DNA from: an uncultured Acidobacteriota bacterium
Lineage (GTDB): Bacteria; Acidobacteriota; Vicinamibacteria; Vicinamibacterales; UBA2999
NCBI GenBank assembly: GCA_963734635.1
Contig: CAVTIA010000002.1
Coordinates: 486,406 to 550,405, forward strand
DNA: 64,000 nt
Reading direction: 5' to 3'
Shown here: piece by piece, positions 1-64,000 of the stretch
Layout: each line of letters starts with the position of its first letter
How positions within the stretch are numbered: position 1 is the first letter of the stretch
Notes under the pieces: model-generated
Told to the model about the DNA's origin: nothing
What the model saw: the letters and a program-made list of their open reading frames with translations, nothing else
Database searches by the model: none
Translations under genes and position numbers: made by a program

Positions 1-1
1 G

Positions 2-364
2 GCTGACGCGTTTGCAGAAATTGCCACATGGCACGAATTTCCTGGCGTCCTCGACCTTGCGAATTTCGCGGTCGTGGCGCGGCCAGGAACGACAATCGAC
101 CATGCGCTGGCGCGCACTCCGGAACTGCGTACGCGCACGCGCCCACCCGCGTCTCACGTCGCGGAGCGCGGCTCGACCGGCCTGTTTCTCGTTGAAGCAC
201 ACACGCGCGACATTTCATCGACACTGATCCGACAACGGCTCGCCGCGCGAGAGTCGATTGACGATCTTGTGCCCTCGGCGGTGGCCCGGCACATTGCCGC
301 ACATCATTTGTATCAGGTGGAAGACGACTTGCATGGCACTCACACGAACCACCACGGTGCGTAA
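2..364 (+). CDS. nadD: nicotinate-nucleotide adenylyltransferase, C-terminal part (5' end lies outside the window)
   Basis: The frame is open from the window edge. The translation FAEIATWHEFPGVLDLANFAVVARPGT...HTRDISSTLIRQRL resembles the NadD C-terminus. It is followed by rsfS, as in the conserved nadD-rsfS pair. Confidence 0.8.
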   Translation, partial: ADAFAEIATWHEFPGVLDLANFAVVARPGTTIDHALARTPELRTRTRPPASHVAERGSTGLFLVEAHTRDISSTLIRQRLAARESIDDLVPSAVARHIAAHHLYQVEDDLHGTHTNHHGA

Positions 365-755
365 ACCGGTCGGCGCAAAGAAGCGCGCCGTGAGCAGAGC
401 CGCACGGCTCCCGAAGGAAGTCACAGGAGCGGTCCACGCCGCACAGAGCAAGAAGGCATCCGACGTCGTAGTCCTGGACCTCCGCAAAGCAGGTGGATTC
501 ACCGACTACTTCGTGATCTGCACGGGCGGCAGCGGACGTCAGATCCAGGCCATTGCCGACGCCGTGAAGGAAACGCTGAAGAAGGACTTTGGCGAGCGGC
601 CCGTACTCGCCGAAGGGATCGAAAGGTCGGAATGGATTCTGCTCGACTACTTCGATTTCGTCGTGCACATCTTCAGCGTCGACTGCCGCGCCTTTTACGG
701 GCTGGAGCGGCTGTGGGGCAACGCCGAGCGGCACGAGTTTGCCGCGCCGGCCTAG
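333..755 (+). CDS. rsfS: ribosome silencing factor RsfS (iojap-like)
   Basis: SDVVVLDLRKAGGFTDYFVICTGGSGRQIQAIADAV...WILLDYFDFVVHIF is the typical RsfS core. The start was placed at the internal ATG at 333; the start position is uncertain. Confidence 0.85.
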   Translation: MALTRTTTVRKPVGAKKRAVSRAARLPKEVTGAVHAAQSKKASDVVVLDLRKAGGFTDYFVICTGGSGRQIQAIADAVKETLKKDFGERPVLAEGIERSEWILLDYFDFVVHIFSVDCRAFYGLERLWGNAERHEFAAPA

Positions 756-1505
756 ACGCCCTCCTCGCGATTACGCTCGCTCCGCGCTGCGCTGCGTGCG
801 CAGCAGTGCTCTCTGCACCACTCGATGGTCCCGTCTGTGCCTCGTGTTGGAGCGGCGTCGTACCGCTGATTCCGCCCTTCTGCCGCACGTGCGGCGACCC
901 GCTGCCGTCGTGGCGCGTCATCAGCACCGCGCTCGAAAAGTGCCCGCGTTGCCGCCGTGGCGGCTACTTGTTCAGCGCTGCCCGCGCGGCCGGCAACTAC
1001 GAAGGGACACTGCGCGACATCCTTCACGCGTTCAAGTACGACAGCCGTCGCAGCCTGGCGCGTCCGCTTGGCATAATGCTGCGCACCGCAGGCGCCGAAT
1101 CTGCTCGCCGACGCGCACTGTGCCGTGCCCGTGCCGCTCCATCCGTGGCGTCGATTGCGTCGTGGATTCAATCAGGCAGAAGTGCTTGCCGTGCAACTCG
1201 GTCTGCCGATGACACGTGCGCTCTGGCGCAGACGCGCCACAGCGCCACAGACCGGACTTCACGCCGCGGCGCGCCGGCAAAACGTCAGCGGCGCGTTCAC
1301 GCTGTCACCGTTCGGAACGGGGGAGTCGCGCCAAATCTGGCTCGCGGACCGAGTCGTCGTCCTCGTCGATGATGTGCGCACGACCGGCGCGACGCTGAAT
1401 GCCTGCGCGGCCGTGCTCCTCGAGGCTGGAGCGCGTGAGGTGCGGGCACTGACCGTTGCCCGCGCGGCGCCGCCCGCGCCGCGTTCCTCAGGAGTGCATC
1501 AATGA
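713..1505 (+). pseudogene. comF: ComF-family amidophosphoribosyltransferase-like protein, frame-disrupted near 1090-1100
   Basis: The N-terminal zinc-ribbon part (PRCAACAAVL...CASCW...CRTCG...CPRCR) is in the frame of ORF 632..1372. The C-terminal part (LLADAHCAVPVPLHPWRRLRRGFNQAE...VVLVDDVRTTGATL) is in the frame of ORF 1125..1505. A one-base shift joins the two. The start (GTG at 713) is uncertain. Confidence 0.75.
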
Positions 1506-1540
1506 TGCCGCCAAATGCGCCTGGAATCCGTCAGTTCGCG

Positions 1541-2131
1541 TCAACCTCGAGAGATTGCGCCACTGACGCGTACACATCGGCGGCGACGACGGTCACGGTC
1601 GCGATCTGCGTCGAGGCGTACCCACCCTTCGCTCCTCGCCTGACGGAGATAGCTGTCGCGAACGCGGGCCAGCAGCGACAGGTCGCGCTCGTACCGGTCG
1701 CGGTCGCGCTGCTTCCGTCGGGCGGATACCTCCGGTGAAATGTCGAGCAGGACTGTCACGTCCGGTTGAGGAAGGTATTTCTGGATGCTTGTGAGCCATC
1801 CCGGCTCCAGGCCGTGCGCTTCGCCGTACGCGACACTGGAAGCGAGATAGCGATCGCAAATCAGGATCGTTCCCTGACTCCGGGCAGTGACAATCCGATC
1901 CCTCCATTCGTAGCGGTTCGCCACGTATAGAAGCTGCATGAGGTCTGGCGGGTAGTGACGGTCGCCCCGCAGCGCGCTCGCGATCTCGCCGCCAATCGGC
2001 GTGTCGTAGTCCGGGAACGAGAGAAGCTTCACGTCGCGTCCCTGACCGACGAAGCGATCTCGCAAGAGCTCGGCCTGCGTTTGCTTGCCGCTCTGGTCGA
2101 GTCCCTCGAACGCGATCAGGAGACCTTTCAC
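1541..2131 (-). CDS. tmk: thymidylate kinase
   Basis: N-terminal P-loop IAFEGLDQSGKQTQ, then DRYLASSVAYG. The length of 196 aa fits. The start lies 3 nt after the lysA stop. Confidence 0.9.
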   Translation of the reverse strand: MKGLLIAFEGLDQSGKQTQAELLRDRFVGQGRDVKLLSFPDYDTPIGGEIASALRGDRHYPPDLMQLLYVANRYEWRDRIVTARSQGTILICDRYLASSVAYGEAHGLEPGWLTSIQKYLPQPDVTVLLDISPEVSARRKQRDRDRYERDLSLLARVRDSYLRQARSEGWVRLDADRDRDRRRRRCVRVSGAISRG

Positions 2132-2133
2132 TC

Positions 2134-3391
2134 TTAGACTTCCAGCGCCAGGACATCGTCAATGGTCTGGCGGCGCCGTATCAGCGTCCACTGCCCATCG
2201 TCAACGAGCACCTCGGCCGGCAGGAGGTGGCGGTTATAGTTCGACGCCATCACTGACCCGTAGGCGCCCGTGTCGAGAATCGCCACCAAATCGTCTACTT
2301 CGAGGGGCGGCAGCGCTCGATCACGGGCAAAGACATCGCTGCTCTCGCAGATTGGCCCGACGATGTCCCATGGAGCGGAAGGCGAGGGGCGAGGGCGCAC
2401 CGGCACGATCTGGTGATAGGACCCATACAACGCGGGTCGAATGAGCTCGCCCATACCCGCGTCGAGCACGGCAAGCCGCCGGCCGTCTGGATAACGCTTC
2501 GTATCGACGACGCGGGCGACCAGCGCGCCGGCATGGCCAACAACTGCGCGGCCCGGCTCGAGGAGCAGCGGCAGGCCCGTTCGACGGACTTCAGGAATCA
2601 CTACCGCGGCATAATCGGCGGCGCTGATGATCGGGACGCCCCTCGTACGCGATTCCCAGGCCGCCTCCCACGTCCACGTGCTCCAGCGCGATCCCGTCGT
2701 CGCGAAGCTCCAGCGCGAGAGTCGCCAGGGCCCGCGCGGCCCGCTGCAACGGATCGACCGTCGTGATCTGCGATCCGATGTGTACATGGACTCCGACGAA
2801 CCGGAGACCGGGACGGCCGCGGCGCTCGCGGTAGATCGTCCGCGCGTCCTCGAGCGACACGCCGAACTTGTTGATCTTCAGGCCGGTTGAAATGTTCGGA
2901 TGACTGCCAGCGTCGATATCCGGATTGACGCGCAGCGCCACTCGCGCCTCGCGCCCCTGCGACTCGGCGAGCGCCGCAATGCGATCGAGCTCACCGCCCG
3001 ATTCGGCGTTAATCGCGCCGACGCCAATGGCGATCGCGCGCTCCAGCTCGGCGCGCGTCTTGCCGACTCCGGTGAACACGATGTCGGCTGGTGTACATCC
3101 CGCGCAGAGTGCGACCGCGATCTCGCCGCCGGAGTTTGCGTCGAATGCACTGCCGATCGACCTGAGCAGGCGGACGATCGCGAGCGTCGAATTCGCTTTC
3201 AGTGCGTAATGAATGCGGTGCGGATGCGCCGCGAACGCCTCATCAATGGCGCGATAGCCGTGGCGAATGGCTCGAGCGCTGTAGACGTAGACGGGCGTAT
3301 CGACGCGCTCAACGATCGATTCGAGGCCTACGCCGTCGCACACAAGACCCGTATCGGTGTGCGTGAACGATTGGTACACGAACGTCGGCAT
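2134..3391 (-). pseudogene. lysA: diaminopimelate decarboxylase, single frameshift at a CCCC run (2639-2642)
   Basis: ORF 2591..3418 carries HYALKANS...GGGLGIAYEG. ORF 2134..2787 continues VPIISAADYAAV...EPGRAVVG...CESSDVF...GAYG. Removing one G from the minus-strand GGGG gives YEGVPIISAADY in a single frame. An alternative start is the GTG at 3418. Confidence 0.85.
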
Positions 3392-3462
3392 GTTATCATG
3401 CGCGCATTGATGGCTCACCGCGCACGTGTGCGCGTCGCGCCTGCAATGCCTGCTGCGCGAGC

Positions 3463-3813
3463 ATGAATCTGACCACCGATCGCTCGCAAGGCGTTTCCAT
3501 CGTCCGCGTCAACGAGACGCGTCTGCTGTATCCACTCCTGTCAGAGTTCGCAACCACGATTTCTGCGCTGATCGGCTCGGGCGAGTACCGGTTGCTGCTG
3601 GATCTTTCGAGCGTCACCTACGTCGACAGCGCCACGATCGGATGTCTGATGGATCTCTATCGGCAGGCGGCCGCGGCAGGCGGCAGCCTCAAGCTCGCGG
3701 GCGTCCAGAAGCGCGTCGAGTCGATGCTGACGATGACCGGCGCGCAGGATGTGCTCGAGATACACGCCGACGAGCCATCGGCGATCAAGAGCTTCGGGTC
3801 GAACGGAAAATAG
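3463..3813 (+). CDS. STAS-domain anti-sigma-factor antagonist (SpoIIAA-like)
   Basis: 116 aa. LLLDLSSVTYVDSATIGCLMDLYRQAAAAGGSLKLAGVQKRV is the STAS pattern with the conserved phosphorylatable Ser region. Confidence 0.75.
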   Translation: MNLTTDRSQGVSIVRVNETRLLYPLLSEFATTISALIGSGEYRLLLDLSSVTYVDSATIGCLMDLYRQAAAAGGSLKLAGVQKRVESMLTMTGAQDVLEIHADEPSAIKSFGSNGK

Positions 3814-3823
3814 AAAACGGCCC

Positions 3824-4738
3824 TCAGTTCACAGCGGACGCAGCGCTCTTTACAGATACGGCAGCCGCTGGGACAACCGACGGCTTTATCGGCGCTTCGA
3901 CGAGCGTCCAGGCATCGACTTCGTCGAGCACGCGAGCAGCGAACTCCGTGTGCAAGGCGTGCCCCCCGCGATGGGCGACGAGATGCCCGATGATCGGGTG
4001 ACCCACGAGCGCCATATCGCCAATAACGTCCAGAATCTTGTGACGAACGAACTCGTCGTCGAATCTCAAGGCGTTATTCAGGACACCCGTATCGCCGATC
4101 ACAATCGCGTTTTCGAGCGAGCCGCCAAGCGCGAGTCCCTGCTGGCGCATCATCTCGACTTCTTCGAGAAACCCGAACGTCCGCGCGGGTGCGATTTCGT
4201 CGACGAACGATTCCTCCGTCAGGCGGACCGTTCGAGACTGGTGTCGCAGCAGCGGGTGATCGAACGCGATGCTGTATGTAATCTTGAAGTGGTCGGACGG
4301 ATACAGCGCGATCCGCTTGTCGCCGCGCGACAGCGAAATCGGTCGGATGATCTTCATGTAGCGCCGCGGCGCCGTGAGCTGCTTCAGACCCGCTTCCTGA
4401 ATCAGGTAGATGAACGGGGCAGCGCTGCCGTCCATGATGGGGACTTCCGGGGAATTCAGCTCGACGATCACGTTGTCGACGCCCAGGCTGACGAAGGCCG
4501 CCAGCAGGTGTTCAACGGTATCGACGCGGACAGCGTCGCGGCTCAGGCCGGTGGCGTGATTGATGCCGCCGACGTGCCTGACCGTTGCCGGAACCTCGAG
4601 GCCACCGAGATCGAACCGGCGGAATCGAATACCCGTGTCAACGGGAGCAGGCTTGAGGGAAAGGGTGACTTTGTTGCCTGAGTGAAGGCCGATCCCCACG
4701 CAGGTGATCGATCGGCGAAGTGTCCGTTGTGCGTGCAT
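3824..4738 (-). CDS. lpxC: UDP-3-O-acyl-N-acetylglucosamine deacetylase
   Basis: The N-terminus QRTLRRSITCVGIGLHSGNKVTLSLKPAPVDTGIRF and GHPIIGHLVAHRGGHALH match the LpxC signature regions. Confidence 0.9.
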   Translation of the reverse strand: MHAQRTLRRSITCVGIGLHSGNKVTLSLKPAPVDTGIRFRRFDLGGLEVPATVRHVGGINHATGLSRDAVRVDTVEHLLAAFVSLGVDNVIVELNSPEVPIMDGSAAPFIYLIQEAGLKQLTAPRRYMKIIRPISLSRGDKRIALYPSDHFKITYSIAFDHPLLRHQSRTVRLTEESFVDEIAPARTFGFLEEVEMMRQQGLALGGSLENAIVIGDTGVLNNALRFDDEFVRHKILDVIGDMALVGHPIIGHLVAHRGGHALHTEFAARVLDEVDAWTLVEAPIKPSVVPAAAVSVKSAASAVN

Positions 4739-4940
4739 CAGGCTCCCTGGCCGTAGTTGAGGGGCTTAGTCCAGGAAGCAAGCGGAGTGCCGAGCTCTGC
4801 AATTGTTCTGGGATTCCCTAACTGCTTGCCTGTGAGTCTGTTGCGGGGTGACAGCACGAAAGTCATCGATTTCGTGCTACGCGGTGTTGCATCTTCGCAA
4901 CAACATCCATCGGAGTGTTGTGGCGAATTTACCACACCTC

Positions 4941-7871
<2,931 letters not shown>

Positions 7872-7912
7872 ACCCACTGCCAGGAATTCCGTGGTTACCC
7901 GAAACCCCCATT

Positions 7913-9397
7913 CTAGCGCAGACGCGAATGGCGATACCCGTAAAGCCCGTAGACAAGGGCTCCGAGGATGAGCCACACGATGAAACGCTCCCATGCCTGG
8001 CGTGGCAGGCCGACCATCACGAACAGGCACGCAGCAATCCCGAGGGGCGCGACGACCCACACGTAGGGCACACGGAATGGCCGCGGGCGTTCCGGTTCGG
8101 TGACCCGAAGTACGAGCACACCGGCGCACACAAGGGCGAACGCGAACAGCGTCCCGATGTTCGTAAGATCGTAGGTTTCGGCGGCATCCCCAAGCAGCGA
8201 TGCCACCGCCACGACGACTCCTGTCAGGAGCGTCGTCGTGTAGGGAATGCGCGTTTTACGATCCACGCGCGCCGCCCATGCGGGCAAGAGCCCGTCGCGC
8301 GCCATCGCAAAGAAGATGCGCGGCTGACCGTACTGAAACACCAGGAGCACCGCTGACATGGAAACCACCGCGCCCAGCGCGACCAGCCAGCCAACGCCGG
8401 CGTATCCCGCCAATTCGAGCGCGCGGGCCAGCGGGTCGGCGACCGCGAGTTGATCGTACCGAACCATGCCTGTCAGCACGGCGCCCACGATGACATAGAT
8501 GACCGTGCACACCGCCAGGCCGCCGAGAATCCCGATCGGGAGGTTACGCTGCGGATTGCGCGTCTCTTCGGCAGCTGTCGACACCGCATCGAAGCCGATG
8601 TACGCAAAGAACACGATTGCCGCGCCCTGGTGGATGCCGGTAAAGCCGTTCGGCGCAAACGGTGCGTAGTTCGACGCGTCGATGTTCATCAATCCCACGG
8701 CGACGAAGAGTCCCAATGCGAGCAGCTTGACGACCACCATCACGTTGTTGGCCGTCGAGCTCTCGCGGGCCCCGCGCAGCAGGAGCCATGTGATGAACAT
8801 GACAATTGCGAAGGCAGGCACGTTCACGAGCAACGGCACGCCCGCAATACGAGGCGCCGTCTCGAGCAGTGCCTGAACGTCGGAATTCGAACTCAGTAAC
8901 GCGGTGCGATACCCGGTGGTCAACCAGGCGGGGAGATCGATCCCCACACCGCGCGTCAACGTGGTGAAGTAGTCGCCCCAGGAGATCGCTACCGCGACGT
9001 TCCCGACCGCATATTCGAGAATGAGATCCCATCCGATGATCCAGGCCACCACCTCGCCGAGCGTCGCATAGGCGTAGGCGTAAGCGCTACCGGCCTGCGG
9101 GATCATCGCGGCGAGCTCCGCATAACAGAGGGCCGCCAGCGCGCAGGCGGCGCCAAGCAGCAGGAAAGAAAGAATGAGCGCCGGGCCGGCGCCGTATCGA
9201 ATGACCTCACCATTGGGTCCCGTCTGGCCCGCGGCCGCTGTCCCTATGGCGCCGAAAATGCCAGCACCAATGACGGCGCCGATCGCAAGCATGACCAGAT
9301 CGCCAGCGCCAAACACGCGTCGCAGGGAGCACGCCTCGTCGCCGGGTGGCTGCAACTCGGAGATTGGCTTGCGTGCGAACAGATGCGGCACGGGCAC
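7913..9397 (-). CDS. APC-family amino acid permease
   Basis: 494 aa and multi-pass hydrophobic. The N-terminal motif [16 protein letters not shown] is typical of the amino acid/polyamine/organocation family. Confidence 0.85.
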
Positions 9398-9441
9398 GAC
9401 TCTAAACCCTTCGCTCGTCGTAAGGTTCGTGCACTTCGTGC

Positions 9442-10416
9442 TTAGTCAAAGCGGTAGGCGGTTTCGTTCGAGGAGACGACCATCTCGCCGTTCGGTCCGA
9501 ACGCGACGCCGACGAGCGCCGTTCCTGACACCACGAGCTCGGGCTTCGCTTCAAGGTCCCGAAACCGGTAAACACCGCTGCCCCCGGCGAGCGCATCCAC
9601 TACGTGAAGCGCGCCGTCCGGGGCAAACGCCAGACCCTGCGGCCTGCCGAGCGGGCACGGAAGCGGATGCACCTCTCCCTTGCGATCGATGCGGTAGATG
9701 TAGTCGTACGCGTTGAGCGTTGGCGCTGTGACGAACAGCTCCTGCTCGCTGCTCATTGCCAGGTGGAACGCGGCGACGCTGGCGGGAATCGTCGCAAACG
9801 CGGCAGGACGACTATCACGTACGCGAAATACGGTTCCCGATCGATCCCCCACGTACATCGATCCCTCGTCGTCGAACGCAATCCCGCACGCGACGCCCAG
9901 ATCGCTCGCCACCTGCTCATGCGAACCGTCGTTCTTGATCCGGTAGACAGCGCCCTCGAAGCGGCTGGACACATAGAGGTCTCCATCCGGACCGAAGGCG
10001 AACGAAGTCGCGTTGACGATTCCCGATGAAAACGACTCGCGCGTGCCGCTGGCGGTCACGCGGAATATCGATACCGGGGCCTCCTGACCTCGCGGCCCGC
10101 TGTAGGTGACGAAAAGATTGCCTGCCCGGTCGAATACAGGGTTGTCGACCTGGTGCAGTCCAGTCGCCCAGCGGGTGCCAATCGTGACATAAGCGGTTTC
10201 GAGCGTCGCGCCCGGAACTTTCATCGCCGCGCGGCCCCCTTCCAGGTCCGCCGGAATGATGACCACGAGGCGGCTGGACGCTGCGAATGCCACTCGCGCA
10301 ACGGTCTCGCCGAGCTGCACCGTCTTTACGTCGTCGACTGAAAACTCGGAACCGAGAATCGTGATCCGCCCACCCTCAACCGCACGAAGCGGGTGGACGG
10401 ACGTGATGGCCGGCAC
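9442..10416 (-). CDS. IPT/TIG domain plus NHL/SMP-30-like beta-propeller protein
   Basis: The N-terminal ITSVHPLRAVEGGRITILGSEF is IPT-like. It is followed by repeated blades of the type GPDGDLYVS, DDEGSMYVGD, APDGALHVVD and GPNGEMVVS. Confidence 0.65.
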   Translation of the reverse strand: MPAITSVHPLRAVEGGRITILGSEFSVDDVKTVQLGETVARVAFAASSRLVVIIPADLEGGRAAMKVPGATLETAYVTIGTRWATGLHQVDNPVFDRAGNLFVTYSGPRGQEAPVSIFRVTASGTRESFSSGIVNATSFAFGPDGDLYVSSRFEGAVYRIKNDGSHEQVASDLGVACGIAFDDEGSMYVGDRSGTVFRVRDSRPAAFATIPASVAAFHLAMSSEQELFVTAPTLNAYDYIYRIDRKGEVHPLPCPLGRPQGLAFAPDGALHVVDALAGGSGVYRFRDLEAKPELVVSGTALVGVAFGPNGEMVVSSNETAYRFD

Positions 10417-10485
10417 GGGAAGATCCTACTCTTTGCGTTCCCGCGGACCTGCAGGTTTTGATTGTGCGGGTGTCCCGCGGGGACG

Positions 10486-11019
10486 TCAGGTCTGGTCGAG
10501 CTCGACGTTCCAGTACAGATAATCGCGCCAGCTCTCTGGAGCGTTGCGGAGCCCGATGGTGATGCGGATCGCAGGCGCCGAATCGGGACGCCGAGGCGTG
10601 CGCAGCAGCTTCATCCCGGCCTCGCTCGGCGTGCGCCCGCCCTTCTTGCGATTGCACGAAATGCAGCAGGTAACGATGTTTTCCCAGTCCTTGCGCCCGC
10701 CGTGGGCGACCGGCACCACGTGATCGAACGTGAGCTCACCGATTGGCATCGTCTCGTCGCAGTACTGGCAGGTGTAATTGTCGCGGGCGTAGATGTTCGC
10801 GCGGGAAAACGGCACGTAGTCGAACCTACGCTTTATCTTTACGAAACGGAGCAGGCGGATGACCGAAGGCAGCTTGAAGCTGAACGATACGGCCCTTACC
10901 TCGCGGTCATGGACGGCGATCACCTCCACTTTCCCCTGGCACCAGAGCGTCACGGCCTTCTGCCAGTGGACGACTTTCAGGGGCTCATACGAGGCGTTCA
11001 GAAGGAGTGCCTGCTCCAT
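10486..11019 (-). CDS. HNH endonuclease (McrA-like small stand-alone form)
   Basis: CQYCDE...LTFDHVVPVAHGGRKDWENIVTCCISCNRKKG is a complete HNH/zinc-finger motif. Length 177 aa. Confidence 0.85.
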   Translation of the reverse strand: MEQALLLNASYEPLKVVHWQKAVTLWCQGKVEVIAVHDREVRAVSFSFKLPSVIRLLRFVKIKRRFDYVPFSRANIYARDNYTCQYCDETMPIGELTFDHVVPVAHGGRKDWENIVTCCISCNRKKGGRTPSEAGMKLLRTPRRPDSAPAIRITIGLRNAPESWRDYLYWNVELDQT

Positions 11020-11117
11020 CGGATCAGATTCAATGATAACCGGCCCCCACCTGAGCTGTCCAGAATGGCTGACGTAGAAGACTAGACATCTCAGCGAGTT
11101 ACGTCGATATTACACAT

Positions 11118-11741
11118 GTGCCCAGACGTGCGTTGGTCGTCCTCGTGGCCCTCGTGACCGCCGGATGCGCCGCGAGGGGGGCCACGCCGCGACCGTTTCC
11201 TGGCGCTGCTCTTCCTCCCGGCGCCGGCAGCACACCCGATGCCGCGACCCCACCTGATCGTGGCGCTCCGGCGGGTGCCGAGTCGCCCACTGTTGCGGCG
11301 GAATTGGAACCTGGAGCCTTGACCGACCTCATTCAGACGGCAATGGATTTCCTGGGAGTTCCGTACCGGAATGGCGGCAGCGACCCGTCGGGATTCGACT
11401 GCAGCGGGCTGGTGCAGTGGGTGTTCGCCCGGCACGGCGCGATGCTGCCTCGCGAAGCGAAGGATCAATATCGCGCCGGGCGCGGTGTCGATCTGCGCGA
11501 CGTGCAGCCTGGAGATTTGATCTTTTTCGAGACCGTAAGCCGCGGCGCGTCACACGTAGGCATCGTGATCGGCGAAGGGCGTTTCATTCACGCGCCGAGC
11601 TCGAACGGCGTCGTGCGCGTTGAGCCCTATACCGCGAACTATTGGATTCGCCGTTACGTCGGTGCACGCCGGGTGATCGATGTCACCGCTTCCGCCGCCG
11701 CGGCGGCGGGCCTTCCTGGATCCGAGAGATCCTCTCGATAA
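11118..11741 (+). CDS. NlpC/P60 (C40) cell-wall peptidase lipoprotein
   Basis: Lipobox LVTAGC, then GVPYRNGGSDPSGFDCSGLVQWVF...SHVGIVIGEGRFIHAP, which is the catalytic Cys/His pattern. Confidence 0.85.
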   Translation: MPRRALVVLVALVTAGCAARGATPRPFPGAALPPGAGSTPDAATPPDRGAPAGAESPTVAAELEPGALTDLIQTAMDFLGVPYRNGGSDPSGFDCSGLVQWVFARHGAMLPREAKDQYRAGRGVDLRDVQPGDLIFFETVSRGASHVGIVIGEGRFIHAPSSNGVVRVEPYTANYWIRRYVGARRVIDVTASAAAAAGLPGSERSSR

Positions 11742-12060
11742 CGTCTTCGTGCAGCACGCGCATGTAGCGCCGCGTTTCTTCGTCGCCGCTGCTGATTCGT
11801 AGTTCCAACCGAGCAACTACATCGCCAAGTAGTGAGTGCATCTCACGCCGGGTCTCCTGGTCGCCGGCTCGTATTTCCGTGCGGACGCCCTCGACAGCTG
11901 CCGCTATTTCCTGCCGAATGGCAGAAAATTCAGCGCGCATATCGTCCCCGAGTTGCAAAATTTGCGATTCGAGTGCCGTCATGCGAGCGGGCAGGAGCTC
12001 AAGACCTTCCACTTTTCGTTCGAGAATTTCGATTCGGTGGATCAAAATTGCGTCCGGCAT
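11683..12060 (-). CDS. hypothetical coiled-coil protein
   Basis: 125 aa. Charged heptad-like text with recurring E-x-R-x-E segments (MRAEFSAIRQEI, VRTEIRAGDQETRREM, EETRRYM). It overlaps the 3' end of the convergent NlpC/P60 gene by 59 nt. I recognise no family. Confidence 0.45.
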   Translation of the reverse strand: MPDAILIHRIEILERKVEGLELLPARMTALESQILQLGDDMRAEFSAIRQEIAAAVEGVRTEIRAGDQETRREMHSLLGDVVARLELRISSGDEETRRYMRVLHEDVIERISRIQEGPPPRRRKR

Positions 12061-12221
12061 GCCGTGGCTCTATCCCGCTGGATGTGCCACGTGCGTGCCG
12101 GCGGGACGACGGTAGCATCGTCAGAGCGTCGGCGCAAACCAGGGCCGAGCCGGACGCGACGAACGCAGGTGATCGAAATCCCGTCTCCGTGTCTCTGTAT
12201 CTCTGTGGGTCCGTGATCGCA

Positions 12222-12282
12222 GTCCGGCTGAAGCCGGACACTACTACTGAATCCGTACGGTCCGGCTAAAGCCGGACACTGA
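12222..12282. repeat. REP-like stem-loops, family A, two copies
   Basis: gtccggctgaagccggacactacta and gtccggctaaagccggacactga, in the gap between the coiled-coil gene and the HExxH gene. Confidence 0.85.
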
Positions 12283-12305
12283 CGTGTACTCAGGCGGTTA
12301 CGTAC

Positions 12306-13121
12306 TCAGGCGGCGCGGAAGTCGCCGGTTGCGCGGCGTGTAGTGGTCCGAAGGAACTGTCTCGTGTTCAGATCGTCTTCCGTGTACGCGGCGATCACGC
12401 GGGGCACACGCAACGGCTCAACACGGCAGTTCACATCGGGCGGTGCCGCCGGCTGCGGTTGCAGCACCTCTGTGTACCGCTGCGGGTAGGACGGAAACGC
12501 ACGGAAGGTGGTGCCAACCACACCACCGTATCTGTTCGTGAGATCGTCGAAATTGTGCCGCAGGAAATCGCACACCTGCGGATCCGGCTTCGAATCGAGA
12601 TACTGATTCACCATCTCCACGACGTTCGTAAAGAATCGATCGCCGTGACAGTTCGCCGAATAGGTACCGTCCGCGCGCTCCATGCGTCGAATGCCGGGAC
12701 GCTGCGGATCGATGTGATAGAGCTCGTGAACGATCGTGTCCAGCTTGGCCACCCAGTTCGGCTGTCCCTTGTAGTGAAGCTGCTTGCGGCTGCGCGCCAG
12801 CATCTGATCGCAGAAACGCGGCAGCGCAAACGACACCATGTAGTCGACCGAATCCCCTTCGACGTGCACACGAGGCGACTTGGTGACGAACCACTCGGAT
12901 CGACGCGTGAAGTGACCCGTGTCGCGATCGCGCCAGTAGTAGTAACCAGGCTCGCTTGGCGGCAGGCAGATGCAGTGGCACGTGGCGTACGCGCCCTCGG
13001 CGGCCGTGCGGCCCGCGCGCGCAAATACCAGCACGCGCTTCATGTCGATGAACGACAACGTGGGCACGCGAGCCACGATGTCCGTCATCAGCCGGAAAAG
13101 ATGGTCCGTGTAATTGATCAT
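12306..13121 (-). CDS. uncharacterised protein with an HExxH zinc-metallopeptidase-like motif
   Basis: LDTIVHELYHIDPQRPGIRR contains HELYH. Several Cys/His residues are present (CHCICLP, ANCHGDRF). The start was set at the internal ATG (MINYTDH...). Confidence 0.5.
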   Translation of the reverse strand: MINYTDHLFRLMTDIVARVPTLSFIDMKRVLVFARAGRTAAEGAYATCHCICLPPSEPGYYYWRDRDTGHFTRRSEWFVTKSPRVHVEGDSVDYMVSFALPRFCDQMLARSRKQLHYKGQPNWVAKLDTIVHELYHIDPQRPGIRRMERADGTYSANCHGDRFFTNVVEMVNQYLDSKPDPQVCDFLRHNFDDLTNRYGGVVGTTFRAFPSYPQRYTEVLQPQPAAPPDVNCRVEPLRVPRVIAAYTEDDLNTRQFLRTTTRRATGDFRAA

Positions 13122-13314
13122 CGCAATCCGCCGCCGTACAGAAATGCGCCGCACAAAATCCCCGCTTGTAGGAGATGCAGCGGCCTTCAGCGCAATTCTT
13201 TCGCGCGCGTTTCAGTTGTGCGTTGTGAACGAGCCGCGTCGATTATATAGCTTTATCGGTGCGACTTTTCGCGCACTTCACTCAACAATTCGTCGTTTTT
13301 TCGCAGATCGTCGC

Positions 13315-14244
13315 TTACCGAACAGGTGAGGGCTCTGCAATTTCGGGAACTGATGACGAGGGAGTTGGGAATGGCTGTGGTTCGGGTGTGCTACTCGGTG
13401 GTGTGGATGGCTCGACCGAGATCTCTCCATCGATCGATCCTTCTTCGGAAGCAGGTGCGTCGACCGATTCGAGAGGCGTGAGGTTCTCATCTGGTGTCGA
13501 AGTGACGGGCACCGGAACGACGGGCGCGGGTGTCGGTGGCGTCACTTCTCCCATGCGGCTCAGAATCAGCTTCTGACGACGAAACAATCGTGTGTTGGGA
13601 CGTGACGGGTTCAACACGCGAGGGTTGATGATGGCGCCCGCGAGGAGCGCCGCCTGTTCGGCATTCAGGGCGGATGCCGAAACGCCAAAGTACGTGCGGG
13701 CGGCTGCCTCCGCACCCCAGATCCCGTCGCCCCATTCGATCACGTTCAGATAGATTTCGAAAATTCGCGCCTTGGGAAGTGCCGCCTCGAGGCGGCGCGC
13801 GATGATGAGCTCGCGCAGCTTGCGCAGAGGGTTGCGCGAGGGCGTCAGATAGAGATTCTTCGCCAGCTGCTGGGTAATCGTGCTGGCGCCGCGAACGGCA
13901 CGACCCTGCTCCCAGTTGACGCGCATCGACTCACGAATCTGTTCCAGGTCGATCCCCTCGTGATCCCAGAAGGCGGCGTCCTCCGCCACCAGAACCGCCC
14001 GTTTTAAAGGCTGGGAGACGCGGGAATACGGCACCCATCGCTGGACGTGGCGTACGCGCTTCCCTTCGCGCGCCGCCTCGGCCGCACGCAGCTCCATGAA
14101 CGCCGTTGTCGAGGGATTCGTCTTCGCGAGTACGCGGACGTCGGGAAGCGTCAGGTAGACGTAGGCGAGGGTAGCAAACGTGATCGCGCCGAGTATGACG
14201 AAGATCCGGAGAAGCGGAACGCGACGTTTAGCCACCGACAACAA
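13315..14244 (-). CDS. mtgA: monofunctional peptidoglycan glycosyltransferase with a Pro/Thr/Ser-rich C-terminal tail
   Basis: EDAAFWDHEGID...RGASTITQQLAKNLYL...RKLRELIIARRLE...ILEIYLNVIEWG are GT51 motifs. An alternative GTG start lies at 14235. Confidence 0.85.
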   Translation of the reverse strand: MLSVAKRRVPLLRIFVILGAITFATLAYVYLTLPDVRVLAKTNPSTTAFMELRAAEAAREGKRVRHVQRWVPYSRVSQPLKRAVLVAEDAAFWDHEGIDLEQIRESMRVNWEQGRAVRGASTITQQLAKNLYLTPSRNPLRKLRELIIARRLEAALPKARIFEIYLNVIEWGDGIWGAEAAARTYFGVSASALNAEQAALLAGAIINPRVLNPSRPNTRLFRRQKLILSRMGEVTPPTPAPVVPVPVTSTPDENLTPLESVDAPASEEGSIDGEISVEPSTPPSSTPEPQPFPTPSSSVPEIAEPSPVR

Positions 14245-15727
14245 TTTTGATACGGTTGCCCGGCTGTAGCGTCGAACCAGGTGTGGAATTGTTCATGACC
14301 GCCAGGGTAGCGGCGGTGATTACGCCGCCCGACCGCTCGGCGATCGATGCCCACGTATCCCCCGCCCTGACCACGTAAAAGTCAACGCGGTTGGGACGGA
14401 TGTTCTCGGCTTCAGCCGCGGTCATCGAGCGGAAGGAGCGGATGCTCGTGAGAAAGGCCGCGTCGGCCTGCTGGAACGCAGCGGGTGCTGCAAGACCAGC
14501 CACGATGTAAACCTTCCCGTCGTACGCGATGTGCGCCGCGCGCGTGGTCATCTGACCAAGGTCCTGCATCTGACCCTGGTACTCGCCGATGAACGCGTCT
14601 AGCCCGTTGATCCTGGAGCCCTCGCCGCGGACGAACCGGAACCCGGCGCTGTCCATGCTGTTCCGGGCAATCTCCTGGATGTTGCGTCCACGGGGCATTT
14701 CTACGAGCTGCAACAGCATGAACACGTTAGCGCCCGGCGCCTTGACGACCACCTGTTGCGGGCTGTTGGAGATTTCCCATTTTTCAGGGAAGTCGATTCT
14801 GAACCGCAGAACGGGATGGAGAAACGCGCTGCCACGCGCGATGCCCTGCTCCGGGTTGTCGCCGTAGACGATGCCGTCGATGCGCTGGTCGAACGCGTCG
14901 CGGTTGGTGGAGAACGACCCGCCAGCCGCTTTCAACTGCTGAACGGTTGGCTGAATCTCGCTCACACGTGAGAGCGGATCAGGGTGGGTGGACAGCCAGT
15001 TCGGGACGCCCCGTCGATCACCGGCCGCTTCGTCAAGTCGTCCGAGCGTCGAAAGAAACGCCGGGACCGCCGCCGGATCCCATCCGAGCTGCGATTCGTA
15101 TTTCGCACCCAGCTGATCTGACTGCAACTCGTCGTCGCGCCCATATTTGAGGAACAGCACGCCGAGCGCCTGCGCGCCCAGGTCGCCGAACGGTCGCGCC
15201 ACCGGGACGAATATGCCGAGCGCAATGAGACCCGCCTGACCGCCGACCTGCCGCGTGTACTGCTGCGCCGAATGCCGCGCGGTAACGTGGCCGATCTCGT
15301 GTCCGAGAACGCCGGCGAGCTCCGCCTCGTTGTCGAGAAAGGGCATGATCCCGCGGGTGATATAGATCGCCCCGCCCGGCACCGCGAACGCGTTCACCGC
15401 GGGAACGTCCACCACCGTGAACCGCCATGGCAACTGCGGACGTTCGGAAATCTTCGCCATGCGCCAGCCGATTTCGCTGACGTAGCGCTGCAGCTCGGGG
15501 TCGTTGTAGACCCCCATCTCCTCTTTGATCTGCGGCTCCGACTCGTTGGCAATCGAGATTTCCTGCGCCTCGCTCATCAACGAGATTTCGCGGCGGCCTG
15601 TTACAGGATTGGTGGCGCAGGCGGCGAGGAGCGCAAGCAGAACAGCCGATGTCGTCAGGGACACCGGTAGCTGGAGGCCTTCGGGCCTCCGGACAAAACG
15701 AACGAACGGAAGCCACATCATCGTCAA
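14228..15727 (-). CDS. M48-family zinc metalloprotease lipoprotein with a C-terminal LysM domain
   Basis: Lipobox LLAAC, the HEIGHVTARH zinc motif and a C-terminal YVVRAGDTWASIAERSG...GNRIKIV (LysM). Confidence 0.85.
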   Translation of the reverse strand: MTMMWLPFVRFVRRPEGLQLPVSLTTSAVLLALLAACATNPVTGRREISLMSEAQEISIANESEPQIKEEMGVYNDPELQRYVSEIGWRMAKISERPQLPWRFTVVDVPAVNAFAVPGGAIYITRGIMPFLDNEAELAGVLGHEIGHVTARHSAQQYTRQVGGQAGLIALGIFVPVARPFGDLGAQALGVLFLKYGRDDELQSDQLGAKYESQLGWDPAAVPAFLSTLGRLDEAAGDRRGVPNWLSTHPDPLSRVSEIQPTVQQLKAAGGSFSTNRDAFDQRIDGIVYGDNPEQGIARGSAFLHPVLRFRIDFPEKWEISNSPQQVVVKAPGANVFMLLQLVEMPRGRNIQEIARNSMDSAGFRFVRGEGSRINGLDAFIGEYQGQMQDLGQMTTRAAHIAYDGKVYIVAGLAAPAAFQQADAAFLTSIRSFRSMTAAEAENIRPNRVDFYVVRAGDTWASIAERSGGVITAATLAVMNNSTPGSTLQPGNRIKIVVGG

Positions 15728-15731
15728 TCCG

Positions 15732-15791
15732 CCCGGTCAAAAGGACCCGGCCTACTTCCAGTTCCGCCGGGTCCAAAAGAGCCCGGCCTAC
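15732..15791. repeat. REP-like stem-loops, family C (two copies of CCGGGTCC-AAAA-GGACCCGG-CCTAC)
   Basis: Seen directly: cccggtcaaaaggacccggcctac (15732-15755) and ccgggtccaaaagagcccggcctac (15767-15791), in the gap between the M48 gene and the DapA-like gene. Confidence 0.85.
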
Positions 15792-15796
15792 AAAAG

Positions 15797-16699
15797 CTAC
15801 GCGCTGACGCGTTCGAGCAGCCCCAGCGCTTCGAGCTGCGTCCGCAGCGTGTCCACCACCTGAGGCGCGACCGGACGAAGCGGCGGCCGCGGAGCGCCGC
15901 CGGCGTAGCCCATGAGGTTGAGCGCAGCCTTGAGTGCCGGAACGCCGTGCTGCCCGCCGATGGTGCGCGCAAGCGGAATCAGCCGGCTCTGCAGCTCGCG
16001 TGCTTCGTTCAAGTGCCCCTCACGGACCAACGCCTGCAACAGCACGCAGGCGTCTGGTGCAAGTTGCGCGAGCGCAAGGATCGCGCCATCGCAGCCGACA
16101 CAAAGAGCCGCAAAAACGGTGGCGGCCGAGCCTGCCAGCACCGAGAAATCGTCGGGCGTCCGCGCAATGAAATCGGCAATCTGCGCGAGGTCGCTCCCCG
16201 ACTCCTTCATGCCGACGATATTCGGGTGAGTTCCCAAGCGGGCTACCGCGTCGGGCAACAGGTTGACACCCGTATACATCGTCACGTTGTAGAGCAACAC
16301 CGGGATGGGCGATGCGTCGGCCACTTCAACGTAATGCCGCACGAACACATCCGTGGTCATCTGCGCCTTGAAAAATGCGGGCGTCCGCACGAGCGCGGCG
16401 TCTGCACCAGCCGAGGCAGCGCGCCGGGTCGCGGCAATCGTGGCCCGTGTGGACTCGCGACCCGTTCCGACGACCATCGGCCGGTTCCTGGGCATTTCGG
16501 CGCGCACGATGTCGATAACCCGATCTGTTTCGTCCTCATCGAGCTGGGGCGCCTCACCGTTCGATCCGAGCACGACGAGGCCCGTGAGCGGCGTGGCCAT
16601 CCATCGCACAACGTTGGAGCGGAGTCCCTGCTCGTCGAGCGTGTCGTCGCTGAGGAAGGGCGTGACGATCGGGGTGAAGATACCGGTGAACCGTTTCAT
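15797..16699 (-). CDS. dihydrodipicolinate synthase / N-acetylneuraminate lyase family protein
   Basis: GIFTPIVTPF...GLVVLGSNGEAPQL...IVGMKESGSD (Schiff-base Lys context). The ATG at 16699 overlaps the upstream permease stop (ATGA). Confidence 0.8.
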   Translation of the reverse strand: MKRFTGIFTPIVTPFLSDDTLDEQGLRSNVVRWMATPLTGLVVLGSNGEAPQLDEDETDRVIDIVRAEMPRNRPMVVGTGRESTRATIAATRRAASAGADAALVRTPAFFKAQMTTDVFVRHYVEVADASPIPVLLYNVTMYTGVNLLPDAVARLGTHPNIVGMKESGSDLAQIADFIARTPDDFSVLAGSAATVFAALCVGCDGAILALAQLAPDACVLLQALVREGHLNEARELQSRLIPLARTIGGQHGVPALKAALNLMGYAGGAPRPPLRPVAPQVVDTLRTQLEALGLLERVSA

Positions 16700-17670
16700 G
16701 GCTCCAATTGTACAGGTGTGCGCCCCGCTCCCTGCACCACGAGGTTGACGCCGAGGACGACCAGAAAAATTGCTGCCGCCGGTGCGAGCATCCACGGCGC
16801 ATCGACGACGAGCGAGATGTTTGCGGCCTCCTGCAACATGGTGCCCCACGTGGGCACCGTGTCGGGAAAGCCAAGGCCGACGTACGACAGCGTCGCCTCG
16901 GCCATGATGAAGGCCGGCAGCAGCAGCGTGGCCTGCGCTGCCAGGTAGCCGCCGGTCGCCGGTAGAAGATGTCGCGTAAGCAGGCGCCATGGCGTGGCGC
17001 CAAGCGCACGCCCTGCCGTCACATACTCGCGCTCGCGCTCAGATGCCACGATGGCGCGCACGCCGCGTGCCACGATCGGCCAGCCGAGAAGCGCGAATAT
17101 CGACGCCAGCAGCACGAACACCGTCGCGGGCGACAGAACCAGCGGCATGGCGGCGCGCAGGGCGAGCGCCACATAGATTGCCGGCAGCACCAGGACGAAG
17201 TCGGTAAACCTGGAGAGCGCGTGATCGATCGCGCCGCCAGCGTAGCCAGCGAGGCCACCGACAAATGCCCCTACGAGCAGCGCGCCGAGCGTGCCGATCA
17301 ACGCCAGTCCGAGCGAGGTGCGAGCACTGTAAAGGAGGCGCGCAAACGTGTCGCGGCCGAGGCTGTCGGCGCCGAGCAGGAGCAGTGGACCGCCATCCAC
17401 TTCGTGCACGGTAACCAGGCGGCCGTCGGTGAACCATCGCAGCGATACGGGCTGAGAGGTGTCCTCTTCAAATCGCCGCTCCAGAGGATTGACGAGGCGC
17501 TGTGGGTAGATGAACGGCGCCCGCGGCGCCCCGTTAAACACGTGAATGGCGGTGGGCGGCGCGTACAGCGAACCGGGATGCCGGCGGTCGGGCGCATTCG
17601 GCGCGAGCCACGGCGCGGCAATGGTGACGAGAACCGCAGCCGCGAGGAGCCACAGGCCGGCCCGCTTCAT
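16696..17670 (-). CDS. peptide/nickel ABC transporter permease (DppC/OppC-like)
   Basis: The N-terminal ...APWLAPNAPD and the EAA-loop region SEREREYVTAGRALGATPWRLLTRHLLP fit this family. There is a 4-nt overlap with the upstream permease. Confidence 0.85.
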   Translation of the reverse strand: MKRAGLWLLAAAVLVTIAAPWLAPNAPDRRHPGSLYAPPTAIHVFNGAPRAPFIYPQRLVNPLERRFEEDTSQPVSLRWFTDGRLVTVHEVDGGPLLLLGADSLGRDTFARLLYSARTSLGLALIGTLGALLVGAFVGGLAGYAGGAIDHALSRFTDFVLVLPAIYVALALRAAMPLVLSPATVFVLLASIFALLGWPIVARGVRAIVASEREREYVTAGRALGATPWRLLTRHLLPATGGYLAAQATLLLPAFIMAEATLSYVGLGFPDTVPTWGTMLQEAANISLVVDAPWMLAPAAAIFLVVLGVNLVVQGAGRTPVQLEP

Positions 17671-18641
17671 GGCACCTGCCGTTCGCGCACACGTGGATCC
17701 GCCGCGGCGAGGAGCAAGTCGCCGATCACGCTGCCAACGGCCAGAAAAAGGCCGCCCATCGCCGCGCATCCAGCCACGAGATAGATGTCGCGCGCGCGTA
17801 GCGCCTCATACATGAGTCGGCCAAGCCCCGGCCACGCGGTCACGAACTCCACGACAAACGAACCCGAGAGCAGCGCACCAATCGCGAGGCCGTACACGCC
17901 GCAGATCGGGCGCAGTGAGACGCGCCAGGCGTGACGCAGAACCACGTCGCGCGCAGAAAGGCCGCGCGCGATAGCGGCATAGGTGAACGGCTGGTGCAAA
18001 GCCTCGGTCATCGATTGAGACTGGAGCCGCTCGAACGTGGCGGCTATCGGCAGCGCGAGCGCCAGCACCGGCAGCGGCAGATGCGTCGCCACGTCGGTCA
18101 TCCAGGCGAAGCCACCGAGCGTTGTGGCATCAGCGGATGTCATTCCCCCTGCCGGAAACCAGCGTGTACTGGCCGCGATGAAAAGGAGCAGCAGCGAGGT
18201 GAGCAGCGGCGGGACAGAAAGGCACACGAGCGACAGCGCACGTATGACGGCCGCGCCAGCGCCACTCCGGCTGCCTGAGAGCACGCCGAGCGGGATGCCG
18301 ACGAACGTTGCGAGCGCGAGGGCCGCAACGGCCAGCACAGCAGTGTTCACGGCAGCGCTCAGGACCAGGCCACGTACCGGCCGGTTGTAGAGGAACGAAT
18401 CACCGAAGTCGAAGCGCACCGTGCGCGCAAGCCACGTGACCCATTGAGCGCCCGGACTGCGATCCAGATCGAATCGCGCACGTGTACTGGCAATTTCGGT
18501 GGCGCTCGCAAACGGCCCAAGCTGCGCCGTGACGTCGCCAGGCGCCAGCCGCGCGAGAAAGAGCGCCGTCGATGAAACGACGAGCACGAGCAGCAGAGCG
18601 AATGCCAGCCGCTGTGCAAGGAATCTAATCAACGGGCGCAA
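17667..18641 (-). CDS. peptide/nickel ABC transporter permease (DppB/OppB-like)
   Basis: MRPLIRFLAQRLAFALLLVLVVSS..., the typical N-terminus, and six hydrophobic spans. Confidence 0.85.
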   Translation of the reverse strand: MRPLIRFLAQRLAFALLLVLVVSSTALFLARLAPGDVTAQLGPFASATEIASTRARFDLDRSPGAQWVTWLARTVRFDFGDSFLYNRPVRGLVLSAAVNTAVLAVAALALATFVGIPLGVLSGSRSGAGAAVIRALSLVCLSVPPLLTSLLLLFIAASTRWFPAGGMTSADATTLGGFAWMTDVATHLPLPVLALALPIAATFERLQSQSMTEALHQPFTYAAIARGLSARDVVLRHAWRVSLRPICGVYGLAIGALLSGSFVVEFVTAWPGLGRLMYEALRARDIYLVAGCAAMGGLFLAVGSVIGDLLLAAADPRVRERQVP

Positions 18642-20322
18642 CGCTCAGGCTGTCGGCATTCCACAGGACAGGAGGTCGCAGGACCGAAGGCACGACCCCA
18701 CGCAGTCGCGTACTGTGCGCGTAGTACATGCGCGGCGCAACGAAGTAGAGCACGGGCAGGTTTTCCGCGAACGTCCGCTGCACGAGCATGAACTGCTCCC
18801 GACGCCGGTTGGGGTCGGTGCTCGCGGCCTGTTCGATCATGAGCGTGTCGATGCGCCGTTCCCACTCGGTGGCGGGACTGCGCTGCGACATGTTCCAGAA
18901 ATGCCCTGAGCCGGAACTCAGCCAGAAATCGAGGTTGCCGGCCGGGTCGAGGTCCGTGGCGAGCGGCCTGTAATAAATAGCGTCGTAGTCGCACGCCAGC
19001 AGCCGCTGGATGAGGGCGCCAACCTCGAGCGGCTCGAAATCGATGGCGATGCCAATGCCCGCCAGCTCGTCGCGCAGCACCGTTGTGCCCTTTTCGTACC
19101 AGCCGATGCCGCGCTGCGTGATGCCGGTGAAGCGCGCTTCGGTGCCCCGCGCGTCCTCGACCACGCCGTTCCCGTTGCGATCCTCCAGCCCAATCCCCTT
19201 CAGCAGTTCGCGCGCGCGATTGTCGTCGTGGGGGTAGCGAAGCACATTCGGGGAGAACCACTGTGTGTTCCCGGGCGTGATCGGACCCCACACCGGCACG
19301 GCCGCGCCGAGAAACACCGTTTGCGCAAACGCTTCCCGATCGACCGCGTGCGAAATGGCCCGCCGGAATTCCGGGCGCTGCACGAAAGCGAAACGGGGAT
19401 CCTTTCCCTTGACCTCGGGCTTCAGGCAGAACCAGAACGCATCGGCGTCGGGACCGACGCCGAGCTGGACGAGGCGCAACTGCCCCTGCTCCATTGCCCG
19501 GCGCACCGGCACGTAATCCTCCGGCCGCAACTCGGTTGACGTGAGGTCTGTCGACCCCGACTGCAGCCGCAGCAGCTCCGCATTCTGTTCCGGCACGATT
19601 TCCAGAACGATGCGGTCAACGTACGGAAGCTCGCCGTCGTCGGCCGCACGTCGCCAGTAGCGGGGATTGCGGTCCAGCACGACCCGCTGTCCGGGCTGGT
19701 ATTCGCGGACAACGAACGGGCCGGTGCCGACGATGTCGACGGGAGGTGTGGTGCTGGCCCATGCGGCGGCGAATTTGCCGGAGGCGAGCTCACCCTCCAG
19801 CTTGTGCTTCGGCAGAATCGGGAGCTGGTCGAGGAGCCGCAGTCCTGGACCCGACGCGCCGGCAAACGTCACGATGACGGTTTGCGCGTCGGGCGCGGTG
19901 GCGCGGAGCGGCTGCCCGCCGGCCACCAGGATGCCGGCCAGCACGCTCTCCGACTTCGGGTCGAAGACGGCCCGCAGCGAGAACAGAACGTCGGCCGACG
20001 TGAATGGCGTACCGTCGGACCAGGTCACACCCGGCCGCAGGTGGAGCGTGTGCACAAGGCCGTCGTCGCTCGACTCCCACTTCTCTGCCAGCCACGGCTC
20101 CACCTCGAACGTGGCGCGGTTCACCCGCACCAGGCGTCCTTGCGTGAGCTGGGTGAGGAGCTCGGTGGCCTGGTCCCGGGCAACGAGCCGGTTGAACGAC
20201 CGCGGCTCGGCCCGGATGGAGGCCACGATCTGGCCGCCACGGCTTGGCGCCGTGTCCCTTTCAACAGCGGGCGAATCGCTCGATTCGCTTCGCAACAGGA
20301 ACCCGACCGCGAGGGCAAGCAC
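18625..20322 (-). CDS. ABC transporter substrate-binding protein, family 5 (peptide/nickel)
   Basis: 565 aa and secreted. LHLRPGVTWSDGTPFTSADVLFS and NPRYW motifs. First gene of the SBP-permease-permease-DapA-like operon. No ATPase genes are seen in the window. Confidence 0.85.
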   Translation of the reverse strand: MLALAVGFLLRSESSDSPAVERDTAPSRGGQIVASIRAEPRSFNRLVARDQATELLTQLTQGRLVRVNRATFEVEPWLAEKWESSDDGLVHTLHLRPGVTWSDGTPFTSADVLFSLRAVFDPKSESVLAGILVAGGQPLRATAPDAQTVIVTFAGASGPGLRLLDQLPILPKHKLEGELASGKFAAAWASTTPPVDIVGTGPFVVREYQPGQRVVLDRNPRYWRRAADDGELPYVDRIVLEIVPEQNAELLRLQSGSTDLTSTELRPEDYVPVRRAMEQGQLRLVQLGVGPDADAFWFCLKPEVKGKDPRFAFVQRPEFRRAISHAVDREAFAQTVFLGAAVPVWGPITPGNTQWFSPNVLRYPHDDNRARELLKGIGLEDRNGNGVVEDARGTEARFTGITQRGIGWYEKGTTVLRDELAGIGIAIDFEPLEVGALIQRLLACDYDAIYYRPLATDLDPAGNLDFWLSSGSGHFWNMSQRSPATEWERRIDTLMIEQAASTDPNRRREQFMLVQRTFAENLPVLYFVAPRMYYAHSTRLRGVVPSVLRPPVLWNADSLSVAPVD

Positions 20323-20594
20323 CGCAGCACCCAGAATGGCCCGAACGAGAGAAGTTTTTACCTGCAGATTCTTGATGCTCCGGTCAATTTATTGGCCACG
20401 TCTGAATCCGTGCAGATTTCAGCACAAAACCGTGCAATGCCCAATACTGCCGCGCGCCCCGCGCCTCGTCGATTGAAACGGCCAAGCGTCTGGCCTCCAG
20501 CAGGCAGCCTCGACGCGCAAAGCCAGGTGCGCTGCAGATCCTAAGTCGTTCTCCATCATCGAATTACGCGCGCGCATGGTTTTGGCCCGGCTGC

Positions 20595-20609
20595 TGGCAC
20601 TGCCTCTGC
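20595..20609 (+). promoter_or_regulatory. candidate sigma-54 (-24/-12) promoter
   Basis: TGGCAC-TGCCT-CTGC. The G of GG to G of GC spacing is 12 nt, as in the TGGCAC-N5-TTGC consensus. It lies 28 nt upstream of the GTG at 20637, with GGAGG at 20624-20628 in between. Confidence 0.5.
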
Positions 20610-20636
20610 CATAGCAATGGCCCGGAGGCTCATTAA

Positions 20637-20897
20637 GTGGCAACCGAAGACCTCGAACTACACGCTCCCCAGCGTCTCGGACGAAGCGTATCAATCGATC
20701 AGGCCGCGCAGCTGCTGAACGTATCGCGTCGGACCGTTTATTACCGCATCCGCGACGGCCGTCTCCAGACCATCCGCACCATCGGAGGCTCTCAGCGCGT
20801 GCTCGTTGAGTCGCTGTTCACGATGGGATTCCGGCCGCAGCCGTTTCCGACGTCCGCACTGGCCACGACGTTTACGGTTCGAGCCGCACGAGGCTGA
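20637..20897 (+). CDS. small helix-turn-helix DNA-binding protein (excisionase/MerR-like HTH)
   Basis: SIDQAAQLLNVSRRTVYYRIRDGRLQTIR is a classic HTH_17-type segment. Length 86 aa. Confidence 0.7.
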   Translation: MATEDLELHAPQRLGRSVSIDQAAQLLNVSRRTVYYRIRDGRLQTIRTIGGSQRVLVESLFTMGFRPQPFPTSALATTFTVRAARG

Positions 20898-21005
20898 CAG
20901 GCCTTTTCCTGTCCGGGAGGTTTCATTGGCCCCACAGAGCACCGCCGCATCGACCAGTCGACCAGACAATCCTCCTTCGTTGTTCCTCTGATCTGTCTTG
21001 CGGCG

Positions 21006-22767
21006 GTGCTGTTGGGGCCGATCGACGCCTCGGCACAAGGGCGCCGGGCGCGTCTCTCCCGCGATCTTGTCCAGCAGCTCGAGTCCGTCACCGACACGGC
21101 CACCTGCGTCATCGTCCCTGGCACGCGCGCGCAGGTGGACGGCCTGGTGGCGCGGCACGGACTCACCATCCGCAAGCGGCTCAAGGGAGCGGCCGTTCTC
21201 GAAATACCCGCCGGCGCATTGGCCGCCGTGGCGGCTGACGCGGGGCTCGACTCCCTCACCAGCAACTATCGGCTGAAGCCGCACATGGGGGTGACGACAA
21301 CCGCGATTGGCGCCGACCAGGTGTGGTCGGCCGGCTGGGCAGCGGGCGCTCCAGGCCTCACCGGCAGCGGCATCGGGGTGGCCGTGATCGACACGGGCGT
21401 CGCCGATGTCCGGGAACTCAAGAATCGAATCGTCGTCAGCGTGGACTTCACCGGCTCGTCCGGCGCGTCCGGCCAGGCGGTGGGCCGCGCCGGCTGTGGC
21501 AACGCCGGGACGGCGGCGCGAGGGCGCGCTGGCGACGATAACGGTCACGGCACGCACGTGGCCGGGATCATCGCGGCCGCCGGGGTTAACGCGAAGGACA
21601 CCACCAGCGGCGTGGCGCCCGGAGCCCACATCATCAACCTGAAGGTGCTCGGCGCCGACGGCAGCGGCTATGCCAGCGACGTGGCCGACGCGATTGACTG
21701 GGCGACTGAGAATCGCGACCGCTACAAGATCAAGGTCATCAACCTGTCGCTGGGCGGGCCGGTGCTCCAGCGCTGCGCCGACGATCCGGTGTGCCAGGCC
21801 GTTGAGCGCGCGTATGACGCCAAGATTACGGTCGTCGTCTCCGCGGGCAACCACGGGAGGGATGCCAACGGCAACGAGCTGTTCGGCCGCATCACGATGC
21901 CCGGCGTCTCGCCGTTCGCGATTACTGTGGGCGCGCTCAACACGAAGGGCACCGCGCAGCGGTCTGACGATGTGATCACGACATACAGCTCGCGGGGGCC
22001 GACGTGGTTCGACGGCCTGATCAAGCCGGATCTGGTGGCGCCGGGCAACAAGATCGTGGGGCTGCTGGCGCCGAAATCAACGCTGGCGCGCGAGCACCCA
22101 GAGCTGGTGATCGACACGACCCAGGGCAAGCGGCTCCAGCTATCGGGCTCGAGTATGAGCGCAGCCGCCGTGTCGGGCGCCGCCGCGCTCGTGCTCGAAG
22201 CGATGAAGGGGCTTCACCCAGAAGCCGTTCGGCATCTGCTCCAGCAAACGGCCAGCGAGGTCGCGAATACCACGCCGCTCCAGGCGGGCACAGGCAGCTT
22301 GAACGTGCGTGGCAGCCTCGCAGTCGTTGCCGGACAGGAATCGGATGTGTTGATCGCCGGCGACCTCGCGCAGGCTGGCCGCCAGCAGCTTCTGCACGCG
22401 ATTAACGTGTGTCACATGGTCCGATGGCGTGAACTGGTCGGACGGCGTCACCTGGTCGGACGGGGTCACTGGTCGGACGGCGTCACTTGGTCGGACGGCG
22501 TCACCTGGTCGGACGGCGTCAACTGGTCGGAGGGCATCACTTGGTCGGAAGGCATCAACTGGTCGGAGGGCGTCAACTGGTCGGACGGCATCAACTGGTC
22601 GGACGGCGTCAGCTGGTCGGACGGCGTCACGTGGTCGGACGGCGTCACCTGGTCGGACGGCGTCACTGGTCGGACGGCGTCACGTGGTCGGACGGCGTCA
22701 CCTGGTCGGACGGCGTCACTGGTCGGACGGCGTCACCTGGTCAGACGGCGTTACCTGGTCGGATTGA
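21006..22767 (+). pseudogene. secreted S8 (subtilisin-like) serine protease with a C-terminal WSDGVT hexapeptide repeat array; frame breaks occur only in the repeat part
   Basis: Catalytic triad contexts VAVIDTGV, DDNGHGTHVAGIIAA and SGSSMSAAAVSGAAAL. The hydrophobic leader ...VVPLICLAAVLLGPIDASAQG extends upstream of the GTG at 21006, so the true start is uncertain. The array reads as WSDGVT successively in frames 1, 0, 2 and 1 and ends WSD-TGA at 22767. Confidence 0.8.
22417..22764 (+). repeat. tandem 18-bp repeat (about 19.5 units) encoding W-S-[DE]-G-[VI]-[TNS]
   Basis: The consensus tggtcggacggcgtcacc was read directly. Three units are 17 bp (gtcac-tggtcgg at about 22467, 22664 and 22717), and each moves the repeat into another frame. 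Confidence 0.95.
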
Positions 22768-22870
22768 GCAATTCTGCGAATAACTTAACAACATCGATAG
22801 GAGTCGAAAATGCGACAGCTAATCATCTGGGGCGAATAGACCGATACAGTGGTCGCTCGGCCCGTCTTAA

Positions 22871-24798
22871 ATGACAAGGCAATCTGCCGAACTACCACGC
22901 TCTGGTCGAGCTGTACATCAGCACGGTCATTACTGCTGGCATCCTCACTATTGCCTATTCGACTTGCGTCACTGATCAGTCAGCCGGTCGGTTGGGACTG
23001 GCTTACGCTGGCGGCGCTAACCGTTCTAACAGGCACGTTTAGCATCAAACTTCCTTCAGTTAGCGCGCGTCTCTCCGTTTCAGAAGCATTCGTATTCGCG
23101 GCTGTCCTCTTGTTCGGAGCACATGTCGCTACTGTGATAGTGGTGCTCGACTCGCTGGTTCTCGCGTTGTGGTTACGTCAGACCTAATCGTTCAGGCCTG
23201 CGCGTGCTCTTCAATATGGCCGCAGGTGCCGTGGCCATCGCCTCAGCGGCACAGGTCTTGGGATGGATGGTTCCCGTTCGACCTGCCGCCGCAGCACCGA
23301 TCGATCAACTCGGTCTTCCTGTTCTTCTCGCTTGCGATTTGCTATTTCGCGCTCAACACTGGCTCGTCGCCGTTGCCGTTGCCCATGAGCAAGCGGCATC
23401 GGCTAGCGATATATGGCGTCGAAATTTCTTGTGGTTCGGGCTCAACTATTTGGGAGGCGCATCCGTCGCATTGGTCCTTGTTGGCTACACACGAAACGTA
23501 AATGTCGCCGCGATCGGAATAATAGGTCCGCTGGTTGTTATTCTCTACCTTACGTTTCGACTGACATGGGCTCGAGTCGAGGACGCGGATCGACACGTCG
23601 CACAAGTGAATGAGCTTTATCTCTCCACCATCGAGGCACTCGCGATGGCGGTGGACGCGAAGGATCAGATCACCCATGGCCACATCCGACGCGTCGAGGT
23701 GTTCGCACTCGAGCTCGCCAAACGATTGGGCGTTAGCGAGGATCGGCACCTCAAGGCAATTGCGACGGCGGCGCTGCTCCACGACATGGGAAAACTTGCT
23801 ATTCCCGAGCACATTCTCAACAAGCCAGGAAAACTGACAACGGCGGAATTCGAGAAGATGAAGCGACACGCCGACATCGGCGCGGACCTGCTGTCATCAG
23901 TGAAATTTCCGTATCCCGTCGTCCCGATCGTGCGCCATCACCACGAGCACTGGGACGGTGGCGGCTACCCTGCCGGTATTTCCGGAACGGATATCCCACT
24001 GGGCGCTCGCATTTTGTCCGTCGTTGACTGTTTCGATGCGCTCACATCCGATCGTCCGTATCGGCCGCGATTGAGCACTGAGGAAGCATTCACAATCATC
24101 CGTGAAGCAAGAGGCAAGCTGTACGACCCGTTAGTAGTAGATACGTTCATCCGCGCGTACCGAGGACATTGGACCGCTTGCGATTCGCGCCGGCCAGGAA
24201 GCGCGCAGCTTCATGGAATCGACTGCGCTGTCGGACGACGAAACACCGCGGCCACTCAGGCAGATTCGAGCGAACGCATCCGAAGCCTTCCTGCTTGACA
24301 CATGCTCAACGGAGATCGCCAAGGCAGGCTCCGTGAATATGTCAGTCCAGATAGCGGGTCAGTACTTGCGGCAGCTCACCCCGGCCACCGTATACGCCTT
24401 GTTCATGTACGACAGTACCAGCTGACGTACTGACCTGTGTCAGCACCAGTGGAGACGAACAACGCTTGCTTGGCGCGCTGACAATTCGGCTGGGTGAGCG
24501 AGTGACCGGATGGACGGCAGCGAATCGCCGCACATCGGTCAATTCAAATGCCTCACTCGATCTTGTGGAGATAGCGGGCTTCTTTGTGCCGCGCCTGCGG
24601 AGCACAATTGCTACCCCGCTTGCTGACGGTGAAACGCTCGTCGGTGTACTTTCTGCCTACTCGAGTCAGCAGGATGCTTTCAGTGAAAGCCACCGTTATG
24701 CGTTCGAAAAAGTTGCATCCACGCTCGTCAGCAGGGTGTCACTCCCCGCGTTGAGCCCTTCCTCCAACGTCGTATCGTTCCGGGCGCAAAAAATCTGA
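22871..24798 (+). pseudogene. membrane-anchored HD-GYP phosphodiesterase with a C-terminal GAF domain, multiply frameshifted
   Basis: The pieces follow one another in successive +1 frames: MTRQ / LPNYHALVELYISTVITAGILTIAYS / PVGWDWLTLAALTVLTGTF..SVSEAFVFAAVLLFG..LALWLRQ / PNRSGLRVLFNMAAG...HGHIRRVE..LLHDMGK..HHEHWDGGGYP..DALTSDRPYR / ...AFLLDTCSTEIAKAG..ALFMYD / ..GALTIRLGERVTGW..TLVGVLSAYS. Junctions lie near 22885, 22985, 23181, 24200 and 24440. Confidence 0.75.
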
Positions 24799-24830
24799 CG
24801 TCGATCTCGAACAATTCGAAGAGGTCCGCG

Positions 24831-27564
24831 ATGAGCTTCACCTATGAAACAGCCGCGAGACTCTTTGGCGAAGGCGAATTCTTGCGGCTTATCGAGCTGT
24901 CAGGCGGAAACGAACAGGCTCGAATCGCCCTCGAGCCACGTCATCGCGTCATCGTTGCCAATGCACTGGCGCTGGTGGGCGAATTCGACGAAGCGCAGCG
25001 GCTCGCTGAACTGGATTGTGGTTCTCCCGCGGCGCCAGTGATCCGTTCGCAGGCCGAATGGACACTTGGCCTCGTCAGTTGGCGAACCGGACACATCTCC
25101 TCAGCCGTACAGCATGCTCGGACGGCACGTACGTCTTGCTCACGAATCAGCTGACGCCGAACGGATTGCCTGGGCTCTCCTGCACTTATTCAGGCTCAGC
25201 ATCCAATGCGGACCGATGGACGCGATTATGGCCGCACTACCAGAAGTGAGGAAGGCCGTAGCGCGTGCCGGCATATCGCGTGCCTCAGCATATCTACACA
25301 GCTGTGTTGCCGTACTCGAAGGACAAACTGGCCGTCTTGATGAAGCACGAAGACATCTGGACATCGCCGAATCCTTATTACACTTGGCGCCAAACGCCTG
25401 GTTGGCCGGCTTGGTGCAGATGGATCGCGGAGCGGTTGCAGGCCATAAGTGTGAGTTTGAACTTGCATACGATCACGTGCGTAATGCGAAGGAAATCGCC
25501 AGGCGCATCGGATACCAGCAGAATTCTGCTGGCGCCGATGCTCACGCTCGGCCATCTCCAGTTCCTAGTCGGTGAGTTCGATGAATCCAAACGCACACTT
25601 CTCACCTTAACAAATCACCCACGTGCGTCGATTTCCGTACGAAGCTGAGCGCGTTAGATAGTCTTGCAAGGGTACATTTGGCACTGGGGGAACTCGATCA
25701 ATGCGAGAACGCAGTAGGGGAGATCAATAAGCACGTCTCTAATTATCCTGGAAGCTGCCTCTATGTTTCAGGTGCGTCGAGCGGCCCTCGTGCGCGCACA
25801 GTTATTAGCTAAGAAAGGCTGCAGCGACGAAGCACTAAAATGCTTACAGACCGCACAATGAAATGGCCCGACAATTTCACGATGTTCCACTCGACGCCGC
25901 GGCGCAGCTGCAAATGGCCCAAGTCCTGGCGAAGGCCCGAGATTACAAAGCGGCATCACGTCGTTTGTTGGAGGCCGAGGGTCAAGAGATTACGACCATA
26001 CGTGAATTGCAAGCTTCTTACTACTACGGGGCTTCGCACGTATTGAGCGACCTCGAAATATCGCTCAAACAGCATCTTCACGATCGCGCACTTGCGCCTG
26101 TGGGCCGAGCAGGGATGGTGTCGGTCCGTTTTGAGATCGATGATTTTCCACTTCAGCACACGTCAGACAAGAGATACGCATCAAACGAACGCCTACACCG
26201 TCGAGTGCGTCACCGATTCATTAGCTGCATTCGTCGACCTCGCCTACCGGCCACGCCTGTTGGGTGAAGAGATGCTCTCGGCTATCGACGGCCTGGCGTG
26301 CAGCCCCGCCTCCAAGGTGATCGAAACGCGACCTGATGCCGAATCGCCCAAGGCTGAGAATGACACCGTTACTCTGCCTCTGGGCACGGATCGCGGAAAA
26401 AGGAATCTGACGCTGGTGTGCAAAGTGCCGGACGACCCCGTCAAGGCCGTCCTGCTCGCCGATGTGCTTCGAATTGGCCGGGCCGCTATAGCGCTCGAGC
26501 GTGCGCGTGAAGAGGAACGCAGCCGCGCAGCATTGTGGCCGGCGCCGCCGATCGAGGAGCAGGCAGGTGCGTTGTTTCTCGCCGAGGAGATGCAGACCAT
26601 TCTGGCGACTGCCCGCCGCGTCGCGCCTACAACCGCGCCGGTTCTCATTACCGGTGAAACCGGTACGGGCAAAGAAGTCGTCGCCCGCACCATTCATGCC
26701 TATTCGAATCGCGCGTCGGCAACATTTCGTCCGTTCAACTGCAGCAGCGTTCCGAAAGAGATGCTGGATTCGCAGCTGTTCGGCCACCGCAAGGGGTCTT
26801 TTACAGGCGCGAGCGAGCACTTCCCCGGAGTCATCCGATCGGCCGCAGGCGGCACGTTGTTCCTGGACGAGATCGGTGAGACCACGCTCGAAGTCCAGCC
26901 GAAACTGCTCCGATTTCTCGAGTCGAACGAGGTGCACCCGATAGGCGAGGTACAGGCGGTGCGCGCGGACGTCCGGATCATCGCCGCCACGAACACGGAC
27001 CTCGACATGCTCGTCACACAGGGGCGGTTCCGGGAAGACCTCTTCTACCGCCTGGACATTGTGCGGCTACGCCTGCCGCCACTCCGTGAGCGTCGCGTCG
27101 AAATTCCACCGCTGGCGCACCACTACCTTCACAAGCATGCCCAGGAATACGGCAAGGGCACCCTGCGGCTGGCTGAAGAGACGATGGAGTACCTGGTGCT
27201 GTATCGGTGGCCCGGCAATGTCAGACAACTGGCCAATGAGATGCGCCGCATGGCGGCACTTGCCGAGACCGACGCCGTGCTGATGCCGGAGCACCTTTCC
27301 GGCGAAATCGCCGCCTCGCGCCGCACTGTTCCCGCATCGCAGCGGTCCCTCGATGCCAGCGAGGTCGTTGTCCGGATGGACCAGCCGCTTCCCGCAGCCG
27401 TTCAACACCTCGAGTGCGCGATGATTCAGCACGCGATGCGCATAACGGGCGGCCGACTCGAGGAGACAGCCGCGATGCTCGGATTGTCCCGGAAGGGTCT
27501 GTATCTGAAGCGGGTTCGTTACGGCTTGGAGTCTGTCACCGAAGCCGCCGCGGGCGGCTCTTGA
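24831..27564 (+). pseudogene. sigma-54-dependent transcriptional activator (AAA+ EBP with Fis-type HTH) with a long TPR-like N-terminal region; the N-terminal half is multiply frameshifted
   Basis: The intact 3' ORF 26092..27564 carries GETGTGKE (Walker A), KGSFTGA (a GAFTGA-loop variant), GGTLFLDEIGE, RIIAATN, FREDLFYRL and a C-terminal LGLSRKGLYLKRVRYGL. The upstream helical-repeat pieces (e.g. ALDSLARVHLALGELDQCENAVGEI) are spread over at least six frame changes between 25100 and 26100. Confidence 0.8.
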
Positions 27565-28066
27565 GGTTCAGCGCAATAGCTGCTCGGATCAGGTCCGTCA
27601 ATGCACCCTCGTCGATCGTGTCGGTTTCGTGGATGTCGATGGCGCGTCTGACATTCCCCTCAAGACTGGAGTTGAACAGTCCTGAAGGATCCTGCAAAGA
27701 CGCTCCCTTGGCGAAGGTCAGTTTGACCACGTTCTTGTAGGTCTCACCAGTACAGATATTGCCGTGATGGGACCAGACAGGAGTCCCCATCCATTTCCAC
27801 TCCTCGACTATCTCCGGGTCCGCCTGCTTGATGAGGCGGCGCACTTTATCGAGCGTCGTTCCTCGCCAATCACCCAGCTCTCTAATCCTTCTGTCAATCA
27901 GTTTGGAAGCGGCTTCCCCGCCTTTCGCGGCGCCTTTCGCGGCGCCTTTCTCTTTGTCGGGGGACGGGCGCTTGGCCCCTTTTGCAGCTACACGCCTGGC
28001 TCCAGCCTTCTTTGCGACCGCGACCCTTGCGGACTTCCTGGATGTCGTCTTGGCCATTGTGTTCAC
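27536..28066 (-). CDS. DUF1801 (YdhG-like) domain protein with a Lys/Ala-rich N-terminal tail
   Basis: The core reads WRGTTLDKVRRLIKQADPEIVEEWKWMGTPVWSHHGNICTGETYKNVVKLTF. The first 55 aa or so are AKKAGARRVAAKGAKRP..KGAAKGAAKG. Confidence 0.65.
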   Translation of the reverse strand: MNTMAKTTSRKSARVAVAKKAGARRVAAKGAKRPSPDKEKGAAKGAAKGGEAASKLIDRRIRELGDWRGTTLDKVRRLIKQADPEIVEEWKWMGTPVWSHHGNICTGETYKNVVKLTFAKGASLQDPSGLFNSSLEGNVRRAIDIHETDTIDEGALTDLIRAAIALNLKSRPRRLR

Positions 28067-28183
28067 TCCAACTGATGACTCATATATTCAACGCAATCTC
28101 CGTAAACACCACGTCAACCGATTGCGCATCCCGGTGGAGCGGATGAGACAGTGGCAAAGGCAATCCGAAGCGCGACAGGGACC

Positions 28184-28203
28184 GCGCAGGCTAAAGCCTG
28201 CGC
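28184..28203. repeat. REP-like stem-loop, family B (GCGCAGGC-TAAA-GCCTGCGC)
   Basis: Perfect 8-bp stem read directly, just downstream of the PrpF-like stop. Confidence 0.85.
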
Positions 28204-28214
28204 GCTACGAAAAA

Positions 28215-29418
28215 CTAAAGCCCGGAGACCGCCGGGCGGGCGACGGACCCGTGCGGCAGGGGTTGCGGCACGAGACTCTCCGGTACCCACACCTCTCCGC
28301 TCATGATCCGGCGCGCGGTGCGCGCAACAGTGGCGCTCATCACGTGCGGCTGGCCGTCCACGTTGCGCACGCTCACACGGACCTCCAGGATGCCGGCAGG
28401 ATGGCCGATGCGGAAGCACGACGGATTCGAACTTGCCGCCCGAGGCACATTCGTGCACGAGCGTGCCGGGAATGCACGCGGCCACCGCCGTACAGATCGA
28501 CGCGCCTCCCGCATACGCGCGGTGCGCCGTCTGCATCGACATCAGCCGCGCGTGCACATCGTGTGTGCCGGCCGTCAGCACATCGCCCGACGAGGTGGTA
28601 TACGCCACCGGCGGCGACACGAAGGCCACCTTCGGCAGGCCCGGGCTGACGCTCGTCGCCACCGTGCGATCCGGTACGATGCCGAGGACCTCGGCGGCAA
28701 TCGATCGGATTTCCTCCAGTACCCCCGTGGCCGCGGAGTGCGCGTCGAGGGCGGCCGGAAGCTCCGTGCCGGTCAGTCCAAGCGCTGACGCGGCACAGAA
28801 CACCACGGGATTGGCCGCGTCCACGATCGAAACCTCGATCGTGCGCCCGTTTGCCAGCAGAAACCGATCCCGCGCATGTCCGGTAGGAAGAGTGCGGCCC
28901 GTCGTCGACCCGCCCGGCTCGAGCCACTCCAGGTCGATTCGCGCGGCGCGACCATTTACACCGGCGATTTCATAGTCGCCGTCAGTGCAGACGCGACCGT
29001 TGCGCACGGGCACGTGCGAATGCACCAGCACGCCCGTGTTCACGCTTCGAATGCGAACGGTCGTAATCGGCTCCACCGGGCGCACCAGGCCCGACTCGAT
29101 CGCAAAGGGCCCGACGGCGGACGTCATGTTGCCGCAGTTGCCGCCCCAGTCCACCGTCGGCGCGGAGACGCCGACCTGCGCAAACAGCATGTGGACGTCG
29201 ATATCCGGTGCCGCGTCGCCACCTACGATCATGGCCTTGCTGGTGAGAGAGGTGCCGCCGCCAATTCCGTCGATCTGCCGGCCGTCCGGCGAGCCAAACG
29301 CGCGCAGCAACACTTGCGCAATCGCCTCGCGCGGATACGGCAGAGCCGATTCGAGAAACAGCAAGCCGCGGCTCGTGCCGCCTCGATACAACACGCACGG
29401 GATTGAAATGTCTGCCAT
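28215..29418 (-). pseudogene. PrpF / methylitaconate isomerase-family protein, single frameshift near 28417
   Basis: MADISIPCVLYRGGTSRGLLF...GGGTSLTSK...WGGNCGNMTSAVGPFA are PrpF motifs. The C-terminal FRIGHPAGILEVRVSV...TARRIMSGEVWVP is in the adjacent frame (ORF 28215..28514). Confidence 0.8.
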
Positions 29419-29468
29419 TGGTGAAGTCGCGGTCCAGTTTACAATGCAACGCTCACCAGGGAGGCGCA

Positions 29469-30941
29469 GTGATCGGACAGACACCACAGACGATCGACAG
29501 CGTGTTGCCGCGTGCACCACAGCGCAGCCTCTTCGTGAGTACGGGAATTCCCTTAGTCGTCGGCGTTGTCATCGCTCTCCTGCCTGTTCCTGCGAACCTC
29601 TCTCCCGAGGCGTGGCGGTATTTCGCGCTCTTTTCCGCCGTGATCATCGGCATCATCACGGAACCGATTCCACCCGCAGCGGTGGGGCTCACCGGTGTCG
29701 TCCTGGCTGCGGCGCTCGGCCTCGTCGGTGCCACACCCGCCGCATCGGCAGGCTGGGCGCTCAGCGGATTCGGCAACACCACGGTCTGGCTGATCTTCGC
29801 TGCTTACATGTTCGCGCTCGGCTACGCGCAGACCGGCCTCGGCAAGCGAATCGCGCTGCAGCTCATTCGCGTGCTGGGATCGAAGACGCTGGGGCTCGCC
29901 TACGCCATCACGCTCGCCGACTTGCTGCTCGCGCCGTTCACCCCGTCGATCACGGCGCGCTCCGGCGGCACCATCTACCCGGTCATCCGCAGCATCCCGG
30001 AGCTGTACGGCTCACGCGCATACGACCCCAGCGCACGAAAGATCGGGTCGTATCTCCTTTACACGGCCACCTCGACGACGCTGATCACCGGCAGCATGTT
30101 CATCACGGCGCTTGCGCCGAACGCGCTGGCGATTGGCTTCATCGCCGAGGGCACGGGACTGCAGATCTCCTGGTGGGACTGGTTCCGCGGATTCGCGCCG
30201 GTGGGGTTCGTCCTGCTCGCGATCGTTCCCGCGCTCCTCTATCGCATCTATCCTCCGGAAATCAGGGAAGCGCCAGAGGCGCCGCGGTGGGCGGCCGCGG
30301 AGCTGAGCGCGATGGGACCGATCAGCCGCAGGGAGATCCTCCTGCTCGTTCTCGTCACCCTCGCCCTCATGCTGTGGATCGGCGCCGCCGAACACATCGA
30401 GCCGGCCATGGCGGCCATTCTCGTCACGGTACTGATGGTGATGCTCCGCGTTGTCTCGTGGAACGACGTGATCGGCTACTCGCAGGCGTGGAACGTGCTG
30501 ATCTGGTTTGCCACGCTCGTGACGCTGGCCGGCGGCCTGTCAGAGACGAAGTTCGTCCCCTGGCTCGCCGACTCGATTGCCCCCTCGCTCAGCCAGCTCG
30601 GCACCACCGCCAGCATCGTCGCGGTGGTCGCGGTCTTCTACGTGCTGCACTACTTTTTCGCGAGCATCACCGCGCACGCGGCAACGCTGTTTCCGGTGTT
30701 TCTCGGCATCGCGCTGACCATTCCCGCCGTGTCGCCGATGCAATGGGCGCTGCTCCTCGCCTACTCGCTCGGACTGATGGGCATCCTGACGCCGTACGGA
30801 GGCGGGCACCAGGCCATCTACTACGGCAGCGGGTTCATCCCGAGGCGCGACTTCTGGATATTGGGACTGATCCTGGGCGTGGTGTATTTCGTGGTTTACC
30901 TGGTTGTCATCATCCCGTGGCTTCGGTTCTTGGGGTTCTAG
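29469..30941 (+). CDS. DASS/SLC13-type anion (di/tricarboxylate) permease
   Basis: About 490 aa and very hydrophobic, with the two-fold repeat architecture of this family. GTG start at 29469, shortly after a GGAGG. It is divergent from the PrpF-like gene. Family assignment is by overall pattern only. Confidence 0.7.
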   Translation: MIGQTPQTIDSVLPRAPQRSLFVSTGIPLVVGVVIALLPVPANLSPEAWRYFALFSAVIIGIITEPIPPAAVGLTGVVLAAALGLVGATPAASAGWALSGFGNTTVWLIFAAYMFALGYAQTGLGKRIALQLIRVLGSKTLGLAYAITLADLLLAPFTPSITARSGGTIYPVIRSIPELYGSRAYDPSARKIGSYLLYTATSTTLITGSMFITALAPNALAIGFIAEGTGLQISWWDWFRGFAPVGFVLLAIVPALLYRIYPPEIREAPEAPRWAAAELSAMGPISRREILLLVLVTLALMLWIGAAEHIEPAMAAILVTVLMVMLRVVSWNDVIGYSQAWNVLIWFATLVTLAGGLSETKFVPWLADSIAPSLSQLGTTASIVAVVAVFYVLHYFFASITAHAATLFPVFLGIALTIPAVSPMQWALLLAYSLGLMGILTPYGGGHQAIYYGSGFIPRRDFWILGLILGVVYFVVYLVVIIPWLRFLGF

Positions 30942-30950
30942 TGCGCGGGC

Positions 30951-31010
30951 TGCGCAGGCTGAAGCCTGCGCACCACGACGTTGTACGTAGTGTCCCGGCT
31001 TCAGCCGGAC
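30951..31010. repeat. REP-like stem-loops: one family B copy plus one inverted family A copy
   Basis: tgcgcaggctgaagcctgcgca (30951-30972) and gtacgtagtgtcccggcttcagccggac (30983-31010). Confidence 0.85.
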
Positions 31011-31101
31011 CTTCACGGCATACAATGAGCGCGCCGGCCCGGCACATCAATCCTGGAAGTTTTCGATGCATTTGTCATCACGTTGAGATGAGGAGGACAT
31101 C

Positions 31102-31587
31102 GTGCGTTACACATCGATCCTGATGCTGATCTATTTCGTCGGTGCGGCAGTCGCGCTGGACGCACAGGCCCTGACCCGGCGCGACATGTCCCTGCAGATC
31201 GCGCGCGCGTTGGCCGACGCCTCCATTGCGTGCGCCAAGCAGGATGGGTATGACGTATCGGTCGCCGTCGTCGACCGCGCGGGCGATCTCACGCTCCTCA
31301 TGCGCGGAGACCAGGCGAATCCCCACAATGCCGAGCTCGCGCGGCGAAAGGCGTATACCGCCCGGACCTATGGCGTCTCGACGATGGAATTCCGGAATCG
31401 CACCAACGGAACCGACCTCGCAGGACAGCGTGAACTGGTGGACATTATTCCGCTCGGTGGCGGCTTGCCTGTGATGGCCGGCAACGACCGTATCGGCGGG
31501 CTTGGATTGAGCGGAGCGCCGACGCAGGAAGCCGACGACAAGTGCGCCGCGCAGGCGCTCAAGAGTGTCGCGGCGACGTTGAAATAA
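31102..31587 (+). CDS. GlcG/HbpS-like (DUF336) heme-binding family protein, secreted
   Basis: VSVAVVDRAGDLTLLMRGD...AELARRKAYTA...PLGGGLPV...IGGLGLSGAPTQEADDKCA. AGGAGG lies 5 nt before the GTG start. Confidence 0.75.
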   Translation: MRYTSILMLIYFVGAAVALDAQALTRRDMSLQIARALADASIACAKQDGYDVSVAVVDRAGDLTLLMRGDQANPHNAELARRKAYTARTYGVSTMEFRNRTNGTDLAGQRELVDIIPLGGGLPVMAGNDRIGGLGLSGAPTQEADDKCAAQALKSVAATLK

Positions 31588-31690
31588 GAACAGGAATTGA
31601 CGGATTGACCGAATTTACGGATTTACGAATTGATCGTGCAACTTGAATACGTCAATCCGTAAACTCGCAAATTCGTCAATTCGTTGTTGA

Positions 31691-32635
31691 TTACGGCTTA
31701 CACCGGTCCGTTCCCAGTCCACCGCCCTCAGCAGTACCCACGTCGCGGTACACCTTGTGGCAGTTCGCGCACGCGTCGTTCAACTTCTCGGACATTCCGC
31801 TCAGCGCATCCTGATTGCGGCTCTGGGACGTCTTGTAAAGCTCGCGTGACAGAGCGACGAGCTCCTGGGTGAATTTCTGGTAATCCGCGTTCTGAATGGG
31901 CACCGGCCTCCCGTTCTCGCAGCGCCGGCCCGGCACCATGAACATGGGCGTCGTCTCGATGAGCGCGAGCGCCGCCTGGTCCACCGCCTGCCAGCCGTAG
32001 TACACGGTGGCTCCCCACAGGACGTAGTCGAACGGCACAGGGTTTACCGGTTTTGTCGCACCCGGGTCCTTGACTTGCGTGTTGAAGATGATGTTCGCGT
32101 TCGGAAAGGTCACACCCCGCATGAACTGCGCGAGATTCGCCGTTGAAGTGAGCGTCACTCCTCCTGCACCTGCAGTCGTTGCCGCAGGGCGCGAGGCTGG
32201 GAAGGTGGTCGTCTTCAACCCAGCGTCGGCAAGCGCCGTCGAGCCCGCTTTGAAGTTGCCCACCTGAAGCATGTATGCGGCGAGATCAATCGTCTGCGGC
32301 CGCATGAGGGAACCCGGAGCTTGCAGCGGCATCGTGTTCTGAATCTTGTCCGCCAGCTCCGCCAACGAACGTCCGCCCCACGCGGCGACAAATCCCTCGC
32401 CAGCGAGCATCGGCCCGATGACACCCTCGAGCTTCTCGCCGTGACATGCAGCGCACTGCGCCTTGTACAGCGCCGCTCCGCGCTGCGCCTGTTCTGCTGA
32501 GTAAACGCCGTCTGCCACCGTTCGTGCCTGCTGCGCATGGCCGGTGAGCGCGAACGCAGCCCCGAGCGCAAAGGCGGCCAGCGAGCGCCGCCGAGCGTGC
32601 CGCGAGACGATTGCCCGCCCCGTTACATTACGCAT
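31691..32635 (-). CDS. secreted di-heme c-type cytochrome
   Basis: Two CxxCH motifs: CAACHGEKLEG near the N-terminus and CANCHKVY near the C-terminus. A signal-like N-terminus is present. Confidence 0.75.
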   Translation of the reverse strand: MRNVTGRAIVSRHARRRSLAAFALGAAFALTGHAQQARTVADGVYSAEQAQRGAALYKAQCAACHGEKLEGVIGPMLAGEGFVAAWGGRSLAELADKIQNTMPLQAPGSLMRPQTIDLAAYMLQVGNFKAGSTALADAGLKTTTFPASRPAATTAGAGGVTLTSTANLAQFMRGVTFPNANIIFNTQVKDPGATKPVNPVPFDYVLWGATVYYGWQAVDQAALALIETTPMFMVPGRRCENGRPVPIQNADYQKFTQELVALSRELYKTSQSRNQDALSGMSEKLNDACANCHKVYRDVGTAEGGGLGTDRCKP

Positions 32636-32838
32636 GTCCTGTCCTCCGAAATCTCCGTAAATGCTGGCGTTTCTTTAAAAAAACAGGATCGCGATTATAC
32701 AGGACTTTCAGCATACAATTCGCCTCCGACGCGCCTCGGGGCGCGTCCGGTTCGCGCGCGGCGCGTGCGAAAAAATCCGCACACGTCGGTGATACGATCA
32801 CCCGCTCAATATCGGCGATCGACGTTGGGAGGGCCAGC

Positions 32839-33027
32839 ATGCGGGCGTCCTTATTCTTCCTGCTGACCGCAGCCACGATGGTGAAGGACGCTGCCATCGC
32901 CTGCGCGATGGATCCAATGGATGCCTGCTCGGCTTCCTCACACCTATGCACGGCGACGCCGCGCGGAGCCATGGCGTCGAGAAGGAATGGATTAATCAGC
33001 CCGAAGAGTCCTCAGGAGGACAACTGA
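32839..33027 (+). CDS. possible small secreted Cys-containing peptide (62 aa) immediately upstream of TonB-dependent receptor 1
   Basis: GGGAGGG lies 5 nt before the ATG. The N-terminus MRASLFFLLTAATMV is hydrophobic. A hand count of third-position GC gives about 74%. The stop lies 1 nt before the receptor ATG. No homology was recognised, so it may be non-coding leader. Confidence 0.3.
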   Translation: MRASLFFLLTAATMVKDAAIACAMDPMDACSASSHLCTATPRGAMASRRNGLISPKSPQEDN

Positions 33028-33028
33028 C

Positions 33029-36000
33029 ATGTGTACGAGTTCGGTCAGACGGTTCGTACGTGCGGCGTTCGTGATCGCATTCATAGCGCTACCGGTCCTG
33101 GTTTCCGCCCAGGACGCGACGATTACGGGGACGGTCACCGATACGACAGGCGGGGTGCTGCCTGGCGTCACGGTCACCGTGGTGAATGAAGCATCGGGCA
33201 TCACCTTCGAGTCGGTCACCGACGAACGCGGCGTGTTCCGGATGCCGGCGCGCATCGGGAACTACCGCGTCACGGCGGCGCTGACCGGCTTCACCGATGT
33301 GGTACGGACCGGGCTACCGGTCGCTGTCGGCCAGGTCGTGACGATCAACCTGCAGATGGCGCCGTCAGGACTCCAGGAATCGGTCACGGTGACAGGCGAG
33401 GCGCCGCTGCTCGACGTCAGCAGCTCGAGCCTCGGCACCAACATCTCGCAGGCCCAGATGGAGGAGCTGCCGCTCAACGGCCGGAACTGGCAGGACCTCG
33501 GGATGCTGGCGCTCGGAAGCCGCGTCAACGGGGTCGGCACCAACGAAATCGCGGCCGAAGGAAGCGGCACGTATCAGGTCAACGTCGACGGACAGCAGGT
33601 GACGTACTGGGGCGGAGGCCTGGGGAACGTGCAGCCGCGCTTCAGCCGCGATGCGATTGCGGAGTTCGAGTTCATCGCCAACCGGTTCGACGCCACCCAG
33701 GGCCGTTCGCAGGGGATCCAGATCAACGCCGTGACCAAGGGCGGCACCAACAACTACCTGGGAACCTTTGGCGGGTATTTCCGGGACGACAGCCTGAACG
33801 CCGCCGACAAGATCGTCAACCGGGTGCTGCCGTACTCGAATCAGCAGCTCAGCACGACGCATGGCGGCCCGATTCTGCAGGACAGGTTTCACTACTTCGC
33901 CAACTACGAGTACGAGCGCGAGCCATGGACTACGGTGTTCACGACGCCCTACTCCGCGTTCAACCTGGAATTCACGGAGCCGCGAAAAGAGCACAAGTCG
34001 GGCCTGCGGCTCGACTATCAGTTCAACCCGAGCCTGAGAGCGACGGTTCGCGGATCGATGTGGCAGAACGACCAGAGTCTCGACCAGGCGTTCTCGGCAA
34101 CCGGCACCAACCACCCCTCGTTCCTCGTCCAGACGTATCGCGACAGCGATCAGATCCAGCTCGCGCTGACGCAGGTGCTGGGAAGCAGGGCCGTGAACGA
34201 CTTCAAGAGCGGATACGTCGGGATTCGAAACCGCGAGTCCTCACGCGTACCGTGGGAGAACCACCCCGCCGCCCGGACCGACGGCATCACGAACGGCTCG
34301 CCGATCATCACAATGAACGGCTTCAGGTTCGGGCCGCCTGGAAGCGTTCCGCAGGAGATCCAGGAAGGCAAGTGGTCGTTCCGGAACGACTTCACGGTTT
34401 CGGTGAACAAAGCTCGGACGCCACGACTTCAAGATTGGCGGCGAGTACATCAAGAACTCGTGGTGGCTGATGATCTGCCGCGACTGCACCGGCATCTACG
34501 ATGCGCAAGGCGGGACGGCGGCGGATCAGGCCGCGATTCAGGCCGCCCTGCCCCGGCTCTTCCCGACGTGGGACAGTCCCGATACCTGGAACCTGAACGC
34601 GCTGAACCCGATCGTCCGGCGTTACACGCAGGGGATCGGCGACTTCACGTTTTCGGTGGACCGCCATGTGGCGGCCGGCTGGATCCAGGACGACTGGCAG
34701 GTGTCGTCGAACCTGACGCTCAATCTCGGTGTGCGCTATGACCTGGCGCTCAACGGCTTCGGGGAGGATTACGACTTCCAGCCGTGGGTCAATGCCGGAC
34801 GGTCGAACGACACGAACAACATCCAGCCTCGATTCGGTTTCGCCTACCGGCTTGGCGAGCAGACCGTGCTTCGGGGCGGCATCGGGAAGTACTTCGGCGA
34901 AGTCACGGATCAGTCGGCACACGGCACCGTGTCGTGGCGGAACATTGTCGGCGTCGAGATCCTGAACGACGGGCGTCCGGATTTTGCGAGCAACCCCTTC
35001 AACGGACCGCAGCCGACCTACGACCAACTGGTTCTGCGGACGTGCTGGGATCAGAAGGTGAACCAGGGGGGCGCGCGGCCCGGGTGCATCCGCCGCACGG
35101 TCGGCAACAACCTCTCCAGCCCCAATTCGCAGTACCCGCATTCCTGGCAGGGATCGATTGGCTTCCAGCGGCAGTTGAGCAACTCGATGGCCGTGGAGGC
35201 CGACTACGTCTACTGGGCGAGCGCGCACAACGTCATCGGGAACGTCAACATCAACCAGTCGTTCAACGCCGCTACGGGACTGCCGAATGCGACCACCAAC
35301 GTTGCACTGCTGCCGTTCCCCGAGTGGGGCAACGTCGCCATGCGGAACCACACGCTGGGCTACGATTCCAAGAACCACTCGGTGCAGGTGGGACTCACCA
35401 AGCGTTTGAGCAACCGCTGGCAGGCGTCGGCCAGCTACCTGTGGGTACGCGATTTCGCCAGGGACACTCCCCCGCTGCTGCCGGACCTGCCTGGCATTCC
35501 AGAGGCGCGAGACTGCACGTACCCGGTTACGTGGACGGCTGACCGCTCGCGATGGGTCTGCGATGTGCCGGTGAACTTCCGCGCCTTCGGGGTTCCCATC
35601 TACGACGAGGAATGGTACGTGACGGGACATCAGGTCCACCGCGCGACCTTCAACGCTATATACGAGCTGCCGTACGGCATGCAGGTCAGCGGGCTGTATT
35701 TCTACGGCGACAACGGAAAGGAGACGACGACGTCCGGCGTCGACGTACTTGCCGTCGGCGGCGTTGTCGCGAATCGCACACGAAGAGATCGCTCGGTCAT
35801 CCCGCGTTACAACTTCGAACGGAAGGACCTGCACCGCGTGGACGTGCGGTTCTCACGGCGCTTCTCCCTCAACGGCCGATTCTCGTTCGAACCGCTCGTC
35901 GAGGTGTTCAACCTCTTCAACCGGGCCAACTTCAACACGTGGAACCTGAACGAGAGCAACAGCAACTTCGGACAGCCGCAGCAGGGCGCTGGCGGCAACA

Positions 36001-36065
36001 GCGGCGCCGGTGGAACCGCGTTCCAGCCGCGCGTCGTCCAGCTCGGCTTTAGGGCCACGTTCTAA
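33029..36065 (+). pseudogene. TonB-dependent receptor with N-terminal carboxypeptidase-regulatory-like domain (copy 1), single frameshift at an AAA run (34409-34411)
   Basis: ITGTVTDTTGGVLPGVTVTVVNEASG..., the plug region LPLNGRNWQDL and the C-terminal barrel end QLGFRATF. ORF 33029..34741 and ORF 34470..36065 join as ...FTVSVNK/LGRHDFKIGGEY if one A is removed. Confidence 0.85.
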
Positions 36066-36071
36066 ACAACG

Positions 36072-36184
36072 CCCAACCTCCACTTCCCAACTCCCAATAG
36101 CAGGACGGGGAGTGGGAGTTTGGGAGTTGGTAGTTGGGCATTGGGAGTTGAGAGACGACCGAGCGGGATACAATTTCCGCTCGG
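36072..36184 (+). terminator. structured region after receptor 1: a C-rich/G-rich imperfect long hairpin with TGGGAGTT-like direct repeats, then a perfect 8-bp hairpin
   Basis: ccaacctccacttcccaactccc ... gggagtgggagtttgggagttggtagttgggcattgggagtt, then ccgagcgg-gatacaattt-ccgctcgg (36159-36184). Confidence 0.45.
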
Positions 36185-36244
36185 CCCCATACTGAGAGGC
36201 GGCCTCGACGGCCTGCCGTGTCTGAGTCGACAGGAGCTACATAC

Positions 36245-37243
36245 ATGAAGATGACGCATCGTCCCGTGACAGTCGTGCTCGGCGGGCTGCTCTCGGTCGC
36301 ACTACTGCAGACCCCGGGGAACGCACAGGGGCGGCAGGGCGGCCAGGCGGGCGCCCCGGCGAATGAGACCCTGAGCCAGAGCTACCGCGGCAGCAAGGCG
36401 CGCGACTGGGAGTTCCAGAAGGTGGCGCCGATCAAGGTGTTCGACAACCTGTATTACGTCGGACCCGGCAACGTCTCCGTCTGGCTGATCCAGACGACCG
36501 ACGGTCTGGTCGTGTTCGACTCGACGCAGGAGCCGCTGGTCGATCACGTGCTGGACAGCATCCGCAAGGTCGGCTTCGATCCGAAGAACATCCGATACAT
36601 CTTCCTTACGCACGGGCATCTCGATCACTTCGGCGGCACCGGCAAGCTGAAGCAAGCGGCCCCGGCGGCGCGGATTGCGACGCTCGAGGAAGACTGGCAG
36701 CTGATCGAGACGTTCTACAAGAACGCAGCGTCGGGTCGCGGCGGCAACAACCCGAATGCCCGTGACCCCGGCATCCCGTTCGCTCGCGATCTCGTGATCA
36801 AGGAAGGGGACGTCATCACCGTCGGCAAGACCGAGATCAAGGTGTACAAGCTACCGGGCCATACAGCGGGCTCACCCTCGTTCACGTTCACCGTGTTCGA
36901 CAACGGCCGGCCGCACAAGGCGCTAATCTTCGGAGGACCGGGTCAGCGCAACGGCGTCGAGGGCGGCACCCAGTTCCTCGAGAGCATCCGCCGACTGAAA
37001 GGCAAGGAGTTTGCGGATGTGGAAGTGCCGGTGCACGTTCACAGCTGGCTGACAACCTATCCGGATGAGCGAGGCGGCACTGTCTTCGAGCCTGCGATGC
37101 AACTGGCCAAGCGGCAGGCCGGGCAGCCGCATCCCTTCGTGATTCCGGACATGTGGAAGAAATGGCTCGACCGGGCGGAGGCGGGGACGATCAAGTACGT
37201 CGAGGAAGCCAAGGCGGGCAAGGCCGCCCCGGTTTCGAACTGA
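36245..37243 (+). CDS. secreted MBL-fold metallo-hydrolase (subclass B3 beta-lactamase-like layout)
   Basis: NLYYVGPGNVSVWLIQTTDGLVVFDS...IFLTHGHLDHFGG (HxHxDH)...PGHTAGS. A signal peptide is present, and AGGAG lies 9 nt before the ATG at 36245. Confidence 0.75.
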   Translation: MKMTHRPVTVVLGGLLSVALLQTPGNAQGRQGGQAGAPANETLSQSYRGSKARDWEFQKVAPIKVFDNLYYVGPGNVSVWLIQTTDGLVVFDSTQEPLVDHVLDSIRKVGFDPKNIRYIFLTHGHLDHFGGTGKLKQAAPAARIATLEEDWQLIETFYKNAASGRGGNNPNARDPGIPFARDLVIKEGDVITVGKTEIKVYKLPGHTAGSPSFTFTVFDNGRPHKALIFGGPGQRNGVEGGTQFLESIRRLKGKEFADVEVPVHVHSWLTTYPDERGGTVFEPAMQLAKRQAGQPHPFVIPDMWKKWLDRAEAGTIKYVEEAKAGKAAPVSN

Positions 37244-37275
37244 ATCACGCGTAGGGCGGGCCTTACGGCCCGCCC
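37243..37275. repeat. REP-like stem-loop, family D (AATCACGCGTAGGGCGGGCC-TTAC-GGCCCGCCC)
   Basis: Read directly. A second copy with the same leader, CAATCACGCGTAGGGCGGG, lies at 43152-43186. Confidence 0.8.
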
Positions 37276-37384
37276 ACCATGCCAGATCCATACGCCACGA
37301 TCGGTCAGCGCATCGTTGTGGCGCTTGTCGCGCTGCTCGCCTTCCCGTGTCGGCCCGGACGCAGAAGATCGTTCTTGGCGGGCG

Positions 37385-38644
37385 TCAGCTGCTCCGCGGT
37401 TTGCGCAGTGGCCTGAAGCCCGCGCGCACGTCCTCTGACAAGAGTTGTGGCTGTTCCCACGCCGCGAAGTGCCCACCTTTGTCGTGCTTCTTGTAGTAGA
37501 TGAGTTTGGGATACGCCCGTTCTGCCCAACTCCGCGGGGCTTGGTAGATCTCGTCAGGGAAGGAGCTCACCGCAACCGGGATGGAAACGTTCTGCGGGAG
37601 GAAGAACGGGACCTTGCCTTCGGGCACGTCTCCGAAGTTTTCCCAATAGAGACGAGCCCCAGAGATAGCCGTGTTCGTCAACCAGGTCAGAGTGACGTTA
37701 TCGAGGACATCGTCGCGGGTAAGGCCTTCGGGATGTCCGTCAAAGACGCGTGAGATCAGCTTGAGACTGCGGTCGTCGTGATCAAGAAACCAGGCCGCCA
37801 GGCCGACGGGTGAATCCGCAATCCCGTAAAGCGTCTGTGGACGTTGCCCCATCTCGATGACGTAGCCCAGGCCGTGCTTGTTGATAAAGACCAGTTGGTC
37901 GTACGCGCGTCGTTCGTCGGCTGAGAGATCGGCAGGCGGTTGTGAGCCGGCCTGGGCCGCTCTGGCGATGTCGGGTGGCACCGTGAAAGGCAGGTTCGTG
38001 TGAATGCCGAGCAACTCCGGAGGCGCCTGTGCAGCCATCACATCCACAACGATCGCGCCCCAGTCGCCGCCCTGCGCGACAAATCGCGTGTAGCCGAGGC
38101 GCTTCATCAGCTCAACCCAGGCACGTGCGATGCGGGCGACGTCCCAGCCGGTGGTGGTGGGCCTGCCTGAAAACCCATAGCCCGGAATGGACGGAATCAC
38201 CAGATGGAACGCGTCCGATGCGCTCACGCCATGTGCCGTGGGATTGGTCAGTGGATCGACAATCTTCAGCTGCTCGACGACCGAGCCGGGCCATCCGTGC
38301 GTGACGATCAGCGGCAATGCATCTTCATGTTTCGAACGAACGTGAATGAAATGAATGTCCAGCCCGTCAATCTCGGTGATGAAATTCGGTAGGGCGTTCA
38401 GTCTCGCCTCGCACTTGCGCCAATCGTAGTCGGTCGCCCAGTAGCGCGCGAGTTTTTGAATCGTCGCGAGCTGCACGCCTTGCGACTGGTCCGTGACCGT
38501 TTCCCGTTCAGGCCACTTTGTCGCGTTGATGCGCCTGCGCAATTCGGTTAATTCCGCTTCGGGAACGTTCACACGAAACGGCCGAATCGCATCCTTGTCA
38601 GCGGCAGGCTTGCTGCGTTCTTGTGTAGCACTGGCTGTAGCCAT
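37385..38644 (-). CDS. epoxide hydrolase (microsomal-type N-terminal domain plus alpha/beta hydrolase fold)
   Basis: IRPFRVNVPEAELTELRRRINATKWPE...LDIHFIHVRS...LIVTHGWPGSV...HFAAWEQP. The start was set at the internal ATG at 38644. Confidence 0.85.
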   Translation of the reverse strand: MATASATQERSKPAADKDAIRPFRVNVPEAELTELRRRINATKWPERETVTDQSQGVQLATIQKLARYWATDYDWRKCEARLNALPNFITEIDGLDIHFIHVRSKHEDALPLIVTHGWPGSVVEQLKIVDPLTNPTAHGVSASDAFHLVIPSIPGYGFSGRPTTTGWDVARIARAWVELMKRLGYTRFVAQGGDWGAIVVDVMAAQAPPELLGIHTNLPFTVPPDIARAAQAGSQPPADLSADERRAYDQLVFINKHGLGYVIEMGQRPQTLYGIADSPVGLAAWFLDHDDRSLKLISRVFDGHPEGLTRDDVLDNVTLTWLTNTAISGARLYWENFGDVPEGKVPFFLPQNVSIPVAVSSFPDEIYQAPRSWAERAYPKLIYYKKHDKGGHFAAWEQPQLLSEDVRAGFRPLRKPRSS

Positions 38645-39005
38645 GGCGTCGTTCTCCCAATATTCAGATCCCACGACATGCCGCGAGCGCCTTTGCATGT
38701 CGCGGACGCTCTCGTGCAGTGCGAGGCGATACGCTCGATTGAGTCGTGTTTTCGTTGAACAACTTGCGGCCACGCGTAGCGTGAGGAAAAGCCCGCCAGC
38801 AAATGAAATGCCCGTCGTTCCGCGTGATCCCTCGATCGAGCGATGTTCGAAGCAGCCCAGACGTGCTTGCCACGATGGAAGACGCTGGAGTCAGCTGATA
38901 CTCGCGGCGAACGCCACAGAGTACGAGCGAAAGGAGCGTTCCCGGCGTGCTGAGCCGGCACCGGCGGGACGAGAGGCGCGCGGCTGACGAATCGGTCGTG
39001 GTCCC

Positions 39006-39107
39006 GTCCGGCTGAAGCCGGACACTACGTACGACTTCGCGCGGTCCGGCTAAAGCCGGACACTACGTACGATCGTGCCAGTCCGGCTCAAGCCGGACAT
39101 TACGTAC
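39006..39107. repeat. REP-like stem-loops, family A, three tandem copies (GTCCGGCT-NAA-GCCGGAC-ACTACGTAC)
   Basis: gtccggctgaagccggacactacgtac, gtccggctaaagccggacactacgtac and gtccggctcaagccggacattacgtac were read directly. Further copies lie at 12222-12282. Confidence 0.9.
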
Positions 39108-39117
39108 ACGAATCAGG

Positions 39118-40179
39118 TCAGGGTCGCAGCGACGCGACGTAGGCGGAAATGGCGATCAGATCGTCCTCGGTCAGCTTCTCCACCGCCGGCTTCATCGCCT
39201 TTGCCATGTCGCCGTTCCGCGCGCCCACCTGGAAGTCGTAGAGCTGGCGTGCCATGTACCCGGGATGTCGTCCGGCAAGCGGCGGGGCGACTGGCGTGCC
39301 GCGCATGTCAGGGCCATGGCACGTGCCGCACGCCTGCGTCTTGCCGTTGCCGCCGGTCATTACGAGGTTCTGGCCCGCCTTGATGCTGCCGGGCGGCACG
39401 TACGCGGCCATGCCGACGCGCGGATTGCGCAGCATGTTCGCCTGGTAGCTGTCCTCGGGCATCTCCACGATGCGCCTGCCGATCGGTTCGGTCTCGTTCC
39501 CCTCGGCTTTCAGGAACAGGCCGTTGATCGTGGCGGTGAAGCGAGGCACCGTCTCGGATTCGACGACGCGGATCCACGGCTTGAACGTGAGCGAGGCGAA
39601 GTACTCCGCAGCCTGCTGCGCCTCCTGCGGCGTCAGGTTACGGGCCATGGCGGCCATTTCCCACGCGTTCGCCTTGTTGATGTCTGCGCTCTTCCGCTTG
39701 CCGTTTGCCATTTCCGTCAGCTGGCGCAGAAAGTAGTCGACGCGCAGGCCCGCCACCGGACCGTTCTGCATCAGCCCCTGGCCGTTGGGATAGTGGCAGA
39801 TCGCGCAGGCACGGAAGCGCTGCGATTCCTTCCCGTGCGCGACGATGTCCGGCATCGGCGGGTGATCTTCGGGATACCAGTCGGCTGGCTTGTACGGCGA
39901 GGTGATCTCGGCGACGCTGAAGTACTTGCCGGTGCCCGGAATCGTCAGCTTCTCACCCGTGGTGTCGGCCGGCATCCCACCCGGCCGATCGCAGTCGCGC
40001 GGCGTGCTGCCCGGGCACCGGTTCGACCAGTCCTGCGGCGCCGGCGGCACCGTCTTGTAACCGTAGGCCCACAGCGGGAACCCGGGCTCGAGCGCGAGAA
40101 ACCGGACCCCCTGTGCCAGCAGCCCGGTTCCACTTGCAAGGGCGACGACGAAAACCAGCAGACCAGCGCGCTTCGCCAT
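39118..40179 (-). CDS. secreted di-heme c-type cytochrome
   Basis: CAICHYPNGQG and CGTCHGPDMRG (two CxxCH motifs). Signal peptide MAKRAGLLVFVVALASGTGLLAQG. It lies 13 nt downstream of the cupin gene. Confidence 0.8.
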   Translation of the reverse strand: MAKRAGLLVFVVALASGTGLLAQGVRFLALEPGFPLWAYGYKTVPPAPQDWSNRCPGSTPRDCDRPGGMPADTTGEKLTIPGTGKYFSVAEITSPYKPADWYPEDHPPMPDIVAHGKESQRFRACAICHYPNGQGLMQNGPVAGLRVDYFLRQLTEMANGKRKSADINKANAWEMAAMARNLTPQEAQQAAEYFASLTFKPWIRVVESETVPRFTATINGLFLKAEGNETEPIGRRIVEMPEDSYQANMLRNPRVGMAAYVPPGSIKAGQNLVMTGGNGKTQACGTCHGPDMRGTPVAPPLAGRHPGYMARQLYDFQVGARNGDMAKAMKPAVEKLTEDDLIAISAYVASLRP

Positions 40180-40192
40180 GGGTGTCAGTCTA

Positions 40193-40699
40193 TTACTGCT
40201 TCACACCCCGCGGGAATTCGAACGTCACCATGTAGAGCTCGGGGCTGAAGCCGGTCACCTGGTGCGGCACGCCTTCCGGGATCAGGAGGAAATCGCCCTT
40301 CGTAACCTTGTGGACCGTCCCCCCCTCGATTCTCCGTTCCACCTGATCGCCCTTCTTCGTCTCGACGATCTTGCCTCCGGTCGTGATTTCGCCGTTGCCG
40401 TCGATAATCGCCCACACTTCCCCTTCGGTCGCGTGCGCCGCTGCTCTTTGCGGCGGCCTCCGGCGATCCACCGCCATTCGATACGCGACCCCGCTCGGCG
40501 AGGTCGCCTCGGGACGCTCGACGACGGTGATGTTGGCGTAGGCCACTTCCTGAAGCTTGGCTCGGTGGGCGGCGACGCTGGCCGCCGAGAGGAAATACGC
40601 CTCCCTCGGATTGTTGTTGATGCTCTGCGGACCCTGCTGGCTCGAGGCAACCGAGGCAAGTGTGATGACGAGTGCGGCTGTGACAGCAATGATTCTCAT
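40193..40699 (-). CDS. secreted cupin-domain protein
   Basis: Signal peptide MRIIAVTAALVITLASVASSQ. Cupin beta-barrel text GEVWAIIDGNGEITTGG...VHKVTKGDFLLIPEGVPHQV. Confidence 0.7.
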   Translation of the reverse strand: MRIIAVTAALVITLASVASSQQGPQSINNNPREAYFLSAASVAAHRAKLQEVAYANITVVERPEATSPSGVAYRMAVDRRRPPQRAAAHATEGEVWAIIDGNGEITTGGKIVETKKGDQVERRIEGGTVHKVTKGDFLLIPEGVPHQVTGFSPELYMVTFEFPRGVKQ

Positions 40700-40714
40700 A
40701 TCGATGCTCCTCTG

Positions 40715-40802
40715 CCGGGTCCAAAAGGACGCGGCCGATGTCGCGCGTGCGCGTTGCCGGGTCCTAAGGACGCGGCCTACGGGTTCCAAAGGACCCGGCT
40801 AC
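40715..40802. repeat. REP-like stem-loops, family C, three copies
   Basis: ccgggtccaaaaggacgcggcc, ccgggtcctaaggacgcggcctac and gggttccaaaggacccggctac, lying between paralog 1 and the cupin gene. The last copy overlaps the paralog 1 stop codon. Confidence 0.85.
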
Positions 40803-41776
40803 CTGGGGGGCGTGACGCCCCTGAACCACTTGAAACCGAGCTTGTGCAGCTCGGCGATGGTGTGACCGACGCCCTCGTTACAGGTGTTCTCCCACACCTC
40901 GCGAGCGTACGGGTCGGGATCCACTGTTACGGTGTTGCGCCAGGCGTACTTCCCGGTTGTGTTGTCCGTACCGCCGGTTCCGGCGCGTCTCATCGGGTAG
41001 TTCATCTTCCACGGCCGCGTGTAGATGGTCGGATCTTCCACCGTGAGCTCGTAGTCGATGGTGTTCGCGTCGGCCATCCTGAAGCGCTCGGTCATGCGCG
41101 TGTTTTCGCTGTAGATATTGCCGACGCTGTCGAGCCAATGTTTGCCGTTCAGCCCGGTGACTTCGACGACGAGCGTGTCGCCGTCCCAACGGCCTCGGGA
41201 GTTGCCGCGGAAGAATTTCGCCTGGCCGCCGACATGCGGACGCCCATCGGTCGCAATCACGCGGTGCACCCGGGCGGTCACCATGATCACGCGACCTGGC
41301 TGCTGGATGATTTCCCCGACCGCGCCCCTCGGCCCGATCATCGTGAAGCAGTACGACGCGGGGTCAGCGTAGAGGCGCTGGCCGCTTTCCCCTGGCCATC
41401 CACGAGAGAGTCCGGCGCGATTTTCGTTGCGCCGCGCCAGTGCCCACGCGTTGTACGGGATTTTTCCGTCCGGCGGATCGGATACGAAGCTTTCCTGGGG
41501 CGGCGTGGTGACATCCACGTACCCGTGCTCTTCGATGTCATCGCCTCCCGCTCCGCCCGGTCCGCCCCATGTGCCCTGGAGGTCGGGTACTCCGTCAGGA
41601 GTGCGCGCGGGACGGTACGGCGGCAACGTTGCCTTGTGCGCTGCCCATGTCCTGGCCATCGGCAACCTTGGTGTATTCAGATCGAATCGTGCCTGCGCTG
41701 CGGCAGGACGCAAGGACAGAACCTGCACCGCGAGCGCGGCGACGACAAGAGCAACGGCTGCGAACATGTTTCGCAT
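40799..41776 (-). CDS. uncharacterised secreted protein, 'RTxDG-PD-LQG-W ... RGRW-GDTLVV ... EDP-x-YTRPW' family, long subtype (paralog 1)
   Basis: Signal peptide MRNMFAAVALVVAALAVQVL. Motifs: ARTPDGVPDLQGTW, DGKIPYNAWA, RGRWDGDTLVVEV, WLDSVGNIYSE and TVEDPTIYTRPWKM. I recognise no family. Confidence 0.7.
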   Translation of the reverse strand: MRNMFAAVALVVAALAVQVLSLRPAAAQARFDLNTPRLPMARTWAAHKATLPPYRPARTPDGVPDLQGTWGGPGGAGGDDIEEHGYVDVTTPPQESFVSDPPDGKIPYNAWALARRNENRAGLSRGWPGESGQRLYADPASYCFTMIGPRGAVGEIIQQPGRVIMVTARVHRVIATDGRPHVGGQAKFFRGNSRGRWDGDTLVVEVTGLNGKHWLDSVGNIYSENTRMTERFRMADANTIDYELTVEDPTIYTRPWKMNYPMRRAGTGGTDNTTGKYAWRNTVTVDPDPYAREVWENTCNEGVGHTIAELHKLGFKWFRGVTPPR

Positions 41777-41789
41777 GTTCCAATACCAG

Positions 41790-42608
41790 TTAGTTGAACG
41801 GAATGCCATTCGGTTTGTCCCACGCGTCCTCGAGCAGGTAGGAGAGACATTCATATTCGAGGAGCTCGGCGTTCGCGTCCCGATGTCGATACAAAGGCAT
41901 GCTGATCTTCCAGGGCCTCGTGAATACCTTTGGATCCTCGATCGTGGCCTCGTAGAGCATGTGGTTGGGCCCTGTCGGCGTGTACCGCTCGACGACGTGC
42001 AAGGCCTCGCTGTGAAAGTTGCCTGCACGATCGAGCCACGTCTGATCCGTGAAATGCATGACGTCGACGACCAGCGTATTGCCATCGAAGCGCGCCCGCG
42101 AGTCTCCCATGAACCATTCGATGGGACCCTTCGGATGCGGATTGCCGTTCATGTAGGCAAAGCGAACCGCGCCCAGATACTCGTAGAGAAAGGTGACCTT
42201 GTCGCGCTGCTGCACGATTTGAAACGGGTGCGGCATGTAGGTGATTCGCGGGACACCGGGCAGAAAGCATTTGCTCTCCGTATCGAGCGTGGCGCGGTTC
42301 TGGAAATTCTCCTGCCTCTTCTTGAGGGCCGCGGGTTGATAGGGGATCGCGCCGCCCTCGACAACACCGCGGCCCGCCGGCACGCCGAGGCGCGCGTTGT
42401 GATCTTCGAGATCCCACGCGGCTGTGTTGAGGACCTGCCAGATCCCTTGAAGATCAGGTTGTCCGTCTCGCGTGCGCGGCGGGTTGAACGGCGCGGGCGT
42501 GGCGGTTTGCGCAGCGCCTGTGCCCGTGTCGAGCCAGAGCGACGCGATAACCGTCAGAGCCGCAATTGAGGGAACGAGCCAGCGAGAACGGCGAAGTGTG
42601 GACGACAT
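41790..42608 (-). CDS. uncharacterised secreted protein, same family, short subtype (paralog 2)
   Basis: PRTRDGQPDLQGIWQVLNTAAW, IPYQPAALKKRQENF, KCFLPGVPR, GDSRARFDGNTLVVDV, TWLDRAGNFHSEALHVVERY, TIEDPKVFTRPWKISMP and LEYEC. Confidence 0.7.
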   Translation of the reverse strand: MSSTLRRSRWLVPSIAALTVIASLWLDTGTGAAQTATPAPFNPPRTRDGQPDLQGIWQVLNTAAWDLEDHNARLGVPAGRGVVEGGAIPYQPAALKKRQENFQNRATLDTESKCFLPGVPRITYMPHPFQIVQQRDKVTFLYEYLGAVRFAYMNGNPHPKGPIEWFMGDSRARFDGNTLVVDVMHFTDQTWLDRAGNFHSEALHVVERYTPTGPNHMLYEATIEDPKVFTRPWKISMPLYRHRDANAELLEYECLSYLLEDAWDKPNGIPFN

Positions 42609-42616
42609 GATGCGAG

Positions 42617-43072
42617 CTATCGTCCGATGGTGATCGACTCGAGCTGCTCGCGTGCCGGTGTGAGATCGCTCTGGCCAGCGGGAAACTTGTTCAGCTCGAA
42701 CAGAAACGCGAGGAGGTCAGCATACTCCTGAGGAGAGAGCGTCTTGGGGCTTCCGACGGGCATGGTGCTCGCCATGGTTCCGTAAAGCTCCCACGCCGTG
42801 CGGCCATTCCACTTTTTCTGGAACGGCTCCCCCGCCACCGCCGGCGCCTCGGCATCGCCCTCTCGCTCGAGCGATTCGCCAGGGATGACCGGTACGGCCG
42901 CATGTCCCTGTCCGTTGTCCAGATGACACAGCACGCAGCGCTTTCTGTACTGTGCGCGCCCACGCGCGGCTTGATCGGTCGTGTACACGCCGTCCATGAC
43001 GGAACGTTTGCCAGGGGCCTGCGCTGCGCGTGCGGTACCGCCAACGGCAGCGGCCGCGACGAGGATCATCAC
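42617..43072 (-). CDS. secreted mono-heme c-type cytochrome
   Basis: CVLCHLDNGQG is the single CxxCH. The hydrophobic leader is VMILVAAAAVGG. The start (GTG at 43072 or ATG at 43069) is uncertain. Confidence 0.65.
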   Translation of the reverse strand: MMILVAAAAVGGTARAAQAPGKRSVMDGVYTTDQAARGRAQYRKRCVLCHLDNGQGHAAVPVIPGESLEREGDAEAPAVAGEPFQKKWNGRTAWELYGTMASTMPVGSPKTLSPQEYADLLAFLFELNKFPAGQSDLTPAREQLESITIGR

Positions 43073-43095
43073 AACAACGACACAGCCCGATTTTG

Positions 43096-43186
43096 CCGGG
43101 TCCAAAAGGACCCGGCCTACTTGCGAAAGAACCCGGCCGGCGCGACGCTCCCAATCACGCGTAGGGCGGGTCCTTTCGGACCCGCC
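43096..43186. repeat. REP-like stem-loops: a family C copy (43096-43120), a degenerate C copy, and a family D copy (43152-43186)
   Basis: ccgggtccaaaaggacccggcctac ... caatcacgcgtagggcgggtcctttcggacccgcc. Confidence 0.85.
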
Positions 43187-43200
43187 TCGACGATTGCGAA

Positions 43201-45084
43201 TCACCGACTGGCCGTCCGACTGGCGGTCTGCGTGGTCGGCGACGGCCACGGGTTCCCGGGCGGCCCGTACTGATAGAACGCGCCCAGGGTCGTGATCTTG
43301 TCCATATCCGGATAGAGCACGCCAATCGCCGGCATCTCGCGGCTTCCGCGCGGCGAATACCAGATGGCGCCTTCACGCGTCACCTGCACCTTGGGCGTGT
43401 CGGCGTCGAACTGCGGCTTCGGATAGAACGCCCACGTCTGGTTGCGCGGGTTGAACTTGCTGATGAGCGCCACGCGATCCGGTGTCGGAGAATCCGCGAA
43501 CCACATGTTGCCTTCCGGGTCAGGATTCACGTCGTACGGCTGCGCCGTCCAGAGCGGCACCGAGTACTCGGTGAAGCGACCCGTCGTCTGGTCCAGCTTT
43601 GCGAGCTTGCCCGGCCGGCGACCCTGATTCCAGATGGCCGCCCAGATGTTGTTCTGCGCGTCCACGTTCAGCCGGCGAATGTGGCCCGGGAACGTCAGCG
43701 GCGCAAACTCGGTCCACTGCTCGTTGATCGTGTCGAACTTGGCGATCTTCCCGGAGTTCCACAGCGCGATCCAGATGTTGTCGTTGCGGTCGGCAATCAC
43801 GCCGTAGGGAACGGCCCCGCGATCCGAAATCGGGTACACGGTGACCTTGCCTGTGGCGCGTTCCCACTTGCTGATCGCGCCGCCCATGATCCAGCCGACG
43901 TACAGGTTGCTCTTGGAGTCGAGCGCCATCGACTGCATCCACTTCATCTCGTTGCGGATGACGTTGTCGGGATCGCCGGGAATCTGGTGATCCCACTTTT
44001 CGGTCTTGGGATTGAAGCCGAGGATCCGCTTCTTCCCGGTCGGCTGGACCCCGGAATGCTCGGGCGCCCACACGATGCCGAACCGATCGATGGTGAGGTC
44101 GTGGTTACCGAGCTTCGCGCCATCGGGATAGAGGTAATCTTTCTGCTCGCCCGTGCGCGGATTCAGCTTCACCAGCCGGTGCGGGTATCCGCGGTCGGTC
44201 AGCCACACGTTGCCGTCGGCATCGAACCGGACGTCCTGCCCCCACCGGATGCCGCGTCCCTGCTTGGCGAATTCAGGCGAGCTGCTGCCGGTTCCCGGCG
44301 GATCGATCGGCAGGTAATACTCGATGAACATCGCCTTGCTGAGCGCCGCCTCGTCGAGCGGAACGTCTTTTTCCGCGCGGACGAAGCGCGGCTTGGCGTC
44401 GGGACCAAAGTTCTTCGTTACGTACGCAATGAATTCCTCGCGCTCCTTCCTGGCGAACGGAAACCACTGCACGCGTCCCGAGAGCGCCCCTTCGGTGTAC
44501 GACCGCGCATCGCGCTCAGGGAGTTCGGCGCCCATCATGTGGCCGAGGCGCGCGCGCCACACGTCTTCACTCGCCGGCCTGGCGGAGATGAAGTTCTCGT
44601 GGTGGCAACGCATGCAGCCCTGCTCGATCACCTCGAGACCGGGGCCAGCCGGATAGATTTCCGAATAGCGCGCGAACGTCACGCCATTCTGCGGAGCAGG
44701 CTCGACACCCTGGCCCGCCCGCATGGCGACACTCAGCTTGGCGTTCTCACCGGCCCGCAGCGCGACCTTCTGCACCTCGGACTCGAGCCCCTTCGCCTTG
44801 ACGCGCACTTCGTAATTGCCCGGGAAAAGGGCAAGGGATCGAAATGCGCCAGCGTTGGTGAACACCATATACGTGACGTTCTTGTCGGTGTTGCGGATGT
44901 ACACCTGCGCAGCCCTGAAGGCCTGCGGCGCGGTCACATTACCCGACAGACGCGCCAGCCCGGCAATCTCGCCGCGCTGCTGGGCAACAACAGTTGTGGC
45001 GCCCCAGCTGATGCTCAGGACATATACGGCACACAGGGCCAGGACCCCGACGATCACCCCGGTCAGAAACCGACGGCTGCTCAT
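43201..45084 (-). CDS. secreted three-part protein: carboxypeptidase-regulatory-like domain, a CxxCH heme-binding segment, and a Vgb/NHL-like beta-propeller
   Basis: The N-terminal VYIRNTDKNVTYMVFTNAGAFRSLALFPGNYEVRVKAKG is CarboxypepD_reg-like. EQGCMRCHHENF follows. Then come repeated blades: DADGNVWLTD, DRFGIVWAPE, DSKSNLYVG, DRNDNIWIAL, DAQNNIWAAI and DPEGNMWFAD. Intact 627-aa ORF with GGAGGA before the ATG. Confidence 0.7.
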   Translation of the reverse strand: MSSRRFLTGVIVGVLALCAVYVLSISWGATTVVAQQRGEIAGLARLSGNVTAPQAFRAAQVYIRNTDKNVTYMVFTNAGAFRSLALFPGNYEVRVKAKGLESEVQKVALRAGENAKLSVAMRAGQGVEPAPQNGVTFARYSEIYPAGPGLEVIEQGCMRCHHENFISARPASEDVWRARLGHMMGAELPERDARSYTEGALSGRVQWFPFARKEREEFIAYVTKNFGPDAKPRFVRAEKDVPLDEAALSKAMFIEYYLPIDPPGTGSSSPEFAKQGRGIRWGQDVRFDADGNVWLTDRGYPHRLVKLNPRTGEQKDYLYPDGAKLGNHDLTIDRFGIVWAPEHSGVQPTGKKRILGFNPKTEKWDHQIPGDPDNVIRNEMKWMQSMALDSKSNLYVGWIMGGAISKWERATGKVTVYPISDRGAVPYGVIADRNDNIWIALWNSGKIAKFDTINEQWTEFAPLTFPGHIRRLNVDAQNNIWAAIWNQGRRPGKLAKLDQTTGRFTEYSVPLWTAQPYDVNPDPEGNMWFADSPTPDRVALISKFNPRNQTWAFYPKPQFDADTPKVQVTREGAIWYSPRGSREMPAIGVLYPDMDKITTLGAFYQYGPPGNPWPSPTTQTASRTASR

Positions 45085-45120
45085 GATGCCTTCCTCCGCT
45101 CTACAAGCGCTTACAGTAGC

Positions 45121-45140
45121 GCGCAGGCTTAAGCCTGCGC
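45121..45140. repeat. REP-like stem-loop, family B (GCGCAGGC-TTAA-GCCTGCGC)
   Basis: Read directly, between receptor 2 and the beta-propeller gene. Confidence 0.85.
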
Positions 45141-45202
45141 TCTACGGGTGCGGGGCGCCAGGGATTTTGGGCACCCTGGCGACCCTCCAATCACGTGAAA
45201 TC

Positions 45203-48124
45203 CTACCAGACGAACCGGATCGCCAGCTCGGCCTGCTGCCGTGGATACACGGTATTCAGCGTGCCAAACGCATTCGACGTCGCATTCATCTGCCACGGCG
45301 TAGCCCCTACGCCGAGGCTGTCGGTGCCAAACAGGTTGAGTACCTGAAGGATGAGTTCGGCGCGGCGTGCGCCGCCCAAGCTCACCTGCTTGCTCACCCG
45401 CAGATCGAAGCGCTGGAACTCGTCGGTCATGAGCTGACTTCTCGCGATCGCCGCCAGCCCCCGTGATGCGCGCCAGGTGTTCACCAGTGCCAGCATCTCG
45501 GCATCGTTGCCGCGGTTGAAGACGTTCTTCGTCGTCCCCGGCACGTAGTCGGTCACCGCGCCGTCGGCGTTCAGATCGATGCCGGCGCGCGCGGGGAACG
45601 GCCGTGACGACCGGTAGTTCCACACCGCCCCCACGGTGATGTCGAACGGCAGCATCACCGCGCCGCTCGCCACCAGCGTGTGGCGCCGATCCTGACTGCC
45701 GTAGCCGTCGTCATACTCCGGATGGTAGAAGTCGACGACGGTGGCCCCCCCTGCCCCCTGAGTCCTCGTCCTTCGCCAGCGTGTAGGACACGAGATACTG
45801 CGTCCGGCCCGAAAAGCGCTTGTCGAGCCGCAGATAGAGCGCGCGATAGTCGCTTTCGCCCGCCGCGCGGTATTCGAGGATGTTCCCCCACGTCGGCAGC
45901 GGGCGCCGCCCGGTTATTGGATCGGGGGTATTGATGTTGGCAATCTGGTTCGCCTTCGTCTCCCTTGCTGAACACACCGTCCACGTGAATCGCCAGATTC
46001 GGTCGCAGCTCATGCGACAGCCCCACGTTGAGCGATGTCGACTCTGGCTGTTCAATCTCGTCGTCCGTGGTGCTGACGTTCGGCGTCGCTGACACCGTGA
46101 CGAAGTCTGCGGCGACAGTCCGCCATACGGATCCGGATACGACGGATTCCGGATGTTGACCTGGCTTTGGAGCAGCGCGTTCACCTCGTTGCGCAGGGTG
46201 TTGGCGAAGACGTTGCCGTAGTACTTGCCGGTGGCGAGGCGCGCCACCGTGCGCCCGTCGCTTCGCACGTCCCACGCCAATCCGAACCGCGGCCCCCAGT
46301 TGTCGTTGTCCGCACGCGAGTCCGGGTCGATGAGCTCGGCCAGCCGTGGCCGGCCGTCGAAGGTGATGTGATTGTTGAACGCCCGGTGCAGGTTCTCGTA
46401 GCGGAGCCCGACATCGAGCGTCAGGTTCGGCAGGACGCGCCACTCGTCCTGCACGTATGTCTGAATCCAGTCGGCCCGGAGATGCCGCGGCAGCGGCGGG
46501 AACGACGCGGTGAACTGAATCGGGGTTCGCAGGTTGCGAATCGACGCCGCGCTGCCGTCGAAGAACTGATCGGTGCCGAACGTCCAGGTCCCGATGTTGT
46601 GTGTCGACTCCTCATTCGAGCGGAAGCGCAGGAAGGCACCGCCCGCCTTCAACGTGTGTCCGCCCATACTGAGCGTGAGGTCGTCCGAGATGTCCCACCG
46701 CTCAGTCCTGTTGTTGCTGTAGCCGGTCGATCCCCACGTCAGGCTCGGGAAGACGTACACCGCGCCAGGGGAGCCCGCGATGGTGTAGGGCTCGAAGCGT
46801 TCGGCCGGGAACTCGCCGCGCTGGCTGGCAGGCCACCGCGGAATGCCGGGCGGGCTCCCGAGGTTCTCCAGGTGCGACGGCGGAAGCTGCGACCGGACCT
46901 CGTTCAGCACCCGTGAGCTGATCACCCACGTGTGCGCCGCCAGCAGCGAGTCGCGCGGCGAGTCCGTATCGGTGCCGGTATTGCCGGCCAGGCTCCCACC
47001 GCACTCCTCACAGAACGTGTACTCCTTGTCCCACAGATACCGCAGGAACACGTTCTGCTCGTTGTTCACCTGGAAGTCGCCCCGCAGCAGCAACTGCCGC
47101 CGCTCGTACCCGGCCGGGAGAGTTCCCCTCGACCGCCGAGTAGAACTGCGGCTGGCCGGTGCGCACCGTGACCGTCTTCGGCTCCTTCGTCCGCTCCAAC
47201 GCCGCGAAGAAATGGATCCGGTCCTGCACGATTGGGCCGCCGAACGCGCCGCCGTACTGATTGCGCCGGTACTCCGGCTTCGGGTCGCCACGGGTGTCGT
47301 GCTGCTCCTTCTCGAACTTGTCCATCGCGTTCAGGCTGGTGTCGCGGAAGAACTCGAAGACCTCCCCGTGGAACTCGTTCGTGCCGCTCTTGGTCGCCGT
47401 CAGCACCACGCCGCCGACCGCGCTGTACTGCGCCGACGAGCCGCTGATGTTCACGCGGAACTCGCGGATCCCCGACTGCGGCACCTCGAGGAATTCCTGC
47501 CCCGAGTTGTAGATCTGGTTCTGGCCGCCGTCCACGTACGAGGTCGTCAGGTTGGCGTTGGCGCCCCCGGCGCCGATCGTCGGCCGCGCTCGCCGCGTGC
47601 CGGTTGGCAGCTGCGTCCCAGGCATCAGCAGCGCCAGCGACCCGGCCTGACGGTTGGCAATCGGCAGCATCTCGATCTGTTCCTGCGTCACCACGCTCGC
47701 CACTTCGGTCTGTCGTCGTTTCGACGACGGGGGACTGCGCGGTGACGATCAACGCCTCCTGGATGCCTTGAAGCGACATCGTGAGGTTCTGCTGCACCGA
47801 GAGCCCGATGGTCAGCGCAAGGTTGGTGACTTCTGCCGTTGCAAAGCCACCAAGCTCGGCTGTCAAGCTGTAGCGGCCGGGCTGCAGTCCCGCCAGGCGA
47901 TACTGGCCGTCTGTTTCGGTGACGGTGGTCCGGACCGTGCCGGACTCGACGTTGCGCAGGGTGACGGTGACCCCGGGTAGAACGCCGCCTTGCGCGTCCG
48001 CGATCACACCGGTAATCACTGCGCTGGCTTCACCCTGAGCGGCGGCAGCAGCCGCCGTTCCCAATACGGAGACCAAGAGAAGGGTCGCAATCCGAAGGTA
48101 CCGACGTCCCGAGACAGCTGTCAT
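45203..48124 (-). pseudogene. TonB-dependent receptor with carboxypeptidase-regulatory-like domain (copy 2), about 5 frame changes
   Basis: Start ATG at 48124 after GGAGG. The pieces are MTAVSGRRYLRIATLLLVSVLG..ITGVIADAQGGVLPGVTVTLRNVESG (frame of ORF 47066..48961), VASVVTQEQIEMLPIANRQ..TKSGTNEFHGEVFEFFRD (ORF 47008..47703), LRGDFQVNNEQN...NPSYPDPYGGLSPQ (ORF 45711..47291), FVTVSATPNV..HVDGVFSKG (ORF 45655..46443), back to KANQIANINTPDP..YTLAKDEDSG, and then VVDFYHPEYDD...AELAIRFVW (ORF 45203..45673). Confidence 0.85.
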
Positions 48125-48286
48125 GAAACCTCCTCGACGAAACGGAAAAACGCCGCAGTGAACGCGCTGGGTCAGCCTAAAGGAGTAGGTCGATGGGCAA
48201 TGGCCGCGACCATCGCATAGGGCATGGGGTTTGTCAAGAATCGGATATGATGCCGGGCGTCCATCTCGCTCAAAGGAGTCGCTGTA

Positions 48287-48880
48287 ATGCGTACCTCTGC
48301 GGTTGTCATGGCGCTCGTCTTGGTTGGATTTACCGGTGCGGGGCGCTCGCCCGTCGTGCTCGGACAGACCGGCGCCGGCTGGGTAACGCTGTTCGACGGC
48401 AAGAATCTCGATCAGTTCGTCGCCACCGGTGACGCCGACTGGCACATCGTCGACGGCGTCCTGGAAGCCACGAAGGCTCGCGGCTTTCTCGTCTCCAAGC
48501 AGTCGTACACGGACTTCGAGCTGCGGGGAGAGGTCTGGGCGACAACACAGTCGAACGCCGGATTCCTCTTCCGCATCACGAATCCGAAGGACCCTGGGAT
48601 TGAGAACGGCTACGAGCTGAACATCAACGACGAGCGCAAAGACCAGTCGGGACGGACGGGCTCGATCGTCAACGTCGCGAAGCCGCTGGTGAAGTTCGAT
48701 TCCGGCGGCAAGTGGACGACGGTTGAAATCAGAGCGGTCGGACCTAAGATGACGGCGAGACTTGACGGAACGCTGACGGCGGAAGCGAGCGACGCCAAGT
48801 ACGCGCGTGGGCCCGTCGCGTTGCAGGCGGCGGGTGGGCTCGTTCGCTATCGGAATGTTCAGATCAGAGAAGTGAAGTAG
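48287..48880 (+). CDS. DUF1080 (3-keto-disaccharide hydrolase-like, concanavalin-type) secreted protein
   Basis: GWVTLFDGKNLDQFV...WHIVDGVLEA...YTDFELRGEVW...NAGFLFR...GYELNI...GPVALQ..G.VRYRNVQI is the typical DUF1080 pattern. Confidence 0.8.
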   Translation: MRTSAVVMALVLVGFTGAGRSPVVLGQTGAGWVTLFDGKNLDQFVATGDADWHIVDGVLEATKARGFLVSKQSYTDFELRGEVWATTQSNAGFLFRITNPKDPGIENGYELNINDERKDQSGRTGSIVNVAKPLVKFDSGGKWTTVEIRAVGPKMTARLDGTLTAEASDAKYARGPVALQAAGGLVRYRNVQIREVK

Positions 48881-48881
48881 A

Positions 48882-48901
48882 GCGCAGGCTTTAGCCTGCG
48901 C
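48882..48901. repeat. REP-like stem-loop, family B (GCGCAGGC-TTTA-GCCTGCGC)
   Basis: Read directly, in the convergent gap between the DUF1080 gene and the MBL-2 gene. Confidence 0.85.
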
Positions 48902-48923
48902 GAATCTTGCCGGTCCGGTCAAG

Positions 48924-50036
48924 TTAAGTAGAGCCTCGCCGGTACACCTTCGAGAATCCATTGCGGGCGTTCGTCACGGCGAACGTCCCGTCTTCCAGTG
49001 CTGACAGCTTGATCCAATACGCGCGGCCGTTGTGCGCCGGCGGCGGTGGCACGTTCGGACCGGGCTGCGGCAGCGGCATCGGCGCAACCGGCATCACGTC
49101 CTGCTGCTCGTCGATGCCGTTGGCGATGAACATACCGGGCGCGGTGTACTCCTGCCCGCTCAGCAGCGAGAAGTGCATCTGCCACAGGTCCTCGAATCCG
49201 GGCGACGAGTAGAGCGCTCTCATCACAGCGGGCAGCCCACCCTTGCGCGTGCCGTTGTTCATGATCGCCACGCGCGGCGCCACCGCGTGGACGAACAGCA
49301 CCGAGTTCGATGTGTCCTGCCCGTGATGCAGACCCAGTAGCGCGTCAACCGTGCCGAGGCGGTTCATCGGGCACACGAGCTCGAATTCCTTGTCGGTTGT
49401 GAGATCCCCCAGGTGCAGCGCGCGGAACCTGCCAAACGTGATGTAGCTGCCCACCGACTCGGGATCCTCGGGGATGGCATTCACGGGTGCCGGTCCGCTT
49501 CCGCACAACGGGTTGGCCCTGCCGGCATCAGGGAGCGGCGTGCGAATGACAGCACCGTTCGACGTCACGATGCGCACACCGATACCCGCAATCGGAATCG
49601 TGTCTCCAGGTTTGACGACCGTATGCTTCGCCTTCGCATACAGTTCTGGGTACACGCTCTGCAGGTACTTTTCCGTCGCCTCGTTCTTCTGCACGGTCGG
49701 TCCGTGATCGATGAAGTGGCGAATCGGGATGCGCGAGGCGAGTTCGGCAAGGCCGCCGTAGTGATCGCCGTGCCAGTGGGTGGTGATCAGGTGATCGATC
49801 TGACTGAGGCCGGCGTCTTTCGCGGCGTCAAAGATACGTCCCGCATCCCGAGCCGCGCCCATGCCGCCGTTGCCCGTGTCGATCAGAAGCGACTGACCGG
49901 ACGGAGACACGAAGAGCGTGGCGTTGCCACCCTCCACGTCGACGACATAGATGTCCAGCGTCTTCCCGCTGCGCGTCTGCGCCGCCACAAGCGCGGCACT
50001 CACGACGATCGTCACGAGACATAAAAATCGACGCAT
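48924..50036 (-). CDS. secreted MBL-fold metallo-hydrolase (copy 2, different subfamily from 36245..37243)
   Basis: Signal peptide MRRFLCLVTIVVSAALVAAQ. LDIYVVDVEGGNATLFVSPSGQSLLIDTG...LITTHWHGDHYGG (HxHxDH). The start was set at the ATG at 50036. Confidence 0.75.
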   Translation of the reverse strand: MRRFLCLVTIVVSAALVAAQTRSGKTLDIYVVDVEGGNATLFVSPSGQSLLIDTGNGGMGAARDAGRIFDAAKDAGLSQIDHLITTHWHGDHYGGLAELASRIPIRHFIDHGPTVQKNEATEKYLQSVYPELYAKAKHTVVKPGDTIPIAGIGVRIVTSNGAVIRTPLPDAGRANPLCGSGPAPVNAIPEDPESVGSYITFGRFRALHLGDLTTDKEFELVCPMNRLGTVDALLGLHHGQDTSNSVLFVHAVAPRVAIMNNGTRKGGLPAVMRALYSSPGFEDLWQMHFSLLSGQEYTAPGMFIANGIDEQQDVMPVAPMPLPQPGPNVPPPPAHNGRAYWIKLSALEDGTFAVTNARNGFSKVYRRGST

Positions 50037-50088
50037 CCTCGTAGTCCTTGAGCGTGGAGGTGAACGTCCTTCTGGACCCGGCGCGCTC

Positions 50089-50490
50089 CTATTGGCCCGG
50101 TCCGTTGATCTGCTGACCGGCAACCAGGAAGTTCCGTCCGTCAGCTGTCTTGACCGTCCGCCCGGCCATCGTCGTCGTGCCGTTTTTCGCGCGGAACCCT
50201 TCCACCGTCAACTCCGTCCCGATCGCAAGGTCCGTCTTTCGAACGCCGGCGCGCAGCAATGCCGTGGCGCTGCCCGCTTCGACGGCCCAGGTCTCGGTTT
50301 TTCCGTCTGGCCTCTTGACGTCGACGTGCAGCCAGCCGTGCGGGTTGACCCATTCGAGCTTGCTCAATGTCCCCTTCACGGTCACCGGCTTCTCGATGTC
50401 GAATTCCGCTGCGAACGAGTGATGCGCCGAGGCGGGCGCTGCGGCCCAGCACAACCCGACGCCCATAACCGCTGCAAGAAACTTCCTCAT
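50089..50490 (-). CDS. small secreted protein, DUF6152-like (mature N-terminus HHSF)
   Basis: The signal peptide ends ...APASA/HHSFAAEFD. The protein is 133 aa and beta-rich. The family name is from memory and should be verified. Confidence 0.55.
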   Translation of the reverse strand: MRKFLAAVMGVGLCWAAAPASAHHSFAAEFDIEKPVTVKGTLSKLEWVNPHGWLHVDVKRPDGKTETWAVEAGSATALLRAGVRKTDLAIGTELTVEGFRAKNGTTTMAGRTVKTADGRNFLVAGQQINGPGQ

Positions 50491-50508
50491 GGGACTGCCT
50501 CCGCGTTC

Positions 50509-51277
50509 TTAGGAATCAAAAGACTGACACTCGTAATCCAGGATTTGGAGGTTCTGCTCAATCCGGCGGTAGAACGGCATGCTCATCTTCCACGGTCTCG
50601 AAAAGACCTTGGGGTCGGTGACCGTGACTTCGTAATTGAGGTGATCGCGATCGAGCAGCGTATAGCGCTCGACGAGGTGCATCTCCTCACTGTGAAAATT
50701 GCCGGCGCGATCGAACCATGTGTCTGCGTTGAAATAAGTGACGTCGACGACAAGGGTGTCCCCTTCCCAGCGCCCACGAGAATCGCCGAGCGCCCATTCG
50801 ATCGGCCCTTCGGGATGCTCGCTGTTCAAGCGGATGTGACGAAGGCCGTTCGTACTCGAACAGCATGCCGATGTAGGTAGGCGTCTGGATGATCTGAAAC
50901 GGAAACGGCATGTACATGATGCGCGGGACGCCAGGCTGAAAGCACTTCGTTTCGGGGTCGGCCGTCAGGCGGTTCTTGAAGTTCTCGTTTCTCTTTGCGA
51001 GCGCCTCGGGCAAGTACGGCAGTTCGTTGCCTTCCACCACCGCCTGCCCCGCGGGAACGCCCTTCGCGGCAGAGTGATCCTGAATGTTCCAGGCAGCCGT
51101 GTTCAGCACCTGCCAGATCCCTGAAATGTCGGGCTTGCCGTCGGCGGTGCGCGGCAGCGAGCTGGTCGTGGCCGCCGGCGTCTGAGCGGGGACGCGGTTC
51201 ATCGAAAGCCACGCAACTCCCACCAGCACGAGCACCACGACGAGAGTGAGGGTAGTGCGACCGACTCGGCTTGTCAT
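50509..51277 (-). pseudogene. uncharacterised secreted protein, same family as 41790..42608 (paralog 3, short subtype), one frameshift near 50851
   Basis: ORF 50687..51277 gives LPRTADGKPDISGIWQVLNTAAW, LPYLPEALAKRNENF, KCFQPGVPR and MLFEYE. The continuation NGLRHIRLNSEHPEGPIEWALGDSRGRWEGDTLVVDV..TWFDRAGNFHSE..VTDPKVFSRPWKMSMP..LDYEC lies in the frame of ORF 50509..50829. Confidence 0.75.
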
Positions 51278-51287
51278 CTCGTCCCTC

Positions 51288-52245
51288 TCACTTTTGGAAA
51301 GCGCCGCGAGACCGTTTGCGTCCCTCGTCGGTGTACTTCAGGGCGGACTGTACGCCCTCCCAGCACCCCTGCTCCCACATTTCGTACTTCGGATTCGGAT
51401 TGCGACGCCATCCCCACGCCATCGTCCATGGCCGCGTGAAAACCTTGGCGTCTTCGATCGTCGCCGTGTAGTAGATGACGTCCTTGTCAATCATGGTGAT
51501 CCGTTCGACGACGTGCGCGTTCTGGCTGAAGAAGTTGCCGATGTGATCCATGCGTGGTTTCGGCCAGCTGGTTGGTCGCGTCGATGACCAGCGTGTTGCC
51601 CTCCCACCGGCCGCGTAAACTTCCTTGCCACAGCTTGATGTCCGGGCGGAGGTGTGGCCGCCCGTCCGTCGGGACAATCCTGTAGGTGTCCGCGTAGTCG
51701 TTGAGCATGAACACGTATCCAGGGGTCTGGACGACGAACTTGGTTGCCCCGTACCCGAATCGCGGGGCGCCGTCCGGCAGGCAAAACTGCCCCGCGTCGA
51801 GATACTTTTCGAAGTGGGCCTCGCGCTTGGCTGCGGCCCACGGCTGGTACGGAATCCTGCCGTCCGCCGGATCCACGATCGAGCTTCTGTCTCCGGAGCC
51901 ATCGATCGATTCCGGGTGCTCTTCGATGTTTTCCAGATTGCGTATGGCGATGCGGTTCCAGTAGCCCTGAAAGTCAGGTTTCCCGTCCGCGGTGCGCGGA
52001 GGGTTGAATGTCTTGGCCTTCTCCTGCGCGCAGCGGTGGAACGGCGCGGGCTCCTCGGGACACCCTCCGAACTCGCTGTACGGGCGTATCTTCGCGGGCG
52101 GCGATCCCGGTGGCGGCGATGCGAAAAGGCGCACGTGACTGACCGACCACGGGCCGCGATAGACCGGAGAGGATGAGAACGACTGATTGCGATGACAGAG
52201 GCACAGAGACAGGCAGACACGGAGGATTCGTGCCGCCGCACGCAA
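51288..52245 (-). pseudogene. uncharacterised secreted protein, same family (paralog 4, long subtype), one frameshift near 51553
   Basis: ORF 51487..52245 gives NPPRTADGKPDFQGYW, DGRIPYQPWAAAKRE, FCLPDGAPR and LRGRWEGNTLVIDATNQLAETT. The continuation MDHIGNFFSQNAHVVERI..TIEDAKVFTRPWTM lies in the frame of ORF 51288..52259. The start (TTG at 52245 or ATG at 52259) is uncertain. Confidence 0.7.
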
Positions 52246-52290
52246 GAGAGGCTTGCCATGTCTACGTCTCCTTCGAACTAGCCGGTACCA

Positions 52291-52358
52291 GTCCGGAAGC
52301 CTGAAGGCTTCCGGCTACCAGCGTAGCAGGCTAGCCGGAGACCTTCAGGTCTCCGGCT
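52291..52358. repeat. REP-like stem-loops, variant forms (GTCCGGAAGCC-TGAA-GGCTTCCGGCTAC and CCGGAGACC-TTCA-GGTCTCCGG)
   Basis: Read directly, between receptor 3 and paralog 4. Confidence 0.8.
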
Positions 52359-55311
52359 CAGAACGTAAATCGCACCGCGAGCTCCGCCTGCTGCCGCGGC
52401 TGGACCTCCAGGATACGTCCGAACGCATCGGACAGCGTGTTTTCCTGGTACGGACTCTGCCAGGCAGCGGTCACCCCGACACCGTAGTTGTCGCGCCCGA
52501 ACAGGTTGAACACCTGTGCGATGAACTCGACGCGCCGGGTCCCGAACGTCACCGCCTTGCTGGCGCGAAGGTCGAACCGGTTGTAGTCGTTGCTGGCGAT
52601 CTGGCTCTCCGGGATCGGCGCCCGACCGTTCTGTGCGCGCCAGGCGTTGACCGCCGCCAGGAACGAGTCGGTCCCCTGGTCTGCCCTGGTTCCGCGTGGT
52701 CCCGGGCACGTAGTCGGTATTCGCAACGCCGTCGGCGTTCAGGTCACGGCCGGCGCGCGCGCTGAGCGGCATCGCCGAGCGCAGCGTCCAGATGCCGCCG
52801 AGGTTGATCTCGAACGGCAACACCACCGAGCCGCTCGCCACGAGCCCGTGACGGCGGTCACCGCTGCCCGGCCCGTAGTCGAGGGACGGATTGTAGAAGT
52901 CGGTGACGACGGCCGTGGCGACGCCCGTCGAGCCCGAGTTCCGTTCCTTCGCTAACGTGTACCAGAGCATGTACTGATGCCGGTCGGCTAAACGCTTGTC
53001 GACGCCGCACGTACATCGCCCGGTAATCGTGGAACCCGCGCGATCCCAGCTCGGTGACGTTCCCCCACCGGCGATCGGCCGCCGGCCCGTCGCCGGATCC
53101 GGCGTGTTGATGTTGGCCGGCTGGATCATCTGTCGACATCCGTGAAGACGCCGTCGACATGCACCGCCAGGTTCGGCCGCAGCTGCTGCGAGAAGCCGAT
53201 CGTTGCGCCCTTCGCCTGCGCGTTCTCGATCTCGTCGTCTCAGGATGTTGACGTTCGGCGCCGCAGATACGCACAACGAATGTCTGCGGCGAAAGCCCGC
53301 CGTACGGATCGGGATACGAAGGATTCCGGATGTTGACCTGGCTCTGCAGCAGCGTCGTCAGCTCCGACCGCAGCTGGTTCTGCATGACGTACTGGTAGTA
53401 CGCAGCCGAACGCCGCCCGAACGACGGATCGGCCATCGCCCGTTCACGTCCCACGCCACACCGAGGCGCGGCGCGACGTTGTCGTTGTCGCCGCGCGAAC
53501 TCGGCGTGATCAATTCGCTCATGCGTTCCCGCACCGGCGAGGGTGATGTGGTTGTTGAACGAGCTGGTACTGGTTGTCGTACCGCAGCCCGAGGTCGACG
53601 GTCACGTTGGAACGCACGCGCCACTGATCCGCCACGTACCCCTGGATCCAGTGGTTCTCGCAGGTTCCGCGGCAGCGGCGGAAACGACGCCGTGAATTGA
53701 ATCGGGCTCCGTCAGCTTCGCCATCGCCGCCCGGCTGCCGTCGAAGAACTGGTCGCGGTCGAAGACCCAGGTGCCGAGGTTGACGCCCTGCTCTTCCGGT
53801 GAGAGCAGGCGCACGTAGCGCGCCGCCGAATTTCAGTGAGTGGGTTCCCATCGTCCAGGAGAAGTCGTCGCGATACTCCTGGTCCGGTCGGTCCAGTTCA
53901 TGCGACAGGTGTTCGAGCCCCAGAGCAGGCTCGGGAACTGGAAGATCGCGGGCGTATATCTGGGCGAACCGCTCCGGCGGGAATTCACCCTTCCGGGTCC
54001 GGATCCCAGCACGGTATCCCGGAGGCGCGTTCCGGTTGTCGAGATGCGACGGCGGCATCTGGACTCGCAACTCGTTCAGCATCCGCGATCCGATGACCCA
54101 CGTGTGCGCGACCAGGTTCGAATCGCGCGGCGACCAGACGTTGGCGCCGACATAGGCCGCGTTGAAGCCGCCGCAGGTTTCGCACTCGATGTGCTCCAGG
54201 TCGGTGACATAGCGCCAGAAGAGCTTCTGCTGCTGGTTGACCTGGAAGTCGACGCGCGCGAACCAGGCGCGCCGCATGTACGTGCGCGGGAAGCTGCCTT
54301 CGAGCGCGGAGTAGAACTGTGGCTGTCCGGTGTTGACGATCGCGGTCGCCGTCCTCTGCCGACCGCTCGAACGATGCGAAGAAGTGGAGCCGATCGTGGA
54401 TGATCGGACCGCCAAGGGCCGCACCCGCCGAATGTCGCCGGTAGTCGGGCTTCGGCTCACCGGTCGTGTCGTGCCGCTCCTTCTCGAGCTTGTCGAACGC
54501 GTTGAGGCTCTTGTCGCGGAAGAACTCGAACACCTCGCCGTGGATCTGATTCGTGCCGCTCTTGGTGGCCACCAGCACGACGCCGCCGACGGCATTGAAC
54601 TCCGCCGACGACTGGCTGATGTTCACGTGGAACTCCCGGACCGCCGACTGCGGGCACCTCCAGGTGCTGCTGCCCGGAGTTGTTCGACGTGTTCATGCCG
54701 CCGTCGACGTGGTAGAGGTTCATCTGCTGGCCGTTGCCACCGCCGGCGCCGATCGTGGCCGTCGGCCGGCGTCCCGACAGGTTGAATTCATGCTGGTGCC
54801 CGGCAACAGCAGGGCGAGCGAGATCGGCATCCGGTTCGCGACCGGCAGCGATTCTCAATCTGTTCCTGCGTCACCACGGCCGCCACTTCCGTCTGCGTCG
54901 TCTCGACGACCGGCGCTTCCGCCGTGACCGTAGACCGTCTCCTGCAGCGTCTGCAGCGCCATCGTCAGGTCGCGCTGCACCTCGAGGCCGATGGTGATGG
55001 TGATGTCGCTGACCTCGGCGTTCGCGAATCCTCCGAGCTCGGCCGTCAGGTCGTAGCGTCCGGGCGGCAGGCCCGGGCAGCCGGTACGTGCCGTCGCCTT
55101 CGGTGACGGCCGCTCGCACGACACCGCTTTCCACGTTGCGCAGCGTCAGGTTGACGCCGGGAAGCACCCCGCCCTGCGCGTCTCGGATCGTGCCGGCGAT
55201 CACGCCGCCGGCGCTCCCTTGCGCCGCGGCTGATGCGCGTCAGTCCCAGCAGGCACGCCAGGACGAGCGCCAGAGGTTACGAACCCCACCAATCCGACGC
55301 CAGATGTCCAT
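52358..55311 (-). pseudogene. TonB-dependent receptor with carboxypeptidase-regulatory-like domain (copy 3), heavily frame-disrupted
   Basis: ATG at 55311 after GGAGG. Recognisable pieces in many frames: IAGTIRDAQGGVLPGVNLTLRNVESG, GRYDLTAELGGFANAEV, TKSGTNQIHGEVFEFFRDKSLNAFDKLEK, QPQFYSALEGSFP, VDFQVNQQQKLFWRY, NPSYPDPYGGLSPQTF, INTPDPATGRRP, VVTDFYNPSLDYGPGSGDRRHGLVASG and the C-terminus AELAVRFTF. I estimate at least ten frame changes. Confidence 0.8.
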
Positions 55312-55396
55312 GAAATCCTCCACTGACTTCGTGAGCGATTCACGCAAGAAAGGTCACCGGGGTTCGGGTCCGAACTTCTGCTCGGTTTCAGCCACG

Positions 55397-55412
55397 TCAG
55401 GCACATGCCTGA
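55397..55412. promoter_or_regulatory. perfect palindrome TCAGGCA-CA-TGCCTGA upstream of receptor 3
   Basis: Read directly. The palindrome lies 86 nt (near edge) to 101 nt (far edge) upstream of the ATG at 55311. It is a candidate operator. Function is unknown. Confidence 0.35.
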
Positions 55413-55489
55413 ATGATTCCCAATGTGTCGATATCAGGCGTTACGGCGCTATGAATCAAATGAAGGGTCGCAGTTCAGTGGCGGGTAGT

Positions 55490-55837
55490 CTAATCCCGGA
55501 GATGATCCGTGTCGAGGTCCTCGTCCACGCTGCTCGGCAGGCGCGCTCGCAACCAACGAATCTGCCCGCGATGATTGATTTCATCTTCGGCGACATGAAA
55601 CCACGCCCAATGGCGCTCTACCACGACGATGTGAGCCAGGAGAGCGCCGATTGAGTTGCTCTGCGCATCGTGCAGATGATTGAGCTCTGCGAGCGTCAGC
55701 CCTTCTACCGCAGCTATGGTGGTGGCCTCGCATAGGTCAACATGCCAACGAGCCTTCCGATCGCCGGCGTGTAGCCCGGGATTGGCTCGATCCGAAGTGG
55801 CGATGGATGCCAGCAAGTCAGCCGCAATCTCGAGCAC
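55490..55837 (-). CDS. DinB_2-like protein (unusually short)
   Basis: LTLAELNHLHDAQSNSIGALLAHIVVVERHW and EINHRGQI resemble DinB-family helices. At 115 aa it is shorter than usual, so an internal loss is possible. Confidence 0.45.
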   Translation of the reverse strand: MLEIAADLLASIATSDRANPGLHAGDRKARWHVDLCEATTIAAVEGLTLAELNHLHDAQSNSIGALLAHIVVVERHWAWFHVAEDEINHRGQIRWLRARLPSSVDEDLDTDHLRD

Positions 55838-56534
55838 CTGTCACGCGTGCTGCAGCCACATCATGAGAACGGCGCTCGAGGAGTCTGATGACCGCGGCGA
55901 AAATCGCGTAAGCCGCAAGCGCGGTTACGGCCGCGGCGTTGTCGGAGGCGGGCGGCGGACCAAAGAAGACGTAGGCCTGAATGGCCAGCATGATGAGCCC
56001 AAACAGGACGATCGGCGCGACTCGCACGCGGTCTCGCACGAGATATAGCCACATCCCACCGAAGAGCAACACCGTCTCAAGGCCGAAAGCCGCTACAGGG
56101 TGATTCCACAACCCGAGGCCAACCTTCGCGGCGTCATCGTAGATAGGCAAATCGGGACGGTGGACGATGAAGTCGAGAACCCAATGAGAGAAGACTGCTA
56201 CTCCGATCACGAACGGCGCTGTCCTTCCAGCATTCGGCACCGCAAGTCGGTAGGTAACAGCCGCCGCAAGTGACCAGAGAATCGCTGCGACGAGACTATG
56301 CGTGTACGGCATGTAGTAAAGGTCGAGAGGGTTGGAAGCGGTAATCCCTGGGAGAATGCGCACTTTCTCGACGCCCAGGAGAACGAGCGGCGCCCAGACG
56401 ACATCGAGCAGCTGCACAGCAATGAAAAGAACCCAAAGCGGGATCGCGAAGCCACGTGCCCTGGCAGCAAAGCTGACGCCGTAGTGGCCAACAAACACGG
56501 CCGCCTCCTCTTCCGCAGGCGCCGAAATCTGCAT
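55818..56534 (-). CDS. integral-membrane metal-dependent hydrolase-like protein (DUF457/YdjM-like)
   Basis: Multi-pass hydrophobic with YTHSLVAAILW and FSHWVLDFIVHRPDLP. The ATG shares one base with the kinase stop (TAATG at 56532-56536). Confidence 0.5.
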   Translation of the reverse strand: MQISAPAEEEAAVFVGHYGVSFAARARGFAIPLWVLFIAVQLLDVVWAPLVLLGVEKVRILPGITASNPLDLYYMPYTHSLVAAILWSLAAAVTYRLAVPNAGRTAPFVIGVAVFSHWVLDFIVHRPDLPIYDDAAKVGLGLWNHPVAAFGLETVLLFGGMWLYLVRDRVRVAPIVLFGLIMLAIQAYVFFGPPPASDNAAAVTALAAYAIFAAVIRLLERRSHDVAAARVTGARDCG

Positions 56535-59500
56535 TAGGTGCCGTTTTCGCGCGCCGCTTTAGGCTTCCGTGGAAGCAGCACAGTGAAAGTAGTCCCATCA
56601 CGATCAGGCGACCGCACGCTGATCGATCCTTGGTGGGCACGGACGATCTCACTCGCAATGAACAGCCCCAGGCCGATCGATTCATTCTCTCGAGCCGTCT
56701 CCCCTTTACGGAAGGCCTCGAAGATCGTCGCTTGCAGCTCTTCCGGAATCGGCGGGCCGAAATTGTGAACGGCGACGGCGACGGCATCGGGTTCGGTGTC
56801 ACGCACCCGGACGCTTACGGGACCTTTCGTCCCGTGCTGAATCGCATTGCCGATCACGTTCGAAAGAACTTGTGCGATCCGATCCGCGTCGCAGACGACG
56901 TCGCCGTGTCCTTCGATATCGAGCTCGATCGTCTGATCGGGCCTGCTCATGCGCAGCTCGTCGACCACGGTATTGCAGATCTGATGCAGATCGGCCGGCA
57001 AGAACTTGAGATCGAAGCTCATGCCGGCACGAATCCGCGCGAAGTCGAGTATATGGGCGAGCATCCGCGTCATCCGGTTTGCGCTCGTCTGGATTCCCTG
57101 GACCAGTTCCTCCTCGCGAATCGGCAACTCGCTCTGGCTGAGGATTCGCGCGGCCATGCTGATTGCCGCAAGAGGATTGCGCAAGTCGTGGCCGACGACG
57201 GCCACAAGACGTTCGCGGAGCGCGGCGGCTTCTTCGGCGCGCTCTCTATCGGCCTTCGCGGCCTGGAACAGCTGCGCGTTGTGCATGGCAAGGGAGGCGC
57301 GATGTGCCAGCTCCTCGGCAAACGCCAGATCCCTCTGGTTGTAGTACCTGGTTCCCGTTGCCGCGAAAACCATCACGCCGACGGTCGAATTCGCCCGACA
57401 CGATCGGAACGTGGATGAATGAAGAGATGCGAAACCTGCGCATCAGGGAAATGATGTTCTCATCGACCTCTTCGTTCAAAAAGCCATTCTGGCGTCCACC
57501 TGGAATTGAACTCCGCGCGTCCCGTCTGCATGACTCGGCGGCTCGGAGGGCCCACGCGGTAGGTGCCGCTCCGCAGCATTTCTCGCAGGATGGCGAGCAG
57601 TTCCGGATTCGCGGCATGCACCACGGCGAGCTGCAGTTCATCCGGTCTGCTGATCCTTGAGATGGACGAGCACGACGTCGGAGAAGGAAGGCACCGCCAT
57701 GCGAGCCATGGCGGACAGGGTCTGCTCGAAGTCGAGCGACTCCGCCAGGAGACGTGACGCGTCGGCGAGAATCGCCATCGATTGCTCGGCGTACTTGAGC
57801 TCCGTGATGTCTGCGACCGCGCCGGTCAGGACCTCCCCGCCGACGTCCTTGTCAAAGAGAACGCGACCGCGATTCCGAAGCCAGCGAATCTCACCGTCCG
57901 CCAGCACGACCCGATGGTCGCTTCTGTACGGGCGCCCGGTCGTGATCGACTCGTCGAGACGCCTGCGCAACCCGGGCCCTGTCCTCGGGATGGACGACTC
58001 GGATGGCGTCGCGAATCGCTGAACTGTTTCCTCTTCCTCCAGCCCGAACAGGCGATTCAGGCTCGCATCGGCGAGGAAGAACTCCGTCTTCACGTCCAGG
58101 CGCCACGTGCCGACGGCCGCCGCGATCGAAGCCGACTGGAGGCGTTCGGCCAGTCTGCTCCGCTTCCTGCTCGCGTTGCTTTCTTCGCGTGATGTCCTGC
58201 AGTGAGCCGACAATGCGCACGGCCTTGCCCGTTTCGTCCCGGACGATGAGGCCGCGGGCGACGAGATCGGCGTACGTTCCATTCTTCCGGCGAAAGCGAT
58301 ATTCCTCCTCCCAGAGCGGCTTGCCCGAATCGACCGCGAGCTCGACGCTGAGTGACGCACGCGTTCGGCGTCCTCCGGGTGGATGCGCTCGGTCCACCAG
58401 TCCAAGGTGCCTTCCGCCTCTTGCGCGTCTCGTAGCCGAAGGTGGCCAACCCGCCGTTCCAATGAATGACACCGATCTCCAGATCCCACTCCCACACGAC
58501 ATCTCCGGTGGCCTGCAAGACCATCCGGTACCGGTCGCGCGAAGCGCTTGGCATCCCAGAGGCGCTCGCGGTCACGTTCGGCCGCGTCTCGCTCGATCGC
58601 GATTCGCGCGAGGTTCGTCGCCAGATCGATCAGGCTGCAGATGCATCGATGAAGGAGTGAACGGCTGTCGGTGGTACATGGCGAACGTGCCGAGCACGTT
58701 CGCCGCGCGCAGACACGATCGGTGTCGACCAGCACGCTCTGATGCCGAGCTGCGAGGGCCGCGATCCTTGTAGTCCGTCCACAGCGGATCCCGCGCGATG
58801 TCGGTCACGATCACCGGGCGCCCCAGGAACGCCGCCGTGCCGCACGACCCCGCGCGCGGACCGATCGCAACCCCGTCGATTGCGCGCCTGTAGCGTATCC
58901 GGCAGGCTGGGCGCGGCACCGTGCCGCAAGTGCTTCCGATCCTCGGACAGGAGCAAGGATCGGACGCCATCCCGTCGACCTGCTCCTCGAGGATGCGCGT
59001 CAGCTCCTCGAGGACGTCGGGCCAGCGGATGCGGGCTGCGCGATCATCTCCAGCACGCGCGACTGGCCTTCCAGAAGCAGGAGGAGCTTCGCACGATCCC
59101 CTCTCCTCGACCAGATGCTTGAGCGCCGACCAGGCACCTCCTTCGAGCTGCGGTCTGAGCTGCGCGGCGTTGGTATCAGTTGATTGGGAGCCCACCGGAT
59201 GCTGCGTCCAATGCATGAGTGAGAACGTCCGAGCTCCAGACACTTCGTGCTGCAGCACCAACCGCTGCGTGCCGCCGCCGGCTTGCAGCGCCTGTTCGAG
59301 CGCGAGCTCGGCCAATCGGATGAGATCCTGACCGCTGACTGCCGGCAGTTGAGCGCCCCCAGATCCCCGCCGCGCCCACGCCGCGCACGTGCGTCGTTTC
59401 GCTCCAAGCTGGCCAGGAGCGCGCGGATCTCGCCGCTGCGTCCGGCCTGCGGATGTCGCTTGTAGACCGCCACGCGCGTCGGTCCCAGCGCGCCGGCACC

Positions 59501-60215
59501 CAGACGTTCGCGGTCTCCGCGCCTGCAGGACCGCTTCGCGCATCTGCTCGGATCGTCCATCTCGACGACGGCGAGCTCCATCGACCCCGGCTCTGGCGCA
59601 GCAGCCGCAGCTCGGCGTCGACGAGCACCTCCAGCGAGGGACGCAGCATCATTCCCGCGCCCGAGCCTTCCGGGCAGTTCCGACTCGGGCCGTCCGAGCG
59701 CGAGCAGCCTGAACAAGCAGTGAGCCCTGGCGACCGACCTGCTCGAGAATCGATGAGGTCCTCCGCAGAGGTCCTCCGCGCCTGCGAATCGAGTCAGGCA
59801 GATGACGCCGATCGGGATTCCCTCCGGGGCCAGCAGCGGGACGCCGGCAAAGAATCGGACGCCCTCGAGACGGTAGGGTCCCGTCGAGAAGCACGCGTGC
59901 ATCGACGCGTCGGCGAGCACCAGCGACGAGCTGCTCTCGAGGATTTCGTAGCAGGGCGGCGAGCTGTCCGGGCGAGGTCGAGCCCGACCGTGAACGAGGC
60001 GATCGCCGGCAGCCGCGAACACCGTCAGGCGACCGTCGTCCATCAGAGCCGTCAGGGCCGTCTCGAGACCGAAGTACGCCGCCAGCCACGCCATCTGACC
60101 GGCCGCCTTCTGCTCGACTTCCCGCCGGATTCGCGCGACGAAAGTCGTCGGCCGTCTTGCGCGCACGTGTGCGAGCGGCCGCCGAGTTGGCGCGCTCGCG
60201 GGCGGCCGTCTCCGC
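56534..60215 (-). pseudogene. very large multi-domain sensor histidine kinase locus (GAF, degenerate GGDEF-like, GAF, PAS, PAS, GAF, HisKA, HATPase_c), heavily frame-disrupted. Only the last 280 codons (56534..57376) form one intact ORF.
   Basis: The intact 3' ORF has the H-box VVGHDLRNPL, N-box VLSNVIGNAIQHG and G-box IGLGLFIASEIV. Upstream pieces, in several frames, include LLAESLDFEQTLSAMARMAVPSFSDVVLVHLKD, ELQLAVVHAANPELLAILREML, ISSFIHVPIVSGE, PAS text GTWRLDVKTEFFLADASLNRLFGLEEEE..IHPEDR, LLEGQSRVLEMIA..GSCGTAAFLGRPVIVTDIARDPLWTDYK..LGTFAMYHRQP and MAWLAAYFGLETALTALMDDGRLTVFAAAG..VRFFAGVPLLAPEGIPIGVICL. Whether this is one gene or two cannot be settled by eye. Confidence 0.65.
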
Positions 60216-60225
60216 ACTGACCCGC

Positions 60226-60642
60226 TCACCCGAGCAGGCCCAGCGCCACGAACTCGCGAAGGTCCGCGGGCGCGACCGGCTTGCGCACGAACATCAGGGC
60301 TCCCCGGCGGAGCGCTTCCTCCTCCGTCAGCTCGAACCCGGAGCAGAGAATCGCCGGCGGGATCGGCGGCGCGAGGTCGCTGCGGAGCCGGGTCAGGAAC
60401 TCGAGCCCGTCCATCCCCGGCATGATGAGGTCGAGCAGGATCAGGTCCGGCTTCTGCGTCTTTGTCTTCGCGAACCCCTCCTCGCCGGACGACGCCGTCA
60501 TGACCTCGTAGCCCGCGTCCTCGAGGACCAGTCGAAAGAACTCCTGCAGCTCCTTGCTGTCGTCGACGACGAGAATGCGCTTCGTTTCGGCTCGGCCATT
60601 CAGATCCTCCGTCGCCGGATGGGGCTGCCAAGCGATGCACAA
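60226..60642 (-). CDS. response regulator receiver-domain protein
   Basis: KRILVVDDSKELQEFFRLVLEDAGYEVMTASSGEEG...PDLILLDLIMPGMDGLEFL...VRKPV. The true start is probably downstream of the ATG at 60642. Confidence 0.8.
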   Translation of the reverse strand: MCIAWQPHPATEDLNGRAETKRILVVDDSKELQEFFRLVLEDAGYEVMTASSGEEGFAKTKTQKPDLILLDLIMPGMDGLEFLTRLRSDLAPPIPPAILCSGFELTEEEALRRGALMFVRKPVAPADLREFVALGLLG

Positions 60643-60771
60643 GACGTGCCTTACAGCGGCAAGGAAATTCTCGCGGGATGCGCAACAGGTAGGTCTTTAT
60701 GCGTATGTGACCATTCGCGTGCAGGTGAAGGTGGCTTCGCGGCGAGGTGGGCAGACTCGGTCTCACGCGGG

Positions 60772-60813
60772 CCGGGTCCGAAACGCAGGCCGGGTCCGAA
60801 AGGACCCGGCCTG
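60772..60813. repeat. REP-like stem-loops, family C (two overlapping copies)
   Basis: ccgggtccgaaacgcaggccgggtccgaaaggacccggcctg, between receptor 4 and the response regulator. Confidence 0.8.
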
Positions 60814-60820
60814 GCGAATG

Positions 60821-63751
60821 TCAGAACCTGAACCGAACCCCGAGCTCCATTTCCTGACGTGCGCCGCCTACCGTGTACCGTCCGAATGAATTGGACAGTG
60901 CGCTGTTCTGGAAGACGCCGCCAGTTCCGCCAATCAGGTTGTCGCGGCCGAACACGTTGAACACCTGCATCAGCAGCTCCACGTTGGTGCCCGACGGCAG
61001 GTTGAACGTCCGGCTGAGACGCGGATCGACGCGGTTGAAGTCGCTGCTCTCAATCTGACCCTCCGGAATCGCCGCCAGTCCGCGGACGGCACGCCAGGCA
61101 TTGACGAGCTCGAGGAGCCGCGCGGTCCCCTCGCTGTCCCTGCCCGCCATGTTCCGCGTGACGCCCGGCACGCAATCGACTGTCCCGTCGCCCGTCAGAT
61201 CAACGCCGCTCAGAGCGTCGAACGGCAGCGCCGACCGGATCGTCCAGACGGCACCCAACGAGATGTCGTACGGGATCCGTGCGTAGCCGCTCGCGACGAG
61301 CGAGTGCTTGCGGCCCGTCGGCCCCGTCTCGAGGTCCGGGTTGTAGTAGTCAGTGATGTTGCTGACGTTGTTCTCGGTCCAGTCACGCGTGTACGACAGC
61401 AGGTACTGGTACCCGTTGGCGAAGCGCTTGTCGAGGCGACGTAGATCGCCCGATAGTCGCTCCATCCGTTCGCGGCCAGCTCGGTGACGTTGCCCCAGTT
61501 GGCCAGCGGGCGCCGGGCGTTGATCTGCGCGGCGGTGAAGGTGATCGTCGCCGCCTGAGCCGCCGTCAGCGTCTTGAAGTCGAACACCGGGCTAGGCCTG
61601 GTTGATGTTCTGCGTCCGCGAGAGCTCCGCAGATCCGTGTACACCCCGTCGACGTGCAGCGCCAGGTTCTGGTACAGCTGCCGCGAGATGCCAGCCGTCA
61701 CCGTGTCACCCGAGGCGTTCTCGATGTTGTCGTCGAGGATGTTGATGTTCGGCCGCGCCGAGACCGTCACGAATGCCTGCTGCGACAGGCCGCCGTACGG
61801 ATCCGGGTAGGACGGGTTCGTGATGCTGATGGCGTTCTGCTTCAGCGCTGACTGCTCGTTGCGAAGCGCGCCCTGCGGCAGGTACTGTAGAAGCGCCCGT
61901 ATGCGGCGCGGACGACGGTCTGTCCGTCCTCTCGTACGTCCCACGACATTCCGACACGCGGCCGAAGTTGTTGAGGTCGCCGCGCGAGTCAGGATTGATG
62001 AACTGCCGCAGACTCTCGCGGCCCGTCAGGTCCATCTGGTTGTTGAACGAACGGTACTGGATGTCGTGCCGGACGCCGAAATTCAGCGTGAGGTTGCTCC
62101 TGGGCTTCCATTCGTCCTGGACGTACCAGTTGATCCAGTAGTTCTGCATCTTCCGGGTCGTATCGGGAAACGACGCGGTGAAGGAAATCGGGGTCCTCAG
62201 GTTGGCAATCGCCGCCGCTGACCCGTCGAAGAACTGATCCGCGCCAAAGGTCCACGTGCCGCGATTGGCCGTCACGTCCTCCGGCGAGATGTACTGGGCG
62301 TAGTTCTCCGCCGAACTTGAACTGGTGCTGACCCCGGACGTGCGAGAAGTCTTCCTTGATCTCGAACCGGTTGGTCCAGTTCAGGCTCTGGGCGTTCGAG
62401 CCCCAGTGGAAGCTCGGGAAGTTGTAGATCGGCGTGAACCCCTCGAACCGCTCGGCGGGGAACTCGCCCGGCTGGTCCCACTTCGACGTTCCGGGAGGTC
62501 CAGTGGCGTGGCGAAGGCGCGCAGGCCACTGTACGCGCAGGTCGTTCAGCGTTCGCGAGCTGATGACCCACGTGTGTCCCGTGACGACGTGTGTCGCGAG
62601 GCGACTCGACGAAGGAGTCGCAAGAACGCCGCGTTCGCGCCACCGCACGCTCTCGCAGTCGATGCGCTCCTTGTCGAGCGCGTAGCGCATGAAGAAGCTC
62701 TGCTGTTGGGTGAGCTGCACGTCGACCGCGAACGAAGTACTTCCGCCGCAGGTAATCCGTCGGGAACGTGCCGTGAAGCGCGCTATAGAACTGCGGTACG
62801 CCCGCTATTGACAGTGAACGACTTGTTCTCGGTGAGCCACTCGATGGCGCCGTAGAAGTGCGCGCGGTCGCGGATGATGGGCCCGCCGATGCCGATGCCC
62901 CACTGGTTGCGCCGGTAGTCCGGCTTGCCGCGCCCGACGCCTCGCTGATCGCGCGTGATGGCGTTGAGGCTCGTGTCGCGGAAGTACTCGAGCAGCTTCG
63001 CCGTTGAACTGGTTGGTTCCGCTCCGGGTGACGGTGCTCACCAGGCCGGCCACGTTGCCGCCGTGCTCGGCCGACGCCTGCGCGACGTTCACGCGGAACT
63101 CCCGGACCGCCATCATCGGCATCTCGGCGTGCTGCTGGCCGGAGTTCGTGCGACCAGTTCGAGGCGCCGTCCACGAAGTAGGCGTTCATCTGGTTGTTGA
63201 TGCCGCCCGCCCCGATGTTCGCCTGCGCCCGCCGCACCTGCGTGTTGTCCATGTTGGTGCCCGGCAGCAGCAGCACGAGGCTGGCCGGCTGACGGTCGGA
63301 CATCGGCAGCGTATCGATCTGCTCCTGCGGTGATGACCTGCGCGACGTCGGTGCGCGTGACCTCGATCACCGGCGCCTCCGCCGTCACGGTGACCGATTC
63401 CTGCAGCGTCTGCAGGCTCATTGTCACGTCACGCTGCAGCGAGAGCCCGATCGTGATCGTGATGTCCCGGTATTCCGCATTCGCGAAACCTGCCAGTTCC
63501 GCGACCAGCTCGTACCGGCCGGGCGGCACGCCCTGCAATCGATATGTCCCGTCACTTTCGGTGACGGCGCTTCGGGTTACCCCACTTTCCGCGTTACGAA
63601 GCGAGAGCGTCACCCCCGGCAGAACGCCTCCCTGAGCGTCCCTGATGGTTCCGGTGATCATGCCGCCTGTTTGTGCAGTCGCCGGAACTGCGAACAGCAG
63701 CGCCAGCAGCACAATCAGAAAGGATCGCGCCCCCACGAGAGCATCCCTCAT
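60821..63751 (-). pseudogene. TonB-dependent receptor with carboxypeptidase-regulatory-like domain (copy 4), multiply frame-disrupted
   Basis: ATG at 63751 after GGGAGGAG. Pieces: MRDALVGARSFLIVLLALLFAVPATAQ..ITGTIRDAQGGVLPGVTLSLRNAESG, LPMSDRQPASLVLLLPGT, VREFRVNVAQASAEHGG..TRSGTNQFNGE, NPSYPDPYGGLSQQAFVTVSARPNI, GTWTFGADQFFDGSAAAIANLRTPISFTASFP, and an intact C-terminal ORF 60821..61465 ending MELGVRFRF. Confidence 0.8.
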
Positions 63752-63835
63752 ACGAATCTCCTCCCTTTGACCGAATCGCGACGTACTGGCCAGCAGAAAC
63801 CGCCTGGCTGGGCTCCGTGTACCACATAAAGGGTT

Positions 63836-63867
63836 GTCAAGCAAAGGCGCCCTGTGGTGTGCTTGAC
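63836..63867. promoter_or_regulatory. inverted repeat GTCAAGCA-N16-TGCTTGAC in the divergent region upstream of receptor 4
   Basis: Read directly. The left arm contains TTGACA on the minus strand. It is a candidate operator/promoter element. Confidence 0.35.
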
Positions 63868-63935
63868 TCGTGGTATTCTCGGCGCCGAATATCGTAGGGT
63901 ACTTCCGCTGAGATCGTCTGAAAACGGAGGCCATA

Positions 63936-64000
63936 ATGGCGAGTTTTTCGATTACCAGAGCGCTGCCAGCCCTTTTCGCCGCACTTCTGCTGGCGGCCCC
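63936..64000 (+). CDS. 5' end of a secreted or membrane protein (runs off the window)
   Basis: GGAGG lies 5 nt before the ATG at 63936. The translation MASFSITRALPALFAALLLAA looks like a signal peptide. Confidence 0.4.
   Translation, partial: MASFSITRALPALFAALLLAA

What the first reader, a model, noticed from the sequence alone, without database searches (positions are those of the whole stretch)
39118..48124. Nine-kb co-directional cluster joining a TonB-dependent receptor to three heme proteins, a cupin and two unknown secreted proteins
All seven genes lie on the minus strand with short gaps. In order they are: receptor copy 2; the protein with a CarboxypepD_reg-like domain, a CxxCH motif and a beta-propeller; a mono-heme cytochrome c; unknown-family paralogs 2 and 1; a cupin; and a di-heme cytochrome c. 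Every product has a signal peptide. The cluster therefore looks like an outer-membrane import step coupled to a periplasmic redox or processing pathway. It contains no recognisable dehydrogenase, oxidase or ABC/MFS inner-membrane step. I know of no described pathway with this composition. The substrate (a metal, a humic or aromatic compound, or a glycan) cannot be read from the sequence. The REP hairpins between genes may segment the transcript.
Basis: partly seen in the sequence, partly recalled or inferred. Interest (0 to 1): 0.75.

Follow-up and report, generated by a model that had tools for sequence, protein, structure and literature searches.

The report
Receptor-led periplasmic cytochrome gene cluster, Acidobacteriota
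This is a real seven-gene cluster, kept together in a narrow group of uncultured soil Acidobacteriota, that joins an outer-membrane import channel to three heme proteins, a cupin and a pair of proteins from a very large uncharacterised family; its function is still unknown.

Summary
The seven minus-strand genes are at the stated coordinates, with gaps of 8-131 nt. One flaw: the receptor gene (45203-48124) is broken by five 1-bp indels. These are probably long-read consensus errors. Relatives carry an intact 966-972 aa gene, and the frame-corrected copy has dN/dS of about 0.1.

The full order (receptor, heme/7-blade propeller protein, monoheme cytochrome c, unknown A, unknown B, cupin, c4-like diheme cytochrome) recurs in at least 8 independent contigs. 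It holds only where the diheme ortholog is at least about 70% identical.

The cluster is modular. Hairpin repeats mark the module borders. In other relatives the unknown pair is inverted against cupin+diheme, and one relative lacks the receptor.

The unknown proteins are paralogs (36% identity) with a weak calycin-like predicted barrel. Their family has about 17,000 clusters at 50% identity and no Pfam model. Its usual partners are a second paralog and DUF6152, not receptors or cytochromes.

The most likely function is import followed by periplasmic binding and processing, with electrons moving through c-type cytochromes. The logic resembles the Caulobacter lactose 3-dehydrogenase/DUF1080 route, but no defining enzyme of that route is present. 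Verdict: a new variant of a known kind, of moderate interest.

The parts
45203..48124 (-). TonB-dependent receptor 'copy 2' (CarboxypepD_reg N-terminal domain, plug, OMP_b-brl_4 barrel). The frame is broken five times in this window; orthologs are intact at 966-972 aa.
   Evidence: Pfam hits on the three frame fragments: CarboxypepD_reg 71.5 bits, Plug 23.5 bits, OMP_b-brl_4 190 bits, TonB_dep_Rec_b-barrel 29.7 bits. Frame plot. Indels against L006. Intact orthologs in L005 (972 aa) and L008 (966 aa). dN/dS 0.10-0.14 after frame correction, with no internal stop. GAGGAGG ribosome-binding site 7 nt before the ATG at 48124.
43201..45084 (-). 627-aa exported protein: CarboxypepD_reg beta-sandwich, then a helical monoheme c domain (C157-x-x-C160-H161, invariant M183), then a 7-bladed Vgb-lyase-like beta-propeller.
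   Evidence: Pfam. Invariant columns in 39 homologs. AlphaFold2 model with pLDDT 83.3 and about 27 propeller strands. Foldseek matches virginiamycin B lyase 2z2n/2qc5, TM 0.83-0.86 normalised to the target, 16-18% identity.
42617..43069 (-). Monoheme class I cytochrome c (CVLCH, downstream TMP Met ligand). The ORF is open up to 43249, but the real start is probably ATG 43069.
   Evidence: Pfam Cytochrom_C 33.3 bits. Hairpin repeats at 43097-43184 lie inside the long ORF version. Relatives differ by indels at 43066-43089.
41790..42608 (-). Unknown-family protein A (272 aa, exported). The C-terminal half is a predicted calycin-like beta-barrel. Invariant C114/C254, H70 and H158.
   Evidence: No Pfam, NCBIfam or PDB sequence match. 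More than 8000 clusters at 90% identity. 17,347 clusters at 50% identity. AlphaFold2 pLDDT 70.5. Foldseek gives weak FABP, SAHS and lipocalin hits (E=2e-4, TM normalised to the target about 0.5).
40799..41773 (-). Unknown-family protein B (324 aa from MRNMF), a paralog of A.
   Evidence: BLASTP against A: 36% identity, E=2e-34. A+B tandem pairs recur in 41 of 58 evaluable loci.
40193..40699 (-). Exported cupin (168 aa). Cupin motif 2 is intact (G-x5-P-x-G-x2-H). Motif 1 is reduced to one His plus Glu.
   Evidence: Pfam Cupin_2 34.8 bits. Motifs read from the translation. Lies directly upstream of the diheme gene in 20 of 25 orthologous loci at 70% identity or more.
39118..40179 (-). Diheme cytochrome c (353 aa) with two c4-like domains (CAICH, CGTCH), a conserved 110-aa N-terminal extension (PGFPLWAYGY...PRDCDRPGG) and an inter-domain insert.
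   Evidence: Pfam. PDB cytochrome c4 entries 6q2u and 1etp, E=4e-18 and 2e-17. Alignment of six orthologs.
39006..39098 (.). Three tandem REP-like hairpins (GTCCGGC-N4-GCCGGAC) just downstream of the last gene.
   Evidence: The same element follows the diheme gene in L001 and L005.
40716..40802 (.). REP-like hairpins (CGGGTCC-N4-GGACCCG type) between unknown B and the cupin.
43097..43184 (.). Two REP-like hairpins between the propeller-heme gene and the monoheme cytochrome gene.
   Evidence: Present at the same site in L006, L007 and L094.
45116..45185 (.). Two G+C-rich hairpins with no T-tract between the receptor stop and the propeller-heme start.
48287..48880 (+). Divergently transcribed exported DUF1080 (3-keto-disaccharide hydrolase family) protein. 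It is a conserved neighbour in part of the clade.
   Evidence: Pfam 127 bits. Same position in L001, L005, L008 and L099; absent upstream in L102, L140 and L142.
36218..37243 (+). Exported subclass-B3-like metallo-beta-lactamase-fold protein. It is the conserved convergent neighbour of the diheme gene, and here it is separated from it by an epoxide hydrolase gene (37385-38773).
   Evidence: Pfam Lactamase_B 78.8 bits. PDB BJP-1, L1 and FEZ-1, E about 1e-26 to 1e-20. Lies within 2.5 kb downstream of the diheme gene in 11 of 14 evaluable loci at 70% identity or more.
48924..55300 (-). Adjacent sister operon: receptor copy 1 (about 52278-55300, frame-broken), two unknown-family paralogs (about 50500-52259, frame-broken), DUF6152 (50089-50490) and an MBL-fold protein (48924-50123).
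   Evidence: Same layout in L005. blastn to L008.

Best explanation
The region is a receptor-led, operon-like cluster from an uncultured Acidobacteriota lineage. It is assembled from four modules separated by REP-type hairpins:
1. a TonB-dependent outer-membrane receptor;
2. a propeller protein with its own heme c domain, followed by a small monoheme cytochrome c;
3. a heterologous pair (A+B) of calycin-like periplasmic proteins from a very large uncharacterised family;
4. an exported cupin plus a c4-type diheme cytochrome.

Proposed working (inferred, not shown):
- The receptor brings a scarce or bulky organic compound into the periplasm.
- The calycin-like pair binds it or a hydrophobic part of it.
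- The propeller-heme protein and the cupin transform it.
- Electrons pass from the enzyme-bound heme to the monoheme cytochrome, then to the diheme c4-type cytochrome, and from there to or from the respiratory chain.
- The neighbouring DUF1080 and B3-type metallo-hydrolase genes supply hydrolytic steps.

Shown: gene content, domain identities, heme motifs, fold predictions, and conservation of order within a clade.

Inferred: co-transcription, direction of electron flow, substrate class, and the binding role of the unknown pair.

The five frame breaks in the receptor are most likely consensus errors of a long-read assembly, not gene decay.
For: Gene content and domains.

The seven-gene order is repeated in 8 independent contigs from different samples.

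In L009 the specific orthologs (50-71% identity) remain within 12 kb after rearrangement, together with both MBL types and DUF6152.

Among diheme orthologs of at least 70% identity:
- cupin adjacent in 20/25;
- unknown A within 3.5 kb in 10/11;
- unknown B within 3.5 kb in 12/14;
- B3-like MBL downstream in 11/14.

A second propeller-heme paralog in L009 is also followed by a small cytochrome c. This suggests an enzyme plus redox-partner pair.

Heme ligands are conserved.

The gaps of 8, 16 and 13 nt inside modules, and of 99-131 nt with hairpins between modules, match the break points seen in relatives.

For the receptor (assembly error rather than decay):
- dN/dS is 0.10-0.14 and there is no internal stop after frame correction.
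- The ORF is intact in the Illumina contig L006 and in L005 and L008.
- In the sibling long-read contig L005 different genes are broken.

Precedent for the logic: periplasmic lactose 3-dehydrogenase LacABC working with DUF1080 proteins in Caulobacter (PMC9007349).
Against: - No recognised redox cofactor site other than heme c is present in the propeller. Its nearest structural relative is a Mg-dependent lyase, not an oxidoreductase.
- Conservation is limited to close relatives, where shared ancestry alone can keep gene order.
- The receptor is missing in L001. The propeller and monoheme genes are not seen in the alternative arrangement.
- Propeller-heme homologs at 59-60% identity sit in unrelated contexts.
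- The unknown family is mostly found without receptors or cytochromes.
- No transcript data exist. The inter-module hairpins could equally mark separate transcription units.
- The calycin assignment rests on a medium-confidence model (pLDDT 70.5) and weak Foldseek scores.
Confidence: 0.45

Rival explanations
1. The seven genes are a mosaic of independent units (receptor; propeller-heme plus cytochrome; unknown pair; cupin plus diheme) that sit together only through recent common descent. These genomes are crowded with paralogs of each family. There is no single pathway.
For: - The modules recombine. The receptor is absent in L001. The unknown pair is inverted against cupin+diheme in at least 9 contigs.
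- Propeller-heme homologs occur alone elsewhere.
- The unknown pair normally travels with DUF6152 rather than with these genes.
- Conservation vanishes below about 70% identity of the diheme ortholog.
- Hairpin repeats separate the modules.
Against: - In L009 the specific orthologs, not just family members, remain within 12 kb after extensive reordering.
- The unknown pair stays next to cupin+diheme even when inverted.
- All products are exported and co-directional, with 8-16 nt gaps inside modules.
Confidence: 0.25
2. The cluster is a metal or metal-cofactor acquisition system. The receptor imports a chelated metal such as Fe, Cu or another trace metal. The cytochromes reduce it to release it. 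The calycin-like pair, and DUF6152 in the sister operon, act as periplasmic metallochaperones.
For: - TonB-dependent receptors classically import metal chelates (established knowledge).
- DUF6152 in the adjacent operon has a predicted mature N-terminus HHS... and a WVNPH motif. This is reminiscent of N-terminal-His metal sites (my recollection, not tested).
- The unknown family has invariant His, Cys, Asp and Glu columns.
- Some calycin-fold bacterial proteins bind metals (from memory; ZinT/YodA).
Against: - There is no Fur- or Zur-type palindrome in the conserved upstream region (by eye only).
- No riboswitch was found.
- No ABC importer or periplasmic binding protein of a known metal type is present.
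- The cupin, DUF1080, B3-MBL and epoxide hydrolase neighbours point to organic chemistry.
- No metal site has been demonstrated.
Confidence: 0.15
3. The cluster is a decaying remnant. The receptor, together with the other two receptors and two paralogs nearby, is a true pseudogene, so import is no longer coupled to the downstream genes in this organism.
For: - There are five frame-breaking indels in 2.9 kb, while the six downstream genes (about 6 kb) have none.
- All three receptor genes in the window are broken.
- The indels are not in long homopolymers.
Against: - dN/dS is 0.10-0.14 and there are no in-frame stops after correction.
- Start to stop is still a multiple of three (2922 nt).
- Orthologs at 88-91% DNA identity are intact.
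- Related long-read contigs show breaks in other genes, as expected for consensus errors.
Confidence: 0.1

Closest known systems
Caulobacter crescentus periplasmic lactose/glycoside 3-dehydrogenase route (LacABC plus DUF1080 3-ketoglycoside hydrolases), and the Agrobacterium glucoside 3-dehydrogenase route
   Same: Oxidation happens in the periplasm, and exported DUF1080 proteins are encoded next to the oxidising system (PMC9007349). Electron transfer through a cytochrome c component and uptake through a TonB-dependent receptor are my recollection of that system; they were not in the passages read. Here a DUF1080 gene lies directly upstream, divergent, and is conserved in L001, L005, L008 and L099.
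   Different: No GMC/FAD dehydrogenase (LacA-like) and no Tat small subunit is present. The candidate enzyme here is a Vgb-lyase-like propeller with a fused heme c domain. A cupin and the unknown pair have no counterpart. DUF1080 is absent upstream in L102, L140 and L142.
Quinohemoprotein dehydrogenases (type II alcohol dehydrogenase, PVA dehydrogenase with its cytochrome c partner)
   Same: A beta-propeller catalytic domain is fused to a c-type cytochrome domain, and a separate small cytochrome c is encoded next to it. This rests on my knowledge of these families.
   Different: Those propellers are 8-bladed PQQ enzymes with the heme domain at the C-terminus. Here the propeller is 7-bladed and Vgb-like with no PQQ family hit, the heme domain precedes the propeller, and a CarboxypepD_reg domain is added.
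Virginiamycin/streptogramin B lyase (Vgb)
   Same: The propeller fold matches: Foldseek TM 0.83-0.86 normalised to the target and Pfam Vgb_lyase 62.6 bits.
   Different: Identity is only 16-18%. NCBIfam Vgb(A)/(B) scores are 22-36 bits against a cut-off of 600. Vgb is a cytoplasmic single-domain enzyme without heme. Conservation of the catalytic residues could not be established because the repeats make the alignment ambiguous.
Cytochrome c4 (diheme periplasmic electron carrier)
   Same: The 353-aa protein has two class I heme c domains, each with the CxxCH...P.LAG...Y...QL..F..G.R pattern. PDB c4 entries match at E about 1e-18.
   Different: It is about 160 residues longer, with a conserved Cys-containing N-terminal extension and an insert between the domains.
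TonB-dependent-receptor-led utilisation loci (SusC/D PULs of Bacteroidota; CUT loci of Xanthomonas and Caulobacter)
   Same: A receptor gene is followed by co-directional genes for exported processing proteins. The receptor carries the CarboxypepD_reg N-terminal domain, as SusC-type receptors do.
   Different: There is no SusD, no glycoside hydrolase family and no inner-membrane transporter. The score against the SusC/RagA model is 19.5 bits against a cut-off of 368. Three c-type cytochromes are present instead.

Membership tests
TonB-dependent receptor | Plug domain followed by a 22-strand beta-barrel | tested here: met
   OMP_b-brl_4 scores 190 and 90 bits. TonB_dep_Rec_b-barrel scores 29.7 bits (cut-off 27). 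Plug scores 23.5 bits, just under the 23.9 cut-off.
TonB-dependent receptor | Uninterrupted reading frame | tested here: not met
   Five net 1-bp indels in the window. Orthologs L005, L006 and L008 are intact. dN/dS is about 0.1, so the breaks are probably assembly errors.
TonB-dependent receptor | TonB box near the N-terminus of the plug | not tested
   No motif search was done; the consensus is weak.
Class I c-type cytochrome (three proteins) | CxxCH heme attachment motif, a distal Met ligand and a Sec signal | tested here: met
   CMRCH with invariant M183. CVLCH with TMP. CAICH and CGTCH with invariant M175/M178 and M329. Pfam Cytochrom_C is above cut-off for the mono- and diheme proteins. 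The heme domain of the 627-aa protein has only weak SorB-like hits.
Cytochrome c4 | Two tandem class I domains in a protein of about 190 aa | tested here: inconclusive
   Both domains are c4-like, but the protein is 353 aa with extra conserved segments.
Streptogramin B lyase (Vgb) | 7-bladed propeller of the Vgb family | tested here: met
   Pfam PF24684 scores 62.6 bits against a cut-off of 50. Foldseek TM is 0.83-0.86 normalised to the target.
Streptogramin B lyase (Vgb) | Score at the level of functional Vgb(A)/Vgb(B) orthologs | tested here: not met
   NCBIfam scores are 35.6 and 22.5 bits against a cut-off of 600.
Streptogramin B lyase (Vgb) | Mg-binding and catalytic His/Glu residues | tested here: inconclusive
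   The profile alignment to 2qc5 and 2z2n is repeat-ambiguous and covers only part of the propeller.
Cupin superfamily | Two cupin motifs with metal ligands | tested here: inconclusive
   Cupin_2 is above cut-off. Motif 2 is complete. Motif 1 keeps one His and a Glu only (read).
Calycin (lipocalin/FABP-like) fold, for unknown A/B | 8-10-stranded up-and-down barrel enclosing a ligand pocket | tested here: inconclusive
   The AlphaFold2 model has pLDDT 70.5 with about 9 strands in residues 129-241. The best Foldseek hit has E=2e-4 with TM 0.29 (query) and 0.50 (target). There is no sequence match.
LacABC/DUF1080 3-ketoglycoside pathway | FAD/GMC glycoside 3-dehydrogenase subunit | tested here: not met
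   No GMC or FAD family hit appears in any gene of the cluster or its flanks.
LacABC/DUF1080 3-ketoglycoside pathway | Exported DUF1080 protein encoded nearby | tested here: met
   The gene at 48287-48880 hits PF06439 at 127 bits. It is conserved in 4 of 7 evaluable relatives.
SusC/SusD polysaccharide utilisation locus | SusD-like lipoprotein next to a SusC-type receptor | tested here: not met
   There is no SusD hit. The SusC/RagA model scores 19.5 bits against a cut-off of 368.
REP-type intergenic palindromes | Short G+C-rich palindromes, repeated across the genome and confined to intergenic sites | tested here: met
   Six and five copies against 0.05 and 0.04 expected. Only one lies inside a gene: the single-mismatch match at 47928-47945, within the receptor gene. 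The others are all intergenic, taking the monoheme gene to start at 43069. Present at the same sites in relatives.

The most novel reading that the evidence does not exclude
Two new things may be hidden here.

1. The unknown A/B pair together with DUF6152 may form a widespread, undescribed periplasmic system: about 17,000 clusters at 50% identity across Acidobacteriota, Gamma- and Alphaproteobacteria and Myxococcota. It could be a heterodimeric calycin-like carrier working with a small N-terminal-His protein.

2. The CarboxypepD_reg/heme c/Vgb-like propeller proteins may be a new class of cytochrome-linked periplasmic enzymes.

In this clade the two would have been wired, together with a cupin and a c4-type cytochrome, to a dedicated outer-membrane receptor. 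That would make a respiratory-chain-coupled catabolic or detoxifying route with no characterised counterpart.
Probability: 0.25. Interest if true: 0.7.

Novelty: new variant of a known kind. Interest (0 to 1): 0.45.

Why it matters
Acidobacteriota are among the most abundant soil bacteria, and their many TonB-dependent receptors have mostly unknown substrates.

This cluster gives a defined, conserved set of partners for one such receptor. The partners include a protein family of about 17,000 clusters with no Pfam or NCBIfam model, no name from any source, and no detectable solved-structure relative.

If the heme-propeller protein is an enzyme that feeds electrons to c-type cytochromes, it would add a new periplasmic oxidation route to soil carbon turnover.

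Even if the cluster proves ordinary, two results are concrete and testable. The unknown pair is tightly linked to DUF6152. The cluster has four modules whose borders are marked by hairpin repeats.

Tried and rejected
- **Exact look-up of the window's 627-aa protein:** not on record.
- **Sequence search of the unknown family against PDB:** only chance-level hits. Cupin and DUF6152 against PDB: nothing useful.
- **Riboswitch or other RNA family that might reveal the substrate:** none in the whole window at gathering score, and none upstream of the receptor at E up to 1.
- **Sigma-70 promoter and intrinsic terminator scan:** no enrichment (0 and 4 sites found against 1.1 and 6.0 expected).
- **Upstream-region alignment for an operator:** only a promoter-like TTGACA...TATGCGAT was conserved, with no clear palindrome.
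- **Domain fusions of long unknown-family members:** ten proteins of 356-531 aa have no Pfam domain.
- **Literature:** no paper mentions DUF6152, and none combines virginiamycin B lyase, cytochrome c and Acidobacteria. A Vicinamibacter/TonB search gave only the PQQ importer PqqU paper. I rejected that as an explanation because no PQQ-enzyme family is hit here.
- **Vgb catalytic residues:** the alignment is too repeat-ambiguous to use.
- **General receptor linkage of the unknown family:** rejected, 8 of 58 loci.
- **Other neighbours of the unknown pair** (PQQ dehydrogenases, cytochrome c'-like, CytoC_RC-like, NHL propellers, ankyrin): seen in 7-14 of 80 loci. These were not tested against a genome background, so I did not use them as evidence.

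Full report
**What is in the sequence**

Between 39118 and 48124 the minus strand carries seven consecutive genes. Six are intact ORFs:
- a 353-aa diheme cytochrome c (39118-40179);
- a 168-aa exported cupin (40193-40699);
- two paralogous proteins with no family assignment, B (40799-41773) and A (41790-42608), 36% identical, E=2e-34;
- a monoheme cytochrome c (42617 to about 43069);
- a 627-aa protein (43201-45084) with a CarboxypepD_reg domain, a CxxCH motif and a Vgb_lyase-type propeller.

The seventh gene is the TonB-dependent receptor (45203-48124). It has a good ribosome-binding site and start and ends in the usual aromatic residue. In this window, however, it is split over several frames. 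The GC3 frame plot switches at about 47650, 47050, 46050-45950 and 45690. Alignment with an intact ortholog locates five net single-base indels.

Gaps are 8, 16 and 13 nt within three gene pairs. The other three gaps are 99-131 nt, and each of these longer gaps holds palindromic hairpins. Two hairpin families are present, GTCCGGC-N4-GCCGGAC and CGGGTCC-N4-GGACCCG. Each is more than 100-fold over chance in the window, and both recur at the same intergenic positions in relatives.

The observation therefore stands, with three reservations:
- the receptor is not an open frame here;
- the monoheme gene is probably shorter than its ORF;
- signal peptides were judged by inspection only.

**Are the receptor frame breaks real?**

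After frame correction against three intact orthologs, the receptor has no internal stop and a dN/dS of 0.10-0.14. The neighbouring genes fall in the same range, 0.06-0.15. Start to stop is still a multiple of three.

An Illumina contig at 89% DNA identity over the receptor (L006), a long-read contig (L005, 972 aa) and an NCBI MAG (L008, 966 aa) all have the gene intact. In L005 it is the 627-aa gene and other genes that are fragmented instead.

All three receptor genes in the window, and two paralogs at 50500-52259, are broken, while the genes between them are intact. That non-uniformity is not explained. I consider consensus error of a long-read metagenome assembly the most likely cause. A very recent pseudogene cannot be excluded.

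**Conservation**

I used three independent anchors.

*Anchor 1: homologs of unknown A and of the 627-aa protein, looked up on long contigs.*
- The same seven-gene order is present in L005/L010 (uncultured Acidobacteriota MAG), L006 and L008.
- L001 (79% identity) has the six downstream genes but no receptor between DUF1080 and the 627-aa gene.
- L009 (71%) has the orthologs reordered but still within 12 kb, together with two MBL-fold genes and DUF6152.
- Propeller-heme homologs at 59-60% identity sit in unrelated neighbourhoods.

*Anchor 2: a scan of one genome per species with the unknown-family profile.* It gave more than 590 loci in Acidobacteriota (Vicinamibacterales, Bryobacterales, Terriglobia), Gamma- and Alphaproteobacteria and Myxococcales. 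In 58 evaluable loci:
- a second paralog lies within 400 bp in 41;
- DUF6152 lies within 2.5 kb in 43;
- a receptor lies within 2.5 kb in 8;
- an ortholog of any heme, cupin or propeller gene is present in 1.

*Anchor 3: a metagenome scan anchored on the diheme cytochrome, giving 59 loci.*
- The full order recurs in L098, L099, L102, L140 and L142, and is truncated in L111 and L093.
- At least 9 further contigs have a second arrangement. The unknown pair points away from cupin+diheme, and a B3-like MBL gene is convergent downstream.
- Where the diheme ortholog is 70% identical or more, the cupin is adjacent in 20 of 25 loci, unknown A in 10 of 11, and the MBL in 11 of 14.
- At 60-70% identity the cupin is never adjacent. 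Below 60% none of the partners is found.

The cluster is therefore real and recurrent, but it is clade-restricted and modular. The stable core is unknown pair + cupin + diheme (+ B3-like MBL). The receptor and the propeller-heme/monoheme pair belong to one sub-branch.

**What the parts look like**

*The 627-aa protein.* The model is confident (pLDDT 83.3). It shows an N-terminal beta-sandwich, a small helical heme domain and about 27 strands forming a 7-bladed propeller. The best structural matches are virginiamycin B lyases, with TM 0.83-0.86 normalised to the target and 16-18% identity.
- It is far below the ortholog cut-offs for Vgb.
- The catalytic residues could not be aligned reliably.
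- C157, C160, H161 and M183 are invariant in 39 homologs.

*The diheme protein.* It has two c4-like domains (PDB c4, E about 1e-18). It also has a conserved Cys-containing N-terminal extension and an insert.

*Unknown A.* It has no sequence relative of known structure. Its medium-confidence model (pLDDT 70.5) shows a C-terminal barrel of about 9 strands. This barrel weakly resembles FABP, SAHS and lipocalin folds.
- The family has 17,347 clusters at 50% identity with E of 1e-3 or better, and 9,245 at 1e-10.
- No long member carries a known fused domain.

*Neighbours.*
- An exported DUF1080 protein is divergent upstream.
- An exported B3-type MBL-like protein lies at 36218-37243.
- An epoxide hydrolase lies at 37385-38773.
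- A sister operon at 48924-55300 holds receptor copy 1, two unknown paralogs, DUF6152 and another MBL-fold protein.

The rest of the window is housekeeping.

**How it most likely works**

I favour an import-plus-periplasmic-processing system with cytochrome-c-mediated electron transfer. The receptor admits a scarce or bulky organic compound. The calycin-like pair holds it or a hydrophobic moiety. The propeller-heme protein and the cupin act on it. Electrons move through the enzyme-bound heme, the monoheme cytochrome and the c4-type diheme cytochrome to or from the respiratory chain. DUF1080 and the MBL-fold protein contribute hydrolytic steps.

Only the gene content, domains, motifs, folds and conservation are shown. 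Everything about flow, substrate and co-transcription is inference.

The nearest described logic is the Caulobacter route. There lactose and other glycosides are oxidised in the periplasm by LacABC and then cleaved by DUF1080 proteins (PMC9007349). The defining FAD dehydrogenase of that route is absent here. This cluster is therefore not a member of that pathway and at most works in a similar way.

The rivals are:
- a mosaic of independent modules (0.25);
- a metal-acquisition system (0.15);
- a decaying locus (0.10, not exclusive of the others).

**Novelty and score**

Receptor-led operons for exported processing proteins, and propeller enzymes with fused or adjacent cytochromes c, are known kinds. 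This particular combination is not described in anything I could find. The heme/Vgb-like propeller architecture, the extended c4 cytochrome and the unknown pair have no characterised member.

I rate it a new variant of a known kind, with interest 0.45. It is a solid lead into a very large dark protein family and into Acidobacteriota receptor biology. It has no surprising mechanism demonstrated, and its conservation is limited to a narrow clade.

Noticed in passing
window 50089-50490 (-): The DUF6152 protein (Pfam 114 bits) has a predicted mature N-terminus that starts HHSFAAEFD right after an ASA cleavage site, and it carries a WVNPHGW motif. This may be an N-terminal-histidine metal site. It is the most constant neighbour of the unknown family, within 2.5 kb in 43 of 58 loci.
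   Followed up: partly
window 33029-36065 (+), 45203-48124 (-), 50500-52259 (-), 52278-55300 (-): All three TonB-dependent receptor genes and two unknown-family paralogs are frame-broken, while the genes between them are intact. This non-uniform distribution of indels is unexplained. Possible causes are paralog or strain collapse during long-read polishing, or systematic error.
   Followed up: partly
window 41790-42608 and 40799-41773; loci L010-L089: The unknown family has about 17,000 clusters at 50% identity across several phyla and no Pfam or NCBIfam model. It occurs almost always as tandem A/B pairs or longer arrays, for example 5-6 copies in L021, L028 and L058.
   Followed up: yes
window 12222-12277, 39006-39098, 40716-40797, 43097-43184, 60791-60808: Two families of REP-like palindromes (GTCCGGC-N4-GCCGGAC and CGGGTCC-N4-GGACCCG) occur in tandem arrays at intergenic sites. 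They are shared with related contigs.
   Followed up: yes
window 9442-10416 (-): A second, heme-less Vgb_lyase/SGL-like propeller gene with an N-terminal TIG domain lies far from the cluster.
   Followed up: no
window 31691-32635 (-): A 314-aa protein combines a class I cytochrome c domain with a cytochrome c'-like C-terminal region. Relatives of 313-319 aa whose precomputed Pfam hits are cytochrome c families lie in the neighbourhood of the cluster in L001 and L008; homology to the window's protein was not tested.
   Followed up: no
loci L012-L089 (flanks of unknown pairs): Genes for PQQ-type dehydrogenases, cytochrome c'-like proteins, CytoC_RC-like multiheme proteins, NHL propellers, ankyrin-repeat proteins and DUF1552/PSCyt pairs recur within 10 kb of unknown-family pairs, in 7-14 of 80 loci each. 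These labels were read from the sequences and not checked against Pfam. This was not tested against a genome background.
   Followed up: partly
window 37385-38773 (-): An epoxide hydrolase gene (EHN plus alpha/beta hydrolase) is inserted between the diheme gene and the B3-like MBL gene in the window and in L006. In L001, L008, L098 and L102 the MBL gene directly follows the diheme gene.
   Followed up: partly

Follow-up and report, generated by a model that had tools for sequence, protein, structure and literature searches.

Paired exported proteins of a very large unnamed bacterial family, probable beta-barrels usually encoded beside DUF6152

The four paralogous genes P1 to P4 found in a stretch of 64,000 nucleotides of acidobacterial DNA (hereafter the window) form two pairs and belong to a very large family of exported bacterial proteins that has no name. 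Each pair combines an alpha and a beta subtype, and the near-constant neighbours of the family are the other subtype and a gene of the DUF6152 family, not a TonB-dependent receptor. Tentatively, and with somewhat less than an even chance of being right, alpha and beta are regarded here as a periplasmic unit for the handling of a ligand, which would cooperate with a metal-binding DUF6152 protein in redox-linked uptake or catabolism.

Four paralogs in two clusters

The paralogs lie where the initial annotation had placed them, all on the minus strand (Table 1). P2 and P1 are separated by 16 bp and form cluster A, while P3 and P4 (cluster B) are interrupted by frameshifts, which in P4 leave a signal-peptide-like segment and the PRT motif in different frames. 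Once frame-corrected, P3 can be aligned over its full length with the other paralogs, P4 is seen to carry the beta-type C-terminal W-E-x-x-C-x-E-G motif, 41 columns are invariant across P1 to P4 and each of the conserved blocks listed in the initial annotation is found in all four copies. Pairwise comparison gave about 290 bits and 54-57% identity for P2 and P3, 145 bits and 34% for P1 and P4, and 122 bits and 36% for P1 and P2; judged by these alignments, the four proteins are homologous far beyond chance. A signal peptide had been ascribed to all four, which holds for P1 and P2 and extends to P3 and P4 only if the frameshifts are read through; the same proviso applies to the subtype lengths proposed for these two copies. 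The short subtype does not end at the Y-E-C motif, as had been thought, since six further residues follow in P3 and 18 in P2. A minority of the frameshift sites in the window fall in homopolymer runs and most lie outside them. P3 and P4 may be pseudogenes, assembly error being the alternative cause of the frameshifts.

Table 1. Features of the two clusters (positions within the window)
Feature	Position	Strand	Remarks
Exported dihaem cytochrome c	39118..40179	-	Cytochrom_C, two stretches, E=5e-14; last cluster A gene; syntenic in L001
Small exported cupin	40193..40789	-	Cupin_2 E=2e-8; 9 bp downstream of P1
P1, beta (long) subtype	40799..41773	-	intact ORF, about 325 aa, signal peptide
P2, alpha (short) subtype	41790..42608	-	intact ORF, 272 aa, Sec-type signal peptide; protein modelled
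Monohaem cytochrome c	42617..43249	-	Pfam Cytochrom_C E=1.3e-7; directly upstream of P2; syntenic in L001
CarboxypepD_reg protein with Vgb_lyase/SGL-like beta-propeller	43201..45084	-	627 aa, one CXXCH (CMRCH); not a TonB receptor
TonB-dependent receptor, cluster A	45203..48124	-	CarboxypepD_reg and OMP_b-brl_4; three frame switches
Exported metallo-beta-lactamase-fold protein	48924..50123	-	Lactamase_B E=1.6e-14; downstream of DUF6152
DUF6152 (PF19649)	50089..50490	-	114.1 bits against a gathering cut-off of 27, E=3.4e-33
P3, alpha subtype	50509..51277	-	one frameshift near 50851, giving two ORFs
P4, beta subtype	51288..~52261	-	at least two frameshifts, near 51555 and near 52040-52140
TonB-dependent receptor, cluster B	52278..55276	-	directly upstream of P4; at least four frame switches

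Cluster A is syntenic with three other loci (L001, L085 and L087), in all of which the gene for the CarboxypepD_reg/propeller protein is likewise conserved. The frames of both receptor genes are broken, and the domains found in the pair include OMP_b-brl_4 (E=9e-56) and TonB_dep_Rec_b-barrel. In tblastn with the L001 receptor, the cluster A copy matched at 77-91% identity over three frames and the matches of the cluster B copy were scattered over three frames. The cupin gene recurs beside alpha/beta pairs in L001, L083, L085, L086 and L087, and genes for metallo-beta-lactamase-fold proteins recur near the family in other loci. Neither a PQQ dehydrogenase nor a DUF6644 gene was detected in the window. 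The paralogs had been described as always lying downstream of a CarboxypepD_reg TonB receptor. This is true of P4, which directly follows its receptor, and fails for P2, where a cytochrome c gene and the non-receptor CarboxypepD_reg gene intervene and the receptor gene is found two genes further upstream.

A large family without an assignment

The initial annotation could not assign the family, and database searches bear this out. P1 and P2 gave zero matches to Pfam and NCBIfam models at E up to 1, including those of lipocalins, FABPs and other calycins; a phmmer search of PDB sequences returned no relative, and a 45-sequence profile retrieved only noise from the PDB (a phage coat protein and aurone synthase, E about 0.2). 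Long and multidomain relatives yielded only sub-threshold SnoaL/NTF2 hints in Pfam. At least 8000 homologs were collected with P2 and 3055 with P1. In total the family comprises at least 10,733 clusters at 50% identity and is present at 593 or more loci in species-representative genomes, which belong to four phyla or classes, namely Acidobacteriota, Gammaproteobacteria, Betaproteobacteria and Gemmatimonadota. It thus ranks among the larger protein families that have neither a curated model nor a solved relative. It is abundant in soil Acidobacteriota and present too in methanotrophs, marine Gammaproteobacteria and Gemmatimonadota; two cultured hosts, Methylomonas methanica R-45363 and Derxia lacustris HL-12, open the way to experiments. 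In P1, P2 and P3 the signal peptide closes with A-A-(A)-Q or P-A-Q and contains no cysteine or lipobox; the proteins are predicted to be soluble and periplasmic rather than surface lipoproteins.

Pairing and fusion of alpha and beta

Across 82 loci, a second family gene is adjacent and on the same strand in 79%. Position-1 proteins of such cassettes score 277 bits against each other across genomes and position-2 proteins 187 bits, as opposed to only 79 bits between position-1 and position-2 partners. The top BLAST matches of P2 are position-1 cassette proteins, and that of P1 is a position-2 cassette protein (57% identity). The two subtypes distinguished in the initial annotation are thereby recovered as orthogroups by cross-genome scores, alpha with P2 and P3 and beta with P1 and P4; by these similarities they appear to be ancient paralogs. 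Single ORFs with two full domains, one alpha and one beta, were identified in L036, L037, L073 and L083 and in P0242. The two subtypes would be expected to act jointly, probably as a heterodimer. Genomes carry many cassettes each, and arrays of four to seven diverged copies are found inside catabolic clusters, such as the L083 array, which adjoins a LigK/PcmE aldolase, and those of L042 and L009, which adjoin a cytochrome c and a PQQ dehydrogenase. Such arrays fit enzymes as well as binding proteins.

Predicted fold and conserved residues

The AlphaFold2 model of P2 (pLDDT 71.6, with a core at 80-97 and about a quarter of low confidence) is mostly beta, with nine strands and a short helical segment after the first. 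In a Foldseek search of the PDB all top matches were calycins (SAHS, CRABP2, FABP and nitrophorin). Of the two fold comparisons proposed in the initial annotation, that with calycins therefore gave the best match, but a marginal one, at E values of 1e-3 to 1e-2, none below 1e-3, and target-normalised TM scores of 0.5-0.6. The other, a SusD-like identity, is ruled out by the beta-rich model, the missing lipobox and the lack of any SusD/RagB match in Pfam.

When 45 sequences drawn from both subtypes are aligned, W57 and R241 do not vary and G55 shows at least 90% conservation; the equivalents of all three are invariant in P1 to P4. In the model, G55-x-W57 is located on the first strand (55-59) and R241 on the last (233-241). 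A G-x-W on the first strand together with an arginine or other basic residue on the last is what we take, from Flower's work, to be the calycin signature. The alpha and beta proteins are thus probable calycin beta-barrels of an FABP-like kind, a fold class that the model suggests. C114 and C254 are likewise invariant in the 45 sequences, and a single conserved disulfide would staple each barrel. Polar residues invariant in both subtypes are H70, R149, D193, E207, R208, Y219, D225, R241 and E251, a pattern closer to that of a catalytic or cofactor site than to that of a ligand pocket that diversifies.

DUF6152, a regular third component

The window's DUF6152 gene lies 18 bp downstream of P3. 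Its product, once mature, starts with HHSF and contains a W-x-NPH motif; in the DUF6152 alignment the HH at the mature N-terminus and the NPH are invariant. The gene had been missed in the initial annotation. Across the 82 loci, DUF6152 occurs within 2.5 kb of family genes in 76%, and in 12 ORFs it is fused to the alpha/beta family, an arrangement known from marine Gammaproteobacteria. The existence of these genuine fusion proteins caused an iterated DUF6152 HMM to drift from 119 to 308 matches, and the model was rebuilt from stand-alone members. Cluster A has no DUF6152, which implies that an alpha/beta pair can work without it.

Structure comparison placed DUF6152 among OB folds of the PDB. 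No match to the CopC model was obtained at E up to 10, and a CopC-type copper protein was rejected on account of the OB fold, only the histidine as first mature residue being held in common. A literature search on DUF6152, DUF6644 and PF19649 returned no papers. It is a general principle that an N-terminal histidine freed by signal-peptide cleavage can chelate metal (PMC12537917; PMC10952591), and by analogy DUF6152 probably holds a metal ion through its His-His N-terminus. If this tip does bind metal, the system would bear on metal handling in diderms or on substrate oxidation between the two membranes.

Neighbourhoods across the family

TonB receptor genes reach 0.46 per 10 kb at 0-2 kb from cassette genes, 0.19 at 2-5 kb and 0.08 at 5-10 kb. 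The co-occurrence assumed in the initial annotation is therefore real as a local enrichment but far from constant: only 15 of the 82 loci have a receptor 2 kb or less from any of their cassette genes, and in no more than 9 of these is it on the same strand. If only receptors of at least 600 aa are counted that are encoded upstream, on the strand of the query gene and no more than 3 kb from it, 7 of 82 loci have one. Of the 82 loci, 12 have a PQQ-type dehydrogenase within 2 kb and 18 have one within 10 kb; 13 have DUF6644 within 2 kb of the cassette, and cytochrome c ORFs occur in 30. The conserved cassette consists of alpha, beta and DUF6152, to which CopD-like DUF6644 pairs, cytochromes c, PQQ dehydrogenases and TonB receptors may be added. 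Three families without an assigned function (alpha/beta, DUF6152 and DUF6644) are in this way brought together as a single periplasmic system open to experimental test.

The operon of Derxia runs from the receptor through DUF6152, alpha and beta to two DUF6644 genes. Its receptor matched only generic siderophore and haem receptor models of NCBIfam, far below their cut-offs, and gives no clue to a substrate. DUF6644 shows sub-threshold matches to DUF2214 (E=3e-5) and CopD (PF05425; E=3e-4, below the Pfam cut-off) and carries a histidine that never varies, within a hydrophobic stretch presumed to span the membrane. A Fur-box scan of 16 proteobacterial loci revealed no consistent site upstream of the cassettes and leaves iron regulation unsupported. 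The lanthanide-type D-x-D motif is mixed in the neighbouring PQQ dehydrogenases (WDYDG, WDFDS, WDYTA, WDYSS or none) and hence uninformative; for some of these enzymes there is, in addition, a match to the 'acido-empty-quinoprotein' model that stays under its cut-off.

Possible functions

The family, its export signals, the pairing and fusions, the DUF6152 link and the neighbourhood statistics are matters of observation; for alpha and beta themselves a carrier role appears preferable to a catalytic one. In the ligand-handling reading, a small ligand would reach the periplasm, in some loci via the adjacent TonB-dependent receptor, and be captured by the barrels, which would hold or present it at the DUF6152 metal site or to neighbouring periplasmic redox enzymes, that is, c-type cytochromes, PQQ or propeller dehydrogenases and cupins. 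A binding role, as envisaged in the initial annotation, is plausible; that of a dedicated receptor partner is not the best reading. Proteins of the latter kind would do for the receptor what SusD does for SusC, and would bind or process its substrate at the outer membrane or immediately below it. Both window clusters are indeed downstream of receptors, the Derxia operon starts with one and receptor density peaks within 2 kb of cassette genes. Such adjacency is cheap, however, in a 64-kb window that contains four receptors, and the low number of loci with a close receptor, fewer still on the same strand, the far greater constancy of DUF6152 and the other subtype as neighbours, the predicted soluble state without a lipobox and a modelled fold unrelated to SusD make a receptor partner distinctly improbable. 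An unlikely but more probable candidate is a new periplasmic metalloenzyme made of alpha, beta and DUF6152 that oxidises imported organic compounds, with a copper-like N-terminal-His metal centre in DUF6152, a substrate pocket formed by the barrels and electrons supplied by the c-type cytochromes and the PQQ or propeller dehydrogenases encoded nearby. It draws on the invariant HH and NPH, the polar residues invariant in both subtypes, the fusions that unite both parts in one chain, the diverged copies in catabolic clusters (L083; L042, L009), the frequent cytochromes and the precedent that histidine-brace proteins can be oxygenases (PMC10952591; PMC7529816). Against it stand the absence of a known catalytic motif from the sequences, the usual function of OB and FABP-like folds as binders and cluster A, which does without DUF6152. 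Its more specific form, an unrecognised metallo-oxidase or oxygenase with a histidine-brace-like centre on the OB fold, the substrate in the paired barrels and electrons from c-type cytochromes and quinoprotein dehydrogenases, is a long shot; if true, it would allow bacteria of soil and sea to attack compounds that they import and that are aromatic or recalcitrant in other ways.

Two further readings give more weight to the metal or to a cofactor. The system could serve metal trafficking, most likely of copper, with DUF6152 as a CopC- or YcnI-like protein, DUF6644 pairs as CopD-like, a TonB receptor that imports the metal or a metallophore, and barrels that hold the metallophore or are client proteins. 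The His-His immediately after the DUF6152 cleavage site, the DUF2214 and CopD matches and the invariant histidine of DUF6644, the operon order in Derxia and Methylomonas and the precedent of YcnI/YcnJ and CopC/CopD (PMC12362106; PMC8424229) are in line with it. Metal trafficking is nevertheless rather improbable, given that DUF6644 is near so few cassettes, that its CopD match is below the Pfam cut-off, that many cassettes per genome and four- to seven-copy arrays are unusual for metal chaperones, that no metal regulator or efflux genes were seen and that the 16 proteobacterial loci show no Fur-box pattern. Very unlikely, finally, is cofactor supply to periplasmic quinoproteins after TonB-dependent import, with scavenged PQQ, which is a planar tricarboxylate, bound by the barrels, or with calcium or lanthanide ions brought by the unit to apo-dehydrogenases. 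PQQ-type dehydrogenases are close to a part of the cassettes, some with the sub-cut-off 'acido-empty-quinoprotein' match, and Arg, Trp and Tyr are conserved in the barrel. PqqU is an established case of TonB-dependent PQQ import (PMC12124388), and periplasmic lanthanide cargo proteins beside receptors have been proposed (bioRxiv 10.64898/2026.07.10.737718); the small cargo protein of that preprint is described without a conserved domain and hence differs from DUF6152. The window lacks a PQQ dehydrogenase, the lanthanide D-x-D is inconsistent among neighbouring dehydrogenases and multi-copy arrays would be unexpected for a cofactor carrier. Methylomonas, moreover, has the cassette although methanotrophs are known to synthesise their own PQQ. 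The ligand-handling unit stays the preferred reading.

Comparison with known systems

As in SusD/RagB systems, an alpha/beta gene can follow the gene of a CarboxypepD_reg-type receptor, which is the arrangement in the window and at a minority of the other loci. Whereas SusD has an all-helical, TPR-like fold and is a lipoprotein of the cell surface, the alpha/beta proteins are predicted to be beta-rich and soluble, have no lipobox and are mostly encoded in cassettes without a nearby receptor. The resemblance to CopC/CopD and YcnI/YcnJ lies in DUF6152, a periplasmic protein with histidine as first mature residue that is paired with a CopD-like membrane module of four transmembrane segments, DUF6644 (PMC12362106; PMC8424229). 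Unlike CopC and YcnI, DUF6152 has an OB fold; these systems have no counterpart of the alpha/beta barrels, the similarity of DUF6644 to CopD is sub-threshold and the window is devoid of DUF6644.

YceI is a lipocalin-like polyisoprenoid or quinone binder that acts as a single protein and is encoded with the cytochrome b561 YceJ. Here too the genes of a periplasmic calycin-like binder and of a small membrane protein with histidine would be neighbours in a redox setting, but there is no sequence or Pfam relation, and YceI has neither the alpha/beta pairing nor an OB-fold partner.

The best PDB fold matches come from the calycins (FABP/CRABP, lipocalins including siderocalin, SAHS and nitrophorins), with which the alpha/beta proteins share the predicted order of an N-terminal strand, a short helical segment and eight to nine antiparallel strands, as well as G-x-W on the first strand and Arg on the last, presumably the calycin signature. 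Their conserved Arg and Tyr recall carboxylate-binding FABPs and siderocalin. They differ from calycins in matching no Pfam calycin family, in being, at 255-325 aa, about twice the size of FABP, in their conserved N-terminal PRTxDGxPD arm, E-[DE]-H loop and putatively disulfide-stapled C-terminal tail, and in their occurrence as a pair with an OB-fold partner.

Organization of the window

The four paralogs of the secreted family (P1-P4) lie in two gene clusters, P1 and P2 in cluster A and P3 and P4 in cluster B. The G+C content of the window is ~63% and its closest syntenic relative is the Acidobacteria MAG GCA_016213695.1. Cluster A runs from a TonB receptor through a propeller protein and a cytochrome c to P2, P1, a cupin and a dihaem cytochrome c. 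The ORFs of the propeller protein and the cytochrome c overlap, and from the latter onward the intergenic gaps measure 8-16 bp. This order is repeated in L001 and the gene set in L085 and L087 (L-numbers designate family loci in other genomes). In cluster B, a TonB receptor is followed by P4, P3, DUF6152 and a metallo-beta-lactamase (MBL)-fold protein.

Features of the window and of family loci in other genomes
Feature	Sequence	Position	Strand	Remarks
P1	window	40799..41773	minus	beta (long), intact
P2	window	41790..42608	minus	alpha (short), intact
P3	window	50509..51277	minus	alpha; one frameshift near 50851
P4	window	51288..~52261	minus	beta; frameshifts near 51555 and near 52040-52140
TonB receptor	window	45203..48124	minus	cluster A; frameshifted
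CarboxypepD_reg, beta-propeller, CXXCH protein	window	43201..45084	minus	cluster A; 627 aa
Cytochrome c	window	42617..43249	minus	cluster A
Exported cupin	window	40193..40789	minus	cluster A
Dihaem cytochrome c	window	39118..40179	minus	cluster A
TonB receptor	window	52278..55276	minus	cluster B; frameshifted
DUF6152	window	50089..50490	minus	cluster B; PF19649, E=3e-33
MBL-fold protein	window	48924..50123	minus	cluster B
TonB receptor	window	33029..36065	plus	frameshifted
TonB receptor	window	60821..64000	minus	frameshifted
Cytochrome c	window	31691..32635	minus	314 aa
ORF	window	28985..31123	plus	712 aa
DUF6152-family fusion	L042	13022..14047
DUF6644 pair	L060	11776..12816
DUF6644 pair	L069	11784..12814
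Catabolic genes	L083	363..2896
PQQ-type dehydrogenase	L009	12563..14545
PQQ-type dehydrogenase	L041	7729..9549
PQQ-type dehydrogenase	L049	2408..4015
PQQ-type dehydrogenase	L059	7548..9983

The pairwise scores (P2-P3 ~290 bits, P1-P4 145 bits, P1-P2 122 bits) place the homology of the paralogs beyond doubt. Once frames were corrected, all conserved motifs listed in the initial annotation were recovered in all four proteins, with 41 invariant columns. The signal peptide ascribed there to all four is of the Sec type, without a lipobox, in P1-P3, whereas the frameshifts of P4 leave its signal-peptide-like segment out of frame with the remaining protein. Many frame switches also occur in all four TonB receptor genes of the window, and the number per affected gene (receptors, P3 and P4) ranges from 1 to at least 5. 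No such switch interrupts uvrA (1062 aa) or any of the six non-receptor genes in cluster A. Homopolymers are present at only some of the sites, and the frameshifts reflect either assembly error in multi-copy genes or real decay.

The 627-aa protein of cluster A, easily mistaken for a TonB receptor, is instead a propeller haemoprotein: a CarboxypepD_reg domain at the N-terminus is combined with a single CXXCH haem motif and a six-bladed propeller of the Vgb_lyase/SGL-like type. L001, L085 and L087 keep this protein beside alpha/beta pairs. The 314-aa cytochrome c, with a cytochrome-c'-like C-terminal part, adjoins the receptor at 33029, and similar cytochromes of ~315 aa lie near family genes in L001 and L084. 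The 712-aa ORF gave no Pfam match at E up to 1e-3; it overlaps other ORFs in high-GC sequence and so may be spurious.

A widespread family of two paired subtypes

In line with the initial annotation, which could not assign the family, searches of Pfam, NCBIfam and the PDB (sequence and profile) returned no relative, and every homolog is named 'hypothetical protein' in its source database. At least 8000 homologous proteins were found by word-indexed search, and an exhaustive search (E up to 1e-3) yielded at least 10,733 clusters at 50% identity. Species-representative genomes contain at least 593 family loci, several MAGs supplying more than one to such locus counts. Hosts include Acidobacteriota (Vicinamibacterales, Bryobacterales, Terriglobia, Holophagales), Gammaproteobacteria (Methylomonas methanica R-45363, Methylococcales, Pseudomonadales, Rariloculaceae), Derxia lacustris and Gemmatimonadota.

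In 79% of 82 loci, a neighbouring gene on the same strand also belongs to the family. Among 30 strict cassettes (alpha and beta genes, often with DUF6152), position-1 proteins of different genomes score a median of 277 bits with one another, position-2 proteins 187 bits, and cassette partners only 79 bits. P2 and P3 fall in the position-1 group (alpha), P1 and P4 in the position-2 group (beta), and the two are ancient subtypes that probably work as a pair. ORFs in which two full domains of the family are fused, found in L036, L037, L073 and L083 (Bryobacteraceae, Gammaproteobacteria) and in the representative-library protein P0242, argue for a physical unit, which may be an alpha/beta heterodimer.

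The AlphaFold model of P2 (pLDDT 71.6, pTM 0.70; core blocks 80-97) begins with a single N-terminal strand, followed by a short helical segment and then by eight more antiparallel strands. The comparison with calycins suggested earlier was borne out insofar as the top Foldseek matches in the PDB were calycins only (SAHS, CRABP2, FABPs, bile-acid-binding protein, nitrophorin 7), although the scores are marginal (E 1e-3 to 1e-2, target-normalised TM 0.5-0.6). A sequence feature independent of these matches fits the same fold: both subtypes have an invariant W57 in the first strand and an invariant R241 in the last, with G55 conserved to at least 90%, the pattern of the classical calycin signature. 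The invariant C114 and C254 lie on either side of the barrel and are probably joined in a disulfide, as fits a periplasmic protein. The family lacks a curated model, solved structure or paper, its probable fold class being already known; the predicted calycin-type barrel would hold a small ligand.

DUF6152 as the constant partner

DUF6152 is the constant partner of the family: 76% of loci have it no more than 2.5 kb away, in most cases on the strand of the family genes and most commonly in the order alpha, beta, DUF6152. Twelve ORFs of ~340-360 aa from marine Gammaproteobacteria fuse DUF6152 to a barrel domain of the family, often in arrays of four to seven copies. The fusions of L009, L039, L042 and L083 keep the N-terminal His-His pair and lack the PRTxDGxPD arm. 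No paper mentioning DUF6152 or DUF6644 was found in a literature search.

DUF6152 is predicted to adopt an OB fold. An invariant H-H-[AS]-F..E-F-D directly follows the predicted A-x-A cleavage site, with an invariant W-x-N-P-H downstream, and the His-His pair would form the first two mature residues. LPMOs, CopC, YcnI and DUF4198 are known to chelate metal through a histidine at the first position of the mature protein (PMC10952591, PMC12537917, PMC8424229). The tip of DUF6152 looks like an undescribed N-terminal-histidine site, presumably occupied by a metal.

Variable neighbours

Of the 82 loci, 15 have a TonB receptor, 12 a PQQ-type dehydrogenase and 13 DUF6644 no more than 2 kb from a cassette gene; each of the three is denser close to the cassette than farther off. 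Receptor density per 10 kb falls from 0.46 (0-2 kb) through 0.19 (2-5 kb) to 0.08 (5-10 kb), the far zone being biased low by long genes cut at locus edges. The count of only 15 loci with a receptor contradicts the claim that the family always lies downstream of one, as does cluster A, where P2 directly follows the cytochrome c and the receptor is two genes farther upstream.

The Methylomonas locus reads DUF6152, alpha, beta, two DUF6644 genes and a cytochrome; in Derxia, a classical receptor (Plug and barrel) precedes DUF6152, alpha, beta and two DUF6644 genes. DUF6644 (~155 aa) is hydrophobic and presumably a membrane protein with four TM segments; it has an invariant histidine and sub-threshold Pfam matches to DUF2214 and CopD. 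Its genes come in pairs that border the cassette in 13 loci, including L060 and L069, mostly with a cytochrome c gene after them. Cytochrome-c-domain ORFs occur in 30 of the 82 loci, and recurring neighbours in Acidobacteria are small exported cupins, MBL-fold proteins, propeller haemoproteins, GSDH and tetrahaem-type cytochromes.

The fusion-gene array of L083 is directly preceded by genes of a protocatechuate 4,5-cleavage-type pathway, encoding an amidohydrolase (Amidohydro_2), a LigK/PcmE 4-carboxy-4-hydroxy-2-oxoadipate aldolase (above NCBIfam cut-offs) and a GFO/IDH/MocA oxidoreductase. Arrays in L042 and L009 adjoin PQQ dehydrogenases, and in L042 also a cytochrome c. The PQQ-type enzymes near cassettes are eight-bladed and include fusions to cytochrome c; several match the NCBIfam model 'acido-empty-quinoprotein' below cut-off. 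A lanthanide motif check in them was uninformative, and a Fur-box scan upstream of cassettes in 16 proteobacterial loci found no consistent pattern.

Possible functions

The family is exported, paired, very widespread and tied to DUF6152 by position and gene fusion. We tentatively favour, at somewhat less than even chances, a ligand-handling unit in which alpha and beta would act with DUF6152 as carrier or presenter. A new metalloenzyme is unlikely, an idea kept alive by the many invariant polar residues and by the multi-copy arrays in catabolic clusters.

The surroundings of the family are of a periplasmic redox and catabolic kind, and only sometimes is a receptor adjacent. The earlier proposal of a dedicated TonB receptor partner is rather improbable, and cofactor supply to the quinoproteins is hardly probable. 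The three-part cassette of alpha, beta and DUF6152 offers a concrete, testable lead into three families without an assigned function (the present one, DUF6152 and DUF6644). As for known systems, it might by analogy serve metal trafficking in the manner of CopC/CopD, which we consider rather improbable.
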